From Ostrea edulis (taxonomy: Eukaryota), in the NCBI RefSeq assembly GCF_947568905.1, contig NC_079167.1, positions 75,392,001-75,456,000 of the forward strand: a DNA stretch of 64,000 nt. Direction: 5' to 3'. Below the pieces are notes generated by a model, which saw only the letters and a program-made list of their open reading frames with translations, was not told where the DNA came from and did no database searches. This document shows, piece after piece, positions 1-64,000 of this stretch (position 1 is the first letter of the stretch; every line of letters begins with the position of its first letter). The translations under genes and the position numbers were made by a program.

Positions 1-920
1 TTAGCAAAACTGTGAATTATCACCCTTGCTTAAGCAGCAAAGAACTAAATTATGAATCTCACTAAATTCATTGAAATGCAAATGCATAAAATCTAATTTC
101 TTAATACACCATGGGTGGGTAGGAATGGGGATTGTAGAGATCAGAGATTTCTTATAGACTATTAAACACACTGATACACTAGTATTTAACATTGAAATCA
201 ATGTAATACTCCCCCACCCCACCCCCAAACAAAGAAATCACCTGGATCCACCCTGGCACATGGTAGAGCTATGACATCTCCAACCACACATCATTTCAGC
301 ATATTAAAACCTTTTTTTCTGAAATAACTGTATCAAGTAAAATCACGGCTACTACGATCAACAGAAATGCAAAGCAGAAAGCATCCAATCAATAGAATCC
401 CAGGCTTATTTCTTTCAGCCCGTTGGTAGTATACACGCTTTAAGGAAGGTGTTTATCGACCACAAAATACACGCATTTTGTATCTCAAATTCAAATCATG
501 ACATTTTCCATTTCAAAATGAAACAAATATTGGCCTCAAACCATGAAAAGTAATGATTGTATGTGAGGGAATAATTAGTTCTGATGGCCAAAGTGTGTAT
601 TGCATAAGAGTAGTGTAAAGTCTGAGCAAAATGTCACTCGATTTGATTAATCCTTTAGGGAAAATGCATTATGTTCCTCCATCAAAGGAAGCATAGTCTT
701 TTCACAGATTTTATACATTCCCAATAACTATAGATTTACACAGCAAAAACTGATGAGAAAATTTACATGCACATAAAGCACTAAATTATCTGTCATAGTA
801 TTTCCCACTCCAACAACATTAAAAATTCAGCTGTCTAACCGAATCCTTTACTTCAACTTAAAGCTAGCATGAACACATATTGGCACATGCAGGCTCAAGT
901 CTGGAATGTTCCTATACTTC

Positions 921-1193
921 TTTATATTACACAAATACTGGCCGCACAATAACCTGAACTTTATATTACACAAATACTGGCCGCACAATAACCTGAACTT
1001 TATATTACACAAATACTGGCCGCACAATAACCTGAACTTTATATTACACAAATACTGGCCGCACAATAACCTGAACTTTATATTACACAAATACTGGCCG
1101 CACAATAACCTGAACTTTATATTACACAAATACTGGCCGCACAATAACCTGAACTTTATATTACACAAATACTGACCGCACAATAACCTGAAC
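921..1193. repeat. 39-bp minisatellite x7
   Basis: Unit tttatattacacaaatactggccgcacaataacctgaac; one substitution in the last copy. Confidence 0.97.
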
Positions 1194-1483
1194 ACAGTAT
1201 CCAACCAGATATTTCAAGCATCATTATAGATTCATAAGATATGAAAATTTGGGGGTCCATTTTTAAGCCTCATGATATATAACATCATGAATTTCAACTT
1301 AAAATTCCCACCACAAACTCAAGTTCAATGAGCAAGTAAAAAGGCAATTTATGTTGGAGTGTAGTAGTAATGAAAGATTATATATATATATATATCCCAT
1401 TTTCAAAGTTTAAACAATATTTCTTTGTACATATAATATAAAGGAAAGGTAATAAAAGCAACTGAGGGATCTGTTTTATAATT

Positions 1484-1804
1484 CAGTGATTTTTCTACAT
1501 TTTTACAAGGGTCCTGTGGCTTTCAAATTGGGAAAAATTGTCGACATTTCAGTCAAATTGGGAAAATCAATTTTATCGTAAATAAGTTTTAAAATCATAT
1601 CAAACATTATATTATCTTTATTTTACACATCTAATTTTCTTTTACCTTCTAAAATTTTCAACTATTCTATCCAAATCATCATTATTATAACTTTCATAAT
1701 TTTATTATTGGGAAAAATGCAAGCTAAATTGGGAAAAAATTGACAATTTTTAGGAGGGGAAAGGGCCGAAATTCGGACCCAAAATGGGCCTTAAAAAATC
1801 ACTG
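1484..1804. mobile_element. MITE with 11-bp TIR cagtgattttt and 5-bp TSD taatt
   Basis: TIRs at both ends, taatt on both flanks, internal attgggaaaa repeats. Confidence 0.7.
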
Positions 1805-3114
1805 TAATTCCCCCTACATATAATGAGTCGTAATACATGTTATAAAAATTACACCAACATCAAAATGAAAGATTTATTCTAACACCTTATTTACCCCAAA
1901 AAGCAAAATACACTGGACACAATGTAAAAGTCATCCCCAATTAACGACAAGAACCAGTGATTTATTGAAAATTAATCAATAATACACAACCCCACTACTA
2001 AAGCTATTGATTGGATATCACCAGCTCTGATTCGTGAAGAGCAAGGTAAACGAAGAATTGCTGGAGAGTTGGAAATATAAGCACTATTCGATCTGGGGCC
2101 AAACATAAAACTATATTATCTTGGCTACAGTAAAGAAGCATTTAAGTTACGAAAGTGACAAAAGTTACACTCAGCACAGCATACAGCCAGATTGGTGCAA
2201 AGCCTTGCTGACTGCTGGAAGCTACTGAGTGATAGAATCTACACCATGCACTGCATACAGCAGGATTGGTGCAAAGGCTTGCTGGCTGCTAGAAGACCTA
2301 ATTGGATTGTGTGTGTTCTGTTGGCACCAAAGCCAATGACATTTTCTTTACCCTCTAGTGGAACCAAATCGTATAAATATCATCTCCTGCTGACTGTAGA
2401 CCTGTCTTAATGCCATAATTAGGTTAATATGAGTGTTCTGAAATCCTTAGCGGTAAGGACATCGTACCCATGATAAGTTTATATACAAGGTTCAACAGAT
2501 ATTACTGGACAAATTTATTCCTCCTGATGAAGGAAGCTGTGGAAATTGTTTAGATGTGCATTGATTTTGTAATGGGTGCTGGCTGACAATGACACAAAGT
2601 GAAGCATGGTGGCTGTTTCCAGTCAGAACAGACACTATATCATTCTGCTATACCACCATCAACCTTCACAAAACATCATACTATAAAAACTAAGTATACA
2701 AATAGTCATATCAATTACACTTTTAAATGTCAGGACAAACATATTTCATAATACTGTCCCTTTGTGATCTATGATTATATGAATTATTGTGGGTTCTGGA
2801 CTAAAGAGATTTTCTACATACAGTCAAAAATCGCTACCTCAAACTCGATGGGGTCAAGAAAAAACTTCCAGACATCCAAGTTTTTTAGTTTAAAATACAC
2901 ATAAAGAAAATTGTAGTGGGGACTTCTCACTCACTTCGACATACCCATGGTATTCGAGATATCGGTGTTCGAGATACTGAAGTTTAAATGTATGTTAAAA
3001 TAATCAAAGGAGAGAAGAAATAACATAATTGAGGATGTTCAACAATTTGTTTCAGTTCGACAGTCACTCTTGTACTATACCAAGGAATTATTGACCTATC
3101 TTGTTAATGCTACT

Positions 3115-3395
3115 AGTGGCTCAATGGTTAAACATTTGCTTTGTAACAAGGTGGTCATGGGTTCGAACCCTGCTCATGCCTACATGAGCTATAAAGTCTG
3201 TCAAACCTAAGATGTAAAAATGAATAGTGATTGCTCCTTTGCCAAGCTATCAACAAGTGAGAGCCACAGTTCCTCAAGAAGCAGGCATTAGCACATTAAA
3301 GAACCCCCACTGCTACAGTTCCCAGCGTCATGCATAGGTATTCACCTACAGCTGGTGACATCTTTATCAAAATGAGTAAAAAAATATACGAAAAA
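3115..3395 (+). mobile_element. tRNA-derived SINE, degenerate
   Basis: A-box (tggctcaatggtt) and B-box (ggttcgaaccc); body related to the 39921-40266 copy. Confidence 0.65.
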
Positions 3396-3607
3396 TACAC
3401 AAATAAAAACAAAATATCCCCAAATAAATATTTAGAATGATTTTGCACCATGTTGAATTTTCCCTCAATTACTTTAATTGGGTATCACCACCAAAAGACT
3501 TAAAATGTTTTCCAATTTCTGAAATGAAAGTAAATATAATCTAATGCATTACATGTGAACCTAGTCTTATGATACAAATTCAGATATTGTGACATGTTGT
3601 TTTCCAG

Positions 3608-6600
3608 CTTGCCTTCGGTATTGCCATGATGTTGCCACTAACCAATGATGTGAAATTTGGGTTGCTGTGTGTTGCTTGTGTACCAGGAGGTGGCTTGGGT
3701 CATGTTGCTGTAATTCTCGGGGATGCTGATCTTCCATTAAGCCTAGCCATGAATCTCATTAGCATCGTGGCAATGTTAGGTAAAAGTTTCATGGATAATA
3801 TTATGATTTTTATTTTATCAAATCTTTGAATTTTTAAAAACAAATTCTATTATTTTGGATAAAAGTTATGATAATAGTCCATTGAAAGATGGGTAGTCAA
3901 GAGCCAAAATGGTTATAAAAGCCTACGTACCCGTGAGAGTGTTTATAAAACTGAACAAAGTTAATATCAGCGACACTGGAAAACTTCATTTTCCATCAAC
4001 AATTCAAATGACACCAATAAATAACAAGTCTTTCACTGCAAACAACACACAATCAAATGACAGGATGACTATAAGCTGAAGAAAACTTTGGTATTACACC
4101 TGATATTCAGTTCTAATAGTAAATTCAAATCATTGCCTGATGCAAATTAATTGTCTCCTAAATTGGACAGTTAAACCAGAATATGCAGGAGTAAATCTGG
4201 GCCAAAACAAAGGGCAAAATATTTAGCAGGAACTGTAATATGTTGCAGTTTATCATATTCTAACTTTTATGTACCCTCTAGTAAACATTTTAGTTGTAAC
4301 TGTCATATTCTAACTTTTACATACAACCTAAACATTCTATAGATTGATCCAACTTGTACATAATATTCCATCTCCATTCTGGAAACATTTCACCGAGACC
4401 TTCCTCTATCAGCATGGAAGCTTGATATATAACATCATATTCTACTTTTATAATCATAATGACTTTTGGGGGTGACATACTGTAACCATTACATAACAGA
4501 AATAGAGACATAATTAGAAACAGTTCTGATAGCCTCGCTAGAGAGATAAAAGTAAGTTCACCTATCAAACAACGACAATTGATAAACACTAATGTAATAC
4601 ATTTTGACAAACACTTGAATGACAATAGTAAAATAATCAACGACACAGCGGCAGTTTTGATACAACTGAAAATAGCCAATATAGTAACAGACACAATTAA
4701 TCAATTCTCGTTTCCATAATCATCAATTTAATTCCATAATGATGGAATCGGAGCAGGGTCTGACGTCAGAAGTTCAGCTTCGCACACACAATCCATCACT
4801 TTAACAACCAGACTACAGACATCTTCACACAAAATCAGATTTCATTGTGTCCTTAGTGTAAACTTGGGAAGAATCCCGGTCTTAAATACATGCGTGTGTG
4901 TCTGTTTGTTTATAATAATGGGACTGAAACATATTGTGAGTCAGCAGGTCCAAGCCTTCCTACTGTACTGTTTATGATCACGCTGCAAAATACAAAGTCT
5001 CGAATTCTCCAAGAGTCCAAAACATCCGGTCGTACCTAGTAAATATCAGTGCAAAAAAGGATCTAATCTTGGAAGCATGAAAAATCTATTGCATAACTAA
5101 AACTATATATTAGAAGTACATTGGACTTTGTTTAGAATTACCTATTGTTTATGCTTTATTTTTCTTGACACAGAACAAGATGGTAGACAATGTCCGTATA
5201 GACTGTGACTGGTCTGGACAGACTTCTATTTCTTTATATTCCCTGTTTACGTGCACCAGTCTGATTACAGGAAGCAGTGCGTTAGTGACTACGGGATAGG
5301 TTCGCTGCAGGTTTCATCATCAGGAGCATCCCAATAAATTAAGAACAAATTATTTCTGAATGAACAGAAATTGATATTGTCTACTATCCTGGGCACAAGT
5401 CCAATTCATTTTTATTCCAACTAACTAGAATTTATTGGACGTTAACCTTATGACCATACACTGTATGAAATCTAGACCTTCAAATCAATAGTTGTACTTC
5501 CTCGCAGGCAAATAATGTCTCTGGTTCATGCAATTTTTACATTCGTTCTGAGATTATAACTATGAAGCTAATATTCACTGCTAACAGGCTAATTAAAACA
5601 GAATTCATTCGTGCAACACTCTTCTGATTGGATGAACTGGATTGCCGATACATTAACATAAAAACTTATCTGCATCCGAGATTTAGTTTGTTCTTTCTAC
5701 AAAAGATGACCTTTGATTCCAAATATAATTTCAGTCAATATATTAGAAAATAACATACATAAATGTTTTTTTATGATGTTGAAATACATTGATCATAGGA
5801 TCACATCCTGTTCTAGATTCTGAATGGTCAATGGACATGCAAGTTATTAATTTGCATTGAACACAGTGACAAGTAACCAGGTAAATGGTCTGTCGATCCT
5901 CATAAACTGGAAATCTTTATAATGTCCAATTTTATATAAATTAGAAAAATCTTCAATGTCTATGCACCCTCTAGCCTACAAAATACTCATGAAAAGAAAA
6001 CGAGCCGAGTGCATGTTTAAGTCTAATCTGAACGAAATTTTGAGCATAATTCTAACATACACAATTAACTGAAATATTGGCTTCAGAAAATATGGGCACG
6101 CATCCACAATAATCAAATTAAGATATATATATTAATCATCATATCCTGAATTACATTTGAAAATAGTTTTGGTTGATGCATGATGATTTCTATTTGAAAA
6201 ATTACCAGAAAAATTGATATGTTTTGAGGAATATCAAAATCAATAAACTGTCACTTTGTATTCATAGAAATAAGTTAGGCATGAAATAAGCCTTCATGTT
6301 TGATTTAGAGTATTTCAACATGGAATTTACTGAATTTCTGAGAATTCAAATGATTAACAGTATTTACTGAATTTCAGAGAAATCAAAGAATGAATATAAT
6401 TAAGGGCCAGAAAAACCCCTGTTGTCATACATATATTCATTTCTGAATATTACAATGATTTTAATTTTTCTCTTTCTATTGTTTCCTAGGCACGGCACCT
6501 CTGTGGATCTTTGTACTTGGGCAATATTTCTACCTAGATCACAAAGTCATTCCAATATACAACTTTGAAATTTGGTTGGCTTCAACATTTTTTGCATACA

Positions 6601-7187
6601 CAGCTGGACTTGTGATTAACCGGTTTAAGCCGACTGTGGCCGATGCATTACTGACATGGATTATAAAGCCATTGATGCTTTTAGCCTCCATACTTTACAT
6701 AACACTTGGTGTATATATCAACATGTATGTTTTCGAACGCATCAATGCGTATGCAGTTTTATCCGCGTTTCTTCTACCTCTCTGTGGCTTTGCAGTTGCC
6801 TATATCACAGGAAAAATATTTCGACAAAAGGACAGCTTTTGCAAATCCATGGCATTAGAAACTTCCAGTCTGAATGTCTTGATTGTGTTAGCAGCAATTC
6901 GGTTTTCACTAACATCAAAGAACCACGCTGACTATGCGTCCATCGTCCCTCTCTGGGTGATGTTCACCGTTCCAGGAATATATGTGTTACTAGCAATATT
7001 AAGATTCTTCAAGGGTTGTATAGCTAACTTTTTGGAAAGTAGAAAACAGCAACAATTTCGACATTTTAGTATTGCTTCAGGCATTGTCAATCAAGCCAAT
7101 ATGGCCGCCCTTTCTGCTCCTCTATTTGTGACAGAAATTACAGACGATGACCAGGGCTCTGTTAGTGAAAAAATCACTGTGTTATAG
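3608..7187 (+). CDS. SLC10 family (bile acid:sodium symporter-like) transporter, 5'-incomplete; exons 3608-3779 and 6490-7187
   Basis: tttccag|CTTGCC acceptor and TTAG|gtaaaa donor (phase 1) join cctag|GCACGG in frame. Protein LAFGIAMMLPLTNDVKFGLLCVACVPGGGLGH...DADLPLSLAMNLIS...GTAPLW...ALETSSLN matches the SLC10 motifs CxPGG, GDxxLSxxM and ETxxxN. N-terminal exons not found in the window. Confidence 0.85.
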
Positions 7188-10100
7188 CAAATCCATAAGG
7201 ATAATAGAACAATTTAGTTAATTCTTAAAAAAATTTGCATTTAGAGAACATTTGTTTAGCCTACCAGCTATAGCTAGTTTCACTCGCACTTTCTCTCTGT
7301 TCCAAGTGAAAACAACGATTTTGATTACTCTCCTGTTAATGGCTGCACTTTGTATGTTACACTTATAATAGAATTGAGATAATTTTTAGTTTCTTGTACC
7401 ACATTTTGTAATCCATGTTATATAGATTAAAAGAAAAGTTAACAAAACTGACTCAACATAACCAGGCCATTATCGACTACCACATCATCGAATGACAGAC
7501 GGTGTATATATTGCAGTCCAACTTTTGATGACATCACAATTTTTAAAAAGCATCATTTAGTAATATCAATATACAGATGGGCTTTTATTTATCCTGACAT
7601 CATTAATCTGGATGATTTGGTGTCTGGATATTTCTTGGAAACCCAATTTTGGTTCGCTATAAATTCTCGCATCATGGATATGAATCCGATATCCGAATCC
7701 TTATTTTATCTAGATGATAACAAGGACCACTATAATCAGATTTATACACTAAAGTATATTTTATCTTTAAACAAGGCTTTTCTGTTCTAACTCCAGCTAT
7801 GTTCCAACACTTAACTGCACATGGATTTAGCAAATATTTTGGGTCTAATTCAAAAAGTTCAAATCATTTTCTATATACCCAGTACAATATGAAAAACCTA
7901 ATGGTGGCACTGAAGAGGCTATATCAGCTCTCTCAAACAGTCTCCCTGTTCATTTAGTAATCGTCTAGGGATGTAAACACACCAGACTGATTGTTACACA
8001 AAAAGAAAAGAAATGGACAGCACAATTTCATTTGACAATCAAAAGTGTCCAAACCATTAATATGATGTTCTCTTGTCTCTATTTTCTCTATATGAACAAT
8101 TCCTGTCATATTTATAATGATAAGAATTGGCATTTAAAGGCCACAAGCTATCATGCTTTATGACTCAAGTATACGTATCAGGAACTGAAAGCTCTGATTC
8201 TTGAGCCAAACCAAGGTTTCAGACAAACTTCATGTGAGGGAAAGTTTATGGATAAAATGGAGTACTTCAACCTGAAGATTCACATGGAAATCTCGGCAAA
8301 AGTGGCACCAACAGATAGCTATTGATAAAGCAGAGCTAGAATAGGGCCCCGGAAACAGACAGTTAAGGTCAAAGGCAACTGGATTATGCAGCATATCAAC
8401 TGACAATTGCATTTTCTAAAAGGTAGCTACCGGTAAATTATATGAAATGAAAATCTTATAACTTTAGTGTTGCATAAAGGTATAGCAGTATTTAAAAACA
8501 AAAATATTTTCAATACAAAATCAAATATATTTCCTTAATATTTTCATACCTTGTATCAAAACATTCTAACTAGTTTAAAATACCCTTCTTTATTCTTGGT
8601 ACATGTATGGCAAGCATTGATCCAGATGTGGGGTCTGGGGGTCCAGAACTCCTATGCTTCAATTACACATATTTTTGCCTATATTCTCAAGTAGTTTCAG
8701 TCATAAAATGCTAAATGTTAAAGTAAAGATTGGAGACCCTACCCTCCCCCCAGTTGTGGACTGGTCTGTATTTTTTGTTAGATCTGTGCACGTTTATCAT
8801 AGGGCTCCACTTGGATATGTCTTTGCAGATACAGTGCCACCTCAGTATACTGCCTCTCTAAGTGTAATGCCACATTTACTTTTCATTACGAGAGCATGAT
8901 TATAAGTATCTCTTGAACCTAGACTACAGCCCTAACATCCAGGGACTAAATATACCCTCTAAATTGGGCTCATCTATTTTGGGGCATATTTGCAATATTG
9001 TGTTGCTGAAGACCAGAAAGACTCAAGTTTCAACATTATTCATTGAATAATATCCTTGAATACATTTAGAAACAGTACACACTAAATTCCTTTGACTTCC
9101 GTTTTTAATATCGATATTCATAGTGTAAATAGGAGGAAAAGACGTGACCTTAACACAGTTACAGCTCTCTGATCACCAATAGAATTACTTTATAATGTAA
9201 TAAAATACCTTCCATTAGAATGCCTATTCCTTCAGTTAATTTTGATACAATTGCAGTTTTTCACAAATTACATTGAAATATTTATGTATTGAAAATTGTA
9301 AACCCCAAACTACTAAGTATGTTTTAGTTTTCACATTTTCATCCCCTAAGAGAATCTTACATCCCCAGGAACTATATAAAATCTACAAAACATTGATTGT
9401 GTATACTTAAAAAACCTTAAATTTTGTTAACTTAGACTTGTAAAATGGGCCACCCTCTTTACCTGGAACAACGATAGCACCGTATTGAGGCGGCACTGTA
9501 GTTAAAAGAATTTTGCTGGTATGGTTACATTTCTTTCAAATAATTTACAACTGCACTATATACATGATACTCTGTGCGCTAAGTGGGGCTGCATTGTAAA
9601 TTTCTCTAAAACACAAAACTAATTTCCTTCTGCAACACATTTTATTACGTATTTATTCATTCTTGTAGTTAATTTGGCATTTCTAGGGAATATTCTGAGC
9701 GAGTAATGACAAAATATTGCTTTTTAAAGCATTAACACGGCCTACTATAGTTTCTTGCAGTAACAATAACTGCTCCTGCACAAATGCAACTGTAAACATT
9801 CAAGTAATAAAAACGTTTTCATTACGAGATGAGACTTAAAATACAAGATTTTTAGAGAATTTTAAAAAAGAATTAGGACTATAAAGTGATGCTTTCTTCT
9901 TTGATATAAGCTAGAACGGTCATTCACACTGTAAATGAAGGGGAGTCGATGTGTATAATCTCAAGATACATTTTGTATTGGGCTCTCCAATTATTAGCCC
10001 AAACATAACACCCTTCACATCTGCAGAAAGAAAATTTACATGTCACAAAATATTTTTCCATATAAAAGGCGGTTCACCCAGTGACAGCTTTTAATGAATA

Positions 10101-10670
10101 TCTAGTTCAACTAGAAAACGAAACTGATTTTGTGGTCAATTGAATACAACACAGTATTGAGCAATCTTTTTCTCCAGCAGGATATCAATCACGGAGCTCT
10201 CCTTCTGTGAGGATGGGTGAGAACTAATGCCTTAGGAGTCATTGTGCCTTTGTAGTAAATTGATAAAAGGGATAGCAATTCATAACACGTCACTAGTGAC
10301 AAATCTGTGCAATTTTTTTCTCATCTTTTACACTTATTTCCTTTGGTTTGTGGTGTAGTGGTCAGCCGGGTTTGATCGCCGGTGGCCGGATGGCTCGGTT
10401 GGTGGAGCACCTGACTAGAGATTCAGGGGGCCCAGGTACATGCACATTGGGGGAGGGGGGGATCTTTAAATTTTCAATAATCTCTCCAGAACAACATGAC
10501 CATGTTAGTCACATTTATACAGAAGCAGTCCATTGTTGTGTGGATTCGAGTTTAATTAAGTTATAACTCGATGGCGCTATAGGATGTGGTCATAAGATAG
10601 GGTAAAAATCTGCCATAGGATTAAAGACGGTAAACATCTTTTGAAGAAGATCAGCATGATCAAGGTGATT

Positions 10671-11712
10671 CAGGCGAGCATTGTGGTCCATGGGCCTCTT
10701 GTCTTTTAAGTTAAGAAGAGTTCTTTATCAGGTGAGCATTGTGGTCCATGGGCCTCTTGTCTTTTAAGTTAAGAAGAGTTCTTTATCAGGTGAGCATTGT
10801 GGTCCATGGGCCTCTTGTCTTTTAAGTTAAGAAGAGTTCTTTATCAGGTGAGCATTGTGGTCCATGGGCCTCTTGTCTTTTAAGTTAAGAAGAGTTCTTT
10901 ATCAGGTGAGCATTGTGGTCCATGGGCCTCTTGTCTTTTAAGTTAAGAAGAGTTCTTTATCAGGTGAGCATTGTGGTCCATGGGCCTCTTGTCTTTTAAG
11001 TTAAGAAGAGTTCTTTATCAGGTGAGCATTGTGGTCCATGGGCCTCTTGTCTTTTAAGTTAAGAAGAGTTCTTTATCAGGTGAGTATTGTGGTCCATGGA
11101 CCTCTTGTCTTTTAAGTTAAGAAGAGTTCTTTATCAGGTGAGTATTGTGGTCCATGGGCCTCTTGTCTTTTAAGTTAAGAAGAGTTCTTTATCAGGTGAG
11201 CATTGTGGTCCATGGGCCTCTTGTCTTTTAAGTTAAGAAGAGTTCTTTATCAGGTGAGCATTGTGGTCCATGGACCTCTTGTCTTTTAAGTTAAGAAGAG
11301 TTCTTTATCAGGTGAGTATTGTGGTCCATGGACCTCTTGTCTTTTAAGTTAAGAAGAGTTCTTTATCAGGTGAGTATTGTGGTCCATGGGCCTCTTGTCT
11401 TTTAAGTTAAGAAGAGTTCTTTATCAGGTGAGCATTGTGGTCCATGGACCTCTTGTCTTTTAAGTTAAGAAGAGTTCTTTATCAGGTGAGTATTGTGGTC
11501 CATGGGCCTCTTGTCTTTTAAGTTAAGAAGAGTTCTTTATCAGGTGAGTATTGTGGTCCATGGACCTCTTGTCTTTTAAGTTAAGAAGAGTTCTTTATCA
11601 GGTGAGCATTGTGGTCCATGGGCCTCTTGTCTTTTAAGTTAAGAAGAGTTCTTTATCAGGTGAGTATTGTGGTCCATGGGCCTCTTGTCTTTAATTAAGA
11701 AGAGTTCTTTAT
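10671..11712. repeat. 58-bp minisatellite x18 derived from a HINE/Helentron 3' end plus flank
   Basis: Unit caggtgagcattgtggtccatgggcctcttgtcttttaagttaagaagagttctttat; period 58 checked at 10671, 10729 ... 11657. Confidence 0.97.
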
Positions 11713-13097
11713 CATGCCATTATCTACCTTGATGATGGACCTCAGTTTCAATGTCTGGTAGACCTTTGAATTTCACCTGATGAAGAAATAGTCACTGTCT
11801 ATTTTCAAGGTCTGACTTGAGCAGAACTGACCTGGGGCTTCTAATACTGAAGTGCACAAATGCAGTATGTGATAAGTAAATACACAATATAACGGCTACA
11901 ATTTTTCAGAAAAGAATGATGTATTAAACCTTTGGGTGGAGGATGAAGATTTTGCAAAACAATACATGTGTAGGGCACTTAATCATTGCATAAAGCACAC
12001 ATACTGTCTGAGGGGTGAAGTCAATGTCCGATAAAAATCTAGATTCAGATAGTTGGGTGTGTGGGTGTGTAAAGAAATCCCGTAAAATTCTGTCATCCGA
12101 CATCAATTACACTTTAATGGAAAAAGTAGAATGACAAGTGACAGTTAAAAACCACATAATAAGATTACATTTTAATGAACATTTAATAGTTTTAATGCAC
12201 ACTAAACAGTAGAAAAGGCAGTGTTATTAATAATCGTTTTTATTTGTCAATCAATTAGTTTCAACATTCATCATATTTAGATTAAAAGGGGGGGGGGGGG
12301 GGGGGGGTGTGTGAAAGGGAGTGATGGGAGGGAGGGGGAACTAGGTGAAAACTATGTTAATTCAGTATTTTGTCTCAGACATCGAACTTTTGATCTTGCC
12401 CCTAACATACATGTAGCATTAGGCACCAGCAATGTGCATCAGGCTACATGTGTGTGACCCCTTCTCAGATTCGTTCATTCATCTGTCCTCAGCTCTAAAC
12501 ACGTGTACATTATGTAGTGTTGAATCTAAAGCAAACTAGCATGGCGCTGCGCCATGCCCTTTTTGGCTGGCTCCATGCCCTTTTTGGCTGGCGCCATTCC
12601 CTTTTTAATTGCACCATGCCCTTTTTTCTCTATAAATTTTTTTAAAAATATTTGTTTAATATAAACAATTGTTCTTTATTTCACAAGGTTGATTGAAAAG
12701 TTTAAAATCAAGGCAGCAGGTATTAACTTTTAATGAGGCTAAATGATTATTCTATTACTATCATAGTATGATACTATGAAAGTGCCCAGAAATTGTCTTG
12801 CCGCGACAAAAAGTGTCCTTTTGAACAAATGATATTTGTGCTCTCTCTAGATCCTCGATTTAACACTATCATGAATATCATAAAATATAGATACCTTCTT
12901 TTATTACATAGTAAACTGCACAAAATTGCTTACTTTTCTTTAAAGCATGCAATTTATTTAAGCATTGCTAATGCACATTATTAAATTTGAATACCATTCT
13001 GAGTTAATACTAACACAATATATGTCAAAAGGTAATCATTAATGCATATATACACTTTGAAATCCATATAGATGCATTATGTATTACATATACAATA

Positions 13098-13225
13098 GAC
13101 CTGTAACAGCTGGCTACGCCCACTCACTACCAGTATGGACCGGTAACAGCTGGCTATATGCCCACTCACTACAAATATGGACCGATAATAGCTGGCGACG
13201 CCCACTCACTACCAGTATGCACCGA
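13098..13225. repeat. 40-42-bp tandem repeat x3
   Basis: gaccggtaacagctggctacgcccactcactaccagtat variants. Confidence 0.8.
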
Positions 13226-14521
13226 TTCTATTACATGTACTAACTATTAGTGTTATTGTGGAATAAAACACAAAAGTTTACAATGAAATTGGGAAAAATA
13301 AAATAGAATGAGGTTCAGGGGCCACAATGCTCACCTGGGCCACTTTGCTGATACAAAGACTGCAACACTGAAAGCTTCTCTACACTCTATACATCTGACT
13401 GCTAAATAAAACTTTGAACCACTACTGTGGCCCTACCCTGGCCACCTGGGGTTCATGGCATGAACAAACAAACTACAGATGACAATTCAACTGTGATTAA
13501 AGCTTCACTGATCATATGCTTATAGCAGTGTATCCGATGTACCAAAATGTAATACCGAGCGAAGCTCTGACAGGCTGAAGGCCCGTCCGCAAAGCAAGGC
13601 TCTAAAGGTAACATGTATGTAAAAGAAAAAATGAGAAAATCAGCAAATGAATAGAGATAATCTCTACATACGTTCACTGAAAATTTTGTGATCCATATGG
13701 GCGCCGCCATATTGCTTTGTTAATTAGTTGCTTCTAGAGTTATTCTTGTTTTAATTGGAATGCCGAAAATACAAGACTGACGTGCAATTTGTAATTCAAA
13801 TACTTAATAGTTTATTAAAAATGAATGGTTTAATTATCATTGTTACAGTTTTAGCCAATCATCAAATAGAAAAACAGTAATACAACTAAATAGATGAATG
13901 TTGAATTCATTAGTTTTTTTAAATATAAGAAATAAACACTATATTTACACTTACTTCATTACCACTTCGAATTTCTTGGTTAATTTTGTTTAGTTTTAAC
14001 TGTCTTTTAAATTGCAAATGAAATGTATTGTTTTTTATAATTGTTTGATTTGAAAGAAAAAAGTTTAGGCTAAATGTGATGTGACAATGCACAGTTTTCA
14101 GCGGCTGGTGTTATATTCCCCACGTTAAATGAATAGGTGGATCCAGTAGTTATCCTCATATATATCCACCTTTAATACTTGTATCTAGATGTTACTAGGG
14201 GGTTCAGTGCAAGGGGGATTTCATAAATGATATATATTTTTAAATGAATTATAATTTACCGTACTTAACGGAATTATAATTATCACTTAATTGGGACACG
14301 CCAATGACCATTTCATGCTTCACTCAGCCCAACGGTCACACCGTATATACATAATATCATACTTGTTTGTAAAAAGTAATTTATAGATAAATTTGAAAGT
14401 ACCTATGCGGTGATCTGTAAAATAGATATTTCATCTTTATTATATTAAACTCAAAAGCAACATCTAGAAGTTATGTACACCTCATTTCTAGCACTATCTG
14501 TCATATTGACCAATCTATTAC

Positions 14522-15290
14522 CAGTGATTTTTTTTGGGCCAAAATGCCACCGATATTCGGCTGTTTCCCCTCACTAAAATTAGCTATTTTTTCCCAATTA
14601 TATATGTATGTTTTTCCCAATTTCAAATCTAGGGAAATTAGGCCATTTAAAAAAAAGGTTACCGTATATTGCTGACAAAGAGTAAATACGTTTTTCTCTT
14701 CAGTTTTATTCTCCAAACCACTGCACATGCAAAAGGTTTTGTAAAGAATATGTAAAACAATAGAGGCATCCATATAAGCAGATATGCAGCGAAGTATAGA
14801 GTTTCCAGATACACATTAAGCCATATTATATTGTTGACATTTAGTTTGACCGCCTTTATATGTAGGGTCAGGATAATAACAGAAAGTGGCCAACAGTATA
14901 GGGTTTTACTAAAATCCGAAAAATACAAACAGGAGAGACATTCTGAAAACTTTATTATTAATATAATATTTAGATCTACAAGATTATGGGTACAAATGCT
15001 GGTGAATTAATAATTTATTATTTTGTTTATGAAATTAGACAATAAGTATTTCTTAGAAAAAGTAAATAATATCTATACAAGGTGTGACTTCCAATACATA
15101 TTTAATGTTAAATAATGATTTATTTTACGATTTTAAATCAGATCTGAAATAAACCTCAAACAAAAAAATTGTTATTTGATTATTTTATGCATCTTTACCA
15201 TTTTAATTTACTATGAATGATTTTTCTCAATTTGAGGAAAATGTCGATAATTTTTCCCAATTCAAAGGGATTACAGGTGAAAGAATAAAA
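14522..15290. mobile_element. Diverged inverted relative of the 1484-1804 MITE family
   Basis: 14522-14600 and 15220-15280 resemble the reverse complements of the two ends of the 1484 element. Confidence 0.5.
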
Positions 15291-15906
15291 TGTAACATCC
15301 CACAAGTTATCACCAATCATTAGTCATTTTTCGAAGAAAAAAAATATATATATATCAATTTACAACCAATTAAACTTGTTTGAATTCATTTCTGGAATAT
15401 AAGCCTAAACACAAAACACGCCTACAGTATATTTCTTTTGGCCTTTTTTTGGAACAACCCCCACCCCTTTAAAGTGACCTAAATATCAAAATAAGAGTGG
15501 CCATCCTTATATAACAAAGAATTAAAATATGTAAAATTTCATTGCTGAAATTCAAAAGGTATTAAGTTATCTAGAAACCAAGGTGTTACAAACAGACAGA
15601 CAGACAGTAAAGAGACACGAACAAACATCTCACTTCTGCTGAGGAAGGGACAAAAAGTACTGTTTTAGAATATTGTACTTTAGGAATCTTTTAAAACGTA
15701 GTCCGTGTGGTACATCTGTACAGTGTACAGTGTACTTCTAACACACAAGAGCAGGATGGTAATTCAAAGTGAAGATATTGAGAGGAAATAAATGTTATCA
15801 TATGGTAGCACAGCTTTAAGAACAAACCAGTGCACCCGGGCCCCCTCCCCCATTTTAGATTAAAACAAGATTAATTCAATAATTGTTCAATGACTTTTTT
15901 TTTTAC

Positions 15907-16562
15907 TACTAGCTGTTTTAACTTGTATGTTTCTTAACCCATTATTAAGTTGCTATTTACTAGCTGTTTTAACTTGTATGTTTCTTAACCCATCATTAAG
16001 TTGCTATTTACTAGCTGTTTTAACTTGTATGTTTCTTAACCCATCATTAAGTTGCTATTTACTAGCTGTTTTAACTTGTATGTTTCTTAACCCATTATTA
16101 AGTTGCTATTTACTAGCTGTTTTAACTTGTATGTTTCTTAACCCATTATTAAGTTGCTATTTACTAGCTGTTTTAATTTGTATGTTTCTGAACCCATTAT
16201 TAAGTTGCTATTAGCTGTTTTAACTTGTATGTTTCTTAACCCATCATTAAGTTGCTATTTACTAGCTGTTTTAACTTGTATGTTTCTTAACCCATTATTA
16301 AGTAGTTATTTACTAGCTGTTTTAACTTGTATGTTTCTTAACCCATTATTAACTTGTTATTTACTAGCTGTTTTAACTTGTATGTTTCTTAACCCATTAT
16401 TAACTTGTTATTTACTAGCTGTTTTAACTTGTATGTTTCTTAACCCATTATTAACTTGTTATTTACTAGCTGTTTTAACTTGTATGTTTCTTAACCCATT
16501 ATTAAGTTGCTATTTACTAGCTGTTTTAACTTGTATGTTTCTTAACCCATTATTAAGTTGCT
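15907..16562. repeat. 51-bp minisatellite, about 13 copies
   Basis: Unit tactagctgttttaacttgtatgtttcttaacccattattaagttgctatt; one copy has a 4-nt deletion. Confidence 0.95.
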
Positions 16563-17327
16563 GTTTCGGACTATACAAAGAATCATGCCACCACAACTAA
16601 ACAAGACAGCAGAACGATAACACAAAACTGACTGAAACATCCCTCTGACTCACAATACATATATAGATTGTACCAGGCATTAGCGTATTTGGCTGTGTTT
16701 GGCTGTTTGTTGTAAGTAGCAGCCACTATGGAGCAAGTCTCTAATGGACTCATGGTGTCTTTCCTTAAGCAGGCAGTAATCAGTTTCTACACAGAGGTAA
16801 AAACCATGGGTAATAATTACTAACACCTTACAAATTTTTTTTATTATTGCAAAGCATCGCACAAATTTGAGCAATAGGGAGGGGTCTGTACATGACGATG
16901 TGCATCTCAAATCAGGTAAAATCTATGATGAAAGGCACCAAGTCAAAATTGAACCTTGCATGCTGAAATATCTAGATTCACGCATGGCATAATCAGAATT
17001 CTTGACTATCATTAAGGGCAGTGGCATGTGTAGATCAATATCAATTATTGCTGTGGTGAGCAGTTTTGTCAATATCCCTGCCTCTCCGCTGAATGTCCGC
17101 TTTACACAGACAACCCCAAAGACAACCACTAGAGAAAACAGCGACTAGTGGGAGGTCTGTTTAGGTCTTAATTAGACAATCTACATACTGTCCAATGAGA
17201 AATTGGTTTTGACCCAAAAGTCACTGACTGAAGTCTTAACTGATTGAACAAACTCCTACATTGTAGGTGATCAAAGATCACTGTCATCTTCCATGGTAAC
17301 ATTATAGAGGCTTATTACAGCTTAATA

Positions 17328-17905
17328 AACAAGAGGCCCATGGGCCAAATTGCTCACATGAGTCACCTTAGCCCATATTTAAACATTTTCCCTATATATT
17401 AATTCGCATGTAAAACTTTGATCTCTATTGTGGCCCCATCCTACCCCCAGGAGGCCATGATTTTTACTAACTTGAATCTGCACGATGTCAGGAAGCTTTC
17501 ATGTAAATGTAAACTTTTCTGGCTCAGTGGATCTTCAGAAGAAGATTTTTAATGATTTTCCCTATATATTTGTATTAAAACTTTGATCCCCAATTGTAGT
17601 CCCATCCTACCCCTGGTGGTCATGATTTTATCAAAATTGAAATTTGCACTATGCCAGGAAGCTTTCATGTAAATTTCAGCTCTTCTGGCTCAGTGGTTCT
17701 TGAGAAGAAGATTTTCAAATGACCACCCTATTTTTGCATTTTTGTGATGATCTCCTCTTTGAAGGGGGCATGGCCCTTCATTTGAACAAACTTGAAAGCC
17801 CTTCACCCAAGAATGCTTTCTACAAAGTGTGGTTGAAATTGGCTATTTGATTCTGGAGAAGTCAAAAATATAAAAAGTTTGCAGATGGACAGACAGACGG
17901 CGGCA

Positions 17906-17939
<34 letters not shown>

Positions 17940-17955
17940 TTCAGGTGAGCTAAAA
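17328..17955 (-). mobile_element. HINE/Helentron-type non-autonomous element with internal satellite-like monomers
   Basis: Ends aacaagaggcccatgggcc...gctcac and gagctttcagttcaggtgagctaaaa, gacagacagacgg microsatellite, two internal repeats of about 165 bp. Confidence 0.75.
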
Positions 17956-18398
17956 AGTTGTAAACAGGTTTATCACTATGGTAACCAAAATCATTCCAAG
18001 ACTTATACTGGGATATAACCCATGGAATCTTTTTTTTTAATACATACTAGGTGAATGACTACAAATTTGTAATCCAAATGCATGTTGTGTGGTTATGCAT
18101 CCTACATGTCAATGTAAAGAACTGTTTTATTTTAGTGCCTTTGTGGTCTTCTTTATAAGACCTGTAACTCGTGAGTTTATTTATTATCCATTTAGGAATA
18201 GGCATATACAATGTATACAAGAAAATATCACAGACAGAAATACATTTAAAACGAGAGATCTTAGGTACAAAGGAAAACTCTTTAAACTATTTGATATTTA
18301 GACATGGTGGACATAATGTCTACATCTAATAGGCAAGGATTACCCATCAAAGTCAAGTGGCTTATTTCCAACGGGGTCCTTCTAACCTTGTAAAATGA

Positions 18399-18748
18399 CA
18401 GTGTTCAAAATTGGTTTAAAACTTGGTATAGACCACAGGTCTATGCCAAAACAAGATGGCATAGACCTCATCAAATTGGCATAGACTGCAACATTGAAAA
18501 AAAATAACAACACAAAATTAAAACATTGTTCTTACTCCTAATGTACTTTTAAAAAAGCATATTTGCTTTCCATTTCCATAACAATGTCCTCCTTTCCTCG
18601 TAACGTTTATCAGACGTTGACTTTAGGGATAACTCAATTGATTTAAACTTAGAAAATTGGCATAGACAATTTGGTCTATCTCAATTACAATTGGCATAGA
18701 CCAGTGTCAATTGACATAGACTCGGTCTATGGTTAATTTCAAACACTG
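18399..18748. mobile_element. MITE with imperfect 14-bp TIR (cagtgttcaaaatt) and 7-bp TSD aaaatga
   Basis: TIRs, flanking direct repeat, internal ggcatagac repeats. Confidence 0.7.
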
Positions 18749-18964
18749 AAAATGACATACACAATGTATTATTATAACAAAAAGAGTGATTATTGGGGAG
18801 ACAAAAAAAGGATGAACGACATTCAGAGTGAAAACCCTAGTACATGTGTAATGTTTTATATCCTAACTTAAATACAACAGTTCTGATTATTGATAATTCC
18901 TTGAATGCAGAACCATAAATAACAACTATAAGTGTACATGTCAAGGTACTGAAGTCAATAATAC

Positions 18965-19200
18965 AAAAAGTCTGCCATTTTCTTAATTTCATTGAGTAAA
19001 TGATTTTTTAACTTCTGATTTACGGTCTACATGAAATTTTATTGCTTATTCATTTGATTTCATCTGACAGGAAGAGATTTCCAATATTTAATGCCGTTAT
19101 AATAGAAAGTTTCGGATTCCAGTACTTCACATAAAAGTTTGTAACTTAATGTCCAGCATCACTATATCCCCATGAAAACAGTCAAATAATTCAAGGTCCA
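18965..19200 (-). mobile_element. Decayed L2/CR1-like LINE ORF2 C-terminal remnant
   Basis: Minus strand translates TFYYNGIKYWKSLP... followed by K-rich residues, resembling the F.Y.G.K.WN.LP motif at LINE RT C-termini. Confidence 0.5.
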
Positions 19201-20679
19201 TTCAAGAAATAAAGAATACTTTTAAAAAGTTCACAAGGATATGAACTTGGTTTATTAAATCCAATCAGCCAGATGATTTAAATAGGTCCATCTAAGGAAA
19301 ATTATTTGCAAATAAAATATGTTTCAATAATTTTGTTGAAAATGATTTCAAATTCATAAAATACATGCATTCAGATGCACAAATTGATACGAATATACAT
19401 TTATTCCAATTGATTTTTATGTGATATCCTGTGAATCCTGTAACAATAGCTACAGGCATACAGATTTTACCCATCTGTCTTCCACTTCATTATCATACTA
19501 ATAGCCTTTAATTATCCAGGATTGCAAAAATTAGCATACAATTAGTTTTCATTGTGGTCCTGCATGACATTTAATCTGTCCAACTCCTTGCATGGATTTA
19601 AAGCTAGGACCTCTTCATTTTGCAACCTATCTATAACAGCTGAACATGAATTGAATTCTGAATAAAAATGCTTAACATAGGACTTGGGTTCTGCTGCCTA
19701 AGGGCTTATAGTCCACCTTGTAAAAATATGTATGTGTGTACCTTATTTGGAAAAATGTTGTAAATCAAAATTTCAGCATTCCAAACTTGTTTGAAGGTCC
19801 ACAGAATTTTGAATTTGATAGAGTTGTAAGAAAGCTCTGTAAAACTTTACAGCAGAGATTGGACAAGCTCAGGATACCTGCTCTTGGAACTTAGTAGGGT
19901 ATCCTAAAACATTACACACTACACACATACACATTAAGAATGTGTACAACGGAAGGGTTTTCATGTCCTTAAGTGTTTTAAATTGTCTTAAATACTCAAT
20001 TTAAAAGCTCTACAGAGCTTGTGTTGATTTGTTGAATGTATTGTAGAACTCAATTTAAATGAAATTGACTTATTTACTCACTCACTTAAGGTTTAAAAAA
20101 TTGTGAGTTATTTTGAATTTAACAAAAGCCTATGGGCCTAATCGTCATCTGAATATCACAAAACAAAGAACTGAAATTAGAAGTTCTAAAGTGTATCTTT
20201 TAAACTCGGAGAACCATATGTCTTCATTTTCTTCTACTGTTTTTTTTCAATAAAAAATCAGAGCGTAGCAAAATATTTTACCCCCTCCCTTCTCTTTTAT
20301 TTAGGGGGGAGGGGGGTCACTTAGATCTTTGCCTAATGACCATGGTTCAGGGTCATTAAACACTTTGTCACCTTTACATGAGCTAACATTTTAAGCAGTG
20401 CCCATTACCTGATGGACAGATGATGACCTCATTTCAGGTTTAGACACATTTTTTAACATTTTTTCTATATTACTGGATGAAGAAACCATAAGCTCTGTAA
20501 ATCTTTCTGGAAAGAAAATCACCTCACTTTTATAGGTATGCTACACCAGAGAAATTTGATATGGATGAAAAATGGAGGATATGTACAACAATATTTTGAA
20601 ATTGAAAATATTTAGATTTACTTTATTTAGTCAAAAAATGCAGTTTTAGTCGAAAGCAATTCGAAATTTTTTTTAAACC

Positions 20680-20752
20680 CCTACTGGACTCGAACACACG
20701 ATCTACAATTCAGCAGTCGACATGCTAACCTACTGAGCTACTCAGCTAGGCG
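20680..20752 (-). mobile_element. tRNA-like remnant within a repeat
   Basis: Minus strand tagctcagtaggttagc ... gttcgagtcc (A- and B-box-like). Confidence 0.45.
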
Positions 20753-21228
20753 ATGACTTTTTAAATGAATAGACAAATATTACTAATATTCATATTTTCA
20801 TCCATGTTTTACAAGGAAGTCAGCAATTATGACAATGTAGAGAACATCCTTAAAAATATTGCAATGATTGGTGTTTAGAAATTAATACTGATAAGACGAA
20901 AGTAGTCATTTTTAAAGAGATAGTAAAGCTTATTTTGAAAAAAAATGTTTCCCTCACCCCAAATCATGTTATTCTTCTCTAATATGATTAAAAATTATAT
21001 ATCTGAATGATATTTTTAAACTTTAAAATGACTGCATTTTGTCTGATATCATGAAATGAGTCATACACGTCAAATCGCGAGAGCATAAATTTGCAAGTGT
21101 TCTGTTGATAAAGAGTTTTTATATGTATGTTAGCAATATGAAAATAAAAGTGAATAATTTTATTTCGCGAGTGATGCTTTCCGCAAAATTACGCAGCAAT
21201 AGATTCCTCGCATATATTTAGGTATTTC

Positions 21229-21805
21229 CAGTACTACATATTGAATGTGTTAACAGTACTACGTATTGAATGTGTTAACAGTACTACTTATTGAATGTGT
21301 TAACAGTACTACGTATTGAATGTGTTAACAGTACTACGTATTGAACGTGTTAACAGTACTACGTATTGAATGTGTTAACAGTACTACGTATTGAACGTGT
21401 TAACAGTACTACGTATTGAACGTGTTAACAGTACTACGTATTGAATGTGTTAACAGTACTACGTATTGAATGTGTTAACAGTACTACGTATTGAACGTGT
21501 TAACAGTACTACGTATTGAATGTGTTAACAGTACTACGTATTGAATGTGTTAACAGTACTACGTATTGAACGTGTTAACAGTACTACGTATTGAACGTGT
21601 TAACAGTACTACGTATTGAACGTGTTAACAGTACTACGTATTGAATGTGTTAACAGTACTACGTATTGAACGTGTTAACAGTACTACGTATTGAACGTGT
21701 TAACAGTACTACGTATTGAACGTGTTAACAGTACTACGTATTGAACGTGTTAACAGTACTACGTATTGAATGTGTTAACAGTACTACGTATTGAATGTGT
21801 TAACA
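21229..21805. repeat. 25-bp minisatellite x23
   Basis: Unit cagtactacgtattgaa(t/c)gtgttaa. Confidence 0.97.
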
Positions 21806-21849
21806 AATATAAACATTTAAGTGTAATATCCTCCTCCTGTGTTTCATTT

Positions 21850-22345
21850 AAGGAAGCAAAATCTGATTTTAAATAGTAAAGCTCTTAAGGCCTCATTCAA
21901 ACTTTGTAAAGAAATTTCCTTTCTGACTGCCCATTCTATGTTGAAGAGAGACATATGTTTTTATGATATGAATCCAAGCTCAATAAGAGCTGTATCTATT
22001 TAACAAATAAGGATGAATTTATTTGGTTGATGATTAATGAAAACAAACCAGTCATTTTCAAATTGAGTGAATATCTACATGTATAGTTAAAACTTTACGG
22101 GGAAAAAAGGTAATGTTTAATATAAAACTGCAAAAATGCATCTAGTTCATTATTCCTATGTTGGAATAACGCTGGTCAGGTGTTGTCCATTTACTTTTGT
22201 AAACACAATATTTGCAAACTTCTCTCCCCATATGCTGTATGTAGTTTGTAATTAATTTTGTAATCTTTTCTGAAGCTTCAATCTTTATAAACTGCCTTTT
22301 CTGTTATGCCCTCTGGGCCCAAAATTGAAATAAACTTATAATAAT
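21850..22345 (+). mobile_element. Probable LINE 3' end fragment
   Basis: Ends ctgttatgccctctgggcccaaaattgaaataaaactt, repeated at about 51305-51345. Confidence 0.4.
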
Positions 22346-23950
22346 TATTATCATGATCATAGTCTGATCATAAGCAACCTATTTTTTTTTTTTTTTGGTC
22401 AACTTTGTACTTCCATTACATTAGAAAAAATTAGTCATAGGGGCACATATGGTAAATTGGTCAAAAGTATATAAAAAAAAAAACCATTTAAAGTTTGGGA
22501 ATAATGACACATATTGCATAACAAGTCAATAGGTGTAAGACATCAAAATGAGAGAGAGAGATGGTTGATATGAACCCTATGAGTGATTTATGAGTCCTTT
22601 ATACATTATCAAGGATTTTGAAATTTTGTAATATACAAAGCCAAATATGTCCATTCTAACCTCTTTGGGACCAAGGCTGTTTACAAATATCCAAGTACAT
22701 TAAAAACTAAGATGCACCCAAATCATATGAAAATATTCTGTTTGTATCAATTCAGATTTCAGAATGTTAGGAGTGGTATAGCTACAACAGGGGGAATAAC
22801 TCTCACAAATCTGATGTTCTTTACAACAAGCATCCAATCTCCACTATAAAATTCAAGTATCCAAGCCGTCCAGTGAAGTTTATCAATACCATTGTAATTC
22901 TTTAGGGATTTCCATACATACACACACTGGTAGCTGACAAGATTTCTTTTCCTTTGAAAACCCAGCTCTGATACAGGCTATCTTTCGGCAATAAAAGAAA
23001 TCAATGAAAAGCCAACACAGGCAAAAAAATGAAGAATTGAAGAAATGCTCTGATTTGAGATACAGCGGATCATTCATAACATCCAGTGCATTTGAACTAT
23101 TGATTAAGTGTCGTATGATGGGCAAGTGATGGATGCAATGTTGGAAAACATTAATAAATTGGCCAATAGGGACCAACATGAAGGAAAGTAAGATTAGTGA
23201 TGTTACTATTCTTAGTTTTCCAACATGAGATAAACAACAATGGAACCTCAGCCCCTTTGTCTCTATACAGAGGAATACATTTGGATTTGGTATTAAAAAT
23301 TAACCAGAAAAACCAGAGACCAGTCCTGTGGTCATTTATTCCATATACCTGAAATTATTCATCAAGGGACATAACTGCTATTACACCACGATCCTGTCTT
23401 TCTAGCTCTTTGATATAAAAAAAAAAAAAGAAACTCTGCATCTATCACTTTAAACACACAAAAAATGTGCTTACTTATCAAGCTAAAAAGATATGTTTAC
23501 AGTTTGCATATGATATCACTTACAAATGTATAGAACATGCACCTGTTGTGCAGAACATCATCAGGGAAGGAATTCCTTGTGTTTAAAGTTACATGTGATC
23601 TAAATCTTTTTTCATACTGTAGCCGAGTAATTTTAGCTGTTTTTTTATGGTATGTACACAAGCAAGAGAAACCAAACAACAAAATTAACAAACAACAAAA
23701 ATTTAATGTCATAAAACTGTATGAATCCTTTAAATGGAATTAAATCGTGTTATTCAAGAGTTCCTATTTAAGCTGTCCATATAAACTGTCTAGAAGTGCT
23801 TTTGTCCTATCAATGTTATTGAGAATGTGATTTAATTAGTAAAACTGCTTTTTGTGTCCCATATTCTGTCATTGTTCAATTCCTCAGTTTTCTTCCAACC
23901 CTTTTGCTTGGGAAATTTTTTCAATCTCATCCTCACAAGCAGTGTCTAAA

Positions 23951-24530
23951 AAAAGGCGAAGATAACGAACAGTGATCAATCTCATAAATCCCGCTCGCGC
24001 TGATACAGAAAGTTTCCAAGTATACTTTCAGAAGGTCGGTGGTCTCTTCCCAGGTACATTGTATCTGGGTTCTCTCTTCCACCAATAAAAACTGGGTGCC
24101 ACCAGATAACTGAAAAATTGTTGAGTGTGGTGGAATACATCAATCAATCATAACTTCTATAAGCAATACAAAACAGAGAATTGGAGTTAGGCAAACACGG
24201 ACCCCTGGATATACTAGAGGTGGGATCGGGTGCTTAGGAGGAGTAAGCATCCCCTGTCGACCGGTCACATCCGACATGAGCCCCATCTCCTAATCAGGTA
24301 AACGGAGTTATCCGTAGTCAAAATCAGTGTGCCAAGAACGGCCTAACAATCGGCATGAAACACGTCAGACAGCATTTGACCCAATGATAGGTTGTATTGG
24401 CAAACTAGATCGTTATAACGACCATAGAATTTGCAAAATGCTGATTTTAAACGCAACTGTTGGAATCCCTGCACCATCAACTTGTTTGACAGTAGCTTGC
24501 CTCGATTTAAAAACTGATTACACGTAGACT
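23951..24530 (+). mobile_element. Unclassified interspersed repeat interrupted by a SINE fragment (23988-24147, TSD tcataa)
   Basis: An uninterrupted partial copy in the opposite orientation at 60158-60297 shows the empty site. Confidence 0.7.
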
Positions 24531-24589
24531 AAAGAGTCATACACTCAATCCTGACTGATCATCTAAAATACTGCAAGCCAACCAAATTC

Positions 24590-25905
24590 AATGCATTATC
24601 ATGTCTGTAAACAACTTGTACATGTCTGTAAAATGAGAATTCTGACATTGGCATCTAATATGGCAACTACCAATAAATAAAATGAAAAGAACCCAACCAA
24701 CACTTGCCTCTTATAGATGCAATTTGATCACCCTTGTTGAAGAAGGTCATTATGCGAGAGATTATGGCGATCAATCTTGGACAAATCAAACAGGTATAGT
24801 CCCAAAGTTTTTCTACCAAATCACTTCTATCCTTTTATACAAGCATTAGCCAATAAAAGACAATAAAGTAACTTAAATACAATTGAAAAAGCTATACTTT
24901 TCGTACTGAGAAAATTCTTTGATGTGTAGGTCCTACTTCATGGATAAACCAGTTTCCAATTTTAACTGGCAGAGTGTTCATTTCAATAATAGGGCAATTG
25001 AAATAATAGAGGGCGAAGCCTTCTCACGGCCCTTCGGGCCGTGAGAGCAGAGCTCTCCCTATAGGTAACACGTATATACATGTTTAAAAGGAAAATATTG
25101 TATAGGAAAATAATGAAAAATTAAACCATACCTATGGAACTTGAAAAGTTTGGTCCCAATGGCGTCGATTCGAATACTATCGCGTGGACATGTATTTCTC
25201 CATTTTGAATTTCGTATACACAAATTCACGTCGTTGTGAGATGTTGCATAAAATCAGTAAAAGCATGTAAATCTATTTTCTTAATCATATAGACCCTAAA
25301 ATCACTCCTGGTCTCGAGTAACGCAAAATTCATAACTTGTCTAATCCTATGTTTATGAATTTGCTAAACACCGACGCTGAATATGACGTCACAATGCACT
25401 GTTTACATAAGTTGCATATAGTTTCCCGCGTTCAATGAGTATTCGGATTAACTTGAAATGTCTAAAGTTAGAATACTTTGATTGAACTCTGTCCTAACAC
25501 GTTAGGTGCAACCTTCGGGATATTTTTTGTCTTGTTATGGATCTACATACTAATGCTGATACTTTTTGCTTCGCCCTCAAACACGGTCACGCCGTAAAGC
25601 ATATTATAACTCTAAGTAATGGATAAATATTCTCATTAAAAAATCTACTTTTATTATTGGGGATGTATCAATATGATGATTTCAAAAGGTTGTCTGAAAT
25701 AAAAACAAAAAAGAGCAGACGAACTTTAGCAAACACCCACATTTTGGAGTCGTAAATAATGTATAGGTAAGGCTGCCTCCGGGGTGTGGTCTTCTTGGAC
25801 AGTTGAAATGTATAAATATCTACATTATCGATCGTTTGAGTAATGAATACTTTCAAGCTTACCTTTAAGGGCTAAAAGGTGTTCTTTTTCTTTCGTGCCT
25901 TCCAT
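24590..25905 (-). other. Candidate unannotated spliced transcript or small ORF divergent from COA7
   Basis: accATGg at 25905 (MEGTKEKEHLLALK) with donor G|gtaagc; phase-consistent putative exons 24965-24907, 24831-24708 (AG|gcaagt GC donor) and a last exon from 24625; no recognisable homology. Confidence 0.3.
25003..25605. mobile_element. HINE/DINE-1-like element with sub-terminal inverted repeats and hairpins
   Basis: subTIR gagggcgaagc (25009-25019) / gcttcgccctc (25568-25578); perfect hairpin ctcacggccc-ttc-gggccgtgag (25023-25045); small hairpin acgg-tcacg-ccgt (25583-25595). Confidence 0.7.
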
Positions 25906-26142
25906 GGTTGGTGGTAGTGTTGTGTGTTAAGTTGTACCAACTCTATGTTGGGTATTAGGTAATTTTAGTCCTCCATACATAAAACAGAAAACCTGGATAA
26001 AATAAAAATTGGCATTATATTAATTTATATTTTACATGTTATGAATTACTATTAAAGTTAGGTCAAACGGTCTAAATGTAAACTGTCGAGCTTATAATAC
26101 GATTCGAATGACTTTATATTTTAGTTACTGTGAATCGAAAAA

Positions 26143-26150
26143 CCGGAAGT
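26143..26150 (+). promoter_or_regulatory. ETS/GABP-type motif CCGGAAGT just upstream of the COA7 ATG
   Basis: Exact octamer ending 10 nt before the ATG. Confidence 0.5.
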
Positions 26151-26160
26151 AAATGAAACC

Positions 26161-28786
26161 ATGTCTCGAGGAAATTCAGAATATGATCTGACAGACGCAA
26201 ACCAAGTGAAAGATTATCTTAAGAATGTCCTTATTGAATACCAGTATAGTTGTTTTAAGAACGAAGACCCTACAGGTACAACATTTCTAACTTTTAGCGT
26301 ATTTACAATATAATAGTAAAAATTCTGTACCCTCCATTCGGACCATTGCGTAACCTAACTTTTCCTATATAACTGAAAATAACTCATTTGCGGAGCAAAA
26401 TTTATTCAGGTTGTGTACTTCCAGGTATTGAGTTCCAATCTTTAGAAGAATGATTTTTGATGCCCCTGAATTCGAAGATGCTCGCGAAGCTCAGTGGTTG
26501 TCGTTTACATTGTAGTCAGTAACTGTGGTCTGTCTGGCAAAACAGTATAACCTTGGTCATATCTTTTACACCATTAGAGTTAGACCTTTCATATTTGGTA
26601 TGTGCATTCCTTGTGGCAAGACCTTTCCATCACCACCGAAAGCTTTGACCTGGTGATCTTAACATTTACTTTTGACCTAATTATAGAAAATTTGAATGTA
26701 AGCCACATCTTTCAAATCGTAAGAGATACTGCTTTTATATTTAGCACGTGTATTTTTTTTTGGGGGGGGAAAGACCTTTCCAACGATACCAGATTTGTTA
26801 ACCTTGTGACCTTGACCATTGACCTAGTAAGTTTTTGGAAATAAAAAATACGACAGTGTGTTACAGTTCTACTTTGTTGTTCAGTGTTGTAAACGAGGAG
26901 CATCAGTGTTTCACAAACACAGCTTGTTTTGTAGACAACTAAGTCAATTTTTCATCGTTGTTGTTAAAGTTATCAGTTACAAAAGCTATGTTTAATGCCG
27001 ATTACTTAACTTACAATGCTGTACTTATGACATGCCAGTATGAAGGGTTGCAGTTCATAAACTCGTGTATTTTTTCAAAAAAATTATTTTGCATATTTAT
27101 ATTTTACTGTAAATTCTGTCAAAATTCACAGCCATTAAAACAGTTGTATCATATTTATCAAGTAGTTTTGCATTTATCTGTACATGTACACTGTACATTG
27201 CTTTCGTAATGAAACACCTATCATTACAATTTGTAAAGATATCAAAGGCAAAGAAATTGGAAATGACAATCCAGTTTACATGCCAGGTTTAACAATTTAA
27301 AAACACTTGAACTCTCCCACAACCAATTTAAAATTACCGATGATGTGGGTGAAAATCTTTTAAGATATGATATTTCAAATTTCAATAAAATCTAAATGAT
27401 TGGTAATGATTTATGATATTCAGAATCAAACATTTAAATGACCTATACCTTTGAGCATTAAACATGCTAAGGGTGAAATCCTCCAGCAGTCCAAGAACCT
27501 TTTAGTATGCATTTACAGTCATTTGATATCTGATGATAATAGAGTTTTGAATTTTTTCTAGGATGTCATCGTTTAGGGTATTTCCATGGTTATGTAGACA
27601 TTGATAAGGAAGATGCCAAAGAAAATGCCAAAAAAATATTTAAGATGAACTGCGAGAAATACAAATTTGGTCAAAGCTGTGATTCTCTGGCTGGGATGTA
27701 TCTTCATGAAAAAAAATGTGAGTCTTTACATGTATTTTAATTGATGTTATAGGATTGAAAGTTTATTACATATTTGAAAATGTACAATATCTACATACAA
27801 TCTCTAAGATACAGGAAATGGAATTTATGTCCTTAAGGTAATGCCAAACTTGCATTATTATCTGATAAAAGTTTAGAAAGTGTATTTATTTTCATTTATT
27901 AGAGTTCAAACTAACAAATGTAGAAAATTGCATTTTTTTTTAAACAGCATTATCAAAATTTCACAAAAGCTGGTTATAATGATAAATTAGTATTCATAAC
28001 AATTATATGAAACTGTTTCTTTACAAAAATATACAAAATACTTGTTAAAAATAAAGGAAATCTATTGCATAATGGACTTTATGAAGAAATGAATGAAAAC
28101 AAGAGTTATAGCCCTTGGGTTCAATATTTTGAAACACATCATTGATTATTCATATTATATATAACTATTTAAGACTTTTGAAATATATCATGTTCAACAA
28201 GAATTTTTACAATAAGTGTCAGAAAGGACTCCCAACAAAATTTATATCCCTATCATGCATAAATCTAAACAAATCATTTATTTTTCTAAATCTTGTGGCA
28301 TATGAAGGTGAAATTACTTTATGTTAACTTATAGTATGGTGATTTTTTGCAGATTTGTCAGAAAAAGGACCAAGAGATAAAATTGTAGGGTATTATCAAA
28401 AGGCCTGTGATTACAGTTATTATTCAGCTTGTAAAAACTTGGGAGTTCTGATGCTAGAAAAGGGTGACCTCTGGAGGGATTACCACGACACAAAGAAAGG
28501 GAGAGAACTTTTACATTCGGCATGTGACAAGAAAAATGTGGACAGTTGCTACCTTCTCCAAAAACTCTACAGTAAAAAGCATCCCGAAAAAACATTGAAA
28601 TTTGCAATAAGAGGCTGTGAGTTAGACGATGGAAGATCCTGCCTCACAGCATATCAGATGTATTTAAAGGGCTACGGAGTGGAGAAAAACCCCGAACTAG
28701 CGATGTATTATCAAGATAAAGCCAAATACATCAAGAGACACAATATTGCATGTAAACCAGATGAATCTGTAAGAGTAACTATGTGA
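26161..28786 (+). CDS. COA7: Cytochrome c oxidase assembly factor 7 (SEL1-like repeats); exons 26161-26275, 27562-27717, 28353-28786; 234 aa
   Basis: MSRGNSEYDLTDANQVKDYLKNVLIEYQYSCFKNEDPTGCHRLG resembles human DFQDEEQVKSFLENMEVECNYHCYHEKDPDGCYRL; five paired Cys motifs; both introns GT-AG, phase 1; 705 nt total. Confidence 0.9.
26520..26930 (+). mobile_element. HINE-like satellite-carrying element in COA7 intron 1
   Basis: gaccttgac/tttgacc monomers and 3' end gcatcagtgtttcacaaacacagcttgtt. Confidence 0.5.
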
Positions 28787-29201
28787 CAAAAAAATGTAAT
28801 AAAGATGTTATTGAACTTGACCTTATTTTATATGATATTAAATAATGACAAGGGAATGTACTTTACTTCATATTTTGTGAAATTCAATGTTCCTGATAAA
28901 TGTTTCAGGCCCCAAGGTAGGACTATGTTGAACACATACTAATTCTGTAAACTATAAACTAAACTAAAGTATTTTCAGCTGTAAATAAGGTTTTTCCAAT
29001 TTTGCAGGTTTATTGATGTTGCAAACAAGTACTATTTGTAAAGGTGAATTCTTGTAGAATACATGTACTTATCATACATGTATGTGTCTTTTAACTACAA
29101 AAAGTTGATTTGCAAAATTTTGATAATAGATAGATTAGATGGATGGATGGAGAGAGAGAGAGAGAGAGAGAGCAATTTGATGTAATTTTGAAAAAGAAAT
29201 G

Positions 29202-29640
29202 ATTTTAGATCACCTGAGTGACTTTAATAGGTGACTTACTATGGCGATTGGTTTGGTAACATGTAAATGTCATCAACTTCTCCTCTGAAAACACATTGAC
29301 ATTTTTAAAATCAAATTTGGTACAGAATATTTTTGGGATAAGGAGAACTGAAATTGTTTATTTCAAGGTTAATGCACCCCTGGGGCCTGAGGGGTGGGGT
29401 CAAAACCTTAGAAAATGATGCTGTTTACTCATGGATGTCTGGGTCTACGAACACTGATTACATAATAAGAAGAAAAAAGCCCCAATACCAAAATTGTGAA
29501 ATTCAAGGCCCCTGTGTCGGGTGCTGGTACCATGATGGATCTTATGGTACTGAAAATGTGATTTCTTCAAAAACCATGACTCCTGGACCAATAGCCAAAA
29601 TGAATACACATAGCAATGATGTGGGGAGACTCAATATAAG
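29202..29640 (+). mobile_element. HINE-like 5' portion preceding the 32-bp array
   Basis: Starts attttagatcacctgag (compare ttttagctcacctgag at 54380); ggggcctgaggggtggggtc monomer motif. Confidence 0.5.
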
Positions 29641-30550
29641 TTGTAAAATTCATAGTCCCTTGGAGTAGGGAATATGTAAAATTCATAGTCCTATGGAGTA
29701 GGGAATATGTAAAATTCATAGTCCCATGGAGTATGTAAAATTCATAGTCATTTGAATTAGGGAATATGTAAATATGTAAAATTCATAGTCCTTTTGATAA
29801 GAGAATATGTAAAATTCATAGTCCTTTGGAGTAGGGAATTAGTAAAATTCATAGTTTCTTGGATTAGGGTACAAGTAAAATTCATAGTTCCTTGGATTAG
29901 GGTATAAGTAAAATTCATAGTCCTTGGATTAGGGAATATGTAAAATTCATAGTCCTTGGATTAGGGAATATGTGAAATTGATAGTCCTTTTGGATTAGGG
30001 AATATGCAAAATTCAGTCCTTGGATTAGGGAATATGTGGAATTCATAGTCCTTTTGGATTAGGGAAGATGTGAAATTCAGTCTCATGGATTAGGGAATAT
30101 GTAAAATTGATAGTCCTTGGATTAGGGATTATGTAAAGTTCATAGTCCTTGGATTAGGAATTATGTAAAGTTCATAGTCCTTTTGGATTAGGGAATATGT
30201 GGAATTCATACTCCTTTTGGATTAGGGAAGATGTAAAAATCTACCTCATGGATTAGGGAATATGTGAAATTGATAGTCCTTTTGGATTAGGGAAGATATG
30301 AAATTGATAGTCGTTGGATTTGTAAAGTTCATAGTCCTTGGATTAGGGATTATGTACAGTTCATAGTCCTTTTGAATTAGGGAATATGTTAAATTCATAG
30401 TCCTTGGATTAGGGATTATGTAATGTTTATAGTCCTTTTGGATTAGATAAGATGTGGAATTCATAGTCCTTTGGATGAGGGAATATGTAAAATTCATAGT
30501 CCTTGGATTAGGGATTATGTAAAGTTCATAGTCCTTGGATGAGGGAATAT
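29640..30550. repeat. Degenerate 31-33-bp minisatellite, about 28 copies
   Basis: Unit approximately tagggaatatgtaaaattcatagtccttggat. Confidence 0.9.
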
Positions 30551-31091
30551 GGCAGTAGGCTGTTATAATGGTTCTTGTAGTGAAAATGTGAGAAGCCTCT
30601 ACCTTTCATGTTCCCTGGGTGTATGATTTCAATGTTTGGGTAGAACTGACAGTTCATGTGGTGAATTATTCTTCTAAAGTCGTCAGCACCAAACAACTAA
30701 ATTAAGTATCTCACAGACGAACTGCAAATTTAATGGGCTGGGATAAAGGCAGCGATGGAAACTGAACTGGTCCCTACTCCCTAGATTAAGGGTTTAGGAT
30801 CCAGGATAGGGCTATATGGATCATAAAGTGAAAGAAAAATCATCGAACTTTCTCCTTTACTCCTGAACATATAGTGGACATAGCAATATCTCCTGCATGT
30901 TAGGAATCCCTATGTCTATATACAGGTCTGTTTTGGTATCACAGCTAAGGAAGTGTTCGTGTTCTTTGGCTTATTCTGTTTTTATTTGCCTGCCATGAGC
31001 ATAAACAGCAATCATTCCTCAAGTCCACCCAGAAAGATGTGTTCCCTAGTAACAATTTCTACACAAGCGATATACATATTTAACTTCATAT

Positions 31092-31097
31092 TTTATT
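31092..31097 (-). terminator. Candidate CFAP57 polyadenylation signal AATAAA
   Basis: tttatt on plus, about 490 nt beyond the stop. Confidence 0.35.
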
Positions 31098-31220
31098 TCA
31101 AATCGATAACATAAATACATAATTTTATGTATATATTTAAAACATTTATCACAGACAAAAAAGTTGTCAACTGTATATGCTTCAAAACTCTTTAGTTGAT
31201 TGAAATATTCCATCAGTAAA

Positions 31221-31379
31221 ATGACTCTGTAGGGACCCTATGATAGAAAGTTTATAGAAAATCAGGTAAACAAGATGACTGTAAGGACCCTATGATAGAG
31301 AGTTTATAGAAAAATCAAGTAAACAAGATGACTGTAAGGACCCTATGATAGAGAGTTTATAGAAAAATCAAGTAAACAA
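31221..31379. repeat. 53-54-bp tandem repeat x3 in the presumed CFAP57 3' UTR
   Basis: atgactgtaaggaccctatgatagagagtttatagaaaaatcaagtaaacaag at 31221, 31275 and 31328. Confidence 0.85.
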
Positions 31380-31581
31380 AACTGAGAAATATTGTACAGT
31401 CCAACAGGAATGTATACATGTGTAAAAGGCATCTCAAAATGTCTTCACTGAAAAAGGTGCAAAATAATTTTACAAAGAATGTCCAGCACTGTTAATACTG
31501 AGAAGTGGTCTTCCCAAAGTATAAAAGAGTTCCTACACAAGCAAGTCATCATTTATAGTCCTAGAATGAGTTGGGAACACT

Positions 31582-34500
31582 TCAGCCTACACTCTCAATG
31601 GCATGCTGTACAGGGGGCAGTCTTTGTGAGGATGGAGGGCGAGAGCCCATTTCAATGTCCGTAATCTCCATCCTCAGTCTCTTAATTTCTAACTTCTGCA
31701 TATCAATGATTTTATTCTTTTCCTCCATTTCGGACTGCATCAGAGCACTTGGCCCCTTGGTGGTGAAGGCCGCGATGGCTGATGGGTCATTCTTGTTCTT
31801 CTTGCTGTGCATTCCCATGGCTGCTTCCAGGTCGTGGATCTGAGTTCTTGCTATTTTTAGCTCTCTTCTCAAATCATTGATTTCTTTAATTAATGATACA
31901 TTCTCCTGCAACAGAAAAACACAAATATTGACTGTTATCATGTTGAGGTCATGTCTTTGAAAGATCAGGTCTAATTTGGAGAAAAACAAAAAACTGAACC
32001 TCTGTGAAGATCTACGAACCTGCATGATGCGAACATTATCAGCCCTGTGGATTTCAGAATCTTTAGCCAGCTTCTTACGAAGGGAGGCAACTGATCTCTC
32101 TAAATGCTCCCTCTGACGACTGTACTCCTTCTGAATATCTGCGTCTACACTGGCTGACTCAGTCTACAAAGACAATTACTTCTATGAAAATGACAATCAC
32201 TTGTATGTAAAAGGCCAATAACTCATATGAAAATGACAATTACTCCTATGAAAATGACAATAACTCGTATGAAAATTACTTGTATGAAAATGAAAATTAA
32301 TCGTAACAATTAATTGTATAAAAATGACAATTACTCGGATGAAAATGATAATAACTTGGATGAATTGATTGACTGGTTGCGGTTTACGCCGTTTTGGCAA
32401 TATTTCAGTCGTTTTATGGTGGATGAAAATGACAACTACTTATATGAACGTGACAATTACTCTGATGATAATGACAATTACTTATATGAACGTGACAATT
32501 ACTCTGATGAAAATTGAAACGACAATTTGAACAAGATCAATATCTATATATCCTAATGTGTCCCTGCAAACAATTAATACTTACAATGTCATCTCTAACA
32601 TGCTTGGCATACAGGGCTTTAATGGTCTCCTTCAACATTTTAGGGTCCTGAATGTAACCCACGCAGTTATGGAGGTCGGTTTTGAACTGCTTTAGTTTCG
32701 CTTTAATATCATGCACCTGTAAAAACATAATGAATATGAAAAGGTTGTGGATTTTATGCTTAGAAGAAAACTTGAAGCTACCTCTACTGCAGAAATCTGA
32801 TGCTACCTTTTCTCTCTCTAGGTGCATCTCTTTGTCGGTGGCTTTGAGTTTTTGGGTCAGTTCCTTGATGCTGAGCTCCAGTTGAGTGTTCTGTTTATGG
32901 AACCTTTCCAACTCACTTTCCATCTACAATACATAAGTGAATGTCAGCATATGTAATGGCATTGATTGAAAACAAATTACACAACAAACGTGTCATGGAC
33001 GAGACTTGTAAAGGCACCATCCTCACTGACCTCCTGAATCTGGTCCTTCATCTGTTTGATATCGTTCTCTCGAGGCTCAATCTGTTTCTTTAACTCCTTG
33101 ATCTTGTAATCCAACACAAACTTGAATTTCTCCAATTCTTGATTCTTCTTTTTCAAGTCATAGATTCTCTTTTCCTGGACAATGCAAAAACAACAGTTAT
33201 GATAAGCTCACATTCAACAACTAAAACCTTCAACAAGCAGATAATTTTTTGCATTCTGCCAATGCAGACAATTTAAGACCTTACTTTGTCTTGGATGGTG
33301 TCATCTCTCTCCACAATCTCTTTACGAAGCCCTTGAATATCTTTCTTCATTTTCTCCTTCTCACCATTCAGTTTAGAAACCTCAGATTTAAATCTGTTGA
33401 TTTCCTCCTTGTGGTCGTCAATTTCACGCTGTTGGCTGATGAACTAAATAGAGGAAGAATTTTCATGTAAAACATCTTTGACATTTTTGACAACTATTAA
33501 CATGCATCATACTCATGTAATTAAATTTCCATATAATCTTTTATCTTTTGTTAGTTTTTACCTTCTTCTTCATGATGCCAGTTTCTCCTTTGAGTTTGAT
33601 GTTCTCCTCGCGTTCTCTACGGAGCTGAATTTCGTAGTTATTTTTGATATCGAGGATTTCTCTGTCCGAATCCTCCTCTATCTGTTTCTTGGTTTCCTCA
33701 TACTCTTTGTTTTGTTCTCGAGATTCATCATTGGACTAGAAAACAGATTACGTTAATTAGGTACAATTAGCAATTGAACTTTATAAAAAGCAACCTAAAT
33801 TCTTTTATTTTGTATCAAATGGTAATGACACATAAAAAACACAGAAACTGATAGAAATACCGGCACTAAATGAGAGGTGTTTTGAGGCGTTTTAATTGCG
33901 AGCTGTTTTTAGACCTACCTGTTCTAGTTTGGCAGTCATCTCCTGGAGTTTGGTTTCGTAATATTCAGTCTGCCGCTCCATGTCTCTCTGTTTGCTCTCT
34001 TCTTTCTCAATCAGCTGACGTTCATATTCCTCCTGCATTTTCATCATCTTACTCTGCATCTCCTGGAACTTCTCATACTCCAACATCAACTTCTGGTTGT
34101 TTGCAGACTCTGTGGACACAAGATCAAATCCCATCCAAAATTTGAAATTTGCACCACATTACACATTGCCATACAAGAATGTTCCTATTTGTGATGAAAT
34201 GAGAACTTTTCTGTTCTAGTCCTTACCCATATCCTGCGTTTCTTTGGCATGCTTCTCCATGATTTCTTGCATTTCCTCTTCATGTTTCATTTCCTCTTTG
34301 TCTTTTTCTGTTTTCAGCACCTGAAAGAGAAACAAACATCTATCATTTCTGGTCTGAAAGTTCCCAATCATTTAAAACAATCACTGGACTAAAAGGATAT
34401 ACCTCAGCTTATTTATTTTAAACATCGAATGTCACAAATTATGTATGATCAATATGAATTGTTCCTATGAAAATGAAGGGTGATATTTCTCATAATAAAG

Positions 34501-37500
34501 GATGGATCTAGAGATAAACTGACCTGGTTTTTGGTTTTGAGAGCCTCCATCTCCTGAATGAACTTCTCAGTCAGTTCTTTGATCTTGTCGTTATAACTCA
34601 TGTCCTTCAGTCTAAGTTGATATTCATTCTCGGATTTCAACTCCTCAACACGAGTTTTCAAATCAGCCATCATGGTGTTCTACAAAACAATACAGAAATG
34701 AACAATACAAATCCTACTGAGAGAAGTTTTCATTCAGTCTTCCTAAGTAAGTGACATTTCATCATGTTATGAATATGCATCAAATCCTATGCCTGAGTTT
34801 AATATATTTGTATGGTAGGATGGATAAAAGTTATTCATTGAATTTAATTCATGTATCATGTTTTTTTTCATATACACTAACCTTCTCCTCTAAATCGCTC
34901 TTCGTAATTAGGATTTCTTCAGCCCACCCAAAGTCCTTGTCTCTCTTGAGTCCTCGGCCATCTTTATCCTGGATCTTCCACAAAATAATGGAGGCATCCT
35001 CTGCCACAGTAATAAGGTACTGGTCATCGTAAGAAATCTTCATCTGTCAGAAAAATAATACAATATGTAGATTCTACCCAAGGACATTGCAATTACTGCA
35101 GCACTTAAGGGAGATAACTCTTTTAAGAGAACATCTTAAAAATTTCTTAATAAAGACACAGAGAGTTTGAGAACATTTCTAAGAATTTCAATATGGTATC
35201 ATACAAGAAGTTCATCACAAACCTTGGTGATTGCAGCACCATGTCCCTGGTGCTCTGTCCATTCTCCTGGAACATTGAGGGGGAATTTCATGGACCACAG
35301 AGTTCCCTTGGTCGTACCACAGAACAACATCCGGCCAGAGTGAGACATAGATATGCTGCTTAATATTGTCTCCTGTGTTTCAACTTGTCTCAAAATCTTC
35401 AAAATATAGAAAAAATGTTTGTAAGAAAAAGTTACAATATCTCAAGAGCATCAATCATTAGAATTAGCAATAAAGAAATCATCAGAACTCTCCGTATTTC
35501 AAGTTTGAATTTGCTTACATTTGCTTCCGCTAGAGTAATTTCTTTGAGTGTCTTGTCAGATCCAACAGCAAATGTGTTCTTTCCATCAGGTGAGGTAGCG
35601 ACGCCATAGTAACTACAGGACTTGAGCACACAGTCACCTGTGCGTTTTCCTGAGTAAGGATCCCACTCGTACACAGCACCATCCATGCCACAAGACACAA
35701 TTTTACTGTCGTCGGGAAACCAAGTGATGGCCTTGACCCTACCACTATGACCTTTCAAGTTGGACACACTTTCAAATGTAGTGGTAGAGAAAATCTGAAT
35801 AATATTGCTTGTGACAGCTGCAAAGAGGTGTCCTCCATTGCTGAATGCACACTGAAAGGAAGAAAATAACCATTTCATGAGAGTTACCTACATAGAAAGA
35901 TACCCTCATTATGTTGCATTGAATGATCATGTTTTGAGTTGAACATATTTTATTGTCAAGATAATAAAGACACAAGGATTGGGCACAAGTTCTAAAAAAA
36001 ACTTAGAACTCCCTCTCCTCTCATTTTATGTCGTTCATGTCATTATAGATTTACCTCTTTGCATGTACGCATGGGAAATTCTTTGAATGTTCTGATGTCA
36101 TCAATAAGCAAGTTCATCAATCGGAGTTTGTCACTGAATCCAACCAGGATGTACAATCCAGAGGGATGGAGAGCGATGCTCAATGCCTCCTCAGGAAATT
36201 CTCTGTACAACTCCAGGTTACTAGAAAACAAATCAGATGACAGACTACATAAACAACCTCAATCACAGCTAAGGTATATAAAATTTAAATGTAGTTCAAT
36301 CCAACATATATGGAAAGTGCTCCTGAAAATGACCTAAATTTTGTAACAATTTGAAATAGATGTACTAGTGAAACCTCTGAAACATCTCGATTGTGTCTTA
36401 CCAGGTTTCATAGTTCCAGATTCGGACAGATTTGTCAGATGAGCAAGTGGCTATCAGCGGTTTTCTGATGCAGACATCCAATCCCAGGACTTGTCCATTG
36501 TGGAAGGACTGGGCCAGTGTCTCAAAGTAAATCTGGTCCCCATCACTCTGAAGAAAGGCATTCACTCAGTTAAACATACATAGGGTACATGAATGTTTTC
36601 AACATAAGATTTTACATTGCATAAGATCCCCTAATTGCAGGTACATATATCATTGCTTTCAAATTATGGGAACCTTTATAAAATCCCACCTTGTACACTT
36701 CTATGACAAAATATGTATGAAGAAATGAAGACAATGCACTTACTCTTCCGAGATCTGCACTTGGTAGTGTGATGTAGTACAGCTGACTCTGGTTGGTGCT
36801 GGCGACTAATGTCTCCTCTGATGGACTGACAGTCAAACAAGTAATGACCTGCTTCTGGGCACTGGTGGGATCGGCACTGTTACTGTCCGGTGGAATCTGA
36901 TTGAAAAAATAATTCATTCATAATGTAAGTGTCTGTTTAAAGAATTGATATTCTACTACCAGTCCTTTCTGACATAATACCGATCAAACCTTTTTTTTTT
37001 TTTGCATTACAAAACCATATATCTTATCTTAACCACAATATTTATTTCACCTTCAATCCATTTACGTTTATTTCTATTTTTTCAAAATGTATATATGTAA
37101 ACATAATGAAATCATTCTTTTTTCAAGCTTTTGACCTAATCATACCTTGATTTCTCTAGTTTTCTTGAAGTATTCTTTATCATCCGTCTTCTCATACAGA
37201 TGAACGGTTCCGGATCCACAGGCACAAGCAAATCCCTTGGAGTAAGCAACAATGGCAGTGACTTGTGGGATTATGGTAGCCAAGGAATCATTCTCCTCAT
37301 CACCTGTCTTCCTAAAATTACACAAAAATAACACCGTGATCTAGAAAACTTTGATTTTGAATCCTGATATTTATTAAGATTATACACATATCTTCGTAAG
37401 CTGTACATTGAATTTTAAAAAAACAACCACGACCTATTCAAACTCATATGCTCAAATCAGATAGAAAAAAAATCAGTATCAAATCAATATCAAATTCAAA

Positions 37501-38373
37501 TCAGTATGTTCAATACACTTACTTTTCATCTTTGTGTTGTACAGGATTGAATTCATTTTTAGCTTCACCCTGTTCAAACAAGAACAAGTGGCCTGTGTCA
37601 GTGCCAACTACAACTCTCTCATCAGATACCCATGCATGACACAGATAGTTATGTGACTCCATCTTCTGGAAGTTAAGGAATGGCTTCAGAGCTCCTTCAT
37701 GGTATCTGAAGTGTTTAAAAATTCCATTTCCAACAACACAGAGCTGTGTGTTATCCTGAGGATTGAAGCTTACCTGAAAGGGTGAAACAAAAAAGTTATA
37801 TCGTGAATATCAAGAGAAATACTGATTCAAAATAGTCTCCGTAACTCTATCAGAGAAAATACTACTGGCTTACTTAACTAATACTACTGGTATACTTACT
37901 TGGTAGACTGGTGCATTGGTGTTAGGGTTTGACGTCTTCTGAACAGCCATTACTTTACTTTTCTCCCATGTCCAGTACAGCAGTGTGTAATCAGGTTTTC
38001 CTCCCTGTGCCACCAGATATTTGGAGTCTGGTGAAAAAGCCAAGCTGACATACTCATTTGATTTGACGAACTCTGATGAGCTTAGAACTTTTCTCTTTCG
38101 AAGACTATGCAGATCATAGATGGTTATTACAGGTTTCTCCCCCTTTTCTGCAATGGCAACATATCTGCGATTTGGGCTGACAGTCAGTGCTGTCATTCCC
38201 TCACTCCCTGATGTTCCAGCAATGAATTTCTGTGATTTCTGGTCAATGTTGAACAGGATGCAATTGGCTCCAGCAGGATACACAATCGTTTGTTCATCAT
38301 GGTAGCAAATGTTGCCAGACACACCTTGTTTTAGGCCAAAGATGTGCCTAGCCATTGCTACGGCAATAGACAT
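31582..38373 (-). CDS. CFAP57: Cilia- and flagella-associated protein 57 (WDR65), about 1219 aa, 19 coding exons
   Basis: Exons (minus): 38373-37900, 37773-37523, 37311-37146, 36896-36744, 36547-36402, 36220-36055, 35851-35519, 35396-35223, 35043-34882, 34679-34524, 34320-34227, 34109-33919, 33735-33562, 33443-33285, 33174-33031, 32923-32807, 32716-32585, 32163-32020, 31905-31582; all GT-AG, sum 3660 nt. Near-identical to vertebrate CFAP57 peptides such as [17 protein letters not shown], [20 protein letters not shown], [54 protein letters not shown]. Confidence 0.97.
32170..32520. repeat. Degenerate gaaaatgacaattact repeats in a CFAP57 intron
   Basis: Repeated atgaaaatgacaa(t/c)tac motifs. 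Confidence 0.7.
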
Positions 38374-38758
38374 CTTGAATGTTTTTGTTAGCCCTCTCTG
38401 AAACTGAGCAACAAAAGAGTTGTATATAGGGAAAATGTTTACCAAAAAATAAATAATGCAATTTCCTATATATAAAAAAAAATTAGAACATACGCATTAA
38501 GAAATGCTTCTTTGTAATAAGAAAACACAGTAAAAGAAATATATACATTTAACAAAACGATTTGCTCAATACGAAAGATCCCCTAGTCACCAGTGAAATC
38601 CGTGAAGAGTCAAGTAAAAAATCCTGTAAAAACTGTATACTGAAATCTTATTTGAAATGACATTGATAAAAGTCATTGATTTGAACTGCCTGGACCAAAT
38701 CTAGACATTGCAAATTAGTGTAAACAACAATCATATAAAAAAAATAATAAAGAGTTAC

Positions 38759-38830
38759 CTGTCTCTAATGTAAATCAACCAGTTGTTCTTATGGTTGCCG
38801 TTGGAAACACTCCGCACCAACAGTAACTTC
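38759..38830 (-). other. Probable non-coding first exon of CFAP57 (upstream boundary approximate)
   Basis: Minus-strand donor AG|gtaact at 38759/38758 and acceptor tttcag at 38398, 24 nt upstream of the ATG. Confidence 0.5.
38794..38808. promoter_or_regulatory. RFX X-box-like motif GTTGCC-GTT-GGAAAC
   Basis: Fits the X-box consensus RTHNYY-N0-3-RGNAAC and lies at the inferred TSS of a motile-cilia gene. Confidence 0.5.
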
Positions 38831-38833
38831 CGG
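38826..38833 (-). promoter_or_regulatory. ETS/GABP-type motif CCGGAAGT in the CFAP57/GADD45GIP1 bidirectional promoter
   Basis: acttccgg on the plus strand, between head-to-head genes. Confidence 0.45.
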
Positions 38834-39222
38834 TTTTACGGAAATAAAAAAAAAATCATCACAATATTATATTTAATTTTAATACGCATACAAAAATATG
38901 CTTTAAAATATGTCGTACATTAGGTATGTAATATAAAATATACACGTTATATTAATTAAAAAATATAAATAAAATAAATATTGAAAAGATCGGGGTAATC
39001 TTAGGAATTCCACGCAATCCGGAATATAGTTGAAATTTTCTTCAAAATCGAGATTGATCTTCATTCAAATCTATTCGAAAGTTCGATTTTTTATCAGATG
39101 ATTTATCAAAGTTTCTATTGAGCTTTGTTTTTTGTTATGATTATGAGAAAGGGGAGCTGAGAACATTTCACAGTAGACCTAGCAGACAAACCGCCGTTGG
39201 TTCAGAGTTTATATAAGAAATA

Positions 39223-41908
39223 ATGGCTGCTTCCATAGTGCGATATCGTTTTTCGAAAACAATTTGTTGTAAAAAGCATCTATTTACAAAGTTTTCAGTG
39301 CGGTCTGCAAGCAAATACAGTAAAACAATCGACAAAGTGGAAGAGCCATATGAAGATATTCGGGATGTCAGTCGTTTACCAGAGAGACTGAAGGTTAAAC
39401 TAAAGAAGAACACTGTAAATGCCATGCCGACTCCCGATTACGTTCCAAACTATTTAACAAATAATTCACGGGGTATAAAGCGATTTAAAAGAAAAACTTT
39501 TGCAAAGTATGGACAAAAATATGACATTAATCCCGCAACTTTATGGCCAACAGAGGAGGAGTTGGAAAAGGAAAAATTGAGAAATGTATATTTTGATCCT
39601 CCTTTAGAAGAAAGTATGGAAAAGTTGAGACTTTCAAAAGAGGAAGAAGAAAATAATATACGTAAAAGGTCTGTATTGTGCCAGTATGCAACTATGCATA
39701 TGATGATTTAACTTTAGTTGTCGGGGTCACATCTAATCCGAGATTCCTCTGACTCTCACCAGTACTTTTATATTGTGACATGTGCACCAATGTGTAGTGA
39801 TAGTGGATGAGCAGATCATAGGATCTGATTTTAATTAGATTGGGGGTGGGTTGGTGTTTTCATAACAATAACATGCATTGCAAACATTGTTTATCTAGAG
39901 CACCTGTTACCCAATTCTTATTGATTGATTGATTGTATCTTGTTTAACGTCTCACTCGAGAATTTTTCACTCATATGGAGATGTCGCCAAGACCGGTGAA
40001 GGGCTTCAAATTTAGGGCGTTTGCTAGGCGCTATGGCCATTGAGCAGTGAGGGTTCTTAAATTAGCATGCCACACCCACTGTGACACGGGACATCCGTTT
40101 TTAAGGTCATCTCGGAGGACCCGTGACATTCACACCTGATGCCTAGCATTTGGCGATGAAACTTTCACTACCTGTTTTAACGACTTGGGTCTGTCGTGGC
40201 CGGGATTTGAACCCTGACCTTCCGCATGCGGAAGGCGAACATTCTAACTTCTAGACCACTGCAGCGATCCAATTTAAATCACTGTGTTCATTTAATGTCC
40301 AGCTACCTGTTAATCTTGATACAGGGCTTGAAGCTAACTTTTTAGGTCACCAGTCCAGCCGGACTGATGGGGTATAATTTCAACCAGTCCGCAGAAAAAT
40401 TTACCAGTCCAACAGAGTTTTCCAGAAATAATTAAACATATTTAATTTCGTTAATGTTATCAAAATGAAATTTAGCTCAATATGTCTCAGACAATATTGT
40501 AACACTTAAATGTGGGATTTATATTTACGAATCAGATTCGTCTGATATCTACAGATCAAAGCATGCCAAATGTGTGTATAAGATTTCATAAGTATATGCT
40601 TTAGAAAATTAACCAGTCCCACCGGACTGACTAAAACAAATGTCAGTCAGTCCGCCAGACTTTTAACCAGTCACAGACTGACGGGCATATGTTAATTTCG
40701 AGCCCTGTGATATGTCGAGGTACATGTTTAAACATGTCTGTCTTCAATTGTCAAGCAATGCTATCTGTGACTCTAGTATAGTACTGAAGATATTTCGATC
40801 ACAGTTTCAGCAAACCCAATGTATTAAACTTATGAAATTACATTTAATTATCTAATGAAAATTATTAATCAACAATTGATCCATGTAATGAAAAGACTTT
40901 ATCTATATTTATCTTTGCAAGAAATGTACATTAGACAGTAGGTTTTGATCATTGAAAGTGAAAAACCAAATTTTGGGGGAAATCTTGGATCAGTCCCTTT
41001 AAGAAACAAAGTTAGTATTCTATGACTTTGAAGCGTGTTTACTCATGGGCTTCTATGAGAGTCTCAAGAGAATTTTGCATTTAGCATATTTTCATCTACT
41101 TGAATTACAAAATTGGAGAAAAAAGTTGTCTATTAGCCATAGAAGGCATTGAATTTGACCTTTCTGCACTTAAAATTCCACATTTTATGGAGTGCCAAAT
41201 TAACATAAATTTTAAATAATTGAAGATATTTTTAATTATTTTAAGATATCATCTATTCATTTGATGCATGCAACAATTCAGTTAAAGATATATTCAAATA
41301 ATTATAATGATATCTTTAATTCTGAATTATTGTGCACATTTATTTAATTGAATAGTTGATAGCAGTAATTATTCTGCAGAATTGATGAGCGCTATAATTG
41401 TTGCTCTCTTCTGGGTTAGCAGTAATTCTTCTAGAGAGAAAAATTATATAATTCGAGATTATCAGATATCTTCAATTCAACATATCCACAACTGAGTTAA
41501 TGATCTCTGTACTTGGAAGTTTAAAAGAATTAATGTGCACATTGTCATTCATTCTATAAGTCGGGCGTGCATAAAACAATGCAAACTCGTTCATATTATC
41601 TATGTAATTTTTGTAGGCAAGAAGAAATTGAAAAGAATATGGGAAAAATGAAGGATTGGATAAAAGCATATGAAGATCGAAAAAAGAATGCAGTGTTAAC
41701 TGAACAAAGAGATGATGAAAGGCGGAAAAAGATGATTGACAAACTACATGACCATTTTGGCTATCAAATTCATCTGCACTCCACTAAAGCGAGAGAATAC
41801 CTGAAAGAGCTAACAGAGAAGGAAAAGAAGGAGAAGAAACTTCAACACAAACAAGACAAACGGGACAAAGCCCAGCTACAACAGGGAATGTCACAAAGTG
41901 AAGAATAA
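39223..41908 (+). CDS. GADD45GIP1: Growth arrest and DNA damage-inducible proteins-interacting protein 1 (CRIF1, mitoribosomal mL64); exons 39223-39668, 41617-41908; 245 aa
   Basis: Basic N-terminal targeting-like peptide; KYGQKYDINPATLWPTEEELE and HFGYQIHLHSTKAREYLKELTEKEKKEKK match CRIF1 ([45 protein letters not shown]); phase-2 GT-AG intron. Confidence 0.85.
39921..40266 (-). mobile_element. Full-length tRNA-derived SINE with (CAAT)n tail, in the GADD45GIP1 intron
   Basis: Minus-strand tRNA head (gtggtctag...ggttcaaatccc) and ttga repeat tail on plus; closely similar truncated copy at 44793-45013. Confidence 0.8.
40322..40707. mobile_element. MITE with TIR cagggct(t/c)gaa and 5-bp TSD tgata
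   Basis: TIRs, tgata on both flanks, internal ccagtcc repeats. Confidence 0.75.
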
Positions 41909-42999
41909 AATCAAATTTATAAAACTACCAGCATTTTGTTGTGTAATCCATACGACTTTGTATTCTGGGAGATTAATTACAATATCGATCAAATCTTGAT
42001 GATCTGGGGCTAGAAACTTTCTATGTTATCAACTTGTAATTTTTTATGGCATTTGGAAGTCTGTATGTGTGAACCAAATTAATTGTGATATTTTAAATTA
42101 CCCGCTGCTCTCTTAGAGCGGCCATTGAATTTTAATTTATGACGTCACACCGTCAGTTGCGGTTTATTCCATCAGCAGCACTGTAAACATGACAAGTCAC
42201 GAACATTTAAGTTTGGAACTGTATATAGATGAGTACATTCTTTCGCAAGAAGAAATTGAGAAAAAAGAAGACGTTCAGTTGAGTTGCAGACCAGGCAGAC
42301 CTGACGGTACACATTTCTTCATACAAATGTCTCGAACCTCAACTTGTCATTACGCAAATGATGGATCCAAAGTATACATAGTCTTCTTTTTTTTGCAGAT
42401 GACTTGGTTAGGTCAGGAATTTCGAAAAAACTTTTTTTTCACATCTCCCCTACGCATTTGTGCAATTAACAGCTTGACAGGAAGGCACCAACCTATTCGT
42501 AAAATCTACCACATTATGCACATTTTTGATGATCTTAGAATCTCATCAAAACCGGAACAGACGGTGTAACGTCAAAATTATTGATTTTTGTGGTCATGAA
42601 TACAAAACAGTTCCACATCATGGCGGCCTATATAGATGGCGGGAATTTCAGTTCTTAACGTTTTCAAATTAGTACTGAAGCTTATCTAGGCCTAATATCA
42701 GCAGAATAGCATGACAAATTTTTATCATATAATTAATCCTATCATTTATCATGTAAACATTTTTTGGGTTGCCTTCCCCTTTAAGGATCAAGGTATTGGA
42801 GGTGTCCTGAAACGAATAAGATATTCATTTTTCCATTGGAGGGGGCGGGGGTAATGTACATAAAATCTATACATGCTATCCACACTCCAGGTGTCTGCGT
42901 TTCTGATCAGATTAGCTTTCTCACTACAATAAAGAGGTTTAAATCCTGATGACTTGACAATGTGTTCCCAGACAGGGAATTTTTAATAGCTATGCTGGA

Positions 43000-43921
43000 G
43001 TCACTTCATCACAGGGCTTGCTAGATAGGGAGGAGTATTGAATGTTCATCACAGGACTTGTTAGATAGGGAGGAGTATTGAATGTTCATCACAGAGCTTG
43101 CTAGATAGGGAGGAGTATTGGATGTTCATCACAGGGCTTGCTAGATAGGAAGGAATATTGAATGCAGTCACTTCATCACAGGACTTGTTAGATAGGGAGG
43201 AGTATTGAATGTTCATCACAGGACTTGTGAGATAAGAAGTCGCTTCATAACAGGACTTGTGAGATAAGAAGTCACTTCATAACAGGACTTGTTAGATAGG
43301 GAGGAGTATTGAATGTTCATCACAGGGATTGTTAGATAGGGAGGAGTATTGAATGTTCATCACAGGACTTGTTAGATAGGGAGGAGTATTGAATGTTCAT
43401 CACAGGACTTGTTAGATAGGGAGGAGTATTGAATGTTCATCACAGGACTTGTTAAATAGGGAGGAGTATTGAATGTTCATCACAGGGATTGTTAAATAGG
43501 GAGGAGTATTGAATGTTCATCACAGGACTTGTTAAATAGGGAGGAGTATTGAATGTTGTCACTTCATCAAAGGACTTGTTAGATAGAGAGGAGTATTGAA
43601 TGTTCATCACAGGGATTGTTAGATAGGGAGGAGTATTGAATGTTCATCACAGGGATTGTTAGATAGGGAGGAGTATTGAATGTTCATCACAGGACTTGTT
43701 AAATAGGGAGGAGTATTGAATATTCATAGGGATTGTTAGATAGGGAGGAGTATTGAATGCTGTCACTTCATCACAGGGCTTGTTAGATAGGAAGGAGTAT
43801 TGGATGTTCATCACAGGACTTGTTAGATAGGGAGGAGTATTGAACGTTCATCACAGGACTTGTGAGATAAGAAGTCACTTCATCACAGGACTTGTTAGAT
43901 AGGAAGGAGTATTTGATGCTG
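43000..43921. repeat. 40-bp minisatellite with interspersed 32-bp variant units, about 23 copies
   Basis: Unit ttcatcacaggacttgttagatagggaggagtattgaatg; variant ttcatcacaggacttgtgagataagaagtcac. Confidence 0.93.
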
Positions 43922-44374
43922 TTCCCGTTCGACCATCCCTCTTTCAACACAACGGACAACAAACAAAGGAATCAATTAGCGTTTTATTCAGAGTCATGAA
44001 TATAAACTTTGTTGATTCTAAAACAAAACACTCTCAAAACAGAGAATAACTATTATTATAAAAATGACCATCAATGAATACTCCAACTCTTGTTTCGTTC
44101 CAACCGTAGAATTCTAATAACAAGTTCATGAAAACAAAATAGAATTCTGGTCTGCTATGTATCATTAATTCGTCATAACACAAGAATATCAGTAAAGCTG
44201 ATGGATGCTCCCCGAACTGCATCTAACCAATTAACTACATAAACTGCCAAATGGTAAGATGCTTGTTGGCTCTGTACTCTGTAGTTCAAACTGATAAAAA
44301 ACTTGAGGCAAACAACAATCTGAATGTTATTTTGTCTCTAGATAATATCAAAGTACAGGTCAAGCCTGATGCAT

Positions 44375-44492
44375 TTTACTGAACCCGTTTGTAATAAACG
44401 TATTGAATCGAAAATCTAGGCAATGAATCAAGCATTGAATCCAGTGTTTATATTGAACAGTATCGATATTTCAGTGAATCGTTTCGGCCCTA
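44375..44492. mobile_element. Right-end fragment of the TAGGGC MITE family
   Basis: Matches 52035-52145. Confidence 0.65.
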
Positions 44493-44792
44493 TTTTCATG
44501 TAACATAAGACACAATGATCAATAACTTTTGAATTTTGAAATACTATTGAAATGAAGGTTTTATATATAAGGAATATGTTGAGTGACCTTGACCTTTACA
44601 AAATGACCTTGAATAACTCATTCAGATACCTTGGTCCAAAAGATCAATAATAGTTGAAATATTGTTGAAATGAAGGTTTTTTTCCATATACAAATACAAA
44701 GTATATGTTCTGAGTGCCCTTGACCATCACAAAATGACCCTGAGTGACCTTTGTCTGAAAGCCATTTACCTGTTACTTCTTAGTGTAATATA

Positions 44793-45013
44793 TGATTAAT
44801 TGATTGTATCTTGTTTAACGTCTCGAGAATTTTTCACTCATATGGAGATGTCACCAAGACCGGTGAAGGGCTTCAAATTTTAACCTTTGCTTGGCGCTTA
44901 CGGCCATTGAGCACTGAGGGTTCTTTAGTGTGCCACACCTACTGTGACACGGGACATCCATTTTGATGGTAATCTCCGAGGACCTGTGACATTTACACCT
45001 GATGCCGAGTGTT
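44793..45013 (-). mobile_element. 5'-truncated copy of the same SINE family
   Basis: High identity to 39925-40150. Confidence 0.8.
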
Positions 45014-45140
45014 TGAACATGGCAGCAACTATATCCACCCCCAAAATTTTTCAGGGAGCATAAAATTGATATCTGCTATTAGTTCTGTGAAATATTACTG
45101 TCGGATTCTCTGTGGAAGTTTACTGTCCGGTTCATTTCTA

Positions 45141-48100
45141 CTAGCTCCGTGCAATATCACTGTTTGGTTCATTTCTCATAATCACAGAAACTCTCCTGTC
45201 TCTCTCAATTTTCTGTCCCATAAACATGGATTCCTTCTCATCCAGTACAGCGTGCTTATAACAGTACCTTGATTTGTCTCTGAAATACAGATGAAATATG
45301 TTTACAACATGAAGCCCACGGGCCACAATGATGCACATGTTCAAATGTTTATTCTTACTGTGAACCTACACCGAGCCAGTGACAATACGAACAAATTCGA
45401 ATGCACTGTACTCACTACATAATGTTGTTGGCACGTTCATTGCAGTCTTGTTCTTCAAAATGTTTTTAAACTTTTCATAACAGTCGTATGCAAAACTTGC
45501 AACCCAATTAATTGTGACTGAATTAAGAATCCTGAATCACTACATAACAAACACTACACTAACCCTTTCCTATGAAAAAATCAAAAATCATCACAGTTCT
45601 TTTTCCCTTGAAAACAAAACTACTTTTGCAATATGCAATCAATGGAGAAAAAATTTAGCTTGTAGAGTGTCTGCAAGCTTTATCTATGAAGCCCCATAGT
45701 GACCTTAACCTTTTCACCCCAAAAGCAATAGGATTCTCCCTCTTATAAACAAAGCTACATTTGAACCCAACCAGCGGATGAAATTTGATGTAAATTAACT
45801 GAGTCTATTACATTTCACTATATCTTAATGGTATCCCCTTGGTAGGAGTACATAAGCCTTTCACTTCACCACTTTTGTGCTGTGTTTGATGGAATTTTAT
45901 CCAATAGGTCCAGAAACAATTTAATTAAAATTAGATGTTAGATCTGCTCGCGTACTCGCATACATAACATCTTATGTATGCGAGTACGCGAGCGGATCTA
46001 ACATCTAATTTGTGCGAGCGGATCTAATATCTAATTAGATTGGTCCAGAAAAGAATTTGAAAGAAGTAAAACTTAAAGCAAATGACAAACAATGACTGAA
46101 AAGCTTATCTATGCCTTCTGGCTCCTGGGAGTTAATATTTTGTGTGAGAAAAAGTGAGTTTGGATCAATACATGTAAAGTTTTACCTCATGATATATAAG
46201 GATCTTCTGCTGAGTAAAATGTCGGCCCTTCTCGAATCATCTTCTTCATGTGTAAGTCTCATCACAGCTGTCGACAACAGTGATAGGCCAGCTATTGTGT
46301 TACCACAGAACTAAAATGGGGACAAAACATTTGGTGAACAAAACTATACTTGATAAACGTCTTTTATGCACATGTACTAGTATTTGTATTTAGAAGTAAA
46401 TATTGTTAATGTTAAAGTGCATATATTGACACACACAGCATTTCAATTCCTAACAATTCACACTTTAAAATTTTGGTTCATTATTCACTATCTGTTCAGT
46501 TTTGTATATGTGAAAATTTTCATGGGACTTTAGTTTTATCTCATCGTATATTCTCCATTAATTTGCATGACTTTATTCAAGCAAGCACTTGAAACATTTA
46601 GAAATGTCTGTGATACTTAATCAAGTCTGGTAAATAATTACAAGAATTTTATTTGCGCAAGTAAAATAACATTTACGTATGTCCTACTGCAGTGAAAAAT
46701 CTAGGCATTAGATTGGATGACAAGCTGGGAATATGAGGCCATGTACCCTGCCAAGAATAGATGGGATACAAGATAGCGTCGATAGATCTTTATAAGTAAC
46801 TGCTTCATAAAATGAACATTGTTTTCTGCAGTAGGACATTTTCGTTTTATGTATTCTTGGCAGGGTATTTGGACTCACTTTCCCTGACAAAGTATTATTC
46901 TCCCCCATCTATTGGCTTGGGAGAACATTCCTTTGACAAGGAATGTGAGTCCATACACTCTGCCACAAATCCATAAAACTAATTTCGGGCAGTATTTTTT
47001 TTTTTTTTTTACTTTTTATATAGTCATAAACATATTTCAACTTACTCTGACTGCATCAATATGCGGTTTTATTACTCCACTTTTTTCGAGATCAAGAATG
47101 TGTACATAGGCTAGCTTTGAGACTGTGGGAGGGAAGGCAATGTTCGACACTCGCTTTAGAATGCTGCTGTTCTCTGAATTCCACTGTCGTCTTTCTGTTT
47201 CCCTATATCCGTGTATAGCCTGCATGATAAAACAGTCAGGATCAGTTACAGAATTTCTATGCATTTAACCTGACGTGAAAATATGTATAAATGGATGTGC
47301 TTTTTTTTCTAAGAAAAATAAATGAGCACATTATTTATGTCAAACTTTAAACACTAATTATGTATTTTAAATATAGGGTTTGCACCCTTACTGTACCCTA
47401 GGTAATGATTTTATTGTTTAAAGGTGAAGATTGTTAAAGCAAACATTCTGATTAATTCTAAAGCAATAAATGATACAAACACCTTCAGAAAATGAATTTT
47501 TACATGAAAGACACAATTCTTGTAAAATTGCATCAAGGTCAAAACTTGACCCGAGAGGAAGTTTCATAATTTGAAAGCATAACACAAAAAGCATAGAAAA
47601 AAAGATTTAGGCAAAGGACCATAACTCTAGTAATGGGGGAGCATCTGTTTTTGATCATGAAAAAGAAGTCACATCAAATCATATCATAGCAAAAAAATGA
47701 ATGTTATATAAAAGCCATAACTTTTATATTACAAGAAATGTTTTAGAATCATATATGTCCCTGTGTGGCAATATTGAAAAAGATCTACTTTAATCTAGGG
47801 TGTCTGTAATGATGGTGAAAAATATGGGTTATCTGCTAGTCAAGGGCAACCACAATATTAAGTCTGATCTCTATCAGGGGTTCTAGAGATAATAGCGGTA
47901 TTTTTATATCCAGAGTGATTTGAGATTCAAAATGAAAAGGAGTTATAATTCCATAAGAGATCTTGACCATTGCAGTCATCTACTCTTTAGGGGGTACCAG
48001 TGTACCTGGTTTGATATCTGTCACGCAAAGGGTTCACAAGATATTGAGTAGACAATACATTAATATGACCAGAAAGTAGAAAATTTATGGCTGAACTAGG

Positions 48101-48983
48101 AATCAAACCTGGGACCCCTGCCTCACTAGTCCTAGGTGCCTCTAACCGCTGAGCTACCCAGGTCGATATCCAGTCCTTATAACCCTAATTACTACATTCC
48201 TCCCTCTTAATTTGTCTTTGCCCTTGAAGACACGTACAACCCACGTTGTTTTCGCCCCTAGCAGGACAACCTGCAGTTCAGGGGTGGTCTCGGCACCTGA
48301 CTAGTGAGGCAGGGGTCCCGGGTATATAGGAGAGGAGAAAATCTGTGGCTGGACCGGGAATTGAACCTGGGACCCCTGCACTCCTAGTCAGGTGCTCTAA
48401 CCACTGAGCTACCCAGGCCAATATCCACAGTCCGTATAGCCCTAATTACTACATTAACATGACAATATATATATATATAATTAATTGATACCTATAAGAT
48501 AATGAATAATAGATCATTTTGGGGTCTTTGTGGACTCAATTTACATAGGTGTTATGTACAGGTAAGTGTATAGCCTGAAGAAATAATAAAAGAGCCGAAA
48601 CAGGGGTGGGGTGGGGTCGAGTTATAGTATATATCCATATGATAAACGTATAAATGCAACAAAACAAATCCATGTGCACTAACATCATCCCAGTGGTCTC
48701 GTTCATATCTTAAACGCCTCATATACGGATTCAGTTCATTCATCAAAGAACGTTCCTCATCTTCGGTAATGAAGTCATTGTACACAATAAAACTATCAAT
48801 AAGATCACTAAATGCATTGCGGTCGCTAGCATCAAGCCATTTCGGACTTTCTTCTACAGACGGGATCATGTTGGAGGCAAACCTGAAAATGTCATGTTTT
48901 GTAATCAATGTATTCATTTTCCAGATAGGTCTATGATTTGAAATTCTCCTTAATACACACGTTTTTAGGCTTAAATTATGCAT
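45141..48983 (-). CDS. ALKBH7: Alpha-ketoglutarate-dependent dioxygenase alkB homolog 7, mitochondrial; exons 48983-48684, 47219-47046, 46310-46186, 45279-45141; 245 aa
   Basis: RYERDHWDD|AIHGYRETE, VHILDLEKSGVIKPHIDAVR|FCGNTIAGLSLLS, SLYIMR, HAVL, RRVSVIMR match ALKBH7; HxD...H and Arg ligands intact; 738 nt total. Start ATG choice less certain. Confidence 0.93.
45929..46010. repeat. 82-nt palindrome (39-bp arms, 4-nt loop) in ALKBH7 intron 3
   Basis: aattagatgttagatctgctcgcgtactcgcatacataa-catc-ttatgtatgcgagtacgcgagcggatctaacatctaatt; a single T/G mismatch. Confidence 0.95.
48089..48454 (-). repeat. Tandem (258-bp period) tRNA-Thr(AGT)-like pseudogene heads with an inverted partial copy
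   Basis: Two minus-strand heads (gctcagtggttagagcacctgactag...ggttcaattccc) at 48089 and 48347; plus-strand partial at about 48293-48324; related head at 10385-10437. Confidence 0.6.
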
Positions 48984-51710
48984 TTTCACTAAGTAATTGC
49001 AAAAATACAAAACAAGGTTAGACAACATATACAGTTCCGGTTTGACAGACACATATTAGTTCGTTCGTTCATTGTAACTTCAAAATAATATTTCTCAAAG
49101 GTTTTATCAAAAGCCTATATCAAAGCTATGGAAATATCATGAGTTAAAGCTGTTGCTTCATAATAATGAAGATATTTTACAAATTTTGAAATAGTAAAAA
49201 AAAAATGTACAAATTAGCCTATTTCATTGAAGAAAAAAAATCTGGATTCGCAGTGCGCTTTTTACAATGGAAAAACAAATGTGTGTTGTCAAAGTAAATT
49301 TTGTTTATGGTTGACCCAGGAACCAGTTGGGACTGTTTGCATTTACTGAGTTAGTAGATCTATCTACAGAATATGTTTGTGCTCCATGGAATTGTTCAAA
49401 GATGATCTGACCAGGTACCTGGTGTATTGGTATGTACATAAGTTTCTACTGTGTTGCTACACAATATTACACACAGGTCTACCAAACTTAAAGGATTCTA
49501 TCAAAACAGTTCATATAGACACTGATACTTAGATGTGTAGTATGTTCAGCAACAAGCATAATGAAATCTCTCCACCCATTTCCTTTGAAAGGCTTATGGA
49601 AAGAAATAGCTGAATTATAACAGATTTTAAGCTTGACTTAGCAGTTCAGCGTGGGCTGACCTTACAACATGGTTTGGTTTGAATGTTATATTTTGGTTAA
49701 CAGACAATCTTGAGGGATCTCGCCGAGTTTACATGGGTATAACGGTTATGTCAATCTTGATAGAATGTTCAATCATTAGGATAAAGGGTAGAACCCCACG
49801 TGCATGTGTTTGCAATATGTAGCAAAATGTATTTTTGGGTCAATGAAATGATTTTTTTAAAAACATTTTATAATAAATACCTTTAAACCGTTGTGCTATA
49901 CATTAAGCAGTCTCTGACAACTTGTTATGCAAATGTTTTTTTAAAAAAAAAAAAAAAAACAATTTTTCTATCAGTTTAGTAATGAGCTGACTTTTTGTAT
50001 GTCTCCGTAAATTAACGAGTTGCAAATCAAGTTTGAGCTTCATGTTGCTAGACCTGTTCTACAATTCTTTTACAAATAGTGATTGCCGTTTGACTTTGAA
50101 AATTATTCACTGTGTATTCCAAACTTTTTATCTATTAAATGTGCTTGCAGATAATGAGTATATTGGTAGTGTGTACCTTTCTTCAGTTGAAGATTAAGTT
50201 TCACTTGCTTATTTTGGTATACTTTTATCAAGGCTTATTGCCAATGGACTGGAAAAAATTAATCAAGCCAGGAAATTATTCTTTTTTTTTCCCCATTAAA
50301 CGTTCCATGAATTAATAAAAAGTGTTTTTTTTTTGTTTTTTTTTTATCTATTTGTCACAAAGTGTGTCAAATGAACTGTGTTGCAAAAACATAATTTAGA
50401 TTTCGTTAATACAAAATGTCATTTTATTGTCAACTTGGTTTGGATATCTTTTAAAAGTAAATAAAATATCAATATAAAATCTTTTTTGATAAAGTAAGTC
50501 AATGTGTTTCTTTCTGCATGTCAAACAATGTCAATTTGCAAGTAGTTTCCTGGATATTATATATACAAGCAACGAAATAACATGAAATAATAAGAATTGC
50601 ATTATATTTAATAACTCCCTGAATACTGGGTGATGAAACTGTGTGAGAAACTTACTGAGCAGATTCACTTTTGCAATGATAAAGATTTGTCCCACTCCCG
50701 CTTGTAAACAAAGTGTTTTGTGCCTTATTATGTACAAGAGTTCTCCAAAGGGAAATAACTTGTACGTATCTCGAAACCGGTGTATTCAATTCTCTTGACA
50801 TCTTATCAAAACAAAAGCAGTACATCATATGCATGAAATATTATATATATTCTATTTTCGTTTGATTTGCCCCTAGTATTATTTTGACATCCTTGGACCT
50901 CCAGATATTTCAAATTTGTGTGTCAGCAGGGCATTTTTGTCACACTGACCCACTCACCTGTCTAGTTTCCAATAGATTCTATTGAGAGTACCTGGGCTTT
51001 TGCTGGGCCATAACAGTCCACAGTGTGAATGCCAGGGACGAAACTTGGGATTACTTTAACTCAAATGGGTAGGGCTGGTTTTTGGGAGAGGGTCCCAATC
51101 CCATTAGATTCATTGATTGTGAATTTTATTGGAATATTTTGTTCAGATTAGGAATTCTTTAATCAATATATAATCACCCAAGTTTTTGTTTTTTTCTTAG
51201 ACTCTCACTCATTCTGTAATGACCCCTTCTCCCCCTCAAACTACATGTAGTTAATGTTGTAAACTTTCTTTCTTTTTTGAATTTCCTTCTTTATAAAATG
51301 TCTTACTGTTATGCCCTCTGGGCCCAAAATTGGAATAAACTTATTTAATCTTATCTTATTTTATGTAGTCTAGGCATCTCTGTATTTTTCTGTATTCTGA
51401 CAAAAGGTGATTATTTGAGAAATGCATCCTACTTACATTGTCTCAGTATTGGGAATTTGTGAACCATGAATTGGGAAAAGTTTTCTTATTTTCCAATTGA
51501 GAAGGGACCTTTAATCGGACCCATTTTAAGGAGATCGATGACCCTGGTGTGGTAACTAGATAATTGTGATGTCACATGATTACAGACAATGATGGACTTC
51601 TAAGTTCTACTACCAGAAATGTAAATGAATGTGCACTTCTAGAATGAAGTGCATAGAATTTGAAAAAATATGTAATAAAAAGGTGATTAATTGAATGTTG
51701 GGTAACATAC

Positions 51711-52145
51711 TAGGGCGGAAACGATACGCCCCCTTCACGATACGATACATATTGCAATACTTATGCCACGATTCAATACTTTCAATACAATACAATAAAC
51801 AGAAGAAACCAATAATAACAATGAAGAAAAAATTAACTATCAAGATTCAAAATCATAATTTTAAAAGCAAAACTGCCAAACGGTGAGATGCCTGTTCGCA
51901 GTAGTTTAAACTGATATTATAGTTTATTATTATTTTCGTCAACCTCAAGGCAAACAACAGTTTAAACATTATTTGACGCTATTTTGTCCCTCATGCAGGT
52001 AGAAATAATATGTACTGGCCGAGACTGATGTATTTTACTGAACCCATTAAGTGTATCGAACCGAAAATTGAGGCAATGAATCGAACATTGAATTGAACAT
52101 TTATATTGAACAGTATCGATATTTCGGTGAATCGTTTCAGCCCTA
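51711..52145. mobile_element. hAT-type MITE, TIR TAGGGC(G/T)GAAACGAT, perfect 8-bp TSD taacatac
   Basis: TSD at 51703-51710 and 52146-52153. Confidence 0.85.
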
Positions 52146-53086
52146 TAACATACCCGCCCTCAGTCATCAAGCAGAATTGTCCCTCGCAAGCTCGGAAAGT
52201 TTTACCATGCAATGATCTGATATTTCCCAATATTCAGTCAGTAACATACTAGTACTAGTATTATCACAGTCTTTAATTTTAATATTCTAGTGTGTTCTCA
52301 GAAAATTATCTAAAATCATTGATCTGACATTTGTCATATGACATGTCTTGGCTGTTTGCCAACATGATGATGTCAATAGATTAAAAAGAATTAATTAATA
52401 ACAGTAATAAGTAAATTTTTCATGGAAATTTTCAAAGGAAAACAATAAAAAGTACATGTTCATTAGATTCAATGTATGCTTTACATTTTAATCAATTTCA
52501 GTGGCTAAATTTAGTACCAAGTTGTATTTTCTCAAAGAGTTACTGAAAGAAACATAATTAAAGCAATTTTATTTTAAGACCTCAAATAATTAGGTTTTGT
52601 TGTAGTTATATAGTCCAACGTTGCAACATTTCAAAGAATGAGTGATTTAAAGAGGTCACTGAGCTGTGAAATTGGCAGACTATTTAATGATCTTACTTTT
52701 ATGCAGAAAAGTCAGACTATTTGTTTTACTATTTGGTATGAAGAAAGCATGAAATATTAAATGATTTTTGAAGTGCTTTGAATGTTTGGGGCAAAATTAT
52801 TCCTTTGAATAAACTGAGTGTTGATTCTTTAGTGTTTTCAATTGACAACAGAAGGGTATATTGATTTGAATTTATTTTACATGTACTGACATTTTTGAAC
52901 ACACTGAAAGATTTGTCCAAGTATCATAAATTGAACGACTGATTAATTATGGATCTGTTCATTTTCAGATTCATTATGGAGGAACCAATGACACTTCAAA
53001 GGGAATACAAAAGTAGACTGGTTGGTTGAATTATGTAATGGAATCAGGATAGTTTGAACATTAAGAATGAATGTGCCAAATGTAAA

Positions 53087-54444
53087 ATGAAATTTCATTC
53101 TGTGCATGGAAAATTTATAACTCTTTCGGAGAGTAAAACAGTTGGCACGAGATCTGACACAGCCTACTGTCATGGAATAGTGTTCAGTGACCAACCTCTG
53201 AAGGTCACCCAAAAGGTGTCATTTGAGGTCAAAACTACAGATGCTTGGAGTGGGGGAATCAGAATTGGGGTGACTTCTTTTGACCCTGGAAAGCTGTCAA
53301 GTTCAGACCTACCCAAGTATGCCATTCCAAGTTTGTCCAAGAGAGAGGGATTTTGGATGTGTCCAATAAGTGAAGGAATAATCTCGTCAGGCAGCCGGGT
53401 CACTGTGTACATAAACAACAGGGGTCAGCTGCAGTTTTTTGTCAACAGTCTCTACAAAGGAGCGTGTCTCAGAGGACTTCCTATCGGAAAGCCTCTATGG
53501 CTGTGCCTTGATCTTTACGGAAACACCAAAAGTGCCAAGTTCATTAAAGCAGGTAAATGGGTTGTAGTGTGGAGTTTATTTCTGTCTGAGCGTTAGGTTT
53601 GCTGGAGAGATATTGATTGAGATGTTAATTACCTGACTTGATGCACAAATCAATGTCAGTTTAATGATACCAAGTTTTACTAACAGTTTCAATAATTCAG
53701 TGTTTCTCACTCATTCATATAATACTGTCCATTCTTTATTTTACTCGAGTACTTAATATCGCGAAATGACTCCAAGATGCCAAACTGCAAGAACACGAAT
53801 TTGTAAGTGGTCTGTTGGTCAAGAGCTTTTACATGTATTTCAGCAATATGAAATTAAAAGGGAGGAATTTTTTTTGGCGAGTGATTTGAGGTCGAGGGGG
53901 TACTCAGAACTCTTGGCCGCTGGTTGCATAGCAAGTATACATAGTAATCCCCAAAAGCTTAGATATTGTGTATAGATTTGAATTAAGATTTTATTTAGCT
54001 TGTAAAACACCTTAGCTGTTAACACCCCCCCCCCAAAAAAAACCCCAAAAAATCACCTGAGTAGGGGAGAATATTGATATTCAAATTTAAGAAAGAACTG
54101 TATGTTCACTTATTTTAGCAGGATTCATATTATAGTATTTTTTGTGGTGAAGCGAGAGTGTTGATTTATATACACAGAAGCTATTACGTCAAGATGATTC
54201 AAATTGCACAAACTCATTTATGTAACAAATCTTAAGTATGGTACACATTTAATAGATACACTTAGTCACTTACTATATGCTGCAAATGGATCAGATATTT
54301 TACTCAAGCACATATGACCCGGACTTTATTAATAATTATGTGACAAAACAACCATATTTCTGGTTTATCATTTTTGATTTTTTTTAGCTCACCTGAGCTG
54401 ATAGCTCAAGTGATGAACTATTCTGATTACCCATTGTCCCGTCA

Positions 54445-54478
<34 letters not shown>

Positions 54479-57400
54479 TACTTCTTCTCCAGAACCACTG
54501 ATCCAATTTCAACCAGACTTAGTAAAAAACATCCTTGGGTGAAATGGATTCAAGTTTGTTCAAATGAAGGGCAACACCCTCCTCCAAGGGGAGATAATAA
54601 TGAAAATGTATAGTATGGTGGGGTTATTTTAAAATCTTCTCAAGAATCACTTAGCCAGGAAAGTTGAAATTTACATGAAAGCTTCCTGACATAGTGCAAA
54701 TTAAATTTTTCCTGAACTATTCAGGTGTCCGGGTAACGCAGAGGTAGCACAGAGGTAGCACTCTCGCTTCTCACCACTGCGACCCGAGTTCAATCCCCGT
54801 GATGGCAGTGGTTGTATGTGAGAGGGTATGGCGGTTGCCCACATGGGTTTCCTCCGGGTACTACGGTTTCCTCCCACATAAAAGACCCCCTAGCGCAAAC
54901 ATCCATGCATCAAAGGACCCCATTGGAAATAAGCTTTTGAGCTTTCATGGGTTATCCTTGGTATTTGTATGTATGTGTATACCAAATAAACATTTATTTA
55001 TTCAAGGTAGGGCTTTCATATTTTGTATATATAGATTCTTTATGGCAAGACCTTATTGACATATTCAATATCTCCTGAACTATTCTAGGTGTATCTTTCA
55101 TATTTTGTATAGATTTCTTATGGCAAAACCTTTTATTTTATACTATGACCTTTGACTTTGAAAATTGACCCACTTTTAAGGAAATGTAACCTGTTAGACA
55201 TCTTCAGAACTATTGAGGATGGGGCCTTTATATTTTCAGGCTTTCAAGCGGGCCCTTATTTTCCTTATTTTTCTACAACAGCCCTTATTTTCCTTATTTG
55301 AGCTTTAGAATCTTAAAAAAGCCCTAATTTTTTGTTGAAATTCCTACATTTCCAAATTTTGAAAGTTTAAATAAATTTGACATAAAGTAAGTGTTGGAAT
55401 TTATTAAATTTTGTCTTAGTATACTTTCAGAAAATGAATATGTTGATTAAATGTACATCTCAGAAGACATCTTGTTGGTTATCAGTTATATTCGGCATTG
55501 ATTGTAAGCCATGGGAGTCCACCTGAATTATATCATGGTTTGTGCTGAATGCCGAATATGGCTGTTGATGACCACTGGTATGACCTTCTGAGTGGATAAT
55601 TAGTTTTTGTATTATTGCCCCCTGCAAATGGTGAGTAAAACATTTTTTCTTTCCTATTGATTTGTAAATTTAACCCTTATTTTTGTCTAAAAAGCCCTTA
55701 AAAATCCTATAAAAGGACAAGATTTTTGATAATTTTGCCCTAAAAATGGCCCTTATTTTTTGCAAAGTGTCACTTGAAAGCCTGTATTTTGTATATAGTT
55801 TTTTTATGACGAGACCTTGTTATAGTCATATTTAATTTTGTAACCTTGACCTATTTTCTTTAAAAACCTTACCAAATCAACATCTCTTGAACTATTTAAG
55901 GTGAAGCTTTTTCATTTTGTATATAGATTTTTTGGGGCATGACCTTGATGTACTTCAGTGTTTGACCTTGTGACCTTGACCTTAAAGTTTGACCTACTTT
56001 CACTAAAAATCCTACCTATTATGCAATATCTCCTGAACTATTTAAGTTGGAACTTTCATATTCTGCATGTAGATTTCTGAAGTCAAGGCCTTCATATCAT
56101 ACCATAATCTATTACCTTGTGACCTTGATCTTATCCAGATTGCAGCAAGATCATGTTAGTCATATTGGTGTTGAGGCATCTCTGTGTTATATGAATTCAA
56201 TTTCAATTAGGCCAAGTAAAATTAATTAGTAGATTATGATTCCCGCCCGCCCCTCGAAAATCGCCCCACCCCGTTTTTTTTTATTTTTCAAAATTACGAT
56301 TTCCGGATATTTTTATGTCCGGTCTGGTATCGTAAACGTACTTTGTTTCACTTTGCCTTTTAGAAACCCAAATACACATGTAATTATGATTTATAAAGCC
56401 TTTTCTCAATGAGAGAAGGCATTTTCGAGGTCAAGAATACCATGGCGAAAAATAAAAAATAAAATCCTCCCACCCGCCCCATTTTTTTGTGAAGTTTGAA
56501 TGATAATCTACTAATTAATTTTACTTGGCCTTATGTTGTGATTCTTTAGGACTAGGTTGGGGCCGCAATATAGGGTAAAAAAAATTCATGGGAATCACAA
56601 AAGCTGAACAATGGCAGGGTCAAAGTGACTCAGATGAGCGATGTGGCCCATGGGTCTCTTGTCAGGATGTGGTGTTCTACAGTAATTTCAACAAATTTCT
56701 TTTTCATTTTGCTGAAACAAGAGTTATCCCTGCTTGAAAATTTAAAAAAAAAAACACTAGTTAACTCTGACCCTGTTCTCTTCCCTCCTCAACAGCAACC
56801 CCCTCTCCCTCATTCATAAAAACAGTTCATTTTTACTTGAAATGGTCCTCACAAATGCACAGGGGGGGGGGGGGGGGGGGGGGGGAAGAAGGCCTTATAT
56901 CAAAACTTTTCCTGCAGTTGATTTTTATCACAAAAAAGTGAATTTCAACCCTGATTTTGCCTAATGTAGAATAACTATTCAAAAACATTTGTTCCCAACA
57001 TTAGAAAATTACATTGTGATTGAAAAGTTTTGCAAACATTCATACAAGATAAACATTTCATTTTACATCCTTCTGGAACAGAAACCACTGTTCGGGTAGT
57101 GCAGAGGTAGTGCTCTCGCTTCTCACTGCTACGACCCGAGTTTGATCCCCGTGATCAGCAGTGGTTGTATGTGAGAGGGTATGGCGGGCGCCCATTTGGA
57201 CACGTGGGTTTCTTCCGGGTACTCCGGTTTCCCCCCTAGCACAAACATCCATGTATCAAAGGACTCCATTGGAAATAAGCTTTCAAGCTTTTATGGCTTA
57301 TCTTTGGTATTTATGTATGTTTGTATGTATGTATATACCGAATATTAAACATTTTTTTATTTTATAGAAATTGCCATTATGAGGTTTTGATGCGAGACTT

Positions 57401-59154
57401 TTTGCTTTGGTATTCACTTTGTGTTTACATTTATCCATTTCTGTACCAAATACGTACATAAATCAAAATACTGAACACATGTATATATATAAATACCATT
57501 TGGTGATCATGTATCAAATCCGTTACCATGGTTATGGAAGAATTCCAGATACATGACTACAAGGTCTGTAGATATTACATAGAGTCATAAAACAAAACAG
57601 TGAATTCAGTTCTCATATTCTGTTTAAAAATGGAATTAGATGGGAATAAAAACAAAATTTGTCTCATGTTATTAGGAGCTGATTTAAAAATTTAAAACTG
57701 ACATCAGAAGTGTTTGATAACGCACTTTCCCTGTTTGTATTTTGTGTGTGTATTCTAATCTCTGCAATACATTCAAGTACATGTACATTTTTATAGGTGG
57801 AATAAATTTGTGTGCTCTCACTTGTCTATCAAGTTCAATATAGTGTTTCAAGAAGGAAAAGTAAGGTGTATCGAATGGCACATGCTTGTATATACCTACA
57901 TCTCAACCTTGTACACAATGCCAGTCACTTACACGCCATAAAACAAGGATTACTATGGATATTTATAAAGAGATTGATTTGCATTTCATGACCAGATGAA
58001 AACTGGGTGTAATCTAACTGCAAATTGTGTTTCATACATGTCATGCACAATAAAGGTTTATTTCCAGTCAAAGCACTGAAAGGAGCTCAAGCGGTACAAT
58101 GTAAATTTTAGATTTCAACTGATCCTTTCAATCGCTCATTGAACCAAACAACCTTGTTGCAGCACAGTCGTAATGGAAAATCTTGGATGGTGATGTAAAT
58201 TGCTAATTGATATTGGACAAAATGTTGGCTACAGAAGAAAAAACCAAAGATGCGAAGTTAAAAAAAAATCTATGTTCGGATTCAAATTAGTATTCAGCAT
58301 GCAATAATAACAAGTCACGTTCAAGGTGTTCATTATAGATATACCTGTATGTGGAATTGAAGGTGTAAAATAGGTGAGGAAATATCAAAGTTATCTGTGT
58401 GGGATATCAACAGGAGAACAGAAATATAGCCCTATTGGAAGGGCTGTGGATTATCCAATATTAATGACATAGTTGTGAACTTGCTTATCTCGCGCAGACC
58501 GTATTAGGTCGGGGTGCTAAATCTAATTGGGACCATGGTAGTTTTCCTTGGATGATGAGTATGTATAAATTTTGTCTCTTTAATGGTGAAACTATGAAAC
58601 ATTTGTAGGAGAGCATTTATGTAACCATGTTAAATTTGTTAACTAAAGAGCTTACGTTATAGATTGTTTTCTCACCTGAACTAAAAACTCGAGTCACGAT
58701 TCATGAAATTTACTGAAAGGTATTCTGTCTAGCTGAACTTCATTTATTCTGAAATGCAAATCAAAAGGTACTTATGATATCTGCATTTGAGAATTTACCT
58801 TTGGAACAATTTTATTTGTTGCTTGTCAATAGTTTCAGAATCTAATTTGTTGCGTTCAAGCAGTTAGAGGTAATGTTTGCTACAAAAAGTAATTAGGGAA
58901 TTTGCAGAAAATGGAAACCAGTACATAGGAGTCCCTTGATATTGTTGATAGGGAGATGTATATCTTGATTAACAGGAAGGTTGTAAGATAGTTCAACATC
59001 AATAATAAAATTTGAAATTGGAATTACAACAGACATTTCTTTTTATGGTTTTCCACTGTTCATGTATGTATTTCAGCAATGTTTGGTCATTTTTGCTTCT
59101 CTCTCTCTCACTGCTCTTTCTCTCTCTCTTGCTGCTCTCTTTCTCTCTCTTGCT

Positions 59155-59213
<59 letters not shown>

Positions 59214-60105
59214 AACACACATTTATTATTTAAAAACTATTCGATACATTTTTTTTTTAGATTTTACTTTGACAGTTAACTTGTACCTAGGCCATCTTTA
59301 TACAAAGGTTGAATTTTTGCAGCATAATAAACAGAGATTTTATGTGAAATCAATAACAGAAGTGATAGCAGAAATTTGCCCTCGGAAATATAAATATTTT
59401 GTCTAAGAGGCCGTCATTAATAAACCGTGGTATCTCCAAAGTGGATCATATGCACTTCTTACTAGGATTTCATAGGTAGACTCGGGACAGAAATACATGA
59501 GATAAAACAAATCAATAGTATAAATGAATTAGGGCTGGAGTTGGTGATTTGTCAGTGTATGGTCTCATCTTGTGACGTAGTGTTTCGGAAAGGGTGCACA
59601 CGATAGGAGATTAAAGAGTTATACCACCACAAACTGCAATTTAGGATATGAAAGACTATGCTGTTTAACTCGTTTAACTGTAAGAAATTATTATCTTTAA
59701 AAATATGTATAAGAAATGGAATGTATAGGTAATAAAAGCAGGTTTCCGATGACTATGTTTATGTTGTGTTTGGTTGTATTTATTTTTGTTGAAGTCTAGT
59801 GGTTGTTTGTTATCTCTGTGGTTAAATTTATATCTCATGTGTCTCATCAAATGAAATATTAACTGTGAAGAGAATTACAAGCACAATGAATAATTAATGA
59901 CAAGGAAGATAAATGTGAGAGTGTGAATTGGCTTTGTTTCAGATGAGGCTCCTAAGGAGATTCTGGCTCGTGGACCAGAAGCAGTGCATGCTTACGAGGA
60001 GGCGTGCATATCTGGTAAACAACCAGTATACAGAACCAGATTAATGCTGGTGGGCCAGGATCGGGTGGGCAAAACCAGTCTGAAGAGGGCCTTAACCAGA
60101 CAAAA
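53087..60105 (+). CDS. NHR (Neuralized homology repeat) plus Roc GTPase (ROCO-like) protein, 3'-incomplete; coding exons 53087-53552 and 59943-60105
   Basis: Exon A: KFHSVHGKFITLS...AYCHGIVFSDQPL...WSGGIRIGVT...PLWLCLDLYG (NHR hallmarks). Exon B: APKEILARGPEAVHAY...RTRLMLVGQDRVGKTSLKRAL (pre-Roc helix plus P-loop GxxxxGKTS). Donor GCAG|gtaaat (phase 1) and acceptor gtttcag|AT join in frame. Confidence 0.75.
54727..55000 (+). mobile_element. tRNA-derived SINE with V-domain-like core
   Basis: tRNA head, core ggtttcctccgggtactacggtttcctcccac (V-SINE-like), AATAAA tail; second copy at 57091-57358. Confidence 0.75.
55237..55784. mobile_element. MITE with perfect 12-bp TIR caggctttcaag and 6-bp TSD tatttt
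   Basis: TIRs and flanking direct repeats; internal gcccttatttt repeats. Confidence 0.8.
56209..56531. mobile_element. MITE with perfect 29-bp TIR aggccaagtaaaattaattagtagattat
   Basis: TIRs match exactly; flanks TTAA-like but imperfect. Confidence 0.8.
57091..57358 (+). mobile_element. Second V-like SINE copy
   Basis: Aligns by eye to 54727-55000. Confidence 0.75.
59099..59210. repeat. (CT)n microsatellite
   Basis: Interrupted then pure CT run. Confidence 0.95.
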
Positions 60106-60157
60106 GTATGTATAACAGGAAATCCAAATAGATATGTCGAGGAAAACTTAAAAAGGG

Positions 60158-60297
60158 TGTTGACAGGGGATTCTTGCTCCTCCTAGATACCTGATCCCAC
60201 CTATGGTATATCCAGGGGTCCGTGTTTGCCCAACTATCTATTCTGTATTGCTTATAGGAGTTCTGAGATTGATCACTGTTCGTTATCTTCACCTTAC
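60158..60297 (-). mobile_element. Partial copy of the 23951 repeat family
   Basis: Reverse complement matches 23955-23990 plus 24154-24262. Confidence 0.75.
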
Positions 60298-62049
60298 ATG
60301 TTTTTATATTACGGAGAGCAAGATAGATGGTGCTTTAGTGTCTACATGCATGGTAGCATCAACTGAGCTTTTTGTATTCAAGGTAAAATCAGAGAAATAA
60401 AAATCTAATTTTACATTGAAAATTTAGAACTGTTTGTACACTACTTACATTTTATGAGACTTTATTTTTAAATCTGTGATTTTGCCGTGACAGATTCTTC
60501 AGCAAGACATTAAATTAAAGGGAGTGGTCATTTCTTAACTATGTATATGTATGTATTCTTTTTGATGAAAACCGTATTTTTGCATGAAGGCACCCTTGTG
60601 AATTCTTGTAAATAAGAAATAATTTACAGTGATGTCCCTTAACTTTGGTATAGACTTATTGTCTTGAAGGAAATGTCTAATCACTGTAATACTTCCTGTG
60701 CTGAAGGTAAATAATGAGAGAGAGTACACGTCATTATGATGGTAATGAAATTCCACTTGAGGGTGGATAGGTTGCTTTGTTTACCTTGCTCTTGTCATCG
60801 ATGATTCGTTTTGCAGTATTTATTCGGGCACTTGGGAAGTAGGGGGGAGAAGGTCTTGAATACAACTTGTAGAATAGTCCGAAATATCTGACGTTTTCCT
60901 GGCTTTTTTATGATTTTGATATTTACCATTTCCTGGCACGGTAAATTTCAATATCATAAATCATAAAAAAGGCCAGGAAAACATCAGATATTTCAGACTA
61001 CTTGTAGAATTGAGTTTATTGATATAGATTCTTGAGTCAGATAAATAGATAAATGTTTAAATAGTATAATGAACTATGCTAAAAATTGACATTTCAAAAA
61101 GTCAGAAGAGTAAAATACAATTTTGTCTATTCTCATGACCATTTTCAACAGCTTAACGTACATGATAGGTCAGCCTGACAGATCATTCCACTAGTGTGTC
61201 ACATGTTGGGTGGTGATGTAAATGGGGCCGGGAGCCAGCTTTAGGAGTGTAATCTGCTCGGCCTTTGACAGTATGTTATGCCCTTATTGGCTGTTAGAAT
61301 GGTTGAAAACCACATAGATTTATGGGAATCTATGTTTGATGAGTGGTTTTCGATTTAATTTTCTTCATTCTATTGGGTTGTACGTAGGTTAAGTTGACTT
61401 CATTCCTGTAGCTAATGCTATTTAACAATTTGTTGGAGCAATATTGTTACAACAATGTCTTCGAAATGTGTGAATTGTGAAGTCATGTGTGGCAACATGT
61501 CACACACTAGTAAACCATATGATAAAAAAAATTGCATACTGAGTATCAGAGATTTTACATTTTATTTTCAAACCAGAGCAAAAATGTCTTGGGTGTCAGT
61601 CTTTTAAAGTCGTCAGTGGAATGAATTGTTATACATTCATTTACAGTCTGTTGTGTTTGTGAATGGGGTAATTTATAAGAAAAACACATCGAGCAATGCG
61701 TGAAAAATTTTTCATGGACCCTCTGTATTTCCTTATCACGTATTACCCGTTATCGCTGGCCAAAAAGCGTATTTTGAAAAATGGATATTTGGACATTGTG
61801 TTTTGATATGCATTGCCTTTAATTGTATATAAAAATAACATGTCCATTTGAATGACAAGGTTTTAAAAATCTTCAATGCTTAGCAATGAATTGAATTTTC
61901 ACCATCTTAGCAAGAAAGAGTTACTATTCTTGTATATTTGAGAGTTCCTTTACTTACAATACTCATGTAATTAATGTAAAAATATCTCGTAAAGAATATT
62001 TGAAAATTTTATAACATGATTAAAATAATTTCATCAATAATCATGCTTC

Positions 62050-62362
62050 ATTTTAAAAACAATACATGAACAAGACATATACACGGCATTTCAAAACCTT
62101 GTCCAATATCAGTATTAGTGCACGTACTGCATGGCTGTTTCCTGGTAGGTGAGCCGTCATTAACTGGACCAGGGTCAACAAGAATTTCAGCCTTTGCAGC
62201 CAAAATATCACCTTTGTCCTCCTTTTTATGGACTCTTCCCATAAGACGGTAAAATGATTGGCAATTTCCTGTTGTGTAGAATTTGGATGGTTTCTGTGGT
62301 ACATAATAATTTTGCTTATTTTCTTCAAAGTTGAACAGAAACCTGTTTCGAGGCAAAGCCAT
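62050..62362 (-). mobile_element. Frameshifted pogo/Tigger-type transposase N-terminal (CENP-B-like HTH) remnant
   Basis: Joining two frames gives MALPRNRF...SKIIMYHRNHPNSTQQEIANHFTVLWEESIKRRT/GDILAAK, resembling the first HTH of Tigger/pogo proteins; no catalytic domain or TIRs seen. Confidence 0.55.
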
Positions 62363-63064
62363 AGCTAAACTGCAATATTTTTCTATGATGTAAAACGCAA
62401 GACTACAGTTCATATCAAGTAATTTTCTTGTTATGTAATACAGCAATTATTGGGATCCTGTCTGCCCAGGTGTACTCTGGAAGTCGATAATGACCAATTT
62501 ACCACTTCACTGACCATGTACACCAGTGTCGGTTTATCAAGATAATTAACAATTTGAAATAGACTTTTGTAATTAAACGTGGTGGCAAATGGCAATTGCA
62601 AATTTGGCATTTTAATGAGAATTTTAAGTAATAGGAAAAACGTTCTTAGAAAAATTTGACATTATAACGATAATGGCAATGATGAATTGAGTGGCTGTAA
62701 TTTGGGAGTTAACTATACCTCTTAATTAAAATATTGAAAGCAAAATGTAATGCATATTAAAAAAAACCCACAGCAGTTTACCCAGTCAGAAAGAAAAGGC
62801 ATACCATATCATTGTGAAGAGTCAAATTCGTGATAATTTATATGTATAAATGACATCATATTATTAATATAAACGATATGATACACTATATAGTGTCAGG
62901 GATGAAATGAATTTGATCATGTAACATGATGGGTAACTAATAGTGTGAATACCTCTAGAACATGATACTGCATTAAAAATAAAGCAATTAATATTCATGT
63001 CACTAGATGTGTGATATTGATATCAATGACGCCCTGCATAGATAAGGCTTAAAAGCTATTATAC

Positions 63065-64000
63065 TGTCAGTAGTAAGGAATCTGCCACGTGGCAGTGTGT
63101 GTCAGTAGTAAGGAATCTGTCACGTGGCAGTGTGTGTCAGTAGTAAGGAATCTGTCAGGTGGCAGTGTGTGTCAGTAGTAAGGAATCTGTCACGTGGCAG
63201 TGTGTGTCAGTAGTAAGGAATCTGTCACGTGGCAGTGTGTCAGTAGTAAGGAATCTGTCACGTGGCAGTGTGTCAGTAGTAAGGAATCTGTCACGTGGCA
63301 GTGTGTCAGTAGTAAGGAATCTGTCACGTGGCAGTGTGTGTCAGTAGTAAGGAATCTGTCACGTGGCAGTGTGTCAGTAGTAAGGAATCTGTCATGTGGC
63401 AGTGTGTCAGTCGTAAGGAATCTGTCACGTGGCAGTGTGTGTCAGTAGTAAGGAATCTGTCACGTGGCAGTGTGTCAGTAGTAAGGAATCTGTCACATGG
63501 CAGTGTGTGTCAGTAGTAAGGAATCTGTCACGTGGCAGTGTGTCAGTAGTAAGGAATCTGTCACGTGGCAGTGTGTGTCAGTAGTAAGGAATCTGTCACG
63601 TGGCAGTGTGTGTCAGTAGTAAGGAATCTGTCACGTGTCAGTGTGTGTCAGTAGTAAGGAATCTGTCACAGGGCAGTGTGTCAGTAGTAAGGAATCTGTC
63701 ACGTGGCAGTGTGTGTCAGTAGTAAGGAATCTGTCACGTGGCAGTGTGTGTCAGTAGTAAGGAATCTGTCACGTAGTAAGGAATCTGTCACGTGGCAGTG
63801 TGTGTCAGTAGTAAGGAATCTGTCACATGGCAGTGTGTGTCAGTAGTAAGGAATCTGTCACGTGGCAGTGTGTGTCAGTAGTAAGGAATCTGTCACGTGG
63901 CAGTGTGTGTCAGTAGTAAGGAATCTGTCACGTGGCAGTGTGTGTCAGTAGTAAGGAATCTGTCACGTGGCAGTGTGTGTCAGTAGTAAGGAATCTGTCA
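63065..64000. repeat. 33/35-bp minisatellite, about 27 copies, running off the window end
   Basis: Unit gtcagtagtaaggaatctgtcacgtggcagtgt(gt). Confidence 0.95.

What the first reader, a model, noticed from the sequence alone, without database searches (positions are those of the whole stretch)
53087..60105. NHR-Roc fusion: a ROCO GTPase with a Neuralized substrate-binding domain in place of LRRs
Seen: a full NHR domain exon splices in phase 1 directly onto an exon encoding the PxEIxxRG...Y helix and the Roc P-loop (RLMLVGQDRVGKTSL), with only a few linker residues. Known: NHRs are peptide-binding modules of Neuralized/NEURL proteins, and human ROCO proteins (LRRK1/2, MFHAS1, DAPK1) use LRR, ANK or kinase N-termini, not NHR. 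Inference: an exon-shuffled invertebrate ROCO sensor or adaptor (possibly immune, possibly with COR and Death domains downstream) whose architecture I do not recognise as characterised.
Basis: partly seen in the sequence, partly recalled or inferred. Interest (0 to 1): 0.75.

Follow-up and report, generated by a model that had tools for sequence, protein, structure and literature searches.

The report
Oyster switch protein with Neuralized head
The two exons are real and are spliced together: they open an already annotated flat-oyster gene for a large, unstudied switch protein that most invertebrate groups share, which joins a peptide-binding head, an LRRK2-like GTP switch, a death domain and a SARM1-like tail.

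Summary
Window 53087-53552 encodes a complete Neuralized homology repeat (NHR; Pfam E 1.6e-37). It ends in phase 1 and joins 59943-60105, which encodes a ROCO-type pre-Roc helix and the Roc P-loop.

These are coding exons 1 and 2 of 22 in Ostrea edulis LOC125669862. RefSeq already annotates this junction (isoform X1, 1275 aa). The other 20 exons lie beyond the window.

The whole protein reads NHR, Roc (with a ~180-residue disordered insert), COR-A/B, a Cys/His-rich motif, Death, a SARM1-like TIR and a C-terminal CaaX box.

A spliced transcript contig from a related oyster, and RNA-like contigs matching this locus at about 99%, support the splice. A second isoform starts at an alternative exon (58411-58558) and lacks the NHR.

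This is not an oyster novelty. It is a largely one-per-species family found in molluscs, annelids, nemerteans, brachiopods, a flatworm, chelicerates, a centipede, echinoderms, hemichordates and amphioxus. The exon 1 and exon 2 boundaries are the same in a hemichordate.

The family is catalogued ("neuralized PATS1"; one Aplysia figure), but I found no functional study.

My proposed mechanism is inferred, not shown: a membrane-anchored, GTP-gated TIR effector or adaptor that the NHR targets or controls.

The parts
53002..53552 (+). First exon of isoform X1. The 5' UTR reaches back at least to 53002. The coding part, 53087-53552, holds the whole NHR (Neuralized homology repeat) domain. The exon ends in phase 1.
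   Evidence: Pfam Neuralized E 1.6e-37. 100% identical to XP_056019781.1 residues 1-155. The related-oyster transcript contig L002 aligns continuously over 53002-53552. Exon chain.
53553..59942 (+). Intron 1 (6390 nt; gtaaat...tttcag). It is rich in high-copy repeats and holds a (TC)n microsatellite at 59098-59210.
   Evidence: Exon chain. The RNA-like runs X1 and X2 have zero depth on its unique parts, while the DNA run X5 has about 6x. Tandem repeats.
58411..58558 (+). Alternative first exon 1b, used by isoform X2. Its ATG is at 58552. It contributes only Met-Met plus one base before splicing to exon 2, so the product lacks the NHR.
   Evidence: XP_056019782.1 begins MMNEAPKEI. ATGATGA|gt is found at 58552-58560. 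One 433-nt contig of run X2 joins 58411-58558 directly to 59943-60105 (record 15).
59943..60105 (+). Coding exon 2 (163 nt, enters in phase 1 and leaves in phase 2). It encodes the ROCO-type pre-Roc helix (APKEILARGPEAVHAY) and the Roc G1 P-loop (GQDRVGKT).
   Evidence: 100% identical to XP_056019781.1 residues 156-210. 56-78% identity to the same segment in the eight bivalve, gastropod, cephalopod, nemertean, centipede, tick and amphioxus relatives, and 39% in the spider. Aligns end to end with M. barkeri Roco2 residues 12-61. Contigs in X1 and X2 end exactly at its borders.
60106..64000 (+). First 3.9 kb of intron 2. The next coding exon would lie at window-equivalent 66494, outside the window. 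The intron contains a 35-nt tandem array from 63065 to the window end.
   Evidence: Exon chain on L001. Tandem Repeats Finder. No coding ORF seen.

Best explanation
Shown: window 53087-60105 holds the first two coding exons of Ostrea edulis LOC125669862. Its long isoform (1275 aa) has these parts in order:
- NHR, residues 3-152.
- A short ROCO-type linker helix.
- Roc GTPase: G1 at 193-200, switch-I TVGID, a ~180-residue disordered insert, G3 DFSGQ at 413-417, and an LRRK-like G4 'THRN'.
- COR-A and COR-B.
- A conserved Cys/His-rich motif at about 873-913.
- Death domain, 964-1038.
- A SARM1/bacterial-type TIR, 1050-1159, with the catalytic-position Glu invariant across the family.
- A C-terminal C-a-a-L box.

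The gene is one member of a largely one-per-species family spread across Bilateria. An alternative first exon gives an isoform without the NHR.

Inferred mechanism:
- The protein is geranylgeranylated and sits on a membrane (about 0.6).
- The Roc-COR module acts as a nucleotide-dependent dimerisation or conformation switch, as in LRRK2 and bacterial Roco (about 0.6).
- The NHR, a short-peptide-binding module in Neuralized, recruits a partner or folds back on Roc to gate that switch (about 0.4).
- Switching clusters the Death and TIR domains, which then signal by NAD+ cleavage like SARM1 (about 0.35) or by scaffolding like MyD88 (about 0.3).
- The NHR-less isoform would be an ungated or differently targeted form.
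For: Identity and splice:
- establish the exons and the gene.
- The intronless 4058-nt contig L002 (85% identical protein) aligns to the window as two abutting blocks, 53002-53552 and 59940-60109.
- X1 and X2 hold 50% of the NHR-exon words but only 6% of the 7-kb span. They have no depth on unique intron.
- X1 record 8 covers 59940-60105 and runs 485 nt further 5'. The NHR exon is 466 nt and ends in CAG, which explains the three extra matched bases.

ROCO nature:
- Pfam gives Roc 61.3 bits and COR-A 65.3 bits.
- Sequence hits to M. barkeri Roco2, C. tepidum Roco and LRRK2.
- The predicted structure matches LRRK1 (E 1.9e-21), CtRoco, LRRK2 and the COR-only structure 3dpt (TM 0.74). Its NHR matches 4kg0 (TM 0.94).

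TIR:
- The best sequence and fold matches are bacterial NADase TIRs and SARM1/TIR-1. MyD88 ranks only 44th.
- The invariant Glu aligns with the Glu of SARM1's WVHKE.

CaaX: 56 of 62 family sequences end in C-a-a-L/I, with a second Cys 2-3 residues upstream.

Family age:
- Taxa are listed.
- Saccoglossus has the same exon 1 phase and the same 163-nt exon 2.
- The tree follows the species phylogeny.

A link between NHR domains and a Roc domain in trans is reported for human LRRK2 Roc and NEURL4 (PMC4565672 abstract).
Against: - No biochemical datum exists for any member. I found none in 8.4 million papers.
- The NHR-to-exon-2 joint in O. edulis itself was not read directly. The 6-kb limit on read laying kept the two exons from being laid together, and X1 and X2 are only guessed to be RNA.
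- The G4 guanine-specificity Asp is not conserved (THR followed by N, D, S, K, G, A or E), so nucleotide preference is uncertain.
- The catalytic-position Glu is also present in non-enzymatic TLR TIR domains (my own knowledge), so it does not prove NADase activity.
- Strict one-to-one conservation fits a core cellular role better than a fast-evolving immune sensor.
- Only exons 1 and 2 lie in the window. Everything downstream rests on the public chromosome record and its gene model.
Confidence: 0.75

Rival explanations
1. The protein is a MyD88-like scaffold. The Death-TIR half acts purely as an adaptor in Toll-like receptor signalling, with no enzymatic TIR activity, and the ROCO half regulates assembly.
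For: Death followed by TIR is the MyD88 domain order. The Aplysia immunome study files a ROCO-containing Death+TIR protein (LOC101861518) among five MyD88-like genes. Molluscs have large TLR repertoires (same paper).
Against: The TIR is closest in sequence and fold to SARM1/TIR-1 and bacterial NADase TIRs. MyD88 TIR is absent from the sequence hits at E<0.1 and ranks 44th by fold. The Death domain's best sequence matches are NRADD and p75NTR, not MyD88.
Confidence: 0.3
2. The protein is a membrane-trafficking or Notch-ligand regulator. The NHR binds tails of Delta-like or Crumbs-complex proteins, as in Neuralized. The LRRK-like Roc-COR works on endosomal membranes. Death and TIR are secondary interaction modules.
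For: The NHR is most similar to Drosophila Neuralized NHR1 (E 4e-28; fold TM 0.94). LRRK2 Roc, NEURL4 and Notch/endosome are linked in PMC4565672. A single-copy, slowly evolving bilaterian gene fits a cell-biological role. The predicted prenyl anchor fits too.
Against: There is no RING or other E3 module. The invariant SARM1-type TIR features and the Death domain point to death or immune-type signalling. No ligand motif was tested.
Confidence: 0.15
3. The NHR-containing form is a minor isoform, and the main product starts at exon 1b and lacks the NHR. On this view the 'NHR-Roc fusion' is of little functional weight in oysters.
For: RefSeq lists NHR-less isoforms in O. edulis and C. virginica. 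A contig in run X2 joins exon 1b to exon 2.
Against: The NHR has been at residue 1 of this family since before protostomes and deuterostomes split. Run X1 has no coverage of exon 1b, but it has a contig running 485 nt upstream of exon 2. Both runs hold NHR-exon words. Many intronless transcript contigs in other species carry NHR and Roc together.
Confidence: 0.15
4. These are two separate genes wrongly joined: an NHR-only gene and a downstream GTPase gene.
For: The exons are 6.4 kb apart. Exon 2 alone is below the Roc threshold. An independent first exon exists between them.
Against: A continuous ORF runs across the junction on an intronless contig of a related oyster. The same junction is present in about 50 species. 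The phase is compatible and the intron position is conserved in Saccoglossus.
Confidence: 0.02

Closest known systems
LRRK1 / LRRK2 (human ROCO kinases)
   Same: Roc-COR-A-COR-B tandem. The predicted fold matches LRRK1 8e05 (E 1.9e-21) and LRRK2. The motifs are LRRK-like: TVGID, NIWDF-G and VGTH. LRRK2 Roc is reported to bind the NHR protein NEURL4 in trans (PMC4565672).
   Different: No kinase, WD40, ankyrin, armadillo or LRR domains. The NHR is in cis at the N-terminus. Death, TIR and CaaX sit at the C-terminus. The Roc carries a ~180-residue disordered insert between strands 2 and 3.
Prokaryotic LRR-Roc-COR proteins (M. barkeri Roco2 4wnr, C. tepidum Roco 3dpu/6hlu)
   Same: These are the best sequence matches to the Roc-COR part (E 1.9e-17 and 3.7e-12). 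The exon 2 peptide aligns with the post-LRR helix and P-loop of 4wnr.
   Different: An NHR replaces the LRRs, and eukaryotic Death/TIR effectors are appended.
Neuralized / NEURL1 / NEURL4
   Same: A full NHR domain, closest to Drosophila Neuralized NHR1 (E 4e-28; TM 0.94).
   Different: A single NHR with no RING E3 domain. It is therefore not a Neuralized-type ubiquitin ligase.
SARM1 / C. elegans TIR-1 and bacterial TIR NADases (AbTIR)
   Same: The TIR is closest to these in both sequence and fold. The Glu at the catalytic position and a 'WP' motif after strand D are conserved.
   Different: No ARM or SAM domains. The presumed regulator would be a GTPase rather than an NMN/NAD-sensing ARM domain. 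Enzymatic activity is untested.
MyD88
   Same: Death followed by TIR. The Aplysia relative is filed as MyD88-like (PMC9334734).
   Different: The TIR is not MyD88-like. About 960 residues of NHR-Roc-COR lie upstream, and the protein carries a CaaX box.
Sea-anemone 'novel genes' NG1 (LRR-Roc-COR-TIR_2) and NG3 (kinase-Roc/COR-Death-TIR) (PMC5094078); prokaryotic AP-GTPase conflict systems (PMC8195603)
   Same: Roc-COR is coupled to TIR, or to Death plus TIR, as the effector end. The layout is sensor, NTPase switch, effector.
   Different: The sensor ends differ (LRR or kinase rather than NHR). Those families are lineage-restricted, whereas this one is spread across Bilateria with one gene in most species sampled.

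Membership tests
ROCO proteins | Roc (Ras of complex) GTPase domain above the family threshold | tested here: met
   Pfam Roc 61.3 bits against a cut-off of 27 on the full product P0257. The in-window exon alone scores only 15.5 bits.
ROCO proteins | COR domain immediately C-terminal to Roc (COR-A and COR-B) | tested here: met
   COR-A scores 65.3 bits against a cut-off of 35.3. COR-B is weak by Pfam (19.9 bits, in Saccoglossus only). However, the predicted fold matches the C. tepidum COR-only structure 3dpt at TM 0.74 and RocCOR 3dpu at TM 0.61.
ROCO proteins | Intact G1, G3 and G4 nucleotide-binding motifs | tested here: inconclusive
   G1 GQDRVGKT and G3 D-x-x-G are invariant. G4 reads T-H-R-x, like LRRK T-H-x-D, but the fourth residue varies (N, D, S, K, G, A, E).
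ROCO proteins | GTP binding, GTP hydrolysis and COR-mediated dimerisation | not testable with these tools
   Needs recombinant protein.
Neuralized / NEURL E3 ligases | One or more NHR domains | tested here: met
   PF07177 at E 1.6e-37. Matches 4kg0 and 2yue at E 4e-28.
Neuralized / NEURL E3 ligases | C-terminal RING (NEURL1/1B/3) or SOCS box (NEURL2), or the six-NHR layout of NEURL4 | tested here: not met
   No RING or SOCS hit anywhere in the 1275-aa product, and only one NHR.
MyD88 adaptors | Death domain followed by a TIR domain | tested here: met
   Death 964-1038 and TIR_2 1050-1159.
MyD88 adaptors | TIR orthologous to MyD88 TIR, in a two-domain protein | tested here: not met
   MyD88 is absent from the PDB sequence hits and ranks 44th by fold, behind SARM1, TIR-1 and SPARTA. 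960 extra residues lie upstream.
SARM1-type TIR NADases | TIR with Glu at the catalytic position | tested here: met
   The Glu of C-N-R-E-L is invariant in 40 sequences. It aligns with the Glu of SARM1's WVHKE and of the AbTIR motif. Numbering it as SARM1 E642 rests on my own knowledge and on the title of PDB entry 7cm7.
SARM1-type TIR NADases | ARM-SAM-SAM-TIR architecture and NAD+ cleavage | tested here: not met
   No ARM or SAM domains. Enzymatic activity is not testable here.
CaaX-prenylated proteins | C-terminal Cys-aliphatic-aliphatic-X, where X = Leu directs geranylgeranylation | tested here: met
   O. edulis ends in CNIL. 56 of 62 family sequences end in C-x-x-L/I (55 with Leu), and the six exceptions are truncated models. 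The lipid modification itself is untested.

The most novel reading that the evidence does not exclude
The family is an ancient, membrane-anchored TIR NADase of animals whose on/off state is set by a Roc-COR GTPase, with an NHR domain as the input. If so, it would be a eukaryotic counterpart of the prokaryotic 'sensor, AP-GTPase, TIR' conflict systems. It would also be a natural cis fusion ('Rosetta stone') supporting a direct functional coupling between NHR and Roc domains, of the kind reported in trans for NEURL4 and LRRK2.
Probability: 0.3. Interest if true: 0.75.

Novelty: new variant of a known kind. Interest (0 to 1): 0.5.

Why it matters
ROCO research centres on LRRK2 (Parkinson's disease), and how the N-terminal domains talk to Roc-COR is still debated. 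This family is a ROCO protein conserved across Bilateria, with one gene in most species sampled, in which the input domain is an NHR and the output is a Death plus SARM1-like TIR pair on a predicted lipid anchor.

It gives three things to test:
- Whether NHR domains bind Roc domains directly, as claimed for NEURL4 and LRRK2.
- Whether a small-GTPase switch can gate a TIR enzyme or adaptor in animals.
- What this deeply conserved gene, not found here in vertebrates, insects or nematodes, does in invertebrate cell death or immunity. This includes oysters, where disease matters commercially.

The gene and its architecture are already in public databases. What is added here is the description of the family, not its discovery.

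Tried and rejected
- The word-based protein search with the NHR exon alone returned only genome ORF fragments that run into the intron, because of its length filter. The full-library HMMER search was needed to reach full-length relatives.
- No sequencing run on record as RNA holds the exons. X1 and X2 are only guessed to be RNA.
I laid 54150-60149. This showed the exon 1b to exon 2 joint directly. It showed the NHR to exon 2 joint only indirectly.
- The look-up of isoform X2 by exact sequence found nothing.
- Exon mapping of the spider orthologue failed because its start was not found.
- The Aplysia paper's supplements hold no NHR or IPR006573 entry.
- Searches for locus names and for architecture phrases found only the Aplysia and clam papers.

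Readings considered and rejected:
- The P-loop belongs to a GIMAP, septin or other non-Roc GTPase. Rejected.
- These are two separate genes. Rejected.
- This is a lineage-specific immune-gene expansion. Rejected: one gene in most species sampled, and a tree that tracks the species phylogeny.

I did not inspect the predicted model's inter-domain contacts. No coordinates or PAE are available, so I make no claim that the NHR docks on Roc.


Full report
**1. The observation**

Window 53087-53552 (+) is an open frame of 155 codons plus one base. It begins with the first in-frame ATG after a stop. It matches Pfam Neuralized (PF07177) at E 1.6e-37 over model positions 1-147 of 149. Its closest solved relative is Drosophila Neuralized NHR1 (4kg0 and 2yue, E 4e-28).

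The exon ends in phase 1 at a gtaaat donor. After a 6390-nt intron, an acceptor tttcag precedes 59943-60105 (163 nt).

One caveat applies. Exon 2 alone scores only 15.5 bits against Roc, where the cut-off is 27. The window by itself therefore cannot tell a Roc from another P-loop GTPase. Nothing coding follows up to 64000.

**2. What gene it is**

A full-library HMMER search with the NHR exon found long proteins whose residues 1-153 are the NHR. Pfam finds Neuralized, Roc, COR-A, Death and TIR_2 in all of them.

Searching with their alignment found Ostrea edulis LOC125669862. Isoform X1 (XP_056019781.1, 1275 aa) is 100% identical to the NHR exon at residues 1-155. It is 100% identical to exon 2 at residues 156-210.

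The chromosome record that carries it (OX387707.1 of GCA_947568905.1) is identical to window 43087-64000 over 20,914 bases. An exact GT/GC-AG chain of 22 coding exons on that record reproduces the protein. Exon 3 would lie at window-equivalent 66494, so the window holds only exons 1 and 2. The window contains no N.

**3. Evidence that the splice is real**

(a) A 4058-nt Logan contig (SRR14492796_338, locus L002) carries an uninterrupted ORF of 1273 aa that is 85% identical to isoform X1. The genomic gene has 21 introns, so this contig is a spliced transcript of a related oyster. It aligns to the window as two abutting blocks, 53002-53552 and 59940-60109. It then aligns to every downstream exon in order.

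(b) Runs X1 and X2 hold half of the NHR-exon words but only 6% of the words of the whole 7-kb span. The DNA runs hold 46-75%.

(c) Laid on 54150-60149, X1 and X2 have zero depth on the unique parts of the intron, where DNA run X5 has about 6x. Their contigs stop exactly at the borders of exon 2.
- X2 record 15 joins 58411-58558 directly to 59943-60105.
- X1 record 8 (1324 nt) covers 59940-60105 and continues 485 nt on the 5' side and 673 nt on the 3' side.
- The NHR exon is 466 nt and ends in CAG. That explains the three extra matched bases (59940-59942), which the exon-1b contig lacks.

This is strong but indirect. The 6-kb limit on read laying prevented laying both exons together, and the runs are only guessed to be RNA.

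(d) The same NHR-to-linker-to-P-loop continuity is present in about 50 species.

**4. A second isoform**

XP_056019782.1 (isoform X2, 1122 aa) starts M-M-N-E-A-P-K-E-I. Its first exon ends ATGATGA|gt at 58558, inside intron 1. X2 record 15 shows this joint. Crassostrea virginica also has an annotated NHR-less isoform. The NHR is therefore an optional head, chosen by which first exon is used.

**5. Anatomy of the whole protein**

Pfam on isoform X1 gives:
- Neuralized, residues 3-152.
- Roc in two pieces (P-loop near 188-225, and 400-478).
- COR-A, 573-730.
- Death, 964-1038.
- TIR_2, 1050-1159.

Alignments of 9 and 40 family members show these conserved features:
- An invariant P-loop Gly and Lys.
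- A nearly invariant switch-I T-x-G-I-D.
- A poorly conserved insert of about 180 residues, with pLDDT under 50.
- N-I-W-D-F-x-G (G3) and V-G-T-H-R-x (an LRRK-like G4 whose fourth residue varies).
- A block of conserved Cys and His between COR and Death (C873, C875, C879, H882, C887, C892, H894, C901, C909), which may bind metal.
- In the TIR, invariant W-M-D-x-G...G-D, the Glu of C-x-x-E-L-x-L-A, W-P-P-P-G and G-G-H-G-G.

Of 62 family sequences, 56 end in C-a-a-L/I (55 with Leu) and carry a second Cys two or three residues upstream. The six exceptions are truncated models. By established knowledge of CaaX processing, a terminal Leu directs geranylgeranylation.

**6. Tests of family membership**

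Roc-COR:
- The best solved sequence relatives are M. barkeri Roco2 (4wnr, E 1.9e-17), C. tepidum Roco, and LRRK2 (E about 1e-10). LRRK1 is weak.
- An AlphaFold2 model of residues 1-960, built with a 40-sequence alignment, has mean pLDDT 74.9 and pTM 0.67.
- That model matches LRRK1 (E 1.9e-21), CtRoco LRR-Roc-COR, LRRK2, and the COR-only structure 3dpt (TM 0.74). Its NHR matches 4kg0 at TM 0.94 and rmsd 1.1 Å.
- It is therefore a true ROCO protein.

Linker: the exon 2 peptide alone aligns end to end with residues 12-61 of 4wnr. That stretch is the P-P-x-E-I-V-x-Q-G-x-E-A-V-x-x-Y helix, which follows the LRRs of that archaeal protein, plus its P-loop (E 0.0012). The oyster protein thus keeps the post-LRR linker without the LRRs.

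TIR:
- Sequence search gives bacterial NADase TIRs (7uxr, AbTIR) and SARM1 (E about 1e-5), and no MyD88.
- The fold search of the Death-TIR model (pLDDT 76.5) puts C. elegans TIR-1 and human SARM1 first. MyD88 is 44th.
- The invariant Glu aligns with the Glu in SARM1's W-V-H-K-E. This is the catalytic E642, by my own knowledge and by the title of PDB entry 7cm7.

Other modules:
- The Death domain's best matches are NRADD and p75NTR.
- There is no RING, so it is not a Neuralized-type ligase.

**7. Distribution and age**

Members with the full architecture occur in these groups:
- Bivalves, gastropods, cephalopods and a chiton.
- Annelids, a nemertean, a brachiopod and the flatworm Macrostomum.
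- A spider, a tick and a centipede.
- Echinoderms, hemichordates and amphioxus.

None was listed from vertebrates, insects, nematodes or cnidarians. That search scored only the 8000 candidates sharing the most words, so absence is provisional.

Most species show one gene. A maximum-likelihood tree of 40 members recovers arthropods, deuterostomes (amphioxus, and hemichordates with echinoderms) and lophotrochozoans. Oysters fall inside the pteriomorph bivalves.

In Saccoglossus, exon 1 (460 nt) also ends in phase 1 right after the NHR, and exon 2 is again exactly 163 nt. More distant mollusc genome fragments all break at the same place. The fusion therefore predates the protostome-deuterostome split. 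It is not an oyster or 'invertebrate immune' innovation.

**8. What is already known**

- The Saccoglossus RefSeq record NP_001161599.1 (GenBank ACY92584.1) is named 'neuralized PATS1'.
- A hard-clam RNA-seq study lists a 'neuralized pats1' transcript as strongly down-regulated in QPX lesions (PMC4769524).
- The Aplysia immunome paper draws TIR-plus-COR proteins whose legend includes NHR, ROC, COR, Death and TIR. It files a ROCO-containing Death+TIR gene as MyD88-like (PMC9334734).
- Sea anemones have LRR-Roc-COR-TIR_2 and kinase-Roc/COR-Death-TIR genes (PMC5094078).
- Roc-COR ('AP-GTPase') proteins with variable effector ends are described as prokaryotic conflict systems (PMC8195603).
- Human LRRK2 is reported to bind the six-NHR protein NEURL4 through its Roc domain (PMC4565672 abstract).

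I found no functional study of this family.

**9. How it most likely works**

Everything in this section is inferred. The layout is input (NHR), nucleotide switch (Roc-COR), assembly and output (Death, TIR), and anchor (CaaX). My proposal is as follows:
- A geranylgeranyl anchor holds the protein on a membrane.
- Roc-COR cycles between nucleotide states that change its dimerisation or conformation, as in characterised Roco proteins.
- The NHR either recruits a short linear motif of a partner or binds the protein's own Roc to hold it off.
- Release lets the Death and TIR domains cluster.
- The SARM1-like TIR then cleaves NAD+, or nucleates TIR/Death partners.
- The NHR-less isoform would escape NHR control.

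Strict one-to-one conservation argues for a core cell-death or stress pathway rather than a diversifying pathogen receptor.

**10. Verdict**

The claims of novelty and of recent exon shuffling are overstated.

The gene model is public and the architecture has been noticed. The family is nevertheless uncharacterised. The features assembled here are its spread across Bilateria, the conserved intron, the retained post-LRR linker, the SARM1-type TIR with its catalytic-position Glu, the conserved CaaX box and the alternative NHR-less start. Together they make it a reasonable target for experiment.

Noticed in passing
window 63065-64000 (runs off the window end): A 35-nt tandem array with consensus TGTCAGTAGTAAGGAATCTGTCACGTGGCAGTGTG. 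It has at least 27 copies at 94-98% match and lies inside intron 2 of the gene. Its ORFs in several frames are artefacts of the repeat.
   Followed up: partly
window 54350-54750 and 56550-56750 (intron 1): Very high-copy repeats. The summed contig depth is in the tens of thousands in both the RNA-like runs and the DNA run, with many internal joints. Similar short ORFs recur at 54701-54877 and 57058-57252. These are probably SINE or MITE-type elements that are also transcribed elsewhere in the genome.
   Followed up: no
window 45141-49028, minus strand: The upstream neighbour is a 260-aa gene with a 2OG-Fe(II) oxygenase domain (PF13532). From its sequence I judge it AlkB-homologue-like. It runs head to head with the ROCO gene, which leaves about 4 kb for the ROCO promoter.
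   Followed up: no
window 31500-38500 minus strand; 28355-28786 and 39223-41908 plus strand: There are other genes in the window. One is a WD40-repeat, cilia/flagella-type gene on the minus strand. One is an exon coding Sel1-like repeats. One is a small basic coiled-coil protein that resembles a mitochondrial ribosomal or CRIF1-type protein. These were named by eye from the ORF translations only.
   Followed up: no
P0257 residues about 873-913 (outside the window; L001 exons 16-17): Conserved Cys/His pattern between COR-B and the Death domain: C-x-C-x3-C-x2-H-x4-C-x4-C-x-H...C...C...H-R-R. The model there is confident (pLDDT about 85-90) with small strands. This may be a zinc-binding module that no Pfam family describes.
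   Followed up: partly
P0257 residues about 1160-1172 (outside the window): An invariant glycine-rich motif, G-V-G-G-H-G-G-(S/T)-G, is inserted in the TIR domain just before its last helix. It is modelled at low confidence and has no counterpart in the aligned SARM1 sequence. It is unexplained.
   Followed up: no
window 60040: Contigs of runs X1 and X2 read G where the genome has A. This changes AGA to AGG, both Arg, so it is a synonymous difference. It is either a polymorphism or a very close relative's allele.
   Followed up: no
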